36,563 nucleotides of DNA from a virus, in IMG/VR virus record IMGVR_UViG_3300029787_000153, positions 1-36,563 of that record; one strand, written 5' to 3'. The notes under the pieces were generated by a model. The model was not told where the DNA came from. It saw nothing but the letters and a program-made list of their open reading frames with translations, and did not search any database. Position 1 is the stretch's first letter. The number at the start of each line of letters is the position of its first letter. Below are positions 1 to 36,563 of the stretch, one piece after another. Both the position numbers and the translations under genes were made by a program.

Positions 1-99
1 AACAGTTTTTTCTGGATGACCTATAAAATTAAATCTACTCGGTTTTAGTTGTGTGAGTCTGTTTATTGCGTCTGTCAGTGGTATTACATTTTCTTTTTT
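1..99. repeat. Terminal overlap, identical to 36465..36563 (assembly circularisation signature or terminal redundancy)
   Basis: Base-by-base comparison: aacagttttttctggatgacc...gtattacattttctttttt occurs at both window ends with offset 36464. Confidence 0.95.
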
Positions 100-663
100 G
101 CGATAATCTGAACTTGTACCATAACTAGTGCTTGTTCCATCAGACGTTATAATCCCAGAGTCACCACCAGCGGCGTCCACGAATACAATCATGCTTGCGG
201 AAGCTGTATTCGCTCTGCCGTGTTTAATCAACATGGCTTGAACATTAGAGGTAGTGTCACAGTGAACTCTTAACGTCTGATCAATTGTCCCTTTACATTC
301 AAGTGTTCCAGTAGGAGACTCAGTTCCAATGCCACATTTCCCATCTCCTAAAAGGGTTATTTTGGTCGAATCACTTCCAAAGCGTACACCAAAATTCATG
401 GACGTTGCTGCTGCCGTACCACCACCGATTGTTTTGATGAACATACCCTCACTCGAGTCGCCATCATTCATCCGGATAAAGGTATTACCATTCGCAGTCG
501 ATGTTAGGCAAAGCGTTTTATCTCCAGAATAAGCGCCGATTTCTAGGTCATTGGCAGGAGAAGTAGACCCCCCAATCCCAACATTACCAGTAGAATCCGC
601 AATACTAATTCCAGCAGTTCCGTCTTTTGCTCTATAATTTGTAGCTTTTACTTCAGAACTCAT
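1..663 (-). CDS. Tail fibre with C-terminal S74-type intramolecular-chaperone domain, first 221 codons (gene wraps the junction and continues at 36464..36282; 281 aa total)
   Basis: ATG at 663. The ORF is absent from the track because it runs off the window. My translation is MSSEVKATNYRAKDGTAGISIADSTGNVGIGG.... From codon 184 (nt 114) it reads SSDYRKKENVIPLTDAINRLTQLKPSRFNF, the SDxxxKxNI...F.F signature of Peptidase_S74 domains. The frame is continuous across the overlap. Confidence 0.8.
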   Translation of the reverse strand, partial: MSSEVKATNYRAKDGTAGISIADSTGNVGIGGSTSPANDLEIGAYSGDKTLCLTSTANGNTFIRMNDGDSSEGMFIKTIGGGTAAATSMNFGVRFGSDSTKITLLGDGKCGIGTESPTGTLECKGTIDQTLRVHCDTTSNVQAMLIKHGRANTASASMIVFVDAAGGDSGIITSDGTSTSYGTSSDYRKKENVIPLTDAINRLTQLKPSRFNFIGHPEKTV

Positions 664-669
664 GATGCC

Positions 670-1008
670 TTATTCTTTAGGATATTTTTTCTTGATTTCA
701 TCAACATTAGTTTTCCAAGCATCCAGACCCTTTTCTGTAATAAATTCTATTTGTTCCAAAACATTCCCATACTCTTTTAATCGCTTATCTTTGTAGGTTT
801 CTACATAAGGTTCAGGTTCTTCTTCTTTTGGAGGATCTGGGATTTTAGTTGTTACCCATTTTGATCCATCAAATTTACAAGTATGAGTTTTAGAATCAAA
901 GTCTGGAGGTTCTACATCAGTACAATTAGCTGGCATTAAATAACCACCACCTAACGGATCTTTTTGTCGTTCTCTTGGTGATGCGTTATCTTTGTTGTAA
1001 GCAATCAT
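670..1008 (-). CDS. Tail-fibre assembly/chaperone-like protein (DUF4376/XkdW-like C-terminus), 112 aa
   Basis: Track ORF 670..1020 opens at TTG. The ATG at 1008 is preceded by a GAGGGG SD. The C-terminus LEQIEFITEKGLDAWKTNVDEIKKKYPKE is paralogous to the end of 35215..35502 (EQLDQIYHDIDGWKAKIKAVKDKYPKP). It lies directly downstream of a fibre gene. The family name is from memory. Confidence 0.5.
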   Translation of the reverse strand: MIAYNKDNASPRERQKDPLGGGYLMPANCTDVEPPDFDSKTHTCKFDGSKWVTTKIPDPPKEEEPEPYVETYKDKRLKEYGNVLEQIEFITEKGLDAWKTNVDEIKKKYPKE

Positions 1009-1016
1009 TTTTCCCC

Positions 1017-1523
1017 TCAAAATTTGATACAGTATTTTACACCAGCGTTGAAGGGTCTGGTTTCATCGCCATATCTTGGGTTTCCGTTCGTGCCGTCAGT
1101 TACAGGGTTATTCTCCATAAAACTACTACCTGAAGACCCAACAGCATTCCCCCTTAACAACCAATCAGTTGCTCCAGATGAACCATTATCAAGTGCTTTA
1201 ATTTGGTGTTTGTGACCTTGGAACTGGTCATTCTCAAAGCTGCCAACTGATGGACCAGCAAAGTCGTTTCCATCTGCCATATTGTGAGTATTATTTGAAC
1301 CAGTACCCCTTAAAAATGCACCTTCTAAATCTGGCAAAGCAAACGTGCTAGACCCATCTCCTGCACCCCATGTGGTTCCTATTGCAGTAAACAAATCTGC
1401 ATAGGTTGTTCTTGAAACCGTAGAACCATCGCAAGCAAGCCAACCAGTAGGAACTGAAGACATACCAAAAGGAGCAATCATGCCTGTTAATATGTCTATT
1501 TTGTTTTGTGTAACGACGGTCAT
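1017..1523 (-). CDS. Phage tail collar domain fibre protein
   Basis: GMIAPFGMSSVPTGWLACDGSTVSRTTYADLFTAIGTTWGAGDGSSTFALPDLEGAFLRGTG matches the tail-collar pattern P.GW..CdG...s...Y..Lf..iG..wG.gdg..tF.LPDL.g. AAGGA SD lies before the ATG at 1523. Confidence 0.85.
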   Translation of the reverse strand: MTVVTQNKIDILTGMIAPFGMSSVPTGWLACDGSTVSRTTYADLFTAIGTTWGAGDGSSTFALPDLEGAFLRGTGSNNTHNMADGNDFAGPSVGSFENDQFQGHKHQIKALDNGSSGATDWLLRGNAVGSSGSSFMENNPVTDGTNGNPRYGDETRPFNAGVKYCIKF

Positions 1524-1532
1524 AATTCCTTT

Positions 1533-1766
1533 CTAAACGACGACAAGAACCCCTTTGATGGTGAGAGATCCCGCGCTACCTATGGTTAAAGGACCGGCAA
1601 CGACGCAGTTCTCATCTGCCGAAATTTCGACGGCTGAATTAATCGTCGCCGGGTTTCTTAGCACTCCGGAAAACACCGAAGAAACGTGACCGGTGACTCC
1701 CGATTCATCACCTTTTGCGGCGATCGGCTCTCCCGATTCAAATGATCCTGCTCCTATTCTTTTCAT
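1533..1766 (-). CDS. Hypothetical small protein in the fibre cluster
   Basis: 77-aa ORF with an AGGAG SD. It is co-oriented and tightly packed between fibre genes. No motif recognised. Confidence 0.5.
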   Translation of the reverse strand: MKRIGAGSFESGEPIAAKGDESGVTGHVSSVFSGVLRNPATINSAVEISADENCVVAGPLTIGSAGSLTIKGVLVVV

Positions 1767-1774
1767 GGTATCTC

Positions 1775-2068
1775 CTATGATGCAGAGTCAAGGACTGAGG
1801 CATAGACTGCCACTGATCCGGAATCTATGTTTGCGATCGCTAAAGCATCGCCGCTTTCGCAGACAATCTTCCCCTGAACTAGTTCAACTGAACCCCCAAC
1901 CGGAACTCTGAGATCCTTGACCAGGTCCGTGGAAGCAAGAGTGATATCACACTGGAGGGTCGCCGTTGCATGAGTATTGGCGACTATGATTCCTATTATC
2001 ACGTCGGTGCTGTTTGCCGTGAAAACATTCCCGGCTGAAGTTTTTACATATCTATTAAATGAGCTCAT
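1775..2068 (-). CDS. Hypothetical small protein in the fibre cluster
   Basis: 97-aa ORF starting 3 nt after the stop of the upstream fibre gene. No motif recognised. Confidence 0.5.
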   Translation of the reverse strand: MSSFNRYVKTSAGNVFTANSTDVIIGIIVANTHATATLQCDITLASTDLVKDLRVPVGGSVELVQGKIVCESGDALAIANIDSGSVAVYASVLDSAS

Positions 2069-2071
2069 AAA

Positions 2072-3232
2072 TCATCCCAAGGCTATGGCAAAGACGATGC
2101 TTTGCGAGTCAACATATTGTTTGGGCGCAGCTCCGAGAGCTGCTGTCGGATTTGCGTTCAAGGTCACGTCGCCAGCAAAAGTGGCGTTGGCGGAGCTCAT
2201 GGTCATAACGGTTGCACCGCTGCTTTTAATATCGTTACCGGTGACGGTCAGATCCCCGCCGATCGTGACGTTGTCCGAGGTATCCATGGTGATGGCAGTC
2301 CCGCCATCAGAAGCCAGGATTTCGTTCCCGGTTACCTTTAATTTTGTCGCTACTGCAACCACTCCGGTGCCGTCTGGCGTGAGAGTGATATCACCGTTTG
2401 AACCATCGGTCAGCGTAATGTTCCCGGTTGTGCTGTTTCCGGTTTCCAGGACAAGATCGAAGTTTCCTGAGCTGGAAATTTTGCCGGTCGCTCCTCCATT
2501 ACCTACAACAACTTCACCAGTTCCATGAGGGCTGAGAGTAATATTCGAATTTGCTGCAGAGGTCGCGAGATCAAGCGTCGATGAAGCACTGAGATCGATC
2601 TGACCAGCAGAGGCCGTAACAGAAAGATTTCCTCCCGCGTAGCTTGTTGCAGTTGTCAGAAGGGTTGCTGTTTCATTTGGCACCGTAATCTCTGACGTGC
2701 TCCCAGTTGCCGTGTATTTGATTCGGACCTTGTCAGAAGTCCCGCTTCCATCCGAAGAATATTTGTAGAGCAGGATATCGGAATTCGCCATAATCGCATA
2801 TTCGGATCCACTCTGATTATGCCACCAGGCAAAAGTATCTTGAGCTGCTACATAGTTTGCTGAGGCAGGACTTGTGAGCCCGGAAATTGATCCCCCCGCG
2901 TTGACTGCTCCCGCATTGGTCATCTGCACCTGGTTCCCGGATGTATCCCGGTAATAGAGCTCGCCGCCATAGGCATACAGAGCTCTTGATTGATCGGTCG
3001 GTTGGCTTCCCTGGTTATCAAACTGGACTTGTTTCAGCTCAAGCGCATTGTTTGAATTGAATTCCAGATCTGCATTGATATTGATTGCAGCAGGAACAAT
3101 CCTGACGCCCTTGTTCGAGGTATGATCATGGGCATCGATGGCGTCCAGGGACGTGTTCAGATTCGTCGCCCAATCCGGTCCTGGTGTAACCGAAACGGTG
3201 CTTTTGACAATGCCTGTTATGTTGGTGCTCAT
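2072..3232 (-). CDS. Tail fibre protein
   Basis: 386 aa, Gly/Thr/Ser-rich with degenerate repeats (ITLTDGSNGDITLTPDGTG, DLTVTGNDIKSSG, GDVTLNANP) and a fibre-like ...LGAAPKQYVDSQ segment. It sits in the tail module. Confidence 0.65.
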   Translation of the reverse strand: MSTNITGIVKSTVSVTPGPDWATNLNTSLDAIDAHDHTSNKGVRIVPAAININADLEFNSNNALELKQVQFDNQGSQPTDQSRALYAYGGELYYRDTSGNQVQMTNAGAVNAGGSISGLTSPASANYVAAQDTFAWWHNQSGSEYAIMANSDILLYKYSSDGSGTSDKVRIKYTATGSTSEITVPNETATLLTTATSYAGGNLSVTASAGQIDLSASSTLDLATSAANSNITLSPHGTGEVVVGNGGATGKISSSGNFDLVLETGNSTTGNITLTDGSNGDITLTPDGTGVVAVATKLKVTGNEILASDGGTAITMDTSDNVTIGGDLTVTGNDIKSSGATVMTMSSANATFAGDVTLNANPTAALGAAPKQYVDSQSIVFAIALG

Positions 3233-3233
3233 A

Positions 3234-3548
3234 TCAAAAAAAGAATATATCGGCGGTCACTGACGCGCCTGCTTTCAAAATGATTTGCCGGTCCTCAAAA
3301 CTGTTTGTCGTTGTTGAAACATAGATTGAAGTATCTGCATTCTGCTTCGTTATGATATAGCCGACATAGTTACGCCCAAGGCCATGATCCACGATCGTAT
3401 CACCGGTTCCGATGGCTTGATCTGTTTTATGAACCCCATCAGCGAAGGGCAGCTGCAGCAGCGGCCTGAGTGCTGTATGGATGTTTTTCTGGAGTCGGTT
3501 CGTTGCTTCATCAGTTGTCTGAATTTCTGTAAAATTTACCCGGCTCAT
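3234..3548 (-). CDS. Hypothetical virion-module protein
   Basis: 104-aa ORF with an ATGA overlap with the upstream gene. No motif recognised. Confidence 0.5.
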   Translation of the reverse strand: MSRVNFTEIQTTDEATNRLQKNIHTALRPLLQLPFADGVHKTDQAIGTGDTIVDHGLGRNYVGYIITKQNADTSIYVSTTTNSFEDRQIILKAGASVTADIFFF

Positions 3549-3883
3549 GACTTCATTGTGAACGCCACGTTAAGCGTTGCATCAGTACCTCCCGAGCTTG
3601 CCACATACTTGATCCGGACGAACCTGGCCGGTAAAGCACTGAGCTCCAGAAGATTGGTTTCTGCTGCATTGATCGCCGCGGTTGCAGTTGTATTGACCCA
3701 CTCGGATTCATCATTGGAAACCTGGATAAAAATATTTCCGTTGGGCGAACCAGTATTGCTGTTCACGCAAGTAAACGAGCAGCTGTTCATCCCTGAAGCA
3801 TCGATCGTGTCTCCAGTGACGTCGGAGGCCAGTGTCGTTGCTGCCATGTAGCTTTGATTATTTTTAAAAGTTTGATTCGGCAT
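3545..3883 (-). CDS. Hypothetical virion-module protein (small beta-sandwich-like)
   Basis: 112-aa ORF with an AGGAGG SD. ...LPARFVRIKYVASSGG... resembles the 'ryvRi' strand of discoidin-type jelly rolls. This is a weak impression only. Confidence 0.5.
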   Translation of the reverse strand: MPNQTFKNNQSYMAATTLASDVTGDTIDASGMNSCSFTCVNSNTGSPNGNIFIQVSNDESEWVNTTATAAINAAETNLLELSALPARFVRIKYVASSGGTDATLNVAFTMKS

Positions 3884-3890
3884 GAGCCTC

Positions 3891-4778
3891 CTATGAATAC
3901 CAGGTGTAAGATCCAGGATCGGTGTAATAGACCGCCATATCGGTAACCGTCGCCGGTTCGCCCAGGTCCCGGTTATCAGAGACTGAGAGAATCCTTATTT
4001 TTGTTTCTTCCTTCATCTTCATTAATGCACTTGGATCAGATTCTTCCTTAACCATGCAGTCGATTGCAGCTCCGCAAATAATGTATTCATCCCATCCGCT
4101 GTAGAAATCAAAACGAGATTCGATGTTTCCGAAGGTCGTCGGATCCGCGAGGCCGCTGCTGTCCAGATCCGTTGTCACGGTGGCTGCACCTACAGCAGAA
4201 ACAGTCTGATCAACATCGTAATTGGTAGCATCGATGAAACCGGTGCCGGTGATCTTATCACCAACAACAAAACCATGGTTCTTCCCGACGGTCCACATGG
4301 TCGAGGTTCCCCGGGTGATCGCCGTTACGGTTTTTTCAATAAATTTTTTCGGGCTTGGAATATACCAGACCGTCAACGTGTCATTTGTCGAAGGGCTTGG
4401 TGTAAGTCGCAGGGAGGATCCCTGGATATGATATCGATACCGGTATGGAACCGAGTACCGGGAACCTACATCACGCTGGGGAAAGTTGTATCTTCTCAGC
4501 GGGAAAGTATCGGATCCCATGTTCAAATCAACGCCGCGAAGCTTATAAAAGTCAGCTGGCAGATCGTAGGTTTGGGTCCCGGAAACGAGCGTAACCGTTG
4601 AGGAATTTAGAAAATAGTCCTCGGAGTTCGCATTCGTGATGAGTAGGTCATAGAGCTCACAATACGATCGATTGATGTATTGGCGGAGCTCCTGGTCTGT
4701 AACGAATTGCGAGTTCTCCTGGTCAGCTCGCTGCCGTACCAGGGTCCTGAGATCTGAAAGAGAGACAAAGTCTGTCAT
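3891..4778 (-). CDS. Putative head-tail adaptor / tail tubular A-like structural protein
   Basis: 295-aa ORF downstream of the capsid gene. Its N-terminus (LSDLRTLVRQRADQ...FVTDQELRQYINRSYCELYDLL...TQTYDLPADFYKLRGVDL) resembles conserved adaptor-type proteins. The assignment rests mainly on position. Confidence 0.35.
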   Translation of the reverse strand: MTDFVSLSDLRTLVRQRADQENSQFVTDQELRQYINRSYCELYDLLITNANSEDYFLNSSTVTLVSGTQTYDLPADFYKLRGVDLNMGSDTFPLRRYNFPQRDVGSRYSVPYRYRYHIQGSSLRLTPSPSTNDTLTVWYIPSPKKFIEKTVTAITRGTSTMWTVGKNHGFVVGDKITGTGFIDATNYDVDQTVSAVGAATVTTDLDSSGLADPTTFGNIESRFDFYSGWDEYIICGAAIDCMVKEESDPSALMKMKEETKIRILSVSDNRDLGEPATVTDMAVYYTDPGSYTWYS

Positions 4779-5014
4779 CAGTAGCTCATCTGGATCCCAT
4801 GAAATGCTTCAAGAATAGCCTGAGAATCTCCGGAAGAGAGTGCTGAACTGAGCTCCTCTGCCATCATATGCTGATCCTCGGAATATTCCATTGGACCTTC
4901 TTCAATGATTTCTTCGTCTTCCATGTATTCCCCTTCAGGGGCCATACCGGCCCCTTTGGGTTCCATGGATCCTATCGAGACCATTAAAGCGTCGTCGAGT
5001 GATCCTTTCTTCAT
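4778..5014 (-). CDS. Hypothetical acidic protein
   Basis: 78-aa ORF rich in E/D/M. TGATG coupling to the downstream gene. Confidence 0.45.
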   Translation of the reverse strand: MKKGSLDDALMVSIGSMEPKGAGMAPEGEYMEDEEIIEEGPMEYSEDQHMMAEELSSALSSGDSQAILEAFHGIQMSY

Positions 5015-5021
5015 GTTCCTC

Positions 5022-5402
5022 CTATTGCGTCAGGGACGTGTTTCGGAGAAACAAAACGAAATGGACATGATTATTCGCATGAGCGGATAGATCGGCAGCA
5101 GAAGTTCCTTCGATGTTATAAATAACGATGGTCTTCGCACTGGAAACATCAATTGCGCCGAAGTGCAGTTTTTTGTCTCCAGCACCATTGTGCTGCAGCG
5201 AACACTGGGCCGAAATGTATCCTGGATATACATCATCAAGAGTGACGGTGTAAGTTCCAGTTCCAGTTCGTTCAACGGTAAAACCGTTCCCAAGGTTCGC
5301 CGTGTTATCAATCGCGCTTGAGCCATTAGGCTTAAAACGCCCTGCGACAATCTTTATGCCAGGGTTTAATGCCTGAACATCATGAAAGATTCGATTAGCC
5401 AT
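5022..5402 (-). CDS. Hypothetical protein next to the capsid gene (possible decoration/accessory protein)
   Basis: 126-aa ORF with an AGGAGG SD, immediately downstream of the capsid gene. The overlapping 106-aa frame (5030..5350) is rejected. Confidence 0.5.
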   Translation of the reverse strand: MANRIFHDVQALNPGIKIVAGRFKPNGSSAIDNTANLGNGFTVERTGTGTYTVTLDDVYPGYISAQCSLQHNGAGDKKLHFGAIDVSSAKTIVIYNIEGTSAADLSAHANNHVHFVLFLRNTSLTQ

Positions 5403-5414
5403 GTTTCCCTCCTA

Positions 5415-6650
5415 TCAAGATGGGAGAGTGACGACACAATTGAATCCAGGTGCTCGGCAACCCATTTGCAGATATGAATGGATTCTCACTTCAATACCAT
5501 CCGCGGAATTCATTCTGAGTGTTCGATTTCCATCCAACTGGGTCAGCTGAACTGCTGGTCCAATGGACGCTAAAACGAGACTGCTCATGGTTAAGATGTA
5601 TGCTTTTCCAGCAGGACAATCTTTGTCCGGAACCACTTTCATGGTGCCGTGCGGAGCATACATTTCCAGGGATCGATATCCGCTGATGGAATCATTTTCC
5701 TTGACCTCGCGCTGGACCTGAGAATTGAGGCTCTTTTCCAACTTCACGAATTCCTCAAATGGAATCATGACGTAGTCTGGAGATCCTCCTTCCCTAGAAC
5801 ATTGAGCTGCTCCGGAGATGAGTGCTTCAACGATGGTATCCGAGGATCCATCATATCTCTGTCCGCCCAACCTGGTTGGGTCAACTGAGCGATCGACGCC
5901 GAAGAAAGCTGCGCTTCCAGGAGTCGTCGCTGGGATCCAGGCCTCAAGACCTTTGACTGCCGAGTCATAGTCACCTTCGACATAAATGTAGTCGCCGGTT
6001 GCACCTGAGTTGGCATTCCAGTTCGCAGTCGCGGTCAGCTGATCGGTGGATCCAGTTGTGTACTTGGATCGATCGACAGCTGCGATGGTTGTATTGTTTG
6101 ATCGGAGAGTTCCACTGTTTCCGGTTTTATTCGGATTCAGATCCAACTTCATTCCAACTTCAAAGTTGAAAACATTTTCCGGAACTTCCAGATCACAAGC
6201 CGTGGATCCGATTGTCGTTGTTGCGGCAATCTGACCAATGGCACCTGAACCGTCTCGATATAAATCTCGAGCGATCGCAGCACCTACGGACTTGATCGTA
6301 TTGTTAATTTCTGTCGATGCAGCTGAGAGGAAACTAAAGCGGTCACCTTCTGAGGCAGCGACGGCTTCGCCCGATAAAGTTGCGACGCCATATTTGGTGG
6401 TCCTGGTTAACAGGAAATCGTCAATGCTGGAAGCACTGGCGTTTGTTTGTGCAGTTGCAAAAGTATTACTGATGCCTTGAGGATGCCCATAAATCAATGG
6501 GATCGGCATATTGCGACCTTTGAAGGATTCGTCTTTTGGTATTAATTCGAATAGCGGATGGGAATCGTATACCAGATCCTCAACTTTTTTATTCGTATAA
6601 TACTGCTTTAAGACGGCATCCCACTTGGTCAAAGTGGTGGCTGCTGCCAT
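5415..6650 (-). CDS. Major capsid protein
   Basis: 411 aa in the canonical position after portal and scaffold, with a GGAG SD. Size and composition are typical of HK97-fold coat proteins. Confidence 0.7.
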   Translation of the reverse strand: MAAATTLTKWDAVLKQYYTNKKVEDLVYDSHPLFELIPKDESFKGRNMPIPLIYGHPQGISNTFATAQTNASASSIDDFLLTRTTKYGVATLSGEAVAASEGDRFSFLSAASTEINNTIKSVGAAIARDLYRDGSGAIGQIAATTTIGSTACDLEVPENVFNFEVGMKLDLNPNKTGNSGTLRSNNTTIAAVDRSKYTTGSTDQLTATANWNANSGATGDYIYVEGDYDSAVKGLEAWIPATTPGSAAFFGVDRSVDPTRLGGQRYDGSSDTIVEALISGAAQCSREGGSPDYVMIPFEEFVKLEKSLNSQVQREVKENDSISGYRSLEMYAPHGTMKVVPDKDCPAGKAYILTMSSLVLASIGPAVQLTQLDGNRTLRMNSADGIEVRIHSYLQMGCRAPGFNCVVTLPS

Positions 6651-6682
6651 GGAAAAACTCCATAAAGGACGTTAATCCGAGC

Positions 6683-7579
6683 CTAATTCCATTCGACTGC
6701 TGCGATAGCTGCTTCGAGTTGTTCGCGTTCAGTCAACGGACCTTTCTTAGAGGTCTTCGGCTTCGGACGAGAAACTTGATTTCTTAACGTCCGCGATCGT
6801 GTCCTTTGCGGAATCTTTGAGGGACTATCCTGGGGGGTAACATCGCCAGCCTCAATCTGGCTGAAAAGCTTACGGCCTTTCTCCGAAGAGAGTGCCGTCT
6901 GAATCAGATTTTCATAATACGCTTCTGCTTTGTCAAGCAATTCTTCTGGTTCCATCACCGTATTATTTTCACGCATACTGATTTCCTGCATCTGTATCAG
7001 CATAGGTACGGTTTCGTTCCATTTTGATCGTATTAATCCATAATTTTCATCACCATCAACAATATCTTTTATTGCTCCAACATACCGATCCATCTTCTCT
7101 TTCTTCACATACTGGTCGAGCTGGTTCAATTTTTCCTTCAGCTCGGGAGCGGGTTCTGCTTCCGGTTGTGCTCCAGGTATCTTCCCATCATTTAAAACCT
7201 GGTCGGTTGCCGCCTGGTAATTCCAGCCGACCTTCTCAAGAGCTCCCAACATATTCCCAGATTCAGATGCTTGCTGGGCTTCCTTAAACGGTCGAAGGGC
7301 TTCACGCTCCTTGTGGATTTCTCGCTGCTGCTTTTGGAGCTCGCGCTCCCGCTGCTTCATCCTTGCAAAATTTCTGGAGACCCTGGTCTCGGTTTCTTCC
7401 TCTGGTGCTTCTGCTTCTACTTCTTCAGGTTCATCAGCTGCATATTCTTCTTCGCTTACCTGGACTTCTTCAACGTCATCGAGCTGCTCGGCAGCACCTT
7501 CCTGGGGAATATGTGCTTCGGCCCATTGAGCTATCTGGGCGTCTTCAATAATTTCTTGAGTAGATTGTTCTTCTGCCAT
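6683..7579 (-). CDS. Scaffolding protein
   Basis: 298 aa with a strongly acidic N-terminal third (EEVQVSEEEYAADEPEEVEAEAPEEETE) followed by charged, coiled-coil-like sequence. It lies between portal and capsid, with a TAATG overlap with portal. Confidence 0.65.
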   Translation of the reverse strand: MAEEQSTQEIIEDAQIAQWAEAHIPQEGAAEQLDDVEEVQVSEEEYAADEPEEVEAEAPEEETETRVSRNFARMKQRERELQKQQREIHKEREALRPFKEAQQASESGNMLGALEKVGWNYQAATDQVLNDGKIPGAQPEAEPAPELKEKLNQLDQYVKKEKMDRYVGAIKDIVDGDENYGLIRSKWNETVPMLIQMQEISMRENNTVMEPEELLDKAEAYYENLIQTALSSEKGRKLFSQIEAGDVTPQDSPSKIPQRTRSRTLRNQVSRPKPKTSKKGPLTEREQLEAAIAAVEWN

Positions 7580-9474
7580 TATGCGGGTAGGGGTTCAGGT
7601 TCTGCCGGGACCGGAGGGACTCCTGCTGGGATCCCCATGGGAGGACCTTCAGGACCTGGTGCCGGTGCCGCGGCTCCGGTTAATGCTGCCATCATATCCT
7701 CCGGGGGTCCCGCGGGGGTCTCACCCGCTGGAGCTGCTCCTTCCGGAGTCTGCTGCTCCCCTGCCAGGAGGGCTTGACAGTCGGCAATAAAATCATTCAT
7801 GAGACTAAGTTTCTCGGTTTCAAGACCATCCTGCTGACCTTCGAGGAAGGCCTGCGCCATCCGCTCCGATGCAAACTTCAGATTCATCACCGGTTCTGGT
7901 TGATGGTATCTGCCGAATTCGACGATCTCGGATATCCTCCATTCCATATCACGCTCGAAGGTTCTGTATAATCCGGTGAGGGCTTCCATGTCTGGAAACT
8001 CGAGCAGCCTCACGATATGAGCAGGATCGGTGATCACTCCGGTATTGATCAGCTCGGTGACTGCCGACAGTCGTCCTGCCGGGGTGCTTGGAAGAAGGCT
8101 GACCGGATACGGCTGCAGCGTGAAATCTTCCTCGGCCATATTCAGATCCTTGAAATCCAGCTTAAAGAGTGCATTGTCCTTGATGCCCTTGACCGGCCAC
8201 TTGCCGAATTCCTGGACAATTTCCTGACCAAGATCCATACACCATTCTGCAACCTCCATGAAGGCCTGCTCGTATTTCTGACCCTGGTGCATGAAACGCT
8301 CGGATTCAATATCATGGAAGGTCCGGAGAGCTGCACCGGATTCCAGGCCTGCAGGCTTACGCCCGGTTGCACTCATTTCGGAAAGACCACTCTGCTGGTA
8401 TGCGAGCTGATACAATCGATCGAGGTGAGCATAGACCTCCGGGTGCATGGCTGTCGGAGTGTAGGAGGTTGGAGGATTCCCAACATAATTGACTATGGAA
8501 CCGACCTGGTTCCGTAGTGCCGTATCAACCACGCGGGAACCCGCCTGGACGAAGATCCAAGGCACCGATAAAAGGTGCATGGCCTGCTGGATCCTCAGTG
8601 CCAGCTTGTTGATCTCGAACTGAATATTCTTGAGCTGCTCTGCCAGGGAAACTCCTGCAAAGCCTACCCCGGCATCTCCCCATTTGAGGAAGACAAAAGG
8701 GAAACGATCATAGTTCCAGGATTCTGCATCGAGCTGCAGCCCATCCATGGTCATTGCATGGAGACCATCGTCGGCATCGTCGATCGACGGTAGGTGCCAG
8801 CTTTCCACAACCTGGATCATGTCTGCATCTGCTCCCTGACGGCTTTTGTATTCGTCAGAATGAACTGCATAGTATTCAATCTCCTCCGCCTTTTCCGGAT
8901 ACATCATCTGCAGAGATTCCATTGGGATCGATTTAACCTGGTGCAGGGAAGGAGGCTTATCAAACATGGCTGCATTCAGATCCCAGTAGAGCTCCGAGGG
9001 GAACACGCGCTCCACCCAAATCTCGGATCCATGACGACCAATCTTTAGGGCTCCAATATCGAAGATCAGTGAATCCTGGAAGACCCTGGTCATATGTTCA
9101 TAGACTTTTGCATTATGGAAAACCCCTTCCATCAGATCTGTAAGACGAAGAGCTCTTTGTCTGAGGTTATAATCTCCGCGCTTCGTCAGATACATGGGCC
9201 GAGGTCGGGATTTTCCAATGCGGGAAACCAGTGTATCGACGCAGCTGCCGATCACGTTTAAGCGCATCCGATAGTCCTCCCCGAAAGGCATCGTTCCACG
9301 GTTCGAAGGATCATAGCGATCGAGGGCTTCATAGTCCCTCCCGGTATACATCCGGAGCATATCCATGTTGAGATTGTACCGGTACGAATGATCACTGATC
9401 ATCTTGTTGACGGTATCGGTGACCGCGTTTGCGAGATCCTCGCCTTCAGGTTCCTGCCACCAGAATTTGCTCAT
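7579..9474 (-). CDS. Portal protein
   Basis: 631 aa, located upstream of scaffold and capsid. Unusual Pro/Ala/Gly-rich C-terminal tail (PEGAAPAGETPAGPPED...APAPGPEGPPMGIPAGVPPVPAEPEPLPA). Confidence 0.7.
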   Translation of the reverse strand: MSKFWWQEPEGEDLANAVTDTVNKMISDHSYRYNLNMDMLRMYTGRDYEALDRYDPSNRGTMPFGEDYRMRLNVIGSCVDTLVSRIGKSRPRPMYLTKRGDYNLRQRALRLTDLMEGVFHNAKVYEHMTRVFQDSLIFDIGALKIGRHGSEIWVERVFPSELYWDLNAAMFDKPPSLHQVKSIPMESLQMMYPEKAEEIEYYAVHSDEYKSRQGADADMIQVVESWHLPSIDDADDGLHAMTMDGLQLDAESWNYDRFPFVFLKWGDAGVGFAGVSLAEQLKNIQFEINKLALRIQQAMHLLSVPWIFVQAGSRVVDTALRNQVGSIVNYVGNPPTSYTPTAMHPEVYAHLDRLYQLAYQQSGLSEMSATGRKPAGLESGAALRTFHDIESERFMHQGQKYEQAFMEVAEWCMDLGQEIVQEFGKWPVKGIKDNALFKLDFKDLNMAEEDFTLQPYPVSLLPSTPAGRLSAVTELINTGVITDPAHIVRLLEFPDMEALTGLYRTFERDMEWRISEIVEFGRYHQPEPVMNLKFASERMAQAFLEGQQDGLETEKLSLMNDFIADCQALLAGEQQTPEGAAPAGETPAGPPEDMMAALTGAAAPAPGPEGPPMGIPAGVPPVPAEPEPLPA

Positions 9475-9680
9475 ATTCGCCTCGATTCATAAAAGTTGCG
9501 GAGCTCCGAGTCAGAGAGATCCGGTTTCTGCTCTTCCATCATCTTCATGACAGGATCCATTTGTGCGGAGTTGTAGAAATCAATCTCCAGGTCGAGGCCT
9601 TTGAAGCGGGCGACGCCCTTGTCGGAAAGATACAGAACCAGGTCTTTCACCTGGTCGGGATTTAATTTTTTAGTTAGCAT
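9471..9680 (-). CDS. Hypothetical protein
   Basis: The track ORF opens at GTG 9689 and the first ATG is at 9680. ATGA overlap with the portal start. Confidence 0.4.
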   Translation of the reverse strand: MLTKKLNPDQVKDLVLYLSDKGVARFKGLDLEIDFYNSAQMDPVMKMMEEQKPDLSDSELRNFYESRRI

Positions 9681-12411
9681 AGGCTGCACGGCCCGCGGCG
9701 CGGGAGCTCAAGTTTTGTTCATATTCATCATCCTGGGCTGCTTTGGTTCCTGCATAGATCGGAGGCAGCGCGACGTAATAAGGTAAACTATCTTTAGCTG
9801 CTTTCTTTAGCTTGTCGGTGAGTTTCATGGTCCAAACTTCATCTCCTTCTTTTCTAATTTTTCCAGTAAATTGACCATCTGGTGACATAAAAGAAGGACC
9901 ATAATCATTTTTAATAATTTCATTTACCCGTTCTTCTGTGCCTCTTGCTATATCCTCATGCCTGCCAAGAGAAGGCTGAAAAATTGAAGCAACGTACTCA
10001 GTGTTTATCTGACCTTTATCAACTTTGGCACCATACTTTTTGCCAAGTTTCTTGGCACGGTCTACCAGGATCTTGTCATAAAATGCGCCCATACCTTCTC
10101 CGCCTACTTCCAATTCTTGACCAACTAATGAGCGCAAAGTCCCTTGTCTTGGTTGTGCTAACAATTTTTCAGTTGCTTCTTTACCTATGATATCAGGCAA
10201 TTCTTCTTCACTTACGCCTGTTCTTTCTATCACTGTTCTATTGCCATCATAGGCTTTTAAATCAGTGCCAGAATAATGTAATTCTGTAATGTGCTTGCTC
10301 AGATCATAACGCTTGGCCTGCTGCTTGCCGGTTGTCCATGCAATCTGATCAAAACCATTGTCAGTTGCCCAGCGGACCATTCGCTTGAGTGCTAATGAAG
10401 TCCATTGATTGGTGTCCATGACAAATGGGGCTTTTGGTGCTTTGTCACTTCCTTCTCTTATTTCTTTAATTTCAAATTCCACTATCTGTTTTTGATTAAA
10501 CAAAACAGCATTATCGGTTTTTAACTGTTTCATTTCAGCCGTTTGTTCCTCGGTTAAGTTTTTTTCTAATATTTCTCTTAACTCTTTTTTTGGAACGACG
10601 TACTCCAATCCATCTGAAGTTTGGAATCTATAATTATATCCATCAGAAGAAAGCAATTGCATTGCGCCCCCCCTAGAAGGTCCTCCAGTGATACCCCTTA
10701 CAAAATCACCTGGTTCTGGGAATTGAAGAAAATTTTCAATTCGGTCCATAATTGGATCTAATTCTTGCTTTATCCTATTGCGCTTCTCATAAAGCTCATT
10801 CAGTTTTGTAGAATCTACTGGATCCTTAAATCCACGTTTACGCCCTGCCTGCGCCCAATCGGATTGGATTTCCTCAATAAATAAAGTTTTGTTACCGTCT
10901 GCATCAACACGCTCATTGAATCGGATATGGGCAACAATATTTTTTTCATCAAAATGACCACTTTTAAAATCTAATCTTTTTTGTTCGTCTACTAGACGCT
11001 GCTCTTCAAATTTAAGATCCTCATATCCGGATGATCTAATGCTTGCATACTGTTCCATCAAAGTTTGATTGATATCACCTTTTCGAGCCATTGCCTTTGA
11101 AACAGGATGATCCGGGAACATTTTAGGGAAATCACTTAAACGATTATCTCCAACCATTATCCTCATTTCAGGTTTTGACTGATCGATCAATTGATTTATC
11201 TGCTTTATTTCATCCTGCAACCTTCGACCGGCAAATAATTTATTTGAAATCTGCTGGGATTTATCAGTAGTTAAACCCATTTCCTCAAGAATTTTACGAG
11301 TATCATCCTGAGAAATTTTCCCGGCAGTGACTTCTTTTACAACATCATAAGCATTGTATTTGTTAAACCCTGTCACACGACTTGGGATTTTAAGCAGAAG
11401 CTCACGGTAGTTTTCACCTCCAGGCAAAGTGTATTCAGCATATTTTGCAGGGTCTTGTATGGGAGGGCGGCCTTTAAAATTTAAAATGTAATCAGAAACA
11501 AGATCACCTAATACTGGATCTCTATTTGTGTCTTCAATAATGTCAGAATATAAATCTGATTCTGATATCGGATCACCTTGCCGATTTACGATTTGACCCT
11601 GCTTTATGTCATAGTCCCGGATCTGCAGCATAAAATCATCAAACCAGCTCAGTTGCGGGTTGTCTACTTTGTAGGTTTTTTGTAAATAATCTTTTAAATC
11701 TCTATAAGATTGTTGGAATAACTCCTCAGATGGAACAGGTCTGCCAAGAACAACCTCCTGCACTTCAATCTGGTTAGCATCTAGGTACAATTCCAATTCA
11801 TCTTTTTCTACAGAACCCTTCTGGGATTTAAGCCAATCTTCTGCACCGGTCCAGGTCAGTTCATCCTGCTTGACGCCCCTTGATTTCAACTGAGAAATCC
11901 ATTGATTTGCTGGCATTTTGTTCTGTTTAACTTCAGAAACTGCTTTAAGGGCTGGAGAACTAAAAACTTTTTGTATCATTCCTGCAGGCAAAGGCACCGG
12001 ATCCACAAATCCTGCCAATAATCGTGCTCTTTCTTCTTCTTCGGTCCCGGTTGTCTTCGGGATATAGCCAATATCCTCCCCGATCTGCTCCATCTGCTTC
12101 GATCCGAGTGCAGGATTCCTGACTCCACGCTGAAATCCCCGGATTCCGAGCGATTCAGGCAAATCATACCCTGCCAGGTCACTCGGCAGCAGCCTTGCGA
12201 GTCCCTCAGCACCATAATCAAGGGCCGATCCTGTCAAATCAGTAAAGGCACCAGGCAAATCCGCATACCAAGCCCTTGCAGACCCTGCTCGAATCGCCTT
12301 TTTTTGCTCTTCTGTCAGCTCAAGGTCCGGAATATCGAACTTTTTATTTTTTTTCTTCTTTTTCCCATTCATTGCAGACCTAGCTGCAACCTGAGACATA
12401 TTTTCTGCCAT
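9670..12411 (-). CDS. Giant (913 aa) protein between terL and portal, possibly a virion-delivered polyvalent-type protein
   Basis: Long uninterrupted ORF with TGATG coupling to terL. Lys-rich N-terminus (GKKKKKNKKF). It contains conserved-looking blocks: YAEYTLPGGENYRELLL, HIRFNERVDADGNKTLFIEEIQSDWAQAGRKRGF, PFVMDTNQWTSLALKRMVRWATDNGFDQIAWTTGKQQAKRYDL and GGEGMGAFYDKILV. No catalytic family recognised. Confidence 0.8.
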   Translation of the reverse strand: MAENMSQVAARSAMNGKKKKKNKKFDIPDLELTEEQKKAIRAGSARAWYADLPGAFTDLTGSALDYGAEGLARLLPSDLAGYDLPESLGIRGFQRGVRNPALGSKQMEQIGEDIGYIPKTTGTEEEERARLLAGFVDPVPLPAGMIQKVFSSPALKAVSEVKQNKMPANQWISQLKSRGVKQDELTWTGAEDWLKSQKGSVEKDELELYLDANQIEVQEVVLGRPVPSEELFQQSYRDLKDYLQKTYKVDNPQLSWFDDFMLQIRDYDIKQGQIVNRQGDPISESDLYSDIIEDTNRDPVLGDLVSDYILNFKGRPPIQDPAKYAEYTLPGGENYRELLLKIPSRVTGFNKYNAYDVVKEVTAGKISQDDTRKILEEMGLTTDKSQQISNKLFAGRRLQDEIKQINQLIDQSKPEMRIMVGDNRLSDFPKMFPDHPVSKAMARKGDINQTLMEQYASIRSSGYEDLKFEEQRLVDEQKRLDFKSGHFDEKNIVAHIRFNERVDADGNKTLFIEEIQSDWAQAGRKRGFKDPVDSTKLNELYEKRNRIKQELDPIMDRIENFLQFPEPGDFVRGITGGPSRGGAMQLLSSDGYNYRFQTSDGLEYVVPKKELREILEKNLTEEQTAEMKQLKTDNAVLFNQKQIVEFEIKEIREGSDKAPKAPFVMDTNQWTSLALKRMVRWATDNGFDQIAWTTGKQQAKRYDLSKHITELHYSGTDLKAYDGNRTVIERTGVSEEELPDIIGKEATEKLLAQPRQGTLRSLVGQELEVGGEGMGAFYDKILVDRAKKLGKKYGAKVDKGQINTEYVASIFQPSLGRHEDIARGTEERVNEIIKNDYGPSFMSPDGQFTGKIRKEGDEVWTMKLTDKLKKAAKDSLPYYVALPPIYAGTKAAQDDEYEQNLSSRAAGRAAYAN

Positions 12412-13928
12412 CAGTGTCCTCCCATTACCGGATCATGTCCCGAAGTTTCCCACCAAGGCACGTCTTGATCTCCCACCAATGCCAATGCACTCTCCTCCAT
12501 ACGCTTCTCCTCAGCTCTGAACCATTCCGGGGAGTTGAATTTGATTGCTTCCGACTCTGGTGTATGGAGATAACCCAGGCTCTCACGCCATACATACAGC
12601 ATCGCATCTGCCGCGTGATTCTCGCAGTCTGATCTCTCAACATACTTACCCTTCTGACGCTCCATCGGGTCCCATTCCAGCAGCTCCAGTTCGTCCACAA
12701 GGCAGCGAGTTTCTGGATTATCCACAATGAGAAATTTGCCCTTCTTGAAGTCTGAGTTGAGGAGCTCGATATGGTCATGTTTCTTGGATTTTTCTGCAGG
12801 AGTGATGGAAAGTGAATACCTCTTGTTGATTTCTTCAATGATCATCTTGCCCAAGGCACCAGTGTCCGCGCACATTCGATCAAAATTGTATTCTGCATCC
12901 AGCTGATGCACCTTCCTCGCAATATCATCCGACGTGTATCCCTGGTGCTTTTCTGCATGGATCACATACGTCTCGGCTACATCCTCACTCCACGCAACCA
13001 CGATGAACGCCGTGCTGTCGACGAACCCCAAGTCAATGCCGAGGGCAGTCTGCCAGGTCTCATCGGGTAATTCATCGACCAGATTTCTCTTTCTGGAAAA
13101 TCGATATACCAGCGTGTTTTCATCCCGGGTCCACTCTCCTAAATATTCTCGACGGTAGGTCGGATTTTCATCATCCCAGCCATTCTCCTCGATAGCTCGC
13201 TCCAGCCATGCCTTAGCCCCTGGCAGATGCGGGTTCTCCAAGAGGGTCCAATAGTGGGACTCGAAGGGAGATCGCTTGAGTTGGTCCGCGTCGTAGAAAT
13301 AACCCGAGCAAGTAGCAGACGGCGTTCCACACAACCACAACTCTCCATCATGGTCCAGGAGAGCTGCTTCGAGGACGTCGTTGACAAGAGTCTCAAGTAT
13401 TGAAGTTTTGATACTTTGAGCTTCATCGATGATCACCCTGGAATATGCAGGCCCCCGGAATTTGTCCACCTCTCCAGGATCCTGACAACCTCCCAAAATG
13501 ATCTGACTGCCATTCGGCAACTTCACCGTCAACTGGTTTTCCAAAAACTCCATGCCCATTGCCCACTGGCGTTCGAGCTCCCTCAATGTTGACCATAAAA
13601 TCCTTCTCGCATTTTTGATACTCAATGTGATGTATGGAACCAGGATCCCCGGCGTCCGGACTGCTGCATCGATCAAACCGATCGCGCTCAGATGAGTCTT
13701 GCCTGCACGACGCGAACACCTCGCGACGCGCTTCTTGGCATCGCTATGGAAAAACTTCAGCTGATTCTCATGCAAGCTCCCGATCATCTGACCGAGAACC
13801 AGCTCCAGCTGCTGCTGCTTCTCCTTACGAGCTCTTATCCTTTTTACGGCCTCTTCCGCTAGAGCCCTTTGCTCCTTGCTCCACTGAAGATCCGCTCGTC
13901 TTGCTCTTTTTTTCGGCTGACCGGCCAT
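12411..13928 (-). CDS. terL: Terminase large subunit
   Basis: Walker A-like RRAGKTH, Walker B-like RVIIDEAQ, and a nuclease-domain block GIDLGFVDSTAFIVVAW...ENHAADAMLY. The ORF is open to 13979, but the ATG at 13928 has an AAGGAAA SD, so the start is uncertain. Confidence 0.9.
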   Translation of the reverse strand: MAGQPKKRARRADLQWSKEQRALAEEAVKRIRARKEKQQQLELVLGQMIGSLHENQLKFFHSDAKKRVARCSRRAGKTHLSAIGLIDAAVRTPGILVPYITLSIKNARRILWSTLRELERQWAMGMEFLENQLTVKLPNGSQIILGGCQDPGEVDKFRGPAYSRVIIDEAQSIKTSILETLVNDVLEAALLDHDGELWLCGTPSATCSGYFYDADQLKRSPFESHYWTLLENPHLPGAKAWLERAIEENGWDDENPTYRREYLGEWTRDENTLVYRFSRKRNLVDELPDETWQTALGIDLGFVDSTAFIVVAWSEDVAETYVIHAEKHQGYTSDDIARKVHQLDAEYNFDRMCADTGALGKMIIEEINKRYSLSITPAEKSKKHDHIELLNSDFKKGKFLIVDNPETRCLVDELELLEWDPMERQKGKYVERSDCENHAADAMLYVWRESLGYLHTPESEAIKFNSPEWFRAEEKRMEESALALVGDQDVPWWETSGHDPVMGGH

Positions 13929-14151
13929 CCATTTCCTTTGCCATCCGCGCTGCTTCTGCTGTCTCATAACACGCAACATTCGCAGCAGTGATCACTTTCA
14001 AAACCGTCTTCTTGCCATCATGAATCGAGACCGTCACCGATCCATCATCTTCCAGCTCAAGTTTGGTATTTACATCATCCCGGAGACGCACTGCAACTCC
14101 ATGCAGCGGCACCTGGACGCCTTTGATCAAATCAATGTTTTCAAGTTTCAT
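13825..14151 (-). CDS. Hypothetical protein (its 3' end overlaps the terL 5' end)
   Basis: The track ORF opens at GTG 14196. The ATG at 14151 has an AAGGA SD with a 5-nt spacer. K/S/G-rich tail. It overlaps terL by about 100 nt in another frame. Confidence 0.45.
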   Translation of the reverse strand: MKLENIDLIKGVQVPLHGVAVRLRDDVNTKLELEDDGSVTVSIHDGKKTVLKVITAANVACYETAEAARMAKEMDGRSAEKKSKTSGSSVEQGAKGSSGRGRKKDKSS

Positions 14152-14192
14152 TTTTATCCTTTTGTAATCTCTCCAATCACCATCAACAAAAT

Positions 14193-14348
14193 TCACTTTT
14201 TCTTTTTTGCTGTTTTTGCTGACTGCTTAAAAGCCTTTGCCGTCGGAGCTCCCTTCGAACCTACCTTCCGCATCTTCTCCCCGGATCCGCCTTTGATCCG
14301 TTTCCGCTTTGCATGAATGTTTGAGTACAATCCTTTTTTTGCTGCCAT
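14193..14348 (-). CDS. Small basic protein (51 aa)
   Basis: The ATG at 14348 forms a TAATG overlap with the GNAT stop. Sequence is MAAKKGLYSNIHAKRKRIKGGSGEKMRKVGSKGAPTAKAFKQSAKTAKKKK. I have seen the LY.NIHAKRKR...GEKMRK.G.KGAPT pattern in other phages, but I cannot name the family. Confidence 0.55.
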   Translation of the reverse strand: MAAKKGLYSNIHAKRKRIKGGSGEKMRKVGSKGAPTAKAFKQSAKTAKKKK

Positions 14349-14896
14349 TAGATCATCATCCGATAAGGGTTCCACCTCCATTTCACATTCGGCCACGCCT
14401 TGAACAGACCCTCCGTTCGATGGCTCACGACCACTGGGTGATTCTCGATCTGAGACCAACAACCATTGCAGCGATCAAATGCTTCCTCCATCAACCTGGT
14501 TCCTATGCCCATCCTCCGGAATGCTCCCTTCACATAGACGAAGTGCAGCACCGGATCCACCTGGTCGAAGGCAACATAGCCCCAGATCACGTCGGTGTCT
14601 TCAGGGTCACACGCGACTAAAAGCGTACAATTCGTTAGGATTTTTTTGAGGATTATGTCGTGGTAGTACAAGGATAGGGATGGGGGTATGGGGGTCCTGG
14701 CCACCCCCCGCCGCCCGACCTCGACGCGCCAGATCGGATCCCTGGCTACGGCTCTGTTCCAGCTGTCCAAGACAAAGCCTGTCTCTCTGCCGCCCAGCTC
14801 CAGCGGTCTGATCAGCAGCTCTGCCCCGGGTTGCTGGTTAATTACCAGCGACCGCGTCTCGGGAACCATTGCAATTGCTGGGCTCGCGGCGATCAT
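14348..14896 (-). CDS. GNAT-family N-acetyltransferase
   Basis: LLVACDPEDTDVIWGYVAFDQ...LHFVYVKGAFRRMGIGTRLMEEAF contains the GNAT motif A (R-x-x-G-x-G). Confidence 0.55.
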   Translation of the reverse strand: MIAASPAIAMVPETRSLVINQQPGAELLIRPLELGGRETGFVLDSWNRAVARDPIWRVEVGRRGVARTPIPPSLSLYYHDIILKKILTNCTLLVACDPEDTDVIWGYVAFDQVDPVLHFVYVKGAFRRMGIGTRLMEEAFDRCNGCWSQIENHPVVVSHRTEGLFKAWPNVKWRWNPYRMMI

Positions 14897-14899
14897 GGC

Positions 14900-15334
14900 T
14901 TATGAGTTTGCGTTTGGGTTTGCGTCTTGCTCGAGAAATCCACCGAGCGCGTTGGTCATGGCAGGATCCTGTCGAATCTCATCGAGCAGCTGCGAGTCGG
15001 AGAGTCTGCCGAGGTTCACGTTGACCAGTGGCTGCTGCCGCTCGGACCAGGACTCCGGGCTCAAGTTCTTGAGGGCGAAGATCTGGGCTTGGACGCTGCC
15101 CTTTTCCGAGGCCTCCAGGAGGGAGGAACTCAGCGCCCCAATCGTCTTTGCGCGCCCGCGTGTTATAGCTTCCTGAATCTCAGGATGGTTCTGTTTCTTC
15201 TCGCTGAGTGTCGTTGCGGCAATGCCGAGGATCGCAGCGATCTGTTCCTGAGTGAGCCCGAGCTTTGCGTGGTGCTCGATTCGATTTATGACTGACTTGG
15301 TGATCTTGAATTCAGGCTGAGGCATCGCATCCAT
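14900..15334 (-). CDS. terS: Terminase small subunit (HTH type)
   Basis: GLTQEQIAAILGIAATTLSE...AITRGRAKTIGALSSSLLE...GSVQAQIFALKNLSPESWSE matches the HTH plus 'a.IF.LKN....W.d' pattern of small terminases. It lies upstream of terL. Confidence 0.55.
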   Translation of the reverse strand: MDAMPQPEFKITKSVINRIEHHAKLGLTQEQIAAILGIAATTLSEKKQNHPEIQEAITRGRAKTIGALSSSLLEASEKGSVQAQIFALKNLSPESWSERQQPLVNVNLGRLSDSQLLDEIRQDPAMTNALGGFLEQDANPNANS

Positions 15335-15361
15335 GTGATGGCTTGAGTGATCATGCTGATC

Positions 15362-15390
15362 AATATCTGGAAACCAATCTCATAAGTCAA
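15362..15390 (-). promoter_or_regulatory. Candidate sigma70-type promoter for the packaging/late operon
   Basis: The minus strand reads TTGACT (15390..15385), a 17-nt spacer, then GATATT (15367..15362), in the 59-nt gap upstream of terS. Confidence 0.3.
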
Positions 15391-15393
15391 ACA

Positions 15394-15576
15394 TTAATTT
15401 GCGCCAGCGAGAAAATCTTCGAGCTGCTGTTCGGTGAAAATATATTCCTTGCCTGGTTTCGAGTGGGAGATCTTTTCACGTCTGCAGTAATCTCTGAGGG
15501 TTCTTGCGGTGAGCGGATAACCTCGAAGGGCTAAATGCTGAACAGCTTCCGGGATCTTAAAATATTTCTGGTTCAT
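15394..15576 (-). CDS. Excisionase/MerR-type (HTH_17-like) DNA-binding protein, a candidate excisionase or regulator
   Basis: 60 aa: IPEAVQHLALRGYPLTARTLRDYCRREKISHSKPGKEYIFTEQQLEDFL fits the small winged-HTH excisionase-family layout. ATGA overlap with the upstream gene. Confidence 0.5.
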   Translation of the reverse strand: MNQKYFKIPEAVQHLALRGYPLTARTLRDYCRREKISHSKPGKEYIFTEQQLEDFLAGAN

Positions 15577-16217
15577 GGGTTCTCCGTTGAAAACAATTCG
15601 ACGGCTTCAGTGTAATGCAGACCCAGCCGCCATGAGTCTTTTATATCGTTGTCTGCGATGTTGGGGCATCCATCTTTGACATAGAGTTTGTAGAGGCCAA
15701 AATTATCAACTCCACAACCATTTAAATTTTCATGCGCGCCCGCGCTTTTAATATTTTCTTTTTTCTCTTTATTTAACTTATTACCTTTATTCTGTTGTGG
15801 TGAGCTGTTGGTCAGCTGTTGGTTAGCTGTTGGCGGATGCTTGGTTAGCTCTTGGTCAGTTGCTTGGTTACGGATTTTTTCCCAATCCTGCCAATCGTTG
15901 AAATTAGTGATCTCAATGAGGGTCCCTGCTCGGCTACTTGATAGGTTAATCATTGTGCAGCTTTCGAGCACCTTTCGGGCAGTTCGTAGGTTAGACCGTG
16001 TGCAGCCCAATTTCGCCATTTCCTTCGCAATCGACGTGATAAATGATCCACGTTTGAGCATAAATTCACCCCCATTCCAGTACACGTTGTGATCCTTCCA
16101 GGCTGCTTCCTCGAGACAATGAATCCAATAGTTCCAGACCAGTGGATTTGATCTCAGGTGATGCTTTCTCGATTCACGATGGTAAAGAATCCAGCCTTCC
16201 GATGGCGTCTTCTTCAT
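15573..16217 (-). CDS. Replication-initiator-like wHTH protein (DnaD/phage O-like organiser)
   Basis: The N-terminal ~110 aa (W...L.RGSFITSIAKEMAKLGCTRSNLRTARKVLESCTMINL...GTLIEITNFNDWQ) follows the pattern of phage replication/DnaD-like wHTH proteins. A low-complexity linker is encoded by 11-bp DNA repeats. Confidence 0.45.
   Translation of the reverse strand: MKKTPSEGWILYHRESRKHHLRSNPLVWNYWIHCLEEAAWKDHNVYWNGGEFMLKRGSFITSIAKEMAKLGCTRSNLRTARKVLESCTMINLSSSRAGTLIEITNFNDWQDWEKIRNQATDQELTKHPPTANQQLTNSSPQQNKGNKLNKEKKENIKSAGAHENLNGCGVDNFGLYKLYVKDGCPNIADNDIKDSWRLGLHYTEAVELFSTENP
15791..15869. repeat. About seven tandem 10-12-bp units (AGCTGTTGGTY), candidate origin iterons inside the initiator-like gene
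   Basis: tctgttgtggtg agctgttggtc agctgttggtt agctgttggcgg atgcttggtt agctcttggtc agttgcttggtt. Immediately adjacent is a very AT-rich tract (15743..15795). Confidence 0.5.
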
Positions 16218-16486
16218 TAGAATAATTTCAGTTGTCTTGGATCGTTGTATTCGTTTTCCTTCATGGTGACATGAGCCTGCTTGGCTCGATCAGATCGGAC
16301 TGCAATATCCTCAAATGCTTTACATCCGGTTGGACCTGGTTCGCCGTCGATCCATATCTGATACCACTCGGGAGCTGAACCAAATGCCCATGCATAAAGA
16401 TCAATCTGCTTGCGGCATCCTTCGCCATCAAATTTCTTCCAATAAATATAATGAGCGCATCGATGGCAGTGTTTGGCTTCAAACAT
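16217..16486 (-). CDS. Hypothetical Cys/His-rich protein (89 aa)
   Basis: The internal ATG at 16486 (MFEAKHCHRCAHYIYW...) avoids overlap with the upstream gene. TAATG coupling to the downstream gene. Confidence 0.45.
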   Translation of the reverse strand: MFEAKHCHRCAHYIYWKKFDGEGCRKQIDLYAWAFGSAPEWYQIWIDGEPGPTGCKAFEDIAVRSDRAKQAHVTMKENEYNDPRQLKLF

Positions 16487-16520
16487 AGCTGCTTCACTTC
16501 CATTGCTGATCTCAAGTTTT

Positions 16521-16709
16521 TTAGTTTTCTTTATCACTCTTCTCTTTCTCCCGGGACTCAATGATCCCGAGATAATCATCGACCTTCTTTTCTGCAACAT
16601 CCCTGAGCTTGTAGAATGATGGAGCTCTGCCGAATTTGCAGCGCGTCTGAGCTTTCCGCATTTCAATCACCAGGTTCAGAAACTCGTCACCATATTTTCC
16701 ATATTTCAT
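16521..16709 (-). CDS. Hypothetical protein (62 aa)
   Basis: The ATG at 16709 forms an ATGA overlap with the stop of 16706..17143. The longer track ORF (to 16778) would be nested inside that gene. Confidence 0.4.
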   Translation of the reverse strand: MKYGKYGDEFLNLVIEMRKAQTRCKFGRAPSFYKLRDVAEKKVDDYLGIIESREKEKSDKEN

Positions 16710-17143
16710 CTTTGTCTTTCTCCAGGTAAGGATTCGCCTCCGGTATCCGGTGGCAGCTGCGCCTTGACGTCGATCCATTCCCAGGTGCCGTCAGGATGAT
16801 CATGTCGGATCTTGCCTTTGTTCCATCCGCCGCCGTTTCGTCCCAGGCGTTCAGCTCCGACCTTCTTGCCTTTATGCCATGGAATATTTCCAGGCTTGTA
16901 CCCAATCTTAGGATGGTCCTTGTTTCTTTTAACCAGCAGGCATCCGCATGACCTGGTTTTATGCTTGCCGGTGGAATTGTAAACAGCAGCATATCGGATC
17001 CTTTTTTCATTCCCGCATCGGCATCTGAATAAATACCAGGTGCATGAATACGGCTCGGTTTGGTGCTCTAACCAGCGGATCGGCGTCAACCAGCTGTCCG
17101 GTGCCTCAACTCCCAGCCTGACTTTGCTTTTCTCGTTCCTCAT
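16706..17143 (-). CDS. Zn-ribbon + NUMOD3-like DNA-binding protein (homing-endonuclease-associated motifs, no nuclease domain seen)
   Basis: The start is reassigned to ATG 17143 (GCAAGGAAACACTAAAGATG). It contains a CRCGNEKRI...GKHKTRSCGC zinc motif and two NUMOD3-like repeats, GNIPWHKGKK and GGWNKGK. Confidence 0.4.
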   Translation of the reverse strand: MRNEKSKVRLGVEAPDSWLTPIRWLEHQTEPYSCTWYLFRCRCGNEKRIRYAAVYNSTGKHKTRSCGCLLVKRNKDHPKIGYKPGNIPWHKGKKVGAERLGRNGGGWNKGKIRHDHPDGTWEWIDVKAQLPPDTGGESLPGERQR

Positions 17144-17150
17144 CTTTAGT

Positions 17151-17415
17151 GTTTCCTTGCTTTGTCGAGTCAGGCACCGCTTCGCATCGCCCTTCCCAGT
17201 CCCGCATGGCTCCGTCATGCCTCGGTTAAAATCCGTTTGTTTCCTTGCCTTGACAAGCATGGCCCCGCATAGCCTAGTCAGGCCGAAGCTTGCCTCGATT
17301 TAAAATTCGTTTAATCCTTGCCTTGTCAGGCGTTGCCTAGCCCCGAGTTGTCATGTCGCGCTCGACCTAGTCACGCATCGCCTTGGGTTAAAATCTTTTG
17401 TTTCCTTGCTTTGTC
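17151..17415. repeat. Diverged ~80-bp tandem repeats (4 units) with a conserved 16-mer core GTTTCCTTGCYTTGTC
   Basis: Cores start at 17151, 17239, 17312 (variant TAATCCTTGCCTTGTC) and 17400. Units 2-4 also share GGTTAAAATC/GATTTAAAATTC just upstream. The GC-rich inter-core segments share the words GTCAGGC, CGCATNGC and CCTAGYC. Confidence 0.85.
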
Positions 17416-17514
17416 TCGCACGGCCTCGTCAGGCATAGTCGCGCAGCGTCAAGCGTTGCGTCGCATGGCATTGTCAAGTCGTGCAGTGACCCGCTTCGCC
17501 AAGCCCATCCCGGC

Positions 17515-18000
17515 CTAGCCTGGACCCGGTAACTTCCTCCTTTCCCCTCGAAGCAGGACCCGGAGGCCTGCCACTCGGGCCATCGTATCTGCATGGTCTT
17601 GACGTTCCCGGACGTCGAGCTTCTCCATGGAGGTATTCACTAATCGGGAGACCGCCTTTCTCATGCTTTTTTGGAGTTTGGTATGCAGAGTTTTCTCAGC
17701 ATATTCTGCTTGCTTCTGCGGCTGCAGGATCCGGTATCCAATACCCCACTCTGAGATCAAACATATCTTTTCTTCCTGAAGGAGATATTCCTTTAACGCT
17801 TCCATGTTCGCCATGTATGCGAGCTGGATCGTGTCGAACTTATGTTTCGGCATATCATCGGGAGGCTGCTCCAATCCCAGGGCTTCAAAAAACCATGAGT
17901 GTTCGATGATATCGTCAGCACTAAATTCCTCCTCGAGGAACTTTTTCGCAGCTTCTCTCCATGCCGGGAAGAGCTGCATCATTTCATCTGTTTCATTCAT
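17515..18000 (-). CDS. Hypothetical early protein (161 aa)
   Basis: ORF with its SD inside a repeat core (GCAAGGAAACAATG). Repeat units flank it on both sides. No motif recognised. Confidence 0.6.
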   Translation of the reverse strand: MNETDEMMQLFPAWREAAKKFLEEEFSADDIIEHSWFFEALGLEQPPDDMPKHKFDTIQLAYMANMEALKEYLLQEEKICLISEWGIGYRILQPQKQAEYAEKTLHTKLQKSMRKAVSRLVNTSMEKLDVRERQDHADTMARVAGLRVLLRGERRKLPGPG

Positions 18001-18001
18001 T

Positions 18002-18103
18002 GTTTCCTTGCTTAGTCTTGTCTTGCAGTGTCAAGCAAAGCCCGGACGAGACCCGCCGAACCCGGCCATGGTTTTTCTTTGAAAATGTTTTCCTTGCTTT
18101 GTC
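18002..18103. repeat. Two further copies of the 16-mer core (same family as 17151..17415)
   Basis: GTTTCCTTGCTTAGTC at 18002..18017 and GTTTTCCTTGCTTTGTC at 18087..18103, 85 nt apart. Confidence 0.8.
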
Positions 18104-18192
18104 AAGTCTTGCCGTAGCCTGGTCCAGACGAGCTCTGCACGGCCCAGCTAGGCAGCGCGGCGAGAGGCCTTGCACTACCGTGCCATGGTCAC

Positions 18193-18759
18193 TCAGTTCA
18201 CTATTTCAAAACGTCCATACCTTGGACGGTAATCGCAGATTCCGACGAAATCCCCAGCGGTTTTGATGTAGCCCATAACGTCATTCATGTTGAGTAGCTC
18301 ATCACTGGCGAGGACCGTGAACGAGATCGCCCACTCATGGAAGATTGGGCGGCAGCGCATGATTCTTTTCTTCTGAAGAACGACCGATCTCATGTCTGAA
18401 AATTTATCACGCTGCTTCCACAATCCTGCGATATCCCGAGGACCGGAATATTCCAGTTTGATTTTCTGCTCAACGACCTGGAGACCTCGCTGAATGTTTC
18501 GGCCCATGCGGACGAACTTGGCACCGTCTCGGATCATCGCCTCGACGTTCTCACCAGGTATGACCGGACCTTCTTCATTCATGTAGAGCTGACCCTCCCA
18601 CTCGAGGCGGGCGATCTGCTCAAGATCTTCGTCGGTTTTCTTTCTTTTGCCGGTCAGTTCCTTGATCTGTTTTGACAAAGGATCGATCGGATTCGCGCAC
18701 CGTTCGCTCGACATGAGCAGCGGCGTTACCCCTTTTAATTTAATTTGTTCTTTAATCAT
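18193..18759 (-). CDS. Hypothetical early protein (188 aa), conserved-looking
   Basis: ORF downstream of ssb with well-formed globular sequence (...CRPIFHEWAISFTVLASDELLNMNDVMGYIKTAGDFVGICDYRPRYGRFEIVN). I cannot place the family. Confidence 0.65.
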   Translation of the reverse strand: MIKEQIKLKGVTPLLMSSERCANPIDPLSKQIKELTGKRKKTDEDLEQIARLEWEGQLYMNEEGPVIPGENVEAMIRDGAKFVRMGRNIQRGLQVVEQKIKLEYSGPRDIAGLWKQRDKFSDMRSVVLQKKRIMRCRPIFHEWAISFTVLASDELLNMNDVMGYIKTAGDFVGICDYRPRYGRFEIVN

Positions 18760-18909
18760 TTTGCTTCTCGATTAAATGATGCTCAGGGAGGATCCCGGCC
18801 CATATGATAAGCCGACGCTGATCCTTAGCAGGGGAAGATTCAGGACCTGGTGACTGACAAGGGATGGCAGTCTAAGGAGCGGCCCAACCTGGTTTGCCCT
18901 GAGCTTATT

Positions 18910-19272
18910 TTATTCGTGATCTTCCATCCTTTTGACGTTGTGCAACCAGTTGACTTTGAAAGCTTTGATCTCGGTTTTATATTTCTTCTCGCCGGTTTCC
19001 CGGTCTTCATAGTTGCGAGTCTGCAGAGCTCCTTCGACGTAGAGCAGCGTCCCGGCTTTACAATATTCCATCATCAGATCTGCAGTTTTCCCGAAGATGA
19101 CGCAATCATGCCACTCGGTTCGCTCCTGAGCATCGCCGTTCTTGTTGGTCCATTTGTCGGTTGTCGCGACAGAAAAATTGCAGACAGAATCTCCGCCTTG
19201 CGTATAATTTGTCTCGGGGTCCCTCCCAAGATTTCCAATCAGCATCACCTTATTCAGACTCGGCATTATCAA
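18910..19272 (-). CDS. ssb: Single-stranded DNA-binding protein
   Basis: LNKVMLIGNLGRDPETNYTQGGDSVCNFSVATTDKW...RTEWHDCVIFGKTADLMMEYCKAGTLLYVEGALQTRNYED...G is the canonical OB-fold SSB pattern. No acidic DDIPF-type tail. Confidence 0.85.
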   Translation of the reverse strand: MIMPSLNKVMLIGNLGRDPETNYTQGGDSVCNFSVATTDKWTNKNGDAQERTEWHDCVIFGKTADLMMEYCKAGTLLYVEGALQTRNYEDRETGEKKYKTEIKAFKVNWLHNVKRMEDHE

Positions 19273-19450
19273 CTCCTTTCCAGAAACCTCTGACGGCTTT
19301 ATTGACTCCTCTGTCTATTTTTCTTTGGGCAAATTTATCTAATTTCCTTTGGACAAAACTTTCATCATCTTCACGCGGTTCGAAGTCGCTTCCTTTATAA
19401 TCCAGGTCGCAGCCATCCGGGCCGATGATGTCATTCATATTAGGAGGCAT
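19250..19450 (-). CDS. Hypothetical protein (66 aa)
   Basis: The ATG at 19450 has an AAAGGAAC SD with a 5-nt spacer. It overlaps the last 11 nt of erf. Confidence 0.4.
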   Translation of the reverse strand: MPPNMNDIIGPDGCDLDYKGSDFEPREDDESFVQRKLDKFAQRKIDRGVNKAVRGFWKGVDNAESE

Positions 19451-20342
19451 TGAGTTCCTTTCTTTGCTTCTCAATTAGATTCATCAGATACTGTTTTGCA
19501 GCATCATCGATTTTTTTCTCATCGAATTCTTTTGTGACTCTGACCGAGAGTCCTTCGATGTTTTCTGCAGTCTTCTGCCGTGGGATCTGGAGACCAAGGA
19601 TCTTGGCGATTCCATCGGGTTTGTACTCAGCGGGCGGATCCGCTGCTGGGGAGGATTCAACAACTTCGCTTCCGGGAAAGGTTTCCAAAACCGTCTCAAC
19701 CAGCTCCTCGGTTTTCGTATTGTGATCGAACTCGAAGGCCTCCTTCATCGCGCCCTTGAATTCTTTATTCACTTGTTTCTCTTTTTCCTTTTTTTCTTTT
19801 TCCCAATCCTTAGCCTGCTCGGATGGTTTCCTAGAAGCTTTGGACCTGGTGGACTTCGGTTTCTCTTCCTTATCCTGCTCCGTTGCCTTCTCGCCATCAT
19901 CATCATTACCAGGTGCCAAGCCGACCATCGCCTGGTAGCAATAACGGCGGGCATAAGTGAGCGCGGATCCCCGGCCTTGAGCAGTCTTCTCCTTGATCTG
20001 CATCGTGTAAACAAAGCGCATCCATTCCCCGGAAGAATGGGTCATCATGTTAATTAGAAGATCATCAGTAGGCATCTGAACGATTGCTATGCCATAGTTT
20101 CCTAGAAGTTTTGACGCGGCATTTAAACAAGCGTCGAGCGTCGCATAATCAGATCGGAAGTGGGGATTCTTTGCATCAAAAGGGACCGTCGGATCCAGCT
20201 TCTCTTTAAATTTAGCCAATGCCATTGGAAGCTCTTTGAATGAATCAGAAAATTCCATTTCTTTAAAGGCGACGTTGTTATAAATGACTTTCGTCTCCGG
20301 TTCGGTGTATCTCATCTGGGGATCGTATTGGTCTTCACTCAT
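19440..20342 (-). CDS. erf: ERF-family single-strand annealing recombinase
   Basis: FRSDYATLDACLNAASKLLGNYGIAIVQMP...SGEWMRFVY...AQGRGSALTYARRYCYQAMVGL matches the ERF core (Y.sL......v.p.L...G......sGe......Q..GSa.TYaRRY). K/E-rich C-terminal half. Confidence 0.75.
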   Translation of the reverse strand: MSEDQYDPQMRYTEPETKVIYNNVAFKEMEFSDSFKELPMALAKFKEKLDPTVPFDAKNPHFRSDYATLDACLNAASKLLGNYGIAIVQMPTDDLLINMMTHSSGEWMRFVYTMQIKEKTAQGRGSALTYARRYCYQAMVGLAPGNDDDGEKATEQDKEEKPKSTRSKASRKPSEQAKDWEKEKKEKEKQVNKEFKGAMKEAFEFDHNTKTEELVETVLETFPGSEVVESSPAADPPAEYKPDGIAKILGLQIPRQKTAENIEGLSVRVTKEFDEKKIDDAAKQYLMNLIEKQRKELNAS

Positions 20343-20499
20343 CGATTTTCCTTTCTAGGATTTCGGCTTCCGCCATGGTTAAAGCTTCTTCATCCTGGAG
20401 GCAATTCCAGCAAGTGATGCTGCCGCCCAGGTCCCTCCACTCGTTGCCATCTTTGGCATCAAAATAATCATCGCAGTCGTCGCACCTAAGCCAGCTCAT
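20335..20499 (-). CDS. Zinc-ribbon protein (54 aa, below the ORF-track cutoff)
   Basis: My translation is MSWLRCDDCDDYFDAKDGNEWRDLGGSITCWNCLQDEEALTMAEAEILERKIDE, with a CxxC...CxxC motif. The stop overlaps the erf start (ATGAGTGA). It fills an otherwise empty 140-nt gap. Confidence 0.55.
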   Translation of the reverse strand: MSWLRCDDCDDYFDAKDGNEWRDLGGSITCWNCLQDEEALTMAEAEILERKIDE

Positions 20500-20920
20500 G
20501 GAGCTCCTTAATTTTGTTTGTCGTTATTATTCGAACCTCATGAATGGCAGCAGCTGCTTCAGCAACTGAGCGGACGACATAATAATTTTCAACGCGCTGC
20601 TCGAATTCTTTCTGCGAATCCTGCTGCTTTCCTTTTTTGGCTTTGACTTCCAGCCAACATGAAACCGGGATCCCCATGACCATCAGCTGAACATATATGT
20701 CCGCGATGCCCTTTTCCGCCGCCGGTCGATATTTCCCCGGCTGTCCATGGATTGGAATCCCAACGACGTTCATTCGAAACATCTCGATGCCTTTGGTGAC
20801 GGCACCGTATTGAAGGATCGCCTTTTGGATCCCGGCTTCAGTTTCAATCAAGCCCTTCAAAACAACTCCCATATTTCTTGCCGAAGTCATCGCGGCGTTT
20901 CTGGACCGCCTTGATGGCAT
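20486..20920 (-). CDS. VRR-NUC domain nuclease
   Basis: EAGIQKAILQY...EKGIADIYVQLMVMGIPVSCWLEVKAKKGKQQDSQKEFEQRVE fits VRR-NUC (G.PD......-hydrophobic-EVK...g.ls..Q). In-frame ATGs occur at 20920, 20890 and 20872, so the start is uncertain. Confidence 0.65.
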   Translation of the reverse strand: MPSRRSRNAAMTSARNMGVVLKGLIETEAGIQKAILQYGAVTKGIEMFRMNVVGIPIHGQPGKYRPAAEKGIADIYVQLMVMGIPVSCWLEVKAKKGKQQDSQKEFEQRVENYYVVRSVAEAAAAIHEVRIITTNKIKELHELA

Positions 20921-21053
20921 CTGTTTTTTCCAGCTCCGGGCCGATCAGTTTTGAGAAATGAGCCAGGGTTAATTTGAGGTCGAGCATCTCCCTGGTGTTT
21001 TCTTCCAGAGCTCGGATTTTCCGTTCCTCAATTTTTTTTTCGTCCTGGTCCAT
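20844..21053 (-). CDS. Hypothetical first gene of the early leftward operon
   Basis: 69-aa charged ORF adjacent to the divergent regulatory region. No HTH seen. Confidence 0.45.
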   Translation of the reverse strand: MDQDEKKIEERKIRALEENTREMLDLKLTLAHFSKLIGPELEKTDAIKAVQKRRDDFGKKYGSCFEGLD

Positions 21054-21069
21054 TTATTTCATTATTTAT

Positions 21070-21099
21070 TTGACAATCACGAACATATGCGAATATAAT
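21070..21099 (+). promoter_or_regulatory. Consensus sigma70-type promoter reading toward int
   Basis: TTGACA at 21070..21075, an 18-nt spacer, and TATAAT at 21094..21099. Both hexamers are perfect. Confidence 0.5.
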
Positions 21100-21175
21100 G
21101 AGTACATATCAATCATGTTGAGTGATATTTGATCACTTGATAACACTTAGACGAACCCAAAATCAAGGGAAAAAA

Positions 21176-22549
21176 ATGAAAACCAAATCTCAATTCATCA
21201 AAAACTGGGTAAAAAAAGGCGGGAATCTTAAAGGTGACGTTTGGATCCTTTTACCTAAAAATAAGCGTCAGCATAAAATTGCTGATATCAAAAATCTTCA
21301 AGCCGATGAAGTGAATATTGTCGCTCAATTTGGTTCATGGAGAGATGGGCAGATTGTAAAAATCAGCACCGTCGCCGAGCTTGAGCAACAGGAAAGCAAG
21401 CAGCTCTGGCTTCATCAGCAGATTGAAGAAGCAAAAAAGAATTTAAAGCCGGTAGCTTCTAAAAAAGCAGCCGCTGCGGTTGATCGTTTCAGTCTGCCGC
21501 TCTCCAATCTAATCCGACGTTTTAAAACTGATCACGTCAGCAAACTGAGATCAGCGCGGGATTATGAATACGCGCTCGGGCTTTGGGATGCTGAGATCGG
21601 GCATCTTCCGGTTGACCAGGTTCATGCTACTCATATTGAGAAGTTCAAAAATGATCTGCTCAATCGCGCTCCTTCCGTTGGCACCTCCGGAAACAAAAAG
21701 CTGACCAATAAGAGTGTCAGAAACTATCTTTCAATTTTGAGTTCAGCTTTTAACTTCGGTCAGAAACTTGGCGTCGAGCTGGTGAGGCCTGGAAACAATC
21801 CGGTCAAGCTGATTGATTGGCCTGAGATAAAAGGCGAGCATGACAATAAAAGAACCGAGGTCCTGCTTCGCGGATCCGACGAACTTGCGACCCTGGTTGA
21901 GCAACTGAACCTTTCAGAATCACGCGACCTGAAAGATTTCGTTCTCTTTGCTTTGATCACCGGCGTTCGTCAGTCAGAAGCATACGGACTGACCTGGGAT
22001 AACGTGGACCTCGATCATGGCTATGTCCATCTCAGTCAGGCTCTCCGCAGAAACGTCGTCGAAGGTGTAGACGAAGATGGAAATTTCATCTACGCGAAGA
22101 ATGAACACGGCGGCAAGCGCGTCATCACTAAAGGCCTCAAAAACAATTCCGACAAAAGGGTCATCCACCTGGATCAGTTTCCTTCAGTACGGAAGCTTTT
22201 AGTGAGTCGCAAAGCAGCAGCTGCTGAACGTCAGCTCGCCGGTGGCAAAGCCGAAGATCGCGTTTTCCCCCAGGATATCAAAAAGGCCTGGAATAAGGTC
22301 CTGAAACGCGCAGGCCTCCGGAAGGAAGGTGCTGGAAACAAAACCGACGATCTTGTTTTCCATACCCTCCGCCACTCGGCAGCGACCTGGCAAGTTCAGG
22401 ATGGGATCCCCCTGTTTCAAGTTTCCCATTTTCTTGGACACAAGAACCTTCAATCGGTTTCCCGATACGCTCACTTCGATCCTTCCCAGGCTGAAGCGGG
22501 TGCAAGGACCGCGGAAGCTGGAGTGACCGCCGCCTTCGGCGCGATCTGA
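21176..22549 (+). CDS. int: Tyrosine recombinase / phage integrase
   Basis: C-terminal catalytic motifs FHTLRHSAATW...LGHKNLQSVSRYAH (HxxR, LGH, Y), plus an upstream ...TGVRQSEAYGLTWDNVDL arginine box. The track start GTG 21122 is replaced by ATG 21176, which has an AAGGG SD. Confidence 0.9.
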   Translation: MKTKSQFIKNWVKKGGNLKGDVWILLPKNKRQHKIADIKNLQADEVNIVAQFGSWRDGQIVKISTVAELEQQESKQLWLHQQIEEAKKNLKPVASKKAAAAVDRFSLPLSNLIRRFKTDHVSKLRSARDYEYALGLWDAEIGHLPVDQVHATHIEKFKNDLLNRAPSVGTSGNKKLTNKSVRNYLSILSSAFNFGQKLGVELVRPGNNPVKLIDWPEIKGEHDNKRTEVLLRGSDELATLVEQLNLSESRDLKDFVLFALITGVRQSEAYGLTWDNVDLDHGYVHLSQALRRNVVEGVDEDGNFIYAKNEHGGKRVITKGLKNNSDKRVIHLDQFPSVRKLLVSRKAAAAERQLAGGKAEDRVFPQDIKKAWNKVLKRAGLRKEGAGNKTDDLVFHTLRHSAATWQVQDGIPLFQVSHFLGHKNLQSVSRYAHFDPSQAEAGARTAEAGVTAAFGAI

Positions 22550-22556
22550 TCCCCCC

Positions 22557-22575
22557 GGGGGCTTCGGCCCCCTTT
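22557..22575 (+). terminator. Candidate intrinsic terminator after int
   Basis: GGGGGC-TTCG-GCCCCC hairpin (22557..22572) followed by only TTT. The T tract is weak. Confidence 0.4.
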
Positions 22576-22625
22576 AACTTTCCGATTCTTAACTTAACTT
22601 TCCGATTCTTAACTTAACTTTCCGA
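22576..22625. repeat. Perfect 20-bp tandem repeat x2.5 (AACTTTCCGATTCTTAACTT)
   Basis: 22576..22595 equals 22596..22615, followed by a 10-nt partial third copy that runs into the GAGG SD of the 22633 ORF. Confidence 0.9.
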
Positions 22626-22632
22626 GGTTGAT

Positions 22633-22890
22633 ATGACTCCAGAATATGCAAAAAAAATAGTCCGTAAACTCTGTCCTGAAGCTAGATACATAGGTAACCG
22701 AATTATTTCCCCAGATATTGGCGAAGTCGGTTTCAGTATTCATTGGGACGAAGATACATCTTGGATCAAAGCAGCTACATTTTTAAAAGATCAGAATGAA
22801 AAATGGCTTTGGCTTAGAGAAAAAAATGAGAAAGGCGAAATGGAGTGGCCGAAGGCTGAAGGTGAACCAATTAATCTAAATGACTTATGA
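22633..22890 (+). CDS. Hypothetical protein (85 aa) in the lysogeny block
   Basis: ORF with a GAGG SD, low GC. No motif recognised. Confidence 0.5.
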   Translation: MTPEYAKKIVRKLCPEARYIGNRIISPDIGEVGFSIHWDEDTSWIKAATFLKDQNEKWLWLREKNEKGEMEWPKAEGEPINLNDL

Positions 22891-22914
22891 CTCCAGAGTT
22901 CTGTATAAATTTTA

Positions 22915-22931
22915 GTGTACACCATGTACAC
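22915..22931. promoter_or_regulatory. Perfect palindrome GTGTACA-N3-TGTACAC, a candidate operator
   Basis: Read directly from the sequence, in the 139-nt gap upstream of the XRE gene. Confidence 0.4.
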
Positions 22932-23029
22932 AAATAATTTTTGCAACTTAGATCTAACTTACAAAAGTCACATACTAATCATTTGACTTTATTTGTGAAC
23001 ATATGTATTGAAAGGACGTGGATTTAAAA

Positions 23030-23368
23030 ATGGAAATAGGAAAGCGGATCAAGAAGATCCGGAATGACAAAAGCATGAAGCAAGAAGAATTCGGGGCATT
23101 GATAGGATCAAATCGATCCGTTATCAGTCGCCTTGAATCCGGTCGGCAGCAGATCGACCAGGAGATCTTAATGAAATTCTGGACGACTCTGAAGGTCTCG
23201 CCGCATTGGCTTATCACCGGGGAGGATCCTGGTGCCGTGGTTGAAGTAGCGAAATTAAAATCCGACCTTAAAGAGACAAAACATACTTTGTCTTTAGTTG
23301 AGGCGCATCGCGATTCATTGACTGAAATAATTCAGCTTTTGAAGGATGCTGCTGGAATCAAAAAATAA
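23030..23368 (+). CDS. XRE-family HTH regulator (candidate prophage repressor)
   Basis: IGKRIKKIRNDKSMKQEEFGALIGSNRSVISRLESGRQQIDQEILMKFWTTLKVSPHWLITGE is the classic Xre/cI-type HTH. Coiled-coil-like C-terminus with no peptidase domain. The alternative GTG start at 23018 sits too close to the SD. Confidence 0.8.
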   Translation: MEIGKRIKKIRNDKSMKQEEFGALIGSNRSVISRLESGRQQIDQEILMKFWTTLKVSPHWLITGEDPGAVVEVAKLKSDLKETKHTLSLVEAHRDSLTEIIQLLKDAAGIKK

Positions 23369-23423
23369 TGAATCAGAAAGAACCTGAGAATACCGGGCCG
23401 CTAAAATTATAAAGGATAATGCT

Positions 23424-23567
23424 ATGAAAATTCTGAAAGTCAGAAAATCAAAAGTGTGGTTTCCACCCCTTAACATGACTTGTCAATGTTTGGGAGCAGA
23501 ATGGGACAGAAAATCTAATCTTGGATGGCTAGGACGAATTGACTCAGGGGGGGGATATGAGTTGTGA
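23424..23567 (+). CDS. Small ORF (47 aa) ending just after a G8 tract
   Basis: AAAGGA SD, 7-nt spacer, ATG. My translation is MKILKVRKSKVWFPPLNMTCQCLGAEWDRKSNLGWLGRIDSGGGYEL. It is not in the ORF track (<60 aa). Confidence 0.35.
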   Translation: MKILKVRKSKVWFPPLNMTCQCLGAEWDRKSNLGWLGRIDSGGGYEL

Positions 23568-23943
23568 AGGTAAAATATATGAGACTCAATTTACAATAAA
23601 TGATGTTGAAAAATACGAAAGTGTTTTAAAAGAGATAGATAATAAAGCACTTTCAAATGGCTACACAGTTTTAAAAAGATTAGTTTCTTGGCCATCTTCC
23701 CATCCTAATATTCACGGCATTCTTGAGAATCCCAAATCTATAAAAAATCTGATTCAAATAACAATGCAAGTAACTGATGAATCTTATTCATTAGTCAATA
23801 CTTGTAATGTTTTTTTGGAAGCAGGAATCAAACTTGAACCAGTTGGAAAGTATAAAATTGTGAAGGCTTCAGATGATGAAATTAAACTTAAAGAGTTGAC
23901 AAGACTTCTGAAGCTCACCGATAAAATTAAAGAATCAGCATGA
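23557..23943 (+). CDS. Hypothetical attP-adjacent moron protein (128 aa from ATG 23557; the track uses TTG 23539)
   Basis: AT-rich ORF (about 33% GC in one sampled line) and the last gene before attP. No motif recognised. Confidence 0.55.
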   Translation: MSCEGKIYETQFTINDVEKYESVLKEIDNKALSNGYTVLKRLVSWPSSHPNIHGILENPKSIKNLIQITMQVTDESYSLVNTCNVFLEAGIKLEPVGKYKIVKASDDEIKLKELTRLLKLTDKIKESA

Positions 23944-23945
23944 AA

Positions 23946-23995
23946 TGGGTTTGCAAATGGGTTTGCAAAAGGGCGTGGGTTTGCGTGGGTTTGCG
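23946..23995 (+). repeat. Four direct TGGGTTTGCR repeats, candidate integrase arm-type sites (P arm)
   Basis: Copies at 23946, 23958, 23976 and 23986, all in the same orientation. Confidence 0.6.
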
Positions 23996-24033
23996 AAGAC
24001 TAAATTCTTAATGTACTGTTTTTATTAAGTATT

Positions 24034-24066
24034 TGGTCGGAGCGACTGGATTCGAACCTGCCGCCC
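24034..24066 (-). other. attP core candidate: tRNA 3'-end mimic (T-loop, acceptor 3' strand, CCA)
   Basis: The minus strand reads GGCAGGTTCGAATCCAGTCGCTCCGACCA, i.e. a GTTCGAATC T-loop, acceptor strand CGCTCCG, discriminator A and CCA. The T-stem 5' strand has an A.A mismatch, and no D arm or anticodon arm lies upstream. It is therefore a fragment, not a gene. Confidence 0.65.
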
Positions 24067-24083
24067 ATAATCTGCGAACCGTT

Positions 24084-24115
24084 GAAAACACTGGGGTTGA
24101 AGCAATATCAACCCC
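24084..24115 (-). terminator. Intrinsic terminator closing the late/lysis operon
   Basis: An 8-bp perfect stem GGGGTTGA/TCAACCCC (24093..24115) with a 7-nt loop, followed on the minus strand by GTGTTTTC. Confidence 0.5.
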
Positions 24116-24117
24116 AA

Positions 24118-24138
24118 TGGGTTTGCGTTGGGTTTGCG
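24118..24138 (+). repeat. Two more TGGGTTTGCG repeats, candidate P' arm sites
   Basis: Copies at 24118 and 24129, in the same orientation as the four at 23946..23995. Confidence 0.6.
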
Positions 24139-24140
24139 TT

Positions 24141-24242
24141 CTACTTTTTCCGCGCTTTCCTCATTGGTCGCTTCTTCATTGATCCGCTGCTTTTCTTGCT
24201 ATGGTATCCTGGCATTTGGTTCCTTTCGTCTGGCGGCATCAT
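24141..24242 (-). CDS. Possible 33-aa basic mini-protein
   Basis: The ATG at 24242 makes an ATGA overlap with the upstream stop. Translation is MMPPDERNQMPGYHSKKSSGSMKKRPMRKARKK. Coupling context is the only support. Confidence 0.25.
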   Translation of the reverse strand: MMPPDERNQMPGYHSKKSSGSMKKRPMRKARKK

Positions 24243-24436
24243 AGTTTCAGATGCCTGGGTAAGTTATCAATAATTGCTTTCTGAGCTTCCTCAGTCAAGG
24301 CCGAAAGTGCATTCTTGGAATGCTGTTTCGCCTGGTCGGCGGTCAGGGAATTTCCATCATCCTGGACCGCATCAAAAACCATCTTAGCTCCCCAAGTGAC
24401 GAGCTCTTTTAAAATCATTGCTTCCAATCCTGTCAT
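24239..24436 (-). CDS. Hypothetical protein (65 aa) after the endolysin
   Basis: The ATG at 24436 forms an ATGA overlap with the endolysin stop. The track start is 24448. Confidence 0.45.
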   Translation of the reverse strand: MTGLEAMILKELVTWGAKMVFDAVQDDGNSLTADQAKQHSKNALSALTEEAQKAIIDNLPRHLKL

Positions 24437-24837
24437 AGATAGCTCCATGAATTTGGCCGAGCTGGCCCGGTTAAATCATCCAGGTGGATGAAGCGTTTGT
24501 TCTTCGGTCCATGCAGCTTAAACCCGATCCCGGTGATCCCATGCGCCTGGGCAATCTTGATCAGCTCCAAAGCTTCAGCTCCAAAGATCTGAATATCGAC
24601 CGCGTGGCCGGTCGTATGCGGTCCTGTTCTGCCGGTCGTGGAAACGGTTTCATTGTAGTCAGGATGGCGAAAACCCGAGGTCGGGAACAGAGGCCTCCCG
24701 AAGTCATCTCGGATCAGCTGCAGCCGCTCCATGAATGATTGAGACATATCGCATACCCCAGTGCCTCGGCATTTTAATTCGTTGACCGTAAAGTTTTTTG
24801 TCAGATATTTGTTTGCCATATAAAATCCGAAAACCAT
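24433..24837 (-). CDS. Endolysin, zinc peptidase M15 (VanY/M15A-like)
   Basis: LTKNFTVNELKCRG...SGFRHPDYNETV...GPHTTGHAVDI...KRFIHLDD matches the M15 Zn-ligand layout (H..D ... H.D/HLD, with the H..G.A.D block). 134 aa from ATG 24837 is the typical size. The ORF is open upstream to TTG 24984. Confidence 0.65.
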   Translation of the reverse strand: MVFGFYMANKYLTKNFTVNELKCRGTGVCDMSQSFMERLQLIRDDFGRPLFPTSGFRHPDYNETVSTTGRTGPHTTGHAVDIQIFGAEALELIKIAQAHGITGIGFKLHGPKNKRFIHLDDLTGPARPNSWSYL

Positions 24838-24874
24838 GGTTGTTGATTCTGCCAGAAACTCCCGGCGAGAAATT

Positions 24875-25033
24875 TCATTCGTCCTCGAGAGCTTTCCGGA
24901 CCAAGACCAGAGCTTGGTCGTCCAATCGGTTAGTCGTCCTTTGACAAAGGTGACTAAGGAGGAGCAGGGTAAGGTTGATGACAAAGCGTTCGGAGGATAG
25001 TTTCTGGATGATGGTGGATATAAATTTAGGCAT
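24875..25033 (-). CDS. Possible 52-aa lysis-cassette protein with a short hydrophobic segment
   Basis: The ATG at 25033 makes a TAATG overlap with the holin-like stop. Translation is MPKFISTIIQKLSSERFVINLTLLLLSHLCQRTTNRLDDQALVLVRKALEDE. It competes with the TTG-extended endolysin frame. Confidence 0.3.
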   Translation of the reverse strand: MPKFISTIIQKLSSERFVINLTLLLLSHLCQRTTNRLDDQALVLVRKALEDE

Positions 25034-25248
25034 TAGGTTTTTCCATTTGAGGAATCGTTGGCTTCGGTCGAGTCGAACCAATAGCCAACCGTTTGGGAAA
25101 GCTGGGTCGCGGATGCGCCCACAATAACACTCGAAATCGTTTGCATCGATTCTGGAATTTCAACCATAAATATCAGCAGTAAATTAGTCATAAAGATTGC
25201 CATCAAGACCAGAGTCAAAAGGGCGCGGACGACTAGCTTTGCATTCAT
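25033..25248 (-). CDS. Holin-like membrane protein
   Basis: 71 aa with a strong TM (LVVRALLTLVLMAIFMTNLLLIFMV), a second amphipathic segment ending GYWF, and a polar tail. It lies immediately upstream of the endolysin. Confidence 0.45.
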   Translation of the reverse strand: MNAKLVVRALLTLVLMAIFMTNLLLIFMVEIPESMQTISSVIVGASATQLSQTVGYWFDSTEANDSSNGKT

Positions 25249-25622
25249 TTTCTTATATGCTCCAGCTCACGCTCAATGCCTTCCAAATGATCTTTCTGCT
25301 CGGTCAAAGTCGTGTTTGTTTTTTCTATCAATGAGATCAATCGCCCTTCAAGCTCACGGCGATCTTCGCGAGCAATGGTTCCCTGTTTCCATATAAACCA
25401 AGACAAGAAAATTAAACCAACTCCTGCAATTCCCTGGTTTAAAAGAACCTCGAGTATTTTTTCAGTAGAATCCTTGTCGGTTTCTTGATGATGAGGCACT
25501 CGAGAATATTCAGGACGTCGGTCTTCATAATGACCGTCTCGGTGCTCTCGAGCTATAAGCTGATCCGCAAATACTGGCGCAACCCAAAGGCAAATAATTG
25601 CGAAAATAGTTATTCTCATCAA
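25245..25622 (-). CDS. Membrane protein of the lysis cassette (signal-like N-terminus, internal TM, coiled-coil C-terminus)
   Basis: MMRITIFAIICLWVAPVFA-DQ, then a His/charged region, the TM GIAGVGLIFLSWFIW and a charged helical tail. ATGA overlaps on both sides. Confidence 0.5.
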   Translation of the reverse strand: MMRITIFAIICLWVAPVFADQLIAREHRDGHYEDRRPEYSRVPHHQETDKDSTEKILEVLLNQGIAGVGLIFLSWFIWKQGTIAREDRRELEGRLISLIEKTNTTLTEQKDHLEGIERELEHIRK

Positions 25623-28054
25623 AGAGTTTGCGCTGATTGAAATTGAGTCTGTAATTCTGTTGGATTCATTTTCCGATTCCGAGCTGGCGGCCCCATCTTT
25701 TCCGCGTTTTCCATATACATCTGCTGCATCTGATTGGTGTACCTTAGCGAGGCATTCATGCGAGCCTGAAAGAATCGGGAAAGACTATTCCGGACAACCG
25801 TATCCAGGTTCCGGTTGCGTGTCATAACACGCTCCACAAGCATTTTCATCTGGGCTTGATAGAGTGCAGGATAGACCGCTTGCATGGCTTCGACGTGCTC
25901 AGGCTGGAGCGATCCCTGAGCGATCATCGGAAGCACCAGGTTTGGATTATCGACGATCGTTTTGTACCGGTTAAATTTCAAAATTTCGGAAAATCTCGGG
26001 ACCTCCTCAGTCGGATTGAAGACCAGCTCCGATGGTGCTGTCGTTGATTTCGGAAGTTTCGAGTGCAGGAAGCTGACTCCGTTTGCCATCGTGTTCGCGA
26101 CCGATTGGTTCAGAGTCTGATCTCCTTCGACCTCCGGAAGCATTGCCAGGAATCTCGGGTAAAGTGCCTGGGGATTTCCGTTTAGGTTATCGAGCTGGTT
26201 CCTGGTCTTGATGAATTCCTCAATGGTTTTCTCGGGGCTGTCTGGGATCGGATTAGTAACCTTGACGCCAGCAGCAGCTCCTCCTTTTAATATTAAAGAG
26301 ACTCCTGCATCCATAGCCTTCTGAGATTTATCTGCCAGGTTCAGCATCCCGCCGTAGTCAGAAATTCTGTTTAGGGTCCTGGCAAAAAGCAGCTCCCCAT
26401 TGTCTCGAATAAATTTCCGGGCAAGTGCAGTTCCTGCGAAGGTTGCAGCAGCTCCCAGGCCTCCGGTCAGAACCGAATCAGCTGCACCGAAAACGCCGCC
26501 TCCCAGGCCTGCTCCAACAATGTATGAAGTGAGTGGAAGACGTGCATTGTTTGCTTGCCGAGCAGCTGCTCCTTGAGAAAAGAAATGGAGATTCTTCAGA
26601 GTTGCGTAAACGTCTTTGGCTTCCAGGAAATTTGCATAGGTATCGGATTTGATACCCTTCGTATTGGATAATCGATTCCCGATCGCAGCCAGGGCATTTT
26701 CAGATTCCTCCCGAATGATGTTCGCCATTGATTCGTAATGGGCAAAATTATCCGGGTTCTTTTTAAAGTTGGCGAGCTCGCGCTGGTAGAATCGTTTCAG
26801 CTCCTCTGAGTCTCGGAAATTGAGAGTCTTGCCTCTCATCCCTAGCTTCTGAGAAATTGCCTTTGCAATTGGATTCATGTTCTTCCAGGCAATATCCCGG
26901 AAGTCTTCAATGGCTTGTCTGGCATTTTTAATCCGCGCATTCTGTACGGCATCATCGACAAGGCCTGCACCCATGGCTCGCGGGTTATCCACAATTTCCC
27001 TAATCATCCTGTCGGCAATCGTGTCGGGATCAAATTTGAGGTCGTCAAGATACTGTCCCGACTTCGCCATCTTTGACTCAACGTCGGTAATAATATCGTC
27101 AAGCCGCTTTCCATAATATGGAAGCAGATCATCTTCGAGCTGCATCAGAAGTGCTTCAGGATCATCAAGGTTTTTGACAATCCCCTTCTTGTCAAGATTC
27201 GCGAGCTTGGCACCAAATTCGTTTGCTCCCCGGGAATAATTTCCATGCCTGGTGATTTTATTCCACTCAGTTTTTTTAGGATCCAGGGTTCGATAATATG
27301 CGCGGTCCCTGGCAAACTTCAGCGCGGATCCGCCCTTGCTCAGAGCTGTCGCGATCCCGCCGACTAGACCCCCTGCTATACCTCCAAACCCGGCACCGGC
27401 AATGATATGTTCTGAGAATTCTGGACGTCTTTCCGGATCATCCAAGATCTGAGAAGAAACTGCATAAGGAACCCCGACGACTGCGCCCTCGGCTGCACCT
27501 CCGACCGCCCCTTTGACGACCCGAGTATTGAGCGGAGACGCCAGGGTTCTTAAAGCTTTTTTGTTGGAAGCTGCTTTGGAAATCGAACCAACAAGTTTTT
27601 GAGCTCCCCGAGCTGCACCCCTGGCGACCAGGGAGGTCCCTCCAAAAGGGAAAACCAATCCACCGAGTTCTCCAGCTGTCGTCGCAATTGGATTGAGCTC
27701 CCGGTGCATCCTAATCTCTTCATCTGTAAATCCGAGATTCTGAAGGGCCATATCTGAAAGACCAAAGGACATGGTCCTGAGAGCTCCCAGGCCTGCCGAA
27801 GTAAATGGAGAATCGCTGACCGTGGCTTTGAGATCCTCAGTTTCAACTAGGTCAACCGGAGCATATCGATAGCCTGCTCGAAGTGCTGCATAGGCTTTGT
27901 CAGCCGGGAAATCGTAAAGGGTATCATCATCCCCAACCAAGGTGACTTTATCACCCTGGAGGAATGCATAGTTCCCGGATGCAATCAGATCTTCGACGCG
28001 AGAATCATCGACGTTGACCGCCGATTCGGTTTGATAATCGTAAAGTCTAGCCAC
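25619..28054 (-). CDS. Large internal virion/ejection-type protein with glycine-zipper hydrophobic segments (811 aa)
   Basis: GTG start with a GAGGA SD. Several G/A-rich TM-like stretches: GELGGLVFPFGGTSLVARGAARGA, GAVGGAAEGAVVGVPYAV, IIAGAGFGGIAGGLVGGIATAL and YIVGAGLGGGVFGAADSVLTGGLGAAATFAGTALA. It is the last of three large genes after the nozzle-like gene. Confidence 0.5.
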   Translation of the reverse strand: MARLYDYQTESAVNVDDSRVEDLIASGNYAFLQGDKVTLVGDDDTLYDFPADKAYAALRAGYRYAPVDLVETEDLKATVSDSPFTSAGLGALRTMSFGLSDMALQNLGFTDEEIRMHRELNPIATTAGELGGLVFPFGGTSLVARGAARGAQKLVGSISKAASNKKALRTLASPLNTRVVKGAVGGAAEGAVVGVPYAVSSQILDDPERRPEFSEHIIAGAGFGGIAGGLVGGIATALSKGGSALKFARDRAYYRTLDPKKTEWNKITRHGNYSRGANEFGAKLANLDKKGIVKNLDDPEALLMQLEDDLLPYYGKRLDDIITDVESKMAKSGQYLDDLKFDPDTIADRMIREIVDNPRAMGAGLVDDAVQNARIKNARQAIEDFRDIAWKNMNPIAKAISQKLGMRGKTLNFRDSEELKRFYQRELANFKKNPDNFAHYESMANIIREESENALAAIGNRLSNTKGIKSDTYANFLEAKDVYATLKNLHFFSQGAAARQANNARLPLTSYIVGAGLGGGVFGAADSVLTGGLGAAATFAGTALARKFIRDNGELLFARTLNRISDYGGMLNLADKSQKAMDAGVSLILKGGAAAGVKVTNPIPDSPEKTIEEFIKTRNQLDNLNGNPQALYPRFLAMLPEVEGDQTLNQSVANTMANGVSFLHSKLPKSTTAPSELVFNPTEEVPRFSEILKFNRYKTIVDNPNLVLPMIAQGSLQPEHVEAMQAVYPALYQAQMKMLVERVMTRNRNLDTVVRNSLSRFFQARMNASLRYTNQMQQMYMENAEKMGPPARNRKMNPTELQTQFQSAQTL

Positions 28055-29930
28055 CCGCGTTCCTCACTGTTCCACCAAAATCTGAAGCATTAGGAATTTT
28101 ATTTCTCCTCGGCATTCCTTTTGGAGGCATCCCTTCCTGAACAAATCCGTAATCTACTGGAGTGACCGGCACAAATTGGTTTGCATCCTGGAACCCTTTT
28201 AGGCGTGATTCATAATCATTGGGAAGGGTTTCAAGTGCAGATTTCAATTCACCTAGCCCGATGGTGAATACATCCTCTTCCGGAATTACTCGATTGATCA
28301 TGACTTTCTCGGTCGGCGTCAATGCAGCTCCGCCCTTCATTATGTCATTCTTATATACACCCCAGAGGGATCCAACGAGCTGCCTTAGTTCGATATAATC
28401 TTTGCCCTGAGCTTTCTTAATTCCAGCTGCAGATTGAGCAAGCAGATTTGCCGTGCCGACTTTGTTGAATAAGTTCAGAGCTCTTTCGCGTAGTTCTTCG
28501 ATTGAGCGAACAGCAGTCATCATTTTTCTTCCATCTTTAAGCGCATCCTTAATACCCTGAGAATCTTTAATTGAGGTTACTCCAAGGCCTGGGACATACT
28601 TGTCTCCAAATTCTTTTTTAGAATCTGCGACAGCTTGATACTGCTTAACCATTAAAGTTTCTAAGGCTATAGCCATTTGCTGATCAGATCTTTCACGCGC
28701 TTCCACAATCCCGCTTTTGATTCCTTCCACCGTCGCGATCTGACTCTCGACAGCTGCTCGGTTCTTTAAGGATGCCAGCGCACTGTCGGAAGCATTCTGG
28801 GCCAACTGAAGCATCCTTCCGCGTTCCTGGATCAGATTCAGCTGCTGCCGTTCTGCAGACTTCTGTCGGAAATCCCGGTCGTCTTTAAATTTTGCCAGGT
28901 GATCATCGATGGTTTTGTTGATGATCTGGAGAGCGAAGTTTGGCGTCCCTGTTATGGATGCAGCACCAGCTCCGAGAGCAGCTGCAATGACCGCCCAAAA
29001 CTTATTTGCTCCGGTTATCGCAGGACCTGGTTTTTCTTCAGCGATCGCGTTGATGCTGTCTTCGTATGTATCGATTTCATTCTTTATGTCATTGGCGAGA
29101 TTGACGTAGTTCTGTTTTTCAGTTTCAAAAAAATAAAAGGATCCTTCGGTGAATTCATCACCTTCATAGATATCCTGGAGCTCCATCAATTTATCAATGA
29201 CGCCGTCATAGGTTTCGAGTCCATATCCATAGGGATCCGAAATGCTGACGATGTTTTTCCCTTCCAGGTATCCATCGGTTTGCTTCATATCAACCGGCAT
29301 GGAACCTGGTTCCTCAACCACTTCCTCCTCAACGATCTCGACGTCTTCCATAGGATCAATTACTGGCTTAGGATCCTTCAGGAGTTCTTCTTCTTCTTTT
29401 TGCTCAGTTGTTTTGCTCCCGAATATTTTTTGTTCCAATTCACCAGGTTCGCCCGGGCGGTCTTCGTCGGATCCTGCTGTCCCAGGAAGTGTCGATTCTT
29501 GGAATACAGCACTTTTTGTGGAATCTACTTCCGGGGTTTCGACGGTCGTTTCTTCCTCCATAACATCGGGGCCGAGCATTCTATTCAATCGATTAATTCC
29601 TATTGTCTCAGATCGTTCAAATCCACGGTCAAGGAATTGTTCTTTCCGCGCTATCTGTCCAGCTGCTTTGTCGTATTCTTCCTGGGTCGGATCCGGGAAA
29701 GCATCCATGGCCCAGTTGATATACTGGTTTTCCTCAGTAACCGGGGCAGCTTCTTCTTCAACTGTAAGAGTTTCCCTGAATACTTCAGGCGGACCAAATT
29801 CTTCCTGGAGTTGTGCGTCTCTTGGGTGCTTATTTGGATCAAATACTATGGTCGGATGATTAATGAGCTGCTCATATAGATTGCGCCGCATATCCTTATA
29901 TTCTTCACCTTTTGGAAGTTCAAAAGCCAT
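28047..29930 (-). CDS. Large internal virion/ejection-type protein (627 aa)
   Basis: The ATG at 29930 has a GGGAGGG SD and a TGATG overlap with the upstream stop. Highly acidic N-terminal half, one TM-like segment (FWAVIAAALGAGAASITG) and a helical C-terminal half. Confidence 0.45.
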   Translation of the reverse strand: MAFELPKGEEYKDMRRNLYEQLINHPTIVFDPNKHPRDAQLQEEFGPPEVFRETLTVEEEAAPVTEENQYINWAMDAFPDPTQEEYDKAAGQIARKEQFLDRGFERSETIGINRLNRMLGPDVMEEETTVETPEVDSTKSAVFQESTLPGTAGSDEDRPGEPGELEQKIFGSKTTEQKEEEELLKDPKPVIDPMEDVEIVEEEVVEEPGSMPVDMKQTDGYLEGKNIVSISDPYGYGLETYDGVIDKLMELQDIYEGDEFTEGSFYFFETEKQNYVNLANDIKNEIDTYEDSINAIAEEKPGPAITGANKFWAVIAAALGAGAASITGTPNFALQIINKTIDDHLAKFKDDRDFRQKSAERQQLNLIQERGRMLQLAQNASDSALASLKNRAAVESQIATVEGIKSGIVEARERSDQQMAIALETLMVKQYQAVADSKKEFGDKYVPGLGVTSIKDSQGIKDALKDGRKMMTAVRSIEELRERALNLFNKVGTANLLAQSAAGIKKAQGKDYIELRQLVGSLWGVYKNDIMKGGAALTPTEKVMINRVIPEEDVFTIGLGELKSALETLPNDYESRLKGFQDANQFVPVTPVDYGFVQEGMPPKGMPRRNKIPNASDFGGTVRNAGG

Positions 29931-32089
29931 CACGCCCTCCCTTCGAGCTGCTTCGTTCGTTTATGCAGATTCGCCTGAGCGGCCATGACTGCTGCAAGAC
30001 CCTGGTTCATATCAAGCTGCTTCCCGCGAGGTCCATTTGAAACCATGGCATTCCCCATCGGCCCCCCGCGCTCGGCATCTTGGGCCATGATTCCTATCAG
30101 CAGTCCAGAGTCTCTACCGATCGCTTTTGGATCCTTGTATTCATATTGGTATGCATCAATCGCATCAAGGAACTGCTCGATCTCCCGGTCTCCGGAGCTG
30201 ATGTTCTGCTTCATCATTTCGTCGGAACTGAGCTTTGCATAGGCTGCGATACCGGTTGCAATCATATTCAACCACATACCGGTTCCTTCATTTCTTGCTT
30301 GAGCTGATTTATATTTTGCTGTCAGATCTGCGATGTATCGTTTCGTCGCGTCATCCATCTCAGCCAGATCCCGGGTCAGCTCAAATCCCATCAGCTTCAG
30401 ATCTTTCTCCATCTCTGCCATATCGATCTTAACTTCCAAACCATAGAACTCTTTTTTCCCACGGTAGGCTTCAATTGCAAGGGCGTCGTCCATGCCTCGA
30501 GACTTGATCCCGAGCTCGGCGTTGATGGTCGCAATGGTGAGATTCTTCTGCATATTTGCCAGCTCGGTTGCAACCTCGAGCTCACCGTTTTTGATGGCAA
30601 CTTGTTTTTCAGCTTCTAGGTTTGCGAGTCTAGTTTTGAGCTCCGTATCTGCTTCCGCCAGGACGGAGGTCAGCTTCATCTGGGCATTGCCAATCTTGCG
30701 GACCTGGTCCAGATCTGCATTCTGAAAAGCGGTCTGACGTCGTGATTCAAGATCTGCGAGGGCAAGCTTTGCCTCTCGGCCTCCATCAATCTCGATCAGC
30801 TGAATCATTTGCTGACGTGCAGCTGCTTCTTCCTGGGATCGAAGTGCAGCAGTGTCGCGGATCAGAATATTACCCTGCTCGGCCCATGCTGTCTGAAGCT
30901 GTCTACGTTTCTCCGGAGCAGCCTCGGTTCCAGCGATCGCGCTGAGGAAGGAGTTCATCAGATTTTCAGATTCTCTCCTGGCTTGCTGCTGGGCTGGGGA
31001 ATCCCTTCGGCCCATGATCGTCTCATAAAGGACTTCGAACAGCTGATCCGATTTCCCTCGGACCTTGTCAGTAAATTGACGGTCATAAAGAACTTCGTCA
31101 GTATCACGATCAAATCCGAATTCTCCGATCGTTGTCTGGGTAACCTCTTCAGGTGCTTGGATCGTCGGTGCTTCTATCGGAGTTGGTGCTGCGATATCGG
31201 TCCTGGTTGCATCATCAACCTGGTCAGTAACCTGAATAGCGTCCCTGGAAAACTGCTGAATTTCTTCAGGCGTGAGCTCGAAAGCTTCAAACCGTTGTGC
31301 CTTTTCCCGGGCCATGTTCCAAAGGCCTTCAATGGTCCTGGTTCCCAGACGCGCATAGGTCCCAGAAGCTGCGCCGCCGTCTGCAATAAATTGCTGATAT
31401 GTTTTATTCAGATTGGTGTAATTCCCGGTCTCATCTTTCAGCATCAGCTGATTGTAAAGGTCCTGCCCTGCTTCAACGACCTGGTTTGCTGCATCTTTTT
31501 GAGCAGCTGCCATCTGCTTATCCCAGTGAGCCTTAATTTCATCATCAGACAGATGCTTGAAGGTTCCTGCTTCTGATTTCTTGGAATCAAAGTCATCATC
31601 GATGGTGATGGCCCCCCAGTTCCCTGCAAGACTCGAACGCTCGGCATCGATTTCAACATTGGCAGCATTGGCTTCCGCCTGAGTGTTATATTCCCGACCT
31701 AGCTTGTCCTTGTATTTTGGCGGAGGCGGAGGAGGTTGGTTGTTGTTGTCGTCGTTGTCGCTACTTGAATGGTCATGAATTGGATTGTCTAACCCTGAAG
31801 AAGCAAGAGTTCCGTATGTAGAAGATGGGTTGTCAAATCCTTCTGTTTCTTCATCTTCTCCACCTCTACCACTATCATCCTCTTCAAAACTCCGTAGTCC
31901 GGTCATGGGATCGATTTGGCCTGACGTATTCGGCAGGGAGGCGAGAAGCGATTCCTCCATCGTGTTCACCATGACCGGTTTGTGCATCTGACCGCCGAGG
32001 GTCAAACCTTCATTTTTGGCTCGGTAGATGTTCAGGAGCTCCTGCAGCTCCTCCGGTTTCATATCTCGCAGGACTGTAAAATTATCCAT
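29930..32089 (-). CDS. Coiled-coil protein (719 aa) with a C-terminal S74-like intramolecular-chaperone domain
   Basis: The last 99 aa read SSDEMMKQNISSGDREIEQFLDAIDAYQYEYKD...GLLIGIMAQDAE...QLDMNQGLAAVMAAQANLHKRTKQLEG. They align motif for motif with the S74 domain of the 281-aa fibre in this genome. Poly-N/poly-P linker (DNDDNNNQPPPPPPKYK). Confidence 0.55.
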   Translation of the reverse strand: MDNFTVLRDMKPEELQELLNIYRAKNEGLTLGGQMHKPVMVNTMEESLLASLPNTSGQIDPMTGLRSFEEDDSGRGGEDEETEGFDNPSSTYGTLASSGLDNPIHDHSSSDNDDNNNQPPPPPPKYKDKLGREYNTQAEANAANVEIDAERSSLAGNWGAITIDDDFDSKKSEAGTFKHLSDDEIKAHWDKQMAAAQKDAANQVVEAGQDLYNQLMLKDETGNYTNLNKTYQQFIADGGAASGTYARLGTRTIEGLWNMAREKAQRFEAFELTPEEIQQFSRDAIQVTDQVDDATRTDIAAPTPIEAPTIQAPEEVTQTTIGEFGFDRDTDEVLYDRQFTDKVRGKSDQLFEVLYETIMGRRDSPAQQQARRESENLMNSFLSAIAGTEAAPEKRRQLQTAWAEQGNILIRDTAALRSQEEAAARQQMIQLIEIDGGREAKLALADLESRRQTAFQNADLDQVRKIGNAQMKLTSVLAEADTELKTRLANLEAEKQVAIKNGELEVATELANMQKNLTIATINAELGIKSRGMDDALAIEAYRGKKEFYGLEVKIDMAEMEKDLKLMGFELTRDLAEMDDATKRYIADLTAKYKSAQARNEGTGMWLNMIATGIAAYAKLSSDEMMKQNISSGDREIEQFLDAIDAYQYEYKDPKAIGRDSGLLIGIMAQDAERGGPMGNAMVSNGPRGKQLDMNQGLAAVMAAQANLHKRTKQLEGRA

Positions 32090-35000
32090 CAGTTAAGCTT
32101 TTGTTTGGGGAGTTTCATGCCAGTAGGCTTCATGCCGATCTCCAGCATTAAATTCGAAATCGAATAGCTTTGCCCAGCTTCCGGAAGGGCCGATCCTGCA
32201 TCTTCACCATCCTCGATCGAGAACCGGATGGATTCGCATTTTTGATTCGCCAGGTTCATTCTGAACTGATAAACGCCATCCACAACGCTGCTGGTTCCTC
32301 CTCCGAAAACTTCACTTCCGAAAGGATTTTCATCTCCGAAAGTAGTGATCCCGAGATCGGTGCTGTAGTTAAAATTATGGGTTTCCCTATAAAAATTTTC
32401 ATAGTTGTACCCGACCTGAACCCGGAGGTTGTGTTTCGATTTATAGTCGCCCAGGACAAAGGCTTTTCGGCATCTCTGCAGGCCTTGAATGTTGTTGGTC
32501 TTGATCCAGGCGGTCGTCAATTTAAGAGGGAACCTGGCACCGTCGTCGGTGTAGCTGGTGCTTTGCTGCCATACCTGACCATCGGTTCGTAAATAGACGT
32601 AGTTCCCATTCTTTTCCCAGACCGTCGCACCATTCCCCTGGTGATCGGAAAACGTGCTCCATTTATTGAAAAAATAATCATAGACCAGGGTCGTTCCATC
32701 TGAGCTGAGGAAGCGGACCTGGTTCTGATCTTGGAGCAGCTCCGCCGAGGTGATGGTCTGATTGTTAAATCCTTCGACCGGAGCTCCGAGGTATTTTGTT
32801 TCCAGCGATCGCGACAGCAGATAGATCCCCTTGTTTGATTGGAAAAGGATCCCGATGGGAATCAAGACAATCGATCTGGGTTCAATGCATCCTGCATCGG
32901 AAGTGACCAGGGAAGGCTCACTAAAATCATTCTGGTCGCCGGTCGGCGTAGGTCCCTGACCGGTCATGGAAAAGATCCGGTTTTCTTCAAATAGGATCAG
33001 CTTTTCATCCATGGCCTGAATCCCGGTGATTCCCTTTGCTTCTGGAACCGTGATTGTGAAAACATCGGAAAACTTAATTGCAGCGTTCCCTGTCGTCTTC
33101 TGGCTATAGAACAGTTTCTGAGGATCCTCAGACGATACTGCTATCATCCGCTGACCAAAGGTCCCCATCACTGAGGTCGCCGGTGGAGCTATGTTTGCCA
33201 GGACGTTGCCGGTCGTATAGAGGGATTGCTTTGCAACCAGGTTGGTATCATTGATCGCGCCGTTGTCGGCAAATGAAACCGTATCTGCAGAAGTGCTATT
33301 TGCGACCGTGCCGATCTTGTAATAAATCGAACCAGGTCCAGCAGCTGTCCGGTAGACCTCGATTGTGACCGCGGAATGATCAGTAATCCGAAGCGTCGGG
33401 ATGGTCAGAGTATTGATCGATGAATTACCTCCGCCAGCAGCTTGGGTGACGGCAACCGATGGAGCAGATTGATAGATCTTACCCTTGGCATCGGTGTAGG
33501 AATAAAGAACCTTATATGCATAGGTGCCATCGGCCAGGGATCCGCCGCTGGACGCAGTTCCTGCCGTGACGTTTTCCGGGTAGATATGGAATCCGAGCTC
33601 ATCAATAACCTGGGAATCATAGCTGCTTAAAAACCCTCCACCGAGAACCAGGGTTCCTCCAAGCTCACGATTGTAGAAGGTACGCCCGCCGACAAAATCT
33701 GCTTTGATTCTGGAAATTCCCTTCAATCCATAAACGTCATTGTCTCGAGATTCCAACCTGGTGACGACCTGAACCGGAAGTTCGAAGATCCCGCTTGTTA
33801 TATTGATCACGTTGGTCGGCATCGGCCTGGTCGGGAGAGCTCCGGAAGTGCTTTGCTTATATTTACCGAGAACCAATCCGGAGGAGTCGATGAGGAAATA
33901 GGTAGGCTGCAGGGAGCTTGAATGAAGCACCCACAAATAGGTTGTGTTTGAATATTGGAAAGGACGCGAAACCAAGCCGACCGAGCGCATCACTACGGAT
34001 GCGGATCCGATTGTATTATTAGAACGATCGAAGGTTCTTAAATTGACCAGGTGGTTGTAGGTTTGAGCAGCAGAGTGTTCATAGTAGACTTCAAGATTTC
34101 CTGCTGCATTATAAACCAGACCTATCCTTTTGATCTCGGTTGCGTCTCCGCTTGCCGTGGTTGCAGTCGTCGTCAGATCAGATCCGAGCCGATAAACCTT
34201 CAGGCCTGAGCTGTCAGAATTCTTGGAAAATGAAACAATGATATCTGCACTTGTTTCAAGATCTGCATAAATCGTGATGGCATCTTCTGCTTGACTGCTG
34301 ATCGTCGTAATATCCGGGAAACCGGTTCCCAGCGTTCCAAGAGCTCCGGTGGATGTTATGTATCCGACCTTGACCGTGTTCGACGTGTCTGCATAGGCCA
34401 TGACCGCCGAATCATTATTAGGATCGTATTCACATACATCCATCCATCCAACTGATGTATTGATATCAGATGCGACGGTTACTGCACTAGAAAACGCCGA
34501 TGGGCTGTCGGTGGATACCTGGCGGGATTTTATGACGTTCCCAGTGACCGTATCATGATAGATGACGGTAAGATTCTTACCTTGACCGACGCATCGCGGC
34601 GTCAGGCCGCTTGAGGTGATTTGAACATCTTCCAGAACTACAACATCATTTCCGGAATCCACAACTGATGCGCGGATCCCGCCGCTGCTGTCCTCCCATG
34701 CATAGAGAATCAAACCTTCGGATTCTGCACCATCGACGGCAGACTGCTCGTTTTCATTCCGGATCAGATCCTGGGCGGTCGCATCAACCGAGCGAAATCC
34801 TCCACGATCGATCCAGCGATCGAGGCCTGAAGCATAGCTATAAAGTTTGTTAGATCCAAAGGCGAGGAGTTCGTCCTCGAGGGAGGTTAAGGCATCCCCG
34901 GTTGGTAATGCTGTCCCATCGAGGACGGTTGCACCGAGAGCATCATATCCATAGCGTTTTGTTATTACCGACCCTTTCGTAAATACTCCGTTTTCCAGCT

Positions 35001-35094
35001 CAATAAGATTGGTAGGAAGGACCAGCTTTTCATCAGTTTTTGTGTCAATGCTTCCGCTTAGATCGATCGGAACCATCGCCTTTTGTAGTGCCAT
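32089..35094 (-). CDS. Large tail protein (1001 aa), tail tubular B/nozzle-like
   Basis: The N-terminus PIDLSGSIDTKTDEKLVLPTNLIELENGVFTKGSVITKRYGY parallels the GGIS.Q.D....P......N......GL.KRPG opening of T7 gp12-type proteins, from memory. The size and beta-rich composition fit. Confidence 0.4.
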   Translation of the reverse strand: MALQKAMVPIDLSGSIDTKTDEKLVLPTNLIELENGVFTKGSVITKRYGYDALGATVLDGTALPTGDALTSLEDELLAFGSNKLYSYASGLDRWIDRGGFRSVDATAQDLIRNENEQSAVDGAESEGLILYAWEDSSGGIRASVVDSGNDVVVLEDVQITSSGLTPRCVGQGKNLTVIYHDTVTGNVIKSRQVSTDSPSAFSSAVTVASDINTSVGWMDVCEYDPNNDSAVMAYADTSNTVKVGYITSTGALGTLGTGFPDITTISSQAEDAITIYADLETSADIIVSFSKNSDSSGLKVYRLGSDLTTTATTASGDATEIKRIGLVYNAAGNLEVYYEHSAAQTYNHLVNLRTFDRSNNTIGSASVVMRSVGLVSRPFQYSNTTYLWVLHSSSLQPTYFLIDSSGLVLGKYKQSTSGALPTRPMPTNVINITSGIFELPVQVVTRLESRDNDVYGLKGISRIKADFVGGRTFYNRELGGTLVLGGGFLSSYDSQVIDELGFHIYPENVTAGTASSGGSLADGTYAYKVLYSYTDAKGKIYQSAPSVAVTQAAGGGNSSINTLTIPTLRITDHSAVTIEVYRTAAGPGSIYYKIGTVANSTSADTVSFADNGAINDTNLVAKQSLYTTGNVLANIAPPATSVMGTFGQRMIAVSSEDPQKLFYSQKTTGNAAIKFSDVFTITVPEAKGITGIQAMDEKLILFEENRIFSMTGQGPTPTGDQNDFSEPSLVTSDAGCIEPRSIVLIPIGILFQSNKGIYLLSRSLETKYLGAPVEGFNNQTITSAELLQDQNQVRFLSSDGTTLVYDYFFNKWSTFSDHQGNGATVWEKNGNYVYLRTDGQVWQQSTSYTDDGARFPLKLTTAWIKTNNIQGLQRCRKAFVLGDYKSKHNLRVQVGYNYENFYRETHNFNYSTDLGITTFGDENPFGSEVFGGGTSSVVDGVYQFRMNLANQKCESIRFSIEDGEDAGSALPEAGQSYSISNLMLEIGMKPTGMKLPKQKLN

Positions 35095-35218
35095 TATTTT
35101 GATCGATTTCGATTAATGCTTCACGGTAGCCTAAAAGTCTTTGTTGATGGGTTGCTAATTCATTAATTTTGATTTGAACCTGGTTTATTTCTTGGTCGAT
35201 TTCCTCAATCGTTTTCAT
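35045..35218 (-). CDS. Small coiled-coil protein B (57 aa, unlisted), paralogue of 36137..36280
   Basis: The ATG at 35218 makes an ATGA overlap with the upstream stop. Translation is MKTIEEIDQEINQVQIKINELATHQQRLLGYREALIEIDQNNGTTKGDGSDRSKRKH. It shares ...Q(Q/R)L(I/L)GYR(Q/E)ALIE(M/I) with paralogue A. Its last 16 codons overlap the 1001-aa gene. Confidence 0.5.
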   Translation of the reverse strand: MKTIEEIDQEINQVQIKINELATHQQRLLGYREALIEIDQNNGTTKGDGSDRSKRKH

Positions 35219-35502
35219 GGCTTTGGATACTTGTCTTTTACTGCTTTAATTTTAGCTTTCCAGCCATCAATATCGTGATAAATCTGATCTAGTTGTTCAG
35301 GAATTGGATCAAAAGCTAATGCTCGATCTCGTTGGTATTGTAAATTCAACCATTCCTGAAACAACTCTTGAGCTGTATCTTTTATTTTTTTTTCAGTAAC
35401 ACTACCGTCTGTGTTTTCTAAATTGATAACATCGTTTGTTACTTTCCAACCTGTTAAATTTAGCTTTTCGCAAGCCCGCCAATAAAAATCTTCAACTATC
35501 AT
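35215..35502 (-). CDS. Tail-fibre assembly/chaperone-like protein (DUF4376/XkdW-like C-terminus), 95 aa
   Basis: The C-terminus PEQLDQIYHDIDGWKAKIKAVKDKYPKP is paralogous to 670..1008. It lies directly downstream of a receptor-binding-type gene. Confidence 0.5.
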   Translation of the reverse strand: MIVEDFYWRACEKLNLTGWKVTNDVINLENTDGSVTEKKIKDTAQELFQEWLNLQYQRDRALAFDPIPEQLDQIYHDIDGWKAKIKAVKDKYPKP

Positions 35503-36131
35503 GATATTGCAACTGTTCCTTGGATTTCAAAAATATACATTGTCGCAACACAACGACCATCATTAACGCTTCTTTCTGACCTACCATAATGAACATTTAT
35601 TGAACTACTTGATGCAACCGCCATTTGGTAAGTTATTTCTGTAACTGTGTCATAACCTGAATCTATATAATTGTACGGGTAGGGTATTATAGATGCATCA
35701 TCATTATCAGGCCCATCATCTGTGTTAAAAAAATTCTGAGCCCTAATTACCCCACTTGTTGAAATTCCTTGAGAAGATAAACTCCCAATTGTTGTGTCAC
35801 TACTTGAAAAACTAGCACTTGCTAGTCTTCTAGTTAATGAAGTTCCACCATTAAAATTTGTACTTGCACCTAAATAAAAATGTCCATGTATGAGCATGGT
35901 GTTTGATGCTGATTTTGGTATAATATTACATTTTAAATTTGTGATTGCTGTACTGGAAGTACCTGAAGAAATGTTTTCTTGTGTTGTATCGTATGTACAT
36001 TTTACTTGGACAATATGTCCATCTGGAAAAGTCACATCTGAATGCAAACTAACTGCACTAGAACTAAGCGTTGCTAGGGTCTTAGTCGCTGATCCGTCTT
36101 TAATATTGTCTACCTGAAGATCTGAAGGCAT
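35499..36131 (-). CDS. Putative receptor-binding/tail-fibre protein (210 aa)
   Basis: The N-terminus MPSDLQVDNIKDGSATKTLATLSSS...VTFPDGHIVQV is fibre-like. The body is Ser/Thr-rich and beta-type. A chaperone-like gene follows. Confidence 0.4.
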   Translation of the reverse strand: MPSDLQVDNIKDGSATKTLATLSSSAVSLHSDVTFPDGHIVQVKCTYDTTQENISSGTSSTAITNLKCNIIPKSASNTMLIHGHFYLGASTNFNGGTSLTRRLASASFSSSDTTIGSLSSQGISTSGVIRAQNFFNTDDGPDNDDASIIPYPYNYIDSGYDTVTEITYQMAVASSSSINVHYGRSERSVNDGRCVATMYIFEIQGTVAIS

Positions 36132-36136
36132 GATTT

Positions 36137-36280
36137 TTATTCTGGTTTAGTTTCTTCTTCTTCCATTTCAATTAATGCTTGTCGGTAACCAATTAATTGC
36201 TGAAGTTGATTTTGTTTTTCTGGAATCTCTTGTTGTAATTTTGCTATTTGGTTATCAGCTTCTTCTTTTGTTAATTGCAT
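36137..36280 (-). CDS. Small coiled-coil protein A (47 aa, unlisted)
   Basis: The ATG at 36280 lies 1 nt after the S74 fibre stop. Translation is MQLTKEEADNQIAKLQQEIPEKQNQLQQLIGYRQALIEMEEEETKPE. It is a paralogue of 35045..35218. Confidence 0.5.
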   Translation of the reverse strand: MQLTKEEADNQIAKLQQEIPEKQNQLQQLIGYRQALIEMEEEETKPE

Positions 36281-36281
36281 T

Positions 36282-36563
36282 TTATGCGTTCTCTAATGTT
36301 TCGATTCGTTTAATTGCTTCTTGTAATGCTCCAACTACAAGAGGAACTAGGTAACTTGTATCCATCATCTGCATATTTGGAACCCCGTCAGATTTCATAG
36401 CATCTTTTTCTCCAATAACTGCTTCAGGCACTATTTCCTGTACTTCATGTGCTATAAATCCATCAACAGTTTTTTCTGGATGACCTATAAAATTAAATCT
36501 ACTCGGTTTTAGTTGTGTGAGTCTGTTTATTGCGTCTGTCAGTGGTATTACATTTTCTTTTTT
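36282..36563 (-). CDS. C-terminal part of the S74-domain tail fibre that starts at 663 (36465..36563 duplicates 1..99)
   Basis: The frame continues as ...DGFIAHEVQEIVPEAVIGEKDAMKSDGVPNMQMMDTSYLVPLVVGALQEAIKRIETLENA, with TAA at 36284..36282. Confidence 0.8.
   Translation of the reverse strand, partial: KKENVIPLTDAINRLTQLKPSRFNFIGHPEKTVDGFIAHEVQEIVPEAVIGEKDAMKSDGVPNMQMMDTSYLVPLVVGALQEAIKRIETLENA
36465..36563. repeat. Terminal overlap, identical to 1..99
   Basis: See feature 1..99. Confidence 0.95.

Follow-up and report, generated by a model that had tools for sequence, protein, structure and literature searches.

A marine phage gene between terL and portal with a putatively exchanged low-GC cargo cassette

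Background

Why should a single phage gene have a low-GC middle enclosed by ends that resemble the rest of the genome, and what might its protein do, encoded as it is between the terminase and portal genes? Both questions arise from a 36,563-nt virus sequence (IMG/VR record IMGVR_UViG_3300029787_000153; hereafter, the window). A first-pass annotation of its letters described a 913-aa gene between terL and portal with an unbroken frame, a compositionally foreign centre, and a possible link to virion-packaged polyvalent or effector proteins.

The position and the unbroken frame hold, as the ORF (9670..12411) is intact and both neighbours are identified by profile; the strand had to be corrected, since the gene lies on the minus strand, as do all features reported here. 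Upstream is the terminase large subunit, TerL (12411..13979; Terminase_6N, phrog_2), whose stop codon is overlapped by the start of the 913-aa ORF. Downstream, a small 69-aa ORF (9471..9680) runs from the big gene to the portal gene (7579..9474; P22/SU10 portal) and overlaps both, its start being shared with the final 11 nt of the 913-aa ORF. Scaffold-like and major capsid genes come after the gene/portal region, and the window also has integrase and Erf. The source is an uncultured marine temperate phage of a podovirus lineage. As the window region had no blastn match among 50,697 phage records, the portal had none by tblastn, and the best TerL match was only 25% identical, there is no cultured relative from which annotation could be transferred; a GTDB genome scan with the portal also found no relative.

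The order terL, gene, small ORF, portal is kept in L002, L003, L004, L005-L007, L013, L014 and L015. Relatives keep the small ORF: counterparts of 68-70 aa are called in L002, L005 and L013, and it is 95-100% conserved with L005 and L008 despite the different central parts of the big gene there.

Results

A low-GC segment lies in frame within the ORF

In 300-bp windows, GC drops from 0.49-0.54 to 0.36-0.43 between about 9700 and 11900, with a step at both edges that had been predicted by eye. By segment, GC and GC3 are 0.501 and 0.455 for aa 1-145, 0.387 and 0.308 for aa 146-875, and 0.544 and 0.500 for aa 876-913, next to a GC3 of 0.58 in terL and portal; GC2 falls too in the centre of the ORF, from 0.455 to 0.333. 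A two-breakpoint model of GC3 has its best steps at 12042 and 9834, with a log-likelihood ratio of 10.9 versus a maximum of 10.6 among 100 permutations, so the GC3 step alone is just barely significant. Total GC makes a far better case for the step. The segment 9794-11991 has a GC of 0.388, essentially the lowest among all 2198-bp windows of the 36.5-kb sequence (those outside the segment have a mean of 0.481, an SD of 0.026 and a minimum of 0.396), and its z against the immediate flanks (GC 0.519) is -12.3.

The GC profile, codon-position GC and window ranking confirm the proposed low-GC segment in frame inside a higher-GC ORF. The edges estimated earlier, ~11975 and ~9790, fall within 20 bp of the junctions that homology defines (11992 and about 9793). 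The ends of the ORF (the first 140 and last ~40 codons) have a backbone-like GC of 0.50-0.52; this agrees with what had been proposed for the N-terminal part, while the C-terminal part comes to ~40 aa instead of ~35.

Low GC in the centre need not imply transfer if it follows from amino-acid composition or selection. The centre is indeed rich in Lys, Glu, Asn, Ile and Asp, GC2 is also down, and the homologous region is low-GC in several other phages too. However, GC3 is also down (0.31 versus 0.46-0.58), and comparison with relatives bears on the same point.

Nucleotide identity to relatives breaks at two junctions

The sister phages L005-L007 match the window at 91% identity over 14154->11992 and at 84-89% over 9834->3238. 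Between these junctions there is a single 127-bp match, at 72%; the sister-phage middle is homologous, with ~40% protein identity to the central part of the window protein, which we call the cargo. For L008-L010, identity is 96% as far as 11992 and returns to 97% at 9668, and this second relative has an unrelated LPD23-type cargo past 11992. The blastn end point at 11992 is the same for these two independent relatives, and when the DNA of the window, L005 and L008 is aligned together, the 5' recombination junction falls at 11985..11998, immediately past GTGGATCCGGTGCCT (VDPVP). The 3' junction is a zone, 9793..9834, located by alignment and coinciding with the GC3 change point at 9834: L005 homology restarts at 9834 inside the motif VWTM.LT.KLKKAAKD.LPYY, at 75-80%, and then reaches 100% from about 9793. 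Enclosed between the junctions is the putatively exchanged low-GC cargo cassette (9794..11991; aa 141-872), with a GC of 0.388 and a GC3 of about 0.31.

Synonymous divergence from L005 goes from 0.31 in the N-terminal part to saturation in the cargo, a more than tenfold jump within one ORF. The L005 cargo allele itself has a GC of 0.49 and a GC3 of 0.4-0.78, and because its GC is backbone-like, low GC is not intrinsic to the cargo family. For L001, L014 and L015, patches of the cargo share 78-93% nucleotide identity with the window, next to only 63-68% for terL and portal. The alignments to related phages, with ends conserved and the middle differing, came out as the first-pass idea of an anchor with cargo had expected. 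Judged by these sharp breaks in nucleotide identity against backbone-sharing relatives, the cargo is foreign relative to the termini, and we consider it highly likely that a cassette exchange replaced the middle in frame. The reading that invokes composition without transfer is rejected on the lowered GC3, the L005 allele, the loss of DNA identity to backbone-sharing relatives just where GC changes, and the jump in synonymous divergence; we regard it as very improbable. No low-GC donor backbone was found, as the contigs examined that carry the low-GC allele all have backbones with a GC of 0.47-0.52. dN/dS values of 0.12-0.35 indicate that the whole protein is under purifying selection.

A chimeric metagenome assembly, joining two phage populations at conserved stretches, also has to be weighed, given that the source is marine metagenomes and that the 3' junction falls in a motif conserved across cargo alleles. 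Against this, 5 contigs of 20-50 kb, drawn from two or more TARA samples, all encode the identical 913-aa protein. The cargo side of the 5' junction has no similarity to L005 or L008, so no k-mer is shared across the junction. Moreover, the frame is intact with dN/dS below 1, and L001, L014 and L015 independently show the architecture of a conserved N-terminal part followed by low-GC cargo. The repeat contigs, the junction sequence, the intact frame and the independent relatives led us to reject misassembly, which we hold to be extremely improbable.

Conserved ends accompany different cargoes

The N-terminal anchor (aa 1-140; 11992..12411; GC 0.50) belongs to the backbone by nucleotide identity, sharing the 96% and 91% matches to L008-L010 and L005-L007 that both stop at 11992. 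Its Lys-rich start was correctly described (KKKKKNKK at aa 16-23). Residues 1-131 are about 99% identical to those of P0030 and about 95% to those of P0011, anchor dN/dS is 0.12-0.18, and the AF2 model of the anchor has a pLDDT mostly below 50. No MuF (Phage_Mu_F) or other Pfam match was obtained for aa 1-147 even at E <= 10. The view of the anchor as an N-terminal element does not apply throughout, as the relative P0025 has an internal copy (residues 470-648). At the other end, the C-terminal backbone tail (9670..9793; aa 873-913 plus stop; GC 0.52) finishes in ...RAAGRAAYAN, and its last 37 aa are 100% identical to P0011/L005. Tail types are common to proteins with differing cargo; part of the tail's conservation may stem from the sequence that it shares with the beginning of the next gene.

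Cargo types were counted by BLAST among homologue proteins; a word-index search with the anchor had given 4 short proteins and missed the 97%-identical P0030. Other cargo (LPD23, DUF7178, or a segment without a Pfam match) is found in 12 of the 29 anchor-bearing proteins, which bears out the idea of conserved ends with swappable cargo. Cargo differs even within an anchor clade (at least 92% or about 80% identity), and where anchors share 97% or about 80% identity, some carry the core module of the window's cargo and others LPD23/DUF7178 cargo. P0105, recovered by three assemblers, is an anchor plus tail of 107 aa with no cargo.

P0105 resembles an empty site and the insert is in frame and compositionally foreign, which is what an intein or another self-splicing or homing element in a small host gene might look like. 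However, no Hint, intein, LAGLIDADG or HNH domain was found with Pfam, including sub-segment searches to E <= 10, and the junction residues, P-L and Y-V, are not Cys/Ser/Thr and lack the His-Asn pair. The cargoes are unrelated and their junctions differ, lying near aa 140 for the window but near aa 165 when P0011 is compared with P0030, and thousands of other proteins contain the same module as a regular domain. With no Hint or intein family and the wrong junction residues, this reading is rejected as close to negligible in probability.

The cargo has a conserved core and two variable insertions

The AF2 model divides the protein into the anchor, domain A, a two-lobed core and two insertions. 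Domain A (aa 150-222; 11746..11964) is a small alpha/beta unit defined by alignment blocks and modelled at a pLDDT of 89-97, with the consensus GVKxDELxWTG...VTKQEL...NQIQVQEV. Alignment and model together delimit block B (aa 318-346; 11374..11460), YTLPGGENYRELLL, which forms a beta strand and has G330, G331, Y334, R335 and E336 invariant, and block C (aa 481-530; 10822..10971), a beta hairpin plus helix with the consensus SGHFDE.N..AHIRFNERVD...LFIEEIQSDWAQ and H485, R496, R500, E513, Q515, D517 and W518 invariant. Between the two blocks, the model and homologue comparison place a variable helical/coiled-coil insertion 1 (aa 353-479; 10975..11355), which is short or absent in compact homologues and missing from P0040. 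Variable insertion 2 (aa 533-652; 10456..10815) is modelled as helices with a small three-stranded beta unit. It is followed by the C-lobe (aa 655-880; 9772..10449), an alpha/beta domain by alignment and model, with the motifs WT.LALKRM.RWA.DNGFD.IAWTTG, GGEGM..FYDKIL and VWT..LT.KLK.AA..G.PYY. The four conserved-looking blocks quoted in the first-pass annotation correspond to invariant or near-invariant columns in alignments of 60 and 69 homologues. In the model, three neighbouring beta strands bear the cargo's cluster of invariant His, Arg, Glu, Gln and Asp residues, an arrangement that suggests an enzyme or a site for binding nucleotides or nucleic acids.

Pfam, NCBIfam and PADLOC hold no family for the anchor, core or tail (whole protein, 6 sub-segments at E <= 10, and 60 members). 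PDB sequence and profile searches returned nothing meaningful, and Foldseek of the full model against PDB gave no E below 0.28. The sole family-scan match is PHROG 7348, to aa 658-799 (E 2.6e-9); this family is labelled 'endolysin', and its profile of 2,564 positions is evidently itself that of a giant multidomain protein. When a compact homologue was compared with PDB by Foldseek, about 45 of the top 50 matches had the GNAT fold, but with E of 0.078-0.8 and a target-normalised TM of at most 0.28. The GNAT Pfam families did not match the core in 60 members, and the GGEGM loop preceding a long helix is merely reminiscent of GNAT motif A (Q/R-x-x-G-x-G/A). With a fold signal this weak and non-significant, we did not adopt a GNAT assignment of the C-lobe. 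Family scans, PDB searches and Foldseek thus agree with the earlier impression that the blocks fit no known enzyme, and profile searches found no single known family over the entire length. As no structure or family matches the cargo significantly, any enzymatic role is conjecture, and each particular activity that one might propose is improbable at best.

The cargo module recurs in giant phage proteins

The module is very abundant, with 15,701 representative relatives. It recurs, often repeated, in proteins of 1,200-7,500 aa (many of 2,000-7,500 aa), among them giant multi-effector proteins of phages and a megaplasmid. Fusions of the module to ART-PolyVal, InPase, LPD1, LPD23, LPD38, DUF7178, ParB_N or NTP_transf_2 occur. 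Its neighbours by structure in BFVD are large proteins from uncultured phages that carry LPD, ART-PolyVal or lysozyme annotations. ART domains of the giant relatives are found inside the envelope of the core, which can therefore accommodate insertions. The comparison with polyvalent proteins made in the first-pass annotation holds up too, as the module shares polypeptides of 1,200-7,500 aa with ART-PolyVal, InPase, LPD1, LPD38, ParB_N and NTP_transf_2. In other phage types, core-bearing genes also adjoin terL or capsid genes.

The position of the gene, fixed and translationally coupled from terL to portal, would also suit a morphogenetic or packaging factor that is retained by the producing cell or in the head and is not delivered, such as a head-assembly chaperone, a portal/terminase accessory factor or a small-terminase substitute; exchange of the cargo would then be ordinary mosaicism. 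No small terminase is recognised in the window, and L016 has a compact homologue directly upstream of terL, with overlapping stop and start, in the usual place of the small terminase. However, on one and the same backbone the cargo can give way to unrelated modules or be missing altogether, which makes an essential assembly role for it hard to reconcile, and the other homes of the module are the giant multi-effector proteins of phages and the megaplasmid. We consider a non-delivered factor of this kind rather unlikely.

Discussion

A modular protein of the head/packaging operon with an exchangeable cargo, acting as a virion-delivered effector, is the best explanation overall, and we find it moderately likely. 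The protein consists of a lineage-specific anchor of ~140 aa, an exchangeable cargo of ~730 aa and a short lineage-specific tail. In all likelihood the cargo was replaced in frame via homologous or illegitimate recombination, with one junction just past codon 140 and the other within the conserved motif VWT..LT.KLK..LPYYVALPP. The incoming allele very probably stems from a gene pool of lower GC, and it circulates on several marine podovirus backbones that have otherwise diverged. During assembly, the anchor, and perhaps the tail too, may provide docking within the procapsid or at the portal; the cargo could then leave the particle together with the DNA and act at an early stage of infection, a scheme already proposed for polyvalent and MuF-anchored effectors. 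Frequent replacement of the cargo may reflect an arms race with host defences. In the giant relatives, the same module doubles as an insertion-tolerant carrier of ADP-ribosyltransferase domains.

The protein is most likely a head-associated effector with swappable cargo and a non-MuF anchor, and probably virion-delivered. For delivery of the 913-aa protein itself, argued from gene position and analogy, the considerations for and against seem to us evenly balanced. A more tentative suggestion is that the anchor (possibly with the tail) represents a previously unrecognised non-MuF platform that docks at the capsid or portal and loads interchangeable effector cassettes to be injected along with the DNA, with the core being a new enzyme family or an insertion-tolerant carrier on which phages and megaplasmids present ART and other effector domains.

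The locus shows a single phage gene evolving through in-frame cassette replacement at base-pair resolution. The ends stay with the backbone and the middle comes from a pool common to diverged phages, as expected of an arms-race locus, and the module, for all its 15,701 representative clusters, has no curated family or solved structure among those searched. If the anchor targets the capsid, it could be a chassis for delivering chosen proteins with phage DNA, and the cargo family would deserve precedence in biochemical and structural studies of anti-defence functions.

Several known systems invite comparison. In T4 (Alt and the internal proteins) and P1 (Dar), unrelated cargo proteins enter the head by means of a short targeting segment and are co-injected with the DNA; the capsid-targeting peptides of T4 measure about 10 aa, and the prohead protease cleaves them. 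If the anchor docks, the window protein would be similar in that a short segment carries unrelated cargo. It differs in having no sequence relationship to these systems, and no protease or cleavage site was identified here.

Another parallel is phi24B gp47 (LPD1/LPD5/LPD38/MuF-C; 2,811 aa), which virion proteomics of an Stx podovirus detected (bioRxiv 10.64898/2026.04.10.717836). This large protein is likewise of LPD type and comes from a temperate podovirus; packaging and ejection have been proposed for it, and its LPD1 and LPD38 domains co-occur with the present core in other proteins. Its gene occupies the far end of the late region rather than the interval from terL to portal. We rejected gp47 as a carrier of the core, as an HMM search of it gave no significant match.

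The MuF polymorphic toxins (SPP1 gp7 / Mu gp30; Jamet et al. 2017, PMC5576092) likewise combine a conserved, head-associated N-terminal module with a variable C-terminal cargo and are encoded next to the portal gene in temperate phages. Unlike them, the window protein has an anchor with no Phage_Mu_F match, its gene comes before portal instead of after it, and a conserved C-terminal tail follows the cargo. There is also no evident immunity gene: the downstream 69-aa ORF stays with the backbone, not with the cargo.

Polyvalent proteins, finally, are encoded among late genes and have been proposed to be packaged and injected, with 'solo' forms mentioned beside structural genes (Iyer et al. 2017, PMC5512222). 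Pfam LPD models did not match the window protein, which, unlike typical polyvalent proteins, has only 913 aa and no recognisable enzymatic domain; in this it resembles the 'solo' forms. As with polyvalent proteins, the gene lies among the late/virion genes of a terminase-portal phage, and its cargo module co-occurs elsewhere with hallmark polyvalent domains, a Pol-beta NTase among them. This kind of modular exchange is already known, and the locus is a clean, well-documented example of it.

Gene context and phage lineage

The intact 913-codon open reading frame (ORF) at 9670-12411 on the minus strand follows the large terminase gene terL (12411-13979, minus; Terminase_6N/6C, phrog_2 at E 1e-44) and precedes a 69-aa ORF (9471-9680, minus), the portal gene (7579-9474, minus; P22/SU10 portal), and genes for a 298-aa protein and an SU10-type major capsid protein. 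At every gene boundary around the ORF, the stop codon overlaps the start codon that follows, and we therefore regard these genes as one translationally coupled operon. We refer to aa 1-140 of the protein as the anchor, to aa 141-872 as the cargo (low-GC DNA, 9794-11991; this type of cargo is called the core module, or core), and to aa 873-913 as the tail. The slot itself (terL, gene, small ORF, portal) is conserved in the related contigs L002-L007 and L013-L015, with an alternative-cargo gene occupying it in L004, and terL or capsid genes adjoin core-bearing genes in other phage types too. On another podovirus contig (L016, 10625-12691), NeuB, cupin, and CTP_transf_3 genes of a sialic or nonulosonic acid pathway lie between terL and portal, so the interval likewise houses accessory genes in that lineage. 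On the 5' side of terL (13980-14900), the window has a gap of ~420 bp and a GNAT-type acetyltransferase ORF (14348-14896).

As the TARA source contig is 37.9 kb, the window represents nearly the whole genome; it contains no tRNA gene. The presence of a tyrosine integrase (21122-22549, plus), an Erf-type annealing protein (19440-20342, minus), and a DnaD-like loader (15573-16217, minus) identifies a temperate phage. The best TerL matches, Pelagibacter phage HTVC111P and phage DSL-LC06, are 25% identical, the portal has no tblastn match in 50,697 GenBank phage records, and scanning GTDB species genomes for the portal gave no match. Judged by these comparisons, the backbone is that of a lineage without a cultured relative.

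A low-GC segment inside a backbone-like gene

A 300-bp GC profile falls from ~0.50-0.54 to 0.36-0.43 within the ORF and recovers at both ends. GC and GC3 are 0.501 and 0.455 for aa 1-145, 0.387 and 0.308 for aa 146-875, and 0.544 and 0.500 for aa 876-913, with a GC3 of 0.58 in both terL and portal. When GC3 is scanned with a two-breakpoint likelihood model, the steps fall at 12042 and 9834, with significance only just reached (LLR 10.9 versus a maximum of 10.6 in 100 permutations). On total GC, the composition step is unambiguous: at 0.388, the segment 9794-11991 is essentially the lowest among all 2,198-bp windows of the 36.5 kb (z = -12.3 versus flanks; windows outside it have mean 0.481, SD 0.026, and minimum 0.396). 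The profile and the total-GC test thus agree with the first-pass annotation, which had described, from hand counts, a low-GC segment inside a high-GC frame; its coordinates, residue counts, and Lys-rich N-terminus were right to within a few codons.

Four more low-GC islands (300-bp GC < 0.40) lie at 451-1150, 20901-21450, 22601-24100, and 34951-36550, the largest being beside the integrase and at the window's right-hand edge. These islands may represent additional accessory genes gained by the phage.

In-frame replacement of the cargo

The window was compared with contigs that carry its closest homologues in three ways: blastn, sliding identity, and alignment at the junctions. The sister phage encoding the homologous protein P0011 (L005-L007) is 91% identical over 14154->11992 and 84-89% identical over 9834->3238, with a single 127-bp match at 72% between 11991 and 9835. 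At the protein level, residues 1-131 of P0011 are ~95% identical and its last 37 residues 100% identical to ours, and the middle is homologous at ~40% identity. The phage encoding P0030 (L008-L010) matches the window at 96% identity as far as the same end point, 11992; past the anchor its protein carries a wholly unrelated LPD23-containing cargo, and identity resumes at 97% from 9668, just beyond the stop codon. The reading of the center as foreign DNA in an unbroken frame was therefore sound, as identity to backbone-sharing relatives breaks at 11992 and at ~9793-9834.

The 5' junction is sharp, directly after GTGGATCC(G/A)(G/A)TGCCT. The 3' junction falls inside the motif VWT..LT.KLKKAAKD.LPYYVALPP, with 75-80% identity to L005 starting at 9834 and 100% at ~9793. 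Every allele of the core cargo keeps this motif, which would offer homologous sequence to a crossover. Relative to L005, synonymous divergence amounts to 0.31 across the anchor and reaches saturation in the cargo. The protein family as such is not low in GC, since the L005 cargo allele has a backbone-like 0.49; together with the identity breaks and the saturated divergence, this rules out an effect of composition alone. Conversely, contigs L001, L014, and L015 are just 63-68% identical to the window in terL and portal and 78-93% identical in their cargo segments, which are also low-GC within backbones of GC 0.47-0.52; the low-GC allele is therefore passing among diverged backbones. Five contigs (20-50 kb), drawn from no fewer than two TARA Oceans samples, encode a protein identical to the 913-aa product, and dN/dS is 0.12-0.18 in the anchor and 0.2-0.35 in the cargo. 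The whole protein is under purifying selection, and the identity breaks, shared alleles, five contigs, and dN/dS together exclude misassembly or a decaying gene. The 913-aa gene has undergone an in-frame cassette replacement.

The closest cargo relative, P0001 (675 aa; L001 3089-5750, on a pilon-polished contig), appears truncated, with homology to the window carrying on in short ORFs downstream; frameshift errors or a pseudogene are the probable cause.

Anchor and tail carry different cargoes

Among 102 homologues, 29 have the anchor, and 12 of those lack the core module, having instead LPD23, DUF7178, or nothing known to Pfam; in P0010, a GNAT domain sits between anchor and core. Cargo types are mixed inside anchor clades: with anchors 93-97% identical, LPD23 is found in P0030 and P0032 and the core in P0011; with anchors ~80% identical, LPD23 is found in P0057 and P0064, DUF7178 in P0060, and the core in P0001-P0003 and P0006. 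The last 12-15 residues fall into few types (...RAAYAN/VR, ...NAQRINAQ, ...RIMEEAMP, ...DAQAILAN) that are common to proteins with different cargo types, although, with the last 11 nt overlapping the start of the next gene, part of what is conserved may be the nucleotide sequence. Anchor, cargo, and tail are thus modules at a conserved operon position, as the first-pass annotation had supposed in proposing conserved termini with swappable cargo.

The 107-aa protein P0105 (L018-L020) joins anchor residues 1-92 directly to a ...RIMEEATP tail, with the usual small ORF downstream, and was recovered from TARA data in three different assemblies by three assemblers. P0105 looks like a naturally arisen deletion of the cargo, though its contigs are < 700 bp and of low coverage; the ~9 nt overlap between its two homology blocks suggests a microhomology-mediated deletion.

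A large cargo family in the polyvalent-protein network

The cargo could be assigned to no known enzyme by eye, and database searches fare no better: no Pfam, NCBIfam, or PADLOC family matches it (whole protein, sub-segments at E <= 10, or 60 relatives singly), and PDB sequence and profile searches with the protein are empty. AF2 modelling from 60 homologues yields high confidence across aa 150-880 (block means mostly 80-97) and poor confidence for anchor and tail. The model predicts a small alpha/beta domain (aa 150-222), two variable helical insertions (aa 353-479 and 533-652), and a C-terminal alpha/beta lobe (aa 666-880) with motifs WT.LALKR...AWTTG and GGEGM..FYDK. The invariant residues in the alignments (G330, G331, Y334, R335, E336, H485, R496, R500, E513, Q515, D517, W518) are borne by a strand (aa 332-340) and a hairpin (aa 491-515); in the model, the acidic, basic, and His residues among them lie on adjacent strands, which suggests catalysis or binding of a phosphate-rich ligand. 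Foldseek of this model against the PDB gives nothing better than E 0.28, and P0040, a compact homologue of 578 aa modelled at pLDDT 78.9, likewise has no significant PDB match. About 45 of the top 50 weak matches of P0040 are GNAT-fold (E 0.08-0.8, TM at most 0.28), a likeness we treat as a lead only.

Against BFVD, all 26 Foldseek matches are large uncultured-phage proteins, some named ART-PolyVal-like, LPD-containing, 'gene product 88', or lysozyme-containing. In an exhaustive profile search, the core turns up in 15,701 representative clusters at E <= 1e-3 (10,715 at E <= 1e-30), many of them proteins of 2,000-7,500 aa holding two to five core copies. These giants (P0107-P0240, e.g., P0152 of 3825 aa and P0107 of 3239 aa) have up to 13 ART-like domains, among them multiple ART-PolyVal domains, as detected with a local jackhmmer-built profile whose five copies in P0107 match Pfam's five stretches. 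ART domains are frequently nested within a core copy's envelope, and the variable regions of the core therefore accept large insertions. A core copy also occurs within a 5,000-aa 'LPD23 domain-containing protein' (L011; NZ_CP115292.1 67300-82302), adjoined by a tyrosine recombinase gene, on the 278-kb Pseudomonas aeruginosa plasmid p382, typed non-mobilizable. The cargo belongs to the polyvalent-protein domain network, and the link to polyvalent proteins made in the first-pass annotation holds.

Possible role of the protein

We propose that the anchor, whose poor modelling may reflect disorder before binding, attaches the protein to the portal or inside the procapsid; the cargo would subsequently enter the cell along with the DNA and function at an early stage of infection. 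Iyer et al. (PMC5512222) argue for packaging and co-injection of polyvalent proteins encoded among late genes, and virion proteomics of podovirus phi24B (bioRxiv 10.64898/2026.04.10.717836) supports the same idea for LPD-bearing gp47, which lacks the core module. The main rival is that the 913-aa protein is a morphogenetic or packaging accessory factor, with which two observations fit: no small terminase is recognized in the window, and the compact homologue on L016 sits at the usual small-terminase position. However, the same backbone can exchange its cargo or do without it, which argues against such a role and leaves us favoring co-injection.

More conventional ejection-protein candidates are the ORFs of 811, 628, 719, and 1001 aa at the opposite end of the late region (25619-28054 and 28047-35094, both minus), the 811-aa ORF having a weak match to an 'internal virion protein with endolysin domain' PHROG.

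Comparison with known systems

In how it works, the locus resembles both polyvalent proteins and the MuF-anchored polymorphic toxins found in temperate phages (PMC5576092). Unlike the MuF toxins, its anchor is non-MuF by the test that defines them, it has no downstream gene co-varying with the cargo, and it precedes rather than follows the portal; its domains also lack curated models. Mosaic exchange and polyvalent effectors are already established, and a specialist would not be very surprised by either. What is useful here is an in-frame swap resolved to the base pair, a non-MuF anchor, and a very large uncharacterized cargo family.

Follow-up and report, generated by a model that had tools for sequence, protein, structure and literature searches.

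What do two stretches of repetitive, non-coding DNA do in the early region of a temperate phage? We analyzed a 36,563-nt stretch of viral DNA (IMG/VR record IMGVR_UViG_3300029787_000153; hereafter, the window), in which an initial annotation had described a diverged array of ~80-nt units with a conserved block, divided between two regions that bracket a gene for a 161-amino-acid (aa) protein. Both parts of this description were correct, and an ORF check bore out that neither region contains a credible open reading frame. With up to two mismatches allowed, the 16-mer GTTTCCTTGCYTTGTC matched five times, compared to 0.06 matches expected from dinucleotide-preserving shuffles, and five or more copies were present in none of 100 such shuffles. 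The copies begin at 17151 and 17400 (no mismatches) and at 17239, 18002, and 18088 (one mismatch each). A weaker sixth copy, TAATCCTTGCCTTGTC at 17312, has three mismatches and was placed in family D1 by a repeat search. The repeats are real, and these five copies and the weaker sixth are spread over the two blocks.

Most finer details of the earlier description also held. The spacings of 88, 73, and 88 nt between cores were confirmed; the last two cores are separated by 86 rather than 85 nt, since the final copy begins at 18088. The longer block common to units 2–4 was recovered as repeat family D2 (61 nt, 64–72% identity). Two cores had been proposed to supply the ribosome-binding sites of downstream genes, and both abut real starts, that of the 161-aa gene at 18000 (GGAAACA-ATG) and that of a 145-aa gene at 17143 (GGAAACACTAAAG-ATG). 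A start codon is absent at the other four of the six cores.

Missed in the initial annotation was that both intergenic blocks consist of 5-nt repeats on the gene strand. Autocorrelation over both blocks gave base identities of 0.42, 0.40, 0.40, and 0.38 at lags of 5, 10, 15, and 20 nt, compared to 0.26 expected. This strict periodicity explains why the words GTCAGGC, CGCATNGC, and CCTAGYC are reused, and the 88- and 73-nt core spacings differ by exactly three pentamers. Across the whole 36.5-kb window, a period-5 threshold was passed only at 17126–17575 and 17976–18225. Scores reached 0.19 inside the locus and had a mean of −0.004 (sd 0.021) and a maximum of 0.09 outside it. When 94 unrelated viral loci were scanned, 5 of 32,884 scanning windows passed.

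The five positions of the pentamer are constrained to very different degrees. In a register-anchored logo, position 1 was G at a frequency of 0.64–0.69, position 2 was G (0.52–0.57) or A (0.24–0.26), and position 3 was C (0.86–0.88; C or T, 0.96–0.97), while positions 4 and 5 carried 0.02–0.07 bits. Comparison of orthologous units revealed substitution rates of 0.16, 0.09, 0.025, 0.14, and 0.17 at positions 1–5. Position 3 evolves ~6 times more slowly than the dinucleotide (NN) at positions 4 and 5, whose rate is matched by that of position 1.

The partner of the array is the gene directly upstream, a link that had also been overlooked; the NUMOD3-like, initiator-like, and XRE proteins previously suggested as array binders found nothing in their support. 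This gene, vipr (18193–18759, minus strand), encodes a 188-aa protein that is RAMP/Cas7-like by homology and predicted fold. A phmmer search matched the protein to PDB entry 36pp_D, "SUSP1 Vipr protein" (E = 8.4e-30, residues 5–186), and tblastn revealed 33.7% identity to the Vipr of phiSUSP1 (97% coverage) and 43.9% to that of Pseudomonas phage LESphi2. An AlphaFold2 model had a pLDDT of 96.4, and the best matches of this model in a Foldseek search of the PDB were Csm3/Cas7 subunits (E = 3e-6; probability, 1.0). Several earlier ideas were set aside once the phmmer search had matched Vipr: a TRAP-like ring-binding RNA (our working analogy until then), iterons of an origin, arrays of the Cox/Apl type, and two-tier G-quadruplexes formed from GG every 5 nt.

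The 161-aa gene (17515–18000, minus strand) belongs to a PHROG of unknown function (phrog_5926). BLASTP matched its product to the gene directly after vipr in phiSUSP1 (ALH47068.1; 28% identity, E = 9e-20) and to the equivalent gene of LESphi2 (30% identity, E = 4e-21). From the preprint description of a two-gene operon, we infer that the SUSP1 gene is vap1, and we refer to the 161-aa gene as the vap1-like accessory gene. Pfam and NCBIfam gave no match to the product of either vipr or the vap1-like gene.

VIPR (Viral Interference Programmable Repeat) is a CRISPR-like, RNA-guided DNA silencing system that was first described in two 2026 preprints (bioRxiv 10.64898/2026.04.26.720920, 10.64898/2026.04.26.720927). 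The Vipr protein is a minimal RAMP that comprises an RRM core, a G-loop, and a thumb; most such systems are phage-encoded two-gene loci (vipr plus vap), and their arrays occupy long intergenic regions next to vipr on its strand. Recognition uses a non-contiguous pentamer code, and the system is proposed to be ancestral to CRISPR (bioRxiv 10.64898/2026.04.26.720920 /.720927). Together, the Vipr homology, the RAMP fold, the vap1-like gene, and the pentamer arrays make it very probable that the locus at 17144–18759 (minus strand) is a VIPR system with six vrRNA guides. This assignment draws on what we observed here: the protein homologies and fold, the pentamer code with its position-specific conservation, the architecture of the units, the arrays that accompany vipr in distant phages, and the lack of any self-target at 80% NN match. 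The locus combines a Vipr protein, pentamer tracts in which GG is relaxed, units with a tail, and flanking arrays on the same strand in a two-gene locus carried by a phage (the window encodes an integrase, Erf, SSB, TerS, and TerL). The accessory gene, identified as vap1-like through its SUSP1 and LESphi2 homologs, is that of type II VIPR, a resemblance known from pairwise identities only (34% to SUSP1, 44% to LESphi2). As in the type II systems of Escherichia phage SUSP1 and a Pseudomonas fulva prophage, a small Vipr RAMP protein and a vap1-like gene are phage-borne, no self-targets were found, and the vipr strand bears units of ~70–130 nt in which GGY/NN pentamers precede a conserved 3′ tail. 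The array would be a divergent member of this known kind. Of the roles listed in the initial annotation, that of a small-RNA family was of the correct type, the RNAs here being predicted ones.

The divergence is evident in both the code and its reader. The pentamers have the form [G/T][G/A]C-NN, a relaxed version of the published GGY-NN, and the motif is strand-asymmetric, with the GGY orientation on the vipr (minus) strand. Nearly all pentamers here have C as their third base, in contrast to T in SUSP1, where GG is also less relaxed. The VIPR preprint allows "a related consensus" (YNNNG, NNNGG, NNNNG), and functional systems frequently show internal degeneracy and consensus variants such as YNNNG (bioRxiv 10.64898/2026.04.26.720920 /.720927). 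Vipr retains K33, R138, D177, and R179, which are named as RNA- or DNA-contacting residues (bioRxiv 10.64898/2026.04.26.720927); the conserved D177, R179, and R138 are G-loop and thumb residues. Compared to SUSP1, the G1-reading His17 is replaced by Ser and W178 by Tyr. His17 is present in at least 90% of 59 homologs and is Ser or Ala in the clade of this phage. The degenerate GG, together with the change of His17 to Ser, suggests that pentamer recognition may differ from that of SUSP1.

By homology with the SUSP1 and P. fulva systems, the units would be transcribed and processed, and one Vipr protomer would bind each pentamer to build a helical filament on the vrRNA. This ribonucleoprotein would bury the GGY bases and expose each NN dinucleotide. 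The filament could then pair with double-stranded DNA in an NNxNNx reading, with one base skipped, usually at the wobble position of a codon. Such pairing would be expected to silence a competing phage or prophage by blocking its transcription, and Vap1 may enhance the silencing.

Similar arrangements occur in Class 1 CRISPR-Cas backbones, in which Cas7/Csm3 subunits assemble on crRNA: the Vipr model shows a RAMP fold with best PDB matches to Csm3, one protomer would cover each short RNA segment, and the guide units are capped by a conserved handle. In contrast to Class 1 systems, the period here is 5 nt rather than 6, specificity is non-contiguous (one NN per pentamer), and the locus is phage-borne. 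Neither block contains identical direct repeats that separate unique spacers, as a CRISPR repeat-spacer array would, and no Cas-like protein besides Vipr is encoded by the annotated neighboring genes. In the trp leader RNA bound by TRAP, 11 (G/U)AG triplets that are 2–3 nt apart wrap a protein ring. The likeness to our array is a conserved triplet every 5 nt that is read by an oligomeric protein. However, a TRAP homolog is absent here, the motif is GGY and not (G/U)AG, and Vipr as published assembles into a helical filament for guided DNA recognition rather than into a ring that controls attenuation.

Both blocks can be divided into six predicted vrRNAs of 67–133 nt, all on the minus strand, each with a pentamer tract and, after it, a conserved 3′ tail. 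The second intergenic block (IG2) begins 8 nt past the vipr stop codon. Here, U1 (18068–18184) contains 14 pentamers (18184–18115), a 1-nt phase slip (18114), four further pentamers (18113–18094), and the tail GGAAAACATTTTCAAAGAAAAACC, with its core at 18088–18103. U1 is conserved in the related loci L001 and L002, the slip included. U2 (18001–18067) contains 12 pentamers (18067–18008) and a truncated tail, GGAAACA, that is the Shine-Dalgarno (SD) site of the vap1-like gene (ATG at 18000). The NN dinucleotides of U2 are nearly identical among the window, L001, and L002, while the GGY positions differ.

Beyond the vap1-like gene, U3 (17383–17515) contains 22 in-phase pentamers (17515–17406) and the tail GGAAACAAAAGATTTTAACCCAA (core, 17400–17415). 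It is followed by U4 (17295–17382), with 13 pentamers (17382–17318), the tail GGATTAAACGAATTTTAAATCGA, and the weaker core copy at 17312, and by U5 (17222–17294), with 10 pentamers (17294–17245) and the tail GGAAACAAACGGATTTTAACCGA (core, 17239–17254). U6 (17144–17221) has 13 pentamers (17221–17157) and a truncated tail, GGAAACACTAAAG, that provides the SD site for the 145-aa HNH-like gene, which starts with ATG at 17143. There is no counterpart of U6 in L002 or in L001, the DNA of which is ~91.5% identical to the window over most aligned segments, which points to turnover of guides. The earlier view of the region as an old tandem duplication was incomplete, as units turn over among related phages and the variable dinucleotides carry information.

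As published, vrRNAs have 9–16 repeats, an invariable 3′ tail, and a total length of ~100 nt or less (bioRxiv 10.64898/2026.04.26.720920 /.720927). U2, U4, U5, and U6 have 10–13 pentamers, and the internal units are 73–88 nt long. U3, in which one tract reaches 22 pentamers, and U1 (14 + 4, with the 1-nt slip) fall outside the published range of contiguous repeats. The placement of the guides also differs from that in SUSP1, which has one vrRNA upstream of vipr and three downstream; here, none is upstream of vipr and two lie between vipr and the vap1-like gene.

The 16-mer GACAARGCAAGGAAAC consists of the final two pentamers of a unit plus the first bases of the conserved tail. The tail is A/U-rich and 23 nt long, with the consensus GGAAM-NN-AAAGATTTWAAC, and it resembles an SD site through its AAGGA. 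As a side observation, the tail word of this phage reads AAAGATTTTAAC. When each unit was folded, none had excess stability relative to shuffles (z, +0.06 to −0.96), and no complementary arms, hairpin, or pseudoknot were detected in the tail. The folds thus lend no support to a structured tail or to ribozymes located between units. The SUSP1 tail, in contrast, has a pseudoknot. This pseudoknot is confined to the clade of SUSP1 and is missing from the P. fulva complex (bioRxiv 10.64898/2026.04.26.720920 /.720927), so it does not serve as a family-wide criterion for VIPR. We had also considered a CsrA sponge, since CAAGGA resembles a CsrA site; this idea was dropped because few GGA motifs are present and the core is accounted for by the pentamer code.

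The nature of the tail bears on the proposal that solitary units imitate the CRISPR repeats of the host and act as RNA anti-CRISPRs. Although such mimics would also be short, repeated, non-coding units in a phage early region, we consider them extremely improbable here. The conserved block is A/U-rich, unstructured, and fully explained as a vrRNA tail beside a Vipr gene. Moreover, Rfam, CRISPR repeat families included, gave no match at the gathering threshold in the whole window or even at E ≤ 1 in the locus. The earlier hint of a CRISPR connection was sensible in its direction; the form that it took, mimicry of CRISPR repeats, was not supported.

The cores could instead be read as reiterated promoter or leader elements, or as SD decoys, that tune expression of neighboring genes, since they hold TTGACA-like words and AAGGA and two of them do act as ribosome-binding sites. 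We regard this as very unlikely. A sigma-70 scan found no promoters within the arrays, and relatives have GGCAA or AGCAA in place of the TTGACA-like word; the reiterated promoters that had been proposed are thus unsupported. The lack of a start codon at four of the six cores also argues against this reading, which leaves both the pentamer code and the linkage to vipr unexplained. Individual vrRNAs might still have promoters of their own.

The linkage to vipr extends well beyond this phage. A period-5 array adjoins vipr at all eight Vipr homologs with flanking DNA (L098, L099, L103, and L105–L109; 43–99% identity). In SUSP1, the period-5 statistic flagged arrays ahead of vipr and beyond vap1, which is the arrangement described for SUSP1 vrRNAs (bioRxiv 10.64898/2026.04.26.720920 /.720927), and an array was also flagged in LESphi2. 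In L107, a clean (GGCNN)18 tract lies directly 3′ of a sigma-70 promoter, and an intrinsic terminator lies behind the last array. Since this tract sits between the promoter and the vipr start, with the terminator at the end, we conclude that the L107 array is transcribed.

These contexts also bear on a reading in which a replication or regulatory protein of the phage binds the blocks at the DNA level, as iterons of an origin or as an array of operator or partition sites. The locus lies in the early recombination/replication operon of a temperate phage, in the order Erf, SSB, vipr, two vrRNAs, the vap1-like gene, four vrRNAs, the HNH-like gene, and a DnaD-like loader. The blocks are ~1 kb upstream of the loader gene, and their GC-rich tracts alternate with AT-rich blocks. 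As in phage and plasmid iterons and Cox/Apl-type operator arrays, short motifs are reiterated in non-coding DNA of the early region. However, the period is 5 nt and not the ~10.5 nt of one helical turn, and the motif is strand-specific, on the gene strand, and linked to vipr. Arrays travel with vipr rather than with replication genes, as their neighbors are a DNA ligase gene in SUSP1 and cI/cro plus a sigma factor in LESphi2, and the L107 array, flanked by its promoter and terminator, is a transcribed one. We therefore give binding sites very little credence relative to a VIPR system.

Could the locus be a decaying VIPR remnant that is partly non-functional, its degenerate GG and irregular U1 and U3 no longer able to support guiding? 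G occupies position 1 in only ~57–69% of pentamers and A occupies position 2 in ~25–30%, His17 has changed to Ser, U1 contains a phase slip, and U3 is over-long. Set against this, position 3 is C or T in 96–97% of pentamers and evolves far more slowly than NN, as described above. The vipr and vap1-like genes are intact and conserved in all relatives (84–99% aa identity), and the relatives keep their arrays or enlarge them to 7–9 downstream units, with up to 11 guides in total. Degeneracy and variant consensus sequences such as YNNNG also occur in functional systems (bioRxiv 10.64898/2026.04.26.720920 /.720927). We consider decay improbable and favor a functional, divergent VIPR system.

A more speculative extension of the VIPR reading, which we offer tentatively and think rather unlikely, is that the code has shifted in this clade and that Vipr loading throttles downstream translation. 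Ser or Ala in place of His17, together with a fast-evolving position 1, could reflect relaxation to an "N-R-C/NN" scaffold, with position 1 either free or serving as a third specificity base. A hand count of pairing between position 1 and the skipped base in the candidate targets described below gave 3 of 8 and 4 of 9 matches, numbers that speak neither for nor against such a role. As to translation, the terminal tails double as ribosome-binding sites, which distinguishes this locus from type II VIPR systems. Since the SD-bearing tail is the ribosome-binding site of the vap1-like gene and of the next gene, loading of Vipr on a block-terminal vrRNA could throttle their translation. If true, the locus would contain an intrinsic feedback for which no counterpart has been described in SUSP1.

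To search for targets, we matched the NN dinucleotides with a 1-nt skip. No self-targets were found in the window at 80% NN match or more, with a maximum of ~70%, and VIPR systems as published likewise lack self-targets (bioRxiv 10.64898/2026.04.26.720920 /.720927). No cross-targets were found in 132 kb of related loci. Exact scans of IMG/VR used the nine 3′-proximal NN of each guide or, for U2, the nine 5′-most variable NN (~17.5 specified bases). The 18-base sub-patterns of U4, U5, and U6 gave no matches, and that of U3 gave one, in L118, where 20 of 20 bases match in frame within a scaffold-like ORF of a high-GC phage. For U2, there were six matches, all in frame: five terL genes and one terS gene. 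In both the U2 and U3 candidates, the skipped base falls at the wobble position. A weak candidate U2 site in terL is YQLFVNKRDPDR. These putative targets are not statistically secure. The terL matches represent a single homologous family, no other guides converge on the U2-match contigs, and the GC content of the U3-match contig, judged by eye, differs from that of the window phage. For U1, 18 matches in metagenomes were at chance level on extension.

We also looked for relatives and hosts. No DNA similarity to cultured phages was found, and no relative was detected when genome contigs were scanned with Vipr. A tail-plus-core DNA pattern gave 25 matches, none with a Vipr homolog; as the only period-5 signal was a single marginal window (0.11, in L120), we treat these matches as chance. 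Separately, an exact scan of IMG/VR with the 16-mer returned 94 matches, which is about the estimated chance level.

The VIPR assignment would give a function to ~560 bp of formerly unexplained non-coding DNA and to two "hypothetical" genes (PHROGs 4652 and 5926). A simple test for period 5, coupled with a Vipr homolog, appears to suffice for recognizing VIPR loci in unannotated sequence; Pfam, NCBIfam, and Rfam do not flag them at present. As this member belongs to an environmental temperate phage with six predicted guides, its natural variation, which includes a relaxed GG with His17 changed to Ser, a C-only third position, an unstructured SD tail, and guides between vipr and the vap1-like gene, could help define the contacts that are essential to the code. 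Such variation may extend further, as the neighboring clade of L105 and L106 appears to use GGA-NN, with a purine at the position where SUSP1 sterically excludes one.

We examined two non-coding blocks on the minus strand, 17144-17514 and 18001-18192, where the initial annotation had described an array of 16-mer repeats. Matches to GTTTCCTTGCYTTGTC with at most two mismatches occurred at 17151, 17239, 17400, 18002 and 18088 (shuffle mean, 0.06), and a weaker sixth copy, with three mismatches, was at 17312. Thus, the repeats are real. The reported spacings of 88, 73 and 88 nt held, while the last pair, given as 85 nt apart, measured 86 nt. A repeat search also recovered the longer block said to be common to units 2-4. 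As had been claimed, neither block contains a credible ORF, and two cores adjoin gene starts: the core at 18002 precedes the ATG at 18000 of a 161-aa gene, and that at 17151 the ATG at 17143 of an HNH-like 145-aa gene.

Both blocks resolve into pentamers when read on the minus (gene) strand. Base identity at lags of 5, 10, 15 and 20 nt was 0.42, 0.40, 0.40 and 0.38 (expected, 0.26), with other lags at ~0.2-0.27. Runs such as TGC-AC GAC-TT GAC-AA TGC-CA TGC-GA CGC-AA end in GAC-AA AGC-AA GGA-AA. The 88- and 73-nt units differ in length by precisely three pentamers. It follows that the 16-mer core spans a unit's final two pentamers and runs into the start of a conserved A/U-rich block (GGAAAC-AAAAGATTTTAAC). 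When a sliding score for period 5 was run over the entire window, it picked out 17126-17575 and 17976-18225 and nothing else (maximum 0.19; elsewhere mean -0.004, sd 0.021, maximum 0.09). Among 94 unrelated viral loci, 5 of 32,884 windows exceeded the threshold. The array is a genuine, well-delimited feature.

To characterize the pentamer, we built register-anchored logos from 42 pentamers of the window and from 252 pentamers of 36 unique units of the close clade. Position 1 was G (0.64-0.69) or T (0.16-0.24), position 2 was G (0.52-0.57) or A (0.24-0.26), and position 3 was C (0.86-0.88; C or T together, 0.96-0.97), while positions 4 and 5 carried only 0.02-0.07 bits. Between orthologous units of related phages, compared as phylogenetically non-independent pairs, differences per site at positions 1-5 were 0.16, 0.09, 0.025, 0.14 and 0.17.

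The array is very probably explained by VIPR (Viral Interference Programmable Repeat), a system described only months before our literature cut-off; we found no mention of it in the literature outside two 2026 preprints (10.64898/2026.04.26.720920, 10.64898/2026.04.26.720927). According to these reports, a VIPR locus comprises a RAMP protein (Vipr), an accessory vap gene and vrRNAs, in which an invariable 3′ tail comes after 9-16 tandem pentamers of conserved GGY alternating with hypervariable NN. Each repeat is bound by one Vipr protomer, giving a helical filament that presents the NN dinucleotides to double-stranded DNA, with one target base skipped per repeat, and binding silences transcription of competing phages (10.64898/2026.04.26.720920, 10.64898/2026.04.26.720927). 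As positive controls, our period-5 score flagged the LESphi2 array upstream of vipr and two stretches in SUSP1, upstream of vipr and downstream of vap1, where its vrRNAs are placed (10.64898/2026.04.26.720920, 10.64898/2026.04.26.720927). As a description, the initial annotation was accurate, and the right category of role, small RNAs, was on its list; it overlooked the pentamer code and the protein that partners the array.

That partner is encoded beside the array by a 188-aa gene (18193-18759, minus strand; PHROG 4652). Its product had one solved-structure match, chain D of 36pp, "SUSP1 Vipr protein" (E 8.4e-30, residues 5-186), and tblastn aligned it to the corresponding genes in Escherichia phage phiSUSP1 (33.7% identity at 97% coverage) and Pseudomonas phage LESphi2 (43.9% identity). 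An AlphaFold2 model built with 59 homologs (pLDDT 96.4) best matched the Csm3/Cas7 subunits that form the backbone of type III CRISPR complexes (E 3e-6, probability 1.0) in a structure library older than the Vipr PDB entry. The 161-aa protein (17515-18000, minus strand; PHROG 5926) matched the gene after vipr in both SUSP1 (28% identity, E 9e-20) and LESphi2 (30%, E 4e-21); since the published operon is described as having two genes, we equate this SUSP1 gene with vap1. Judging from its vap1 gene, this is a predicted type II-like VIPR locus. It adds a new and somewhat divergent member to the family; the element itself is not of a new kind. As PHROGs v4 labels both phrog_4652 (Vipr) and phrog_5926 (vap1-like) "unknown function", and neither protein has a Pfam or NCBIfam model, VIPR loci are missed by current annotation pipelines, which cannot recognise them. 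There is also no Rfam model for VIPR RNA.

The window is a temperate phage, with its integrase gene on the plus strand. The minus strand carries, in order, a resolvase-like gene, Erf, SSB, vipr, the upstream non-coding block, the vap1-like gene, the downstream non-coding block, the 145-aa gene, a 149-aa gene, a DnaD-like loader, TerS and TerL. We found no DNA-level similarity to cultured phages, the nearest TerL matches were only about 25% identical, and two genome-collection scans for the host found no relative. Upstream of the integrase gene is a perfect TTGACA-N18-TATAAT promoter (21070-21099, plus strand), and a weaker divergent promoter-like site (21121-21092, minus strand) faces the early operon containing the VIPR locus. 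These sites suggest that the host probably uses sigma-70-type promoters.

Differing in arrangement from characterised systems, the locus has two predicted vrRNAs between vipr and the vap1-like gene, U1 (18068-18184) and U2 (18001-18067), and none upstream of vipr; U3 (17383-17515), U4 (17295-17382), U5 (17222-17294) and U6 (17144-17221) follow the vap1-like gene. The tracts of U2, U4, U5 and U6 comprise 12, 13, 10 and 13 pentamers, each leading into a tail or linker of 23 nt, and internal units are 73-88 nt long. U3, with 22 in-phase pentamers, and U1, with 14, a 1-nt slip and 4 more, fall outside the published range. Because the A/U-rich tail lacks complementary arms and whole units showed no excess folding stability over shuffles (z +0.06 to -0.96), the SUSP1 pseudoknot is absent here, as it appears to be in P. 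fulva. Also unlike characterised systems, every tail carries an SD-like AAGGA, since the final pentamers are RGCAA-GGAAA; in the last unit of each block, it is the actual ribosome-binding site of the vap1-like or 145-aa gene. Scans of the window's arrays for sigma-70-like promoters and terminators found no promoter and no convincing terminator, so the early-operon transcript is most likely the precursor from which the units are processed.

The motif also differs from that of characterised systems in its relaxed GG: across the window's clade, just 57-69% of repeats have G at position 1, a position that changes as quickly as the NN. In SUSP1 Vipr, K33 is assigned to the skip-base backbone, the thumb residue R138 to G2, D177 and H17 to G1, and R179 to Y3 (10.64898/2026.04.26.720927). 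The window protein conserves K33, R138, D177 and R179, with Tyr replacing W178 and Ser replacing H17. Residue 17 is His in at least 90% of the 59 homologs, whereas the window has Ser and the related locus L098 (1594-2160) has Ala. The relaxed GG and fast position 1 thus accompany loss of His17, a correlation across a handful of loci rather than a demonstration.

We searched for targets on both strands, replacing each GGY with one wildcard, following the published 1-nt skip. No guide exceeded ~70% NN match within its own genome, and self-targets are likewise absent from the reported systems (10.64898/2026.04.26.720920, 10.64898/2026.04.26.720927). There were also no matches in 132 kb of related loci. 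Exact IMG/VR scans used nine consecutive NN, 3′-proximal for U3-U6 and the 5′-most variable nine for U2, and gave no matches for U4, U5 or U6. U2 had six, in five homologous large-terminase genes and one small-terminase-like gene (L112 7721-7746, L113 6473-6498, L115 2937-2962, L116 9739-9764, L117 4628-4653 and L114 1953-1978), at the TerL motif YQLF[VL]NKRDPDR and, in the small-terminase-like gene, at QIFFLKNRDPERW. In all six, the skipped base is a codon wobble position. Across the window and its relatives L001 and L002, the U2 NN are the best conserved of all guides, and its GGY positions vary. These matches are insecure because the five TerL genes belong to a single family, none of the other guides points to the same contigs, and only 3 of 6 bases match over the three tail-proximal NN. 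U3 had one match (L118 6680-6705; 20 of 20 bases over ten 3′-proximal NN, in frame), within a 454-aa Ala/Lys/Glu-rich, scaffold-like ORF adjoining a portal-like gene; by eye, this phage is much more GC-rich than the window phage, and the match may be due to chance. For U1, a metagenome scan gave 18 matches, with extension at chance level. We therefore report natural targets as candidates only, the U2 and U3 matches being suggestive and statistically insecure.

The 161-aa gene occurs at 84-99% identity in three IMG/VR contigs and several assemblies, all of which keep arrays. Downstream units number four in the window and L001, at least four in L002, seven in L103 and nine in L098, where the non-coding stretch reaches ~1 kb. 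U6 has no counterpart in L001 (DNA ~91.5% identical over most aligned segments). The array's 3′ end (window 17144-17232; L001 4770-5106) is a mosaic junction: U6 is window-specific, and L001 has different terminal units plus ~340 bp extra with a small ORF before homology returns at the HNH-like gene. In five more distant loci (L105-L109), found through the 188-aa protein at 43-51% identity, period-5 arrays lie directly beside that gene, linking the array to it and not to the replication genes.

In L107 (2810-2990 and 4020-4330), a clean (GGCNN)18 tract just after a near-consensus sigma-70 promoter (TTGACA-N16-TATTAT) precedes the SD of the vipr homolog, and a second array following the two genes ends at an intrinsic terminator. 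The arrays are therefore transcribed sequence, on the gene strand. NN in both tracts show an internal 20-nt (four-pentamer) periodicity, which suggests either that the tracts expanded through internal duplication or that their target contains a 12-bp repeat. In L106 (5570-6330) and L105 (3556-4260), arrays reading GGA-NN or TGA-NN come after Vipr homologs that share ~50% identity with the window protein; the array tails are GGTTAATTTTATTAAAC and GGTTTAACTTATTAAAT. These arrays have a purine at position 3, a base class that SUSP1 Vipr reportedly shuts out there by steric hindrance (10.64898/2026.04.26.720927). The L106 homolog has Gln at the SUSP1 His17 position, and vipr and the vap1-like gene flank the entire L106 array.
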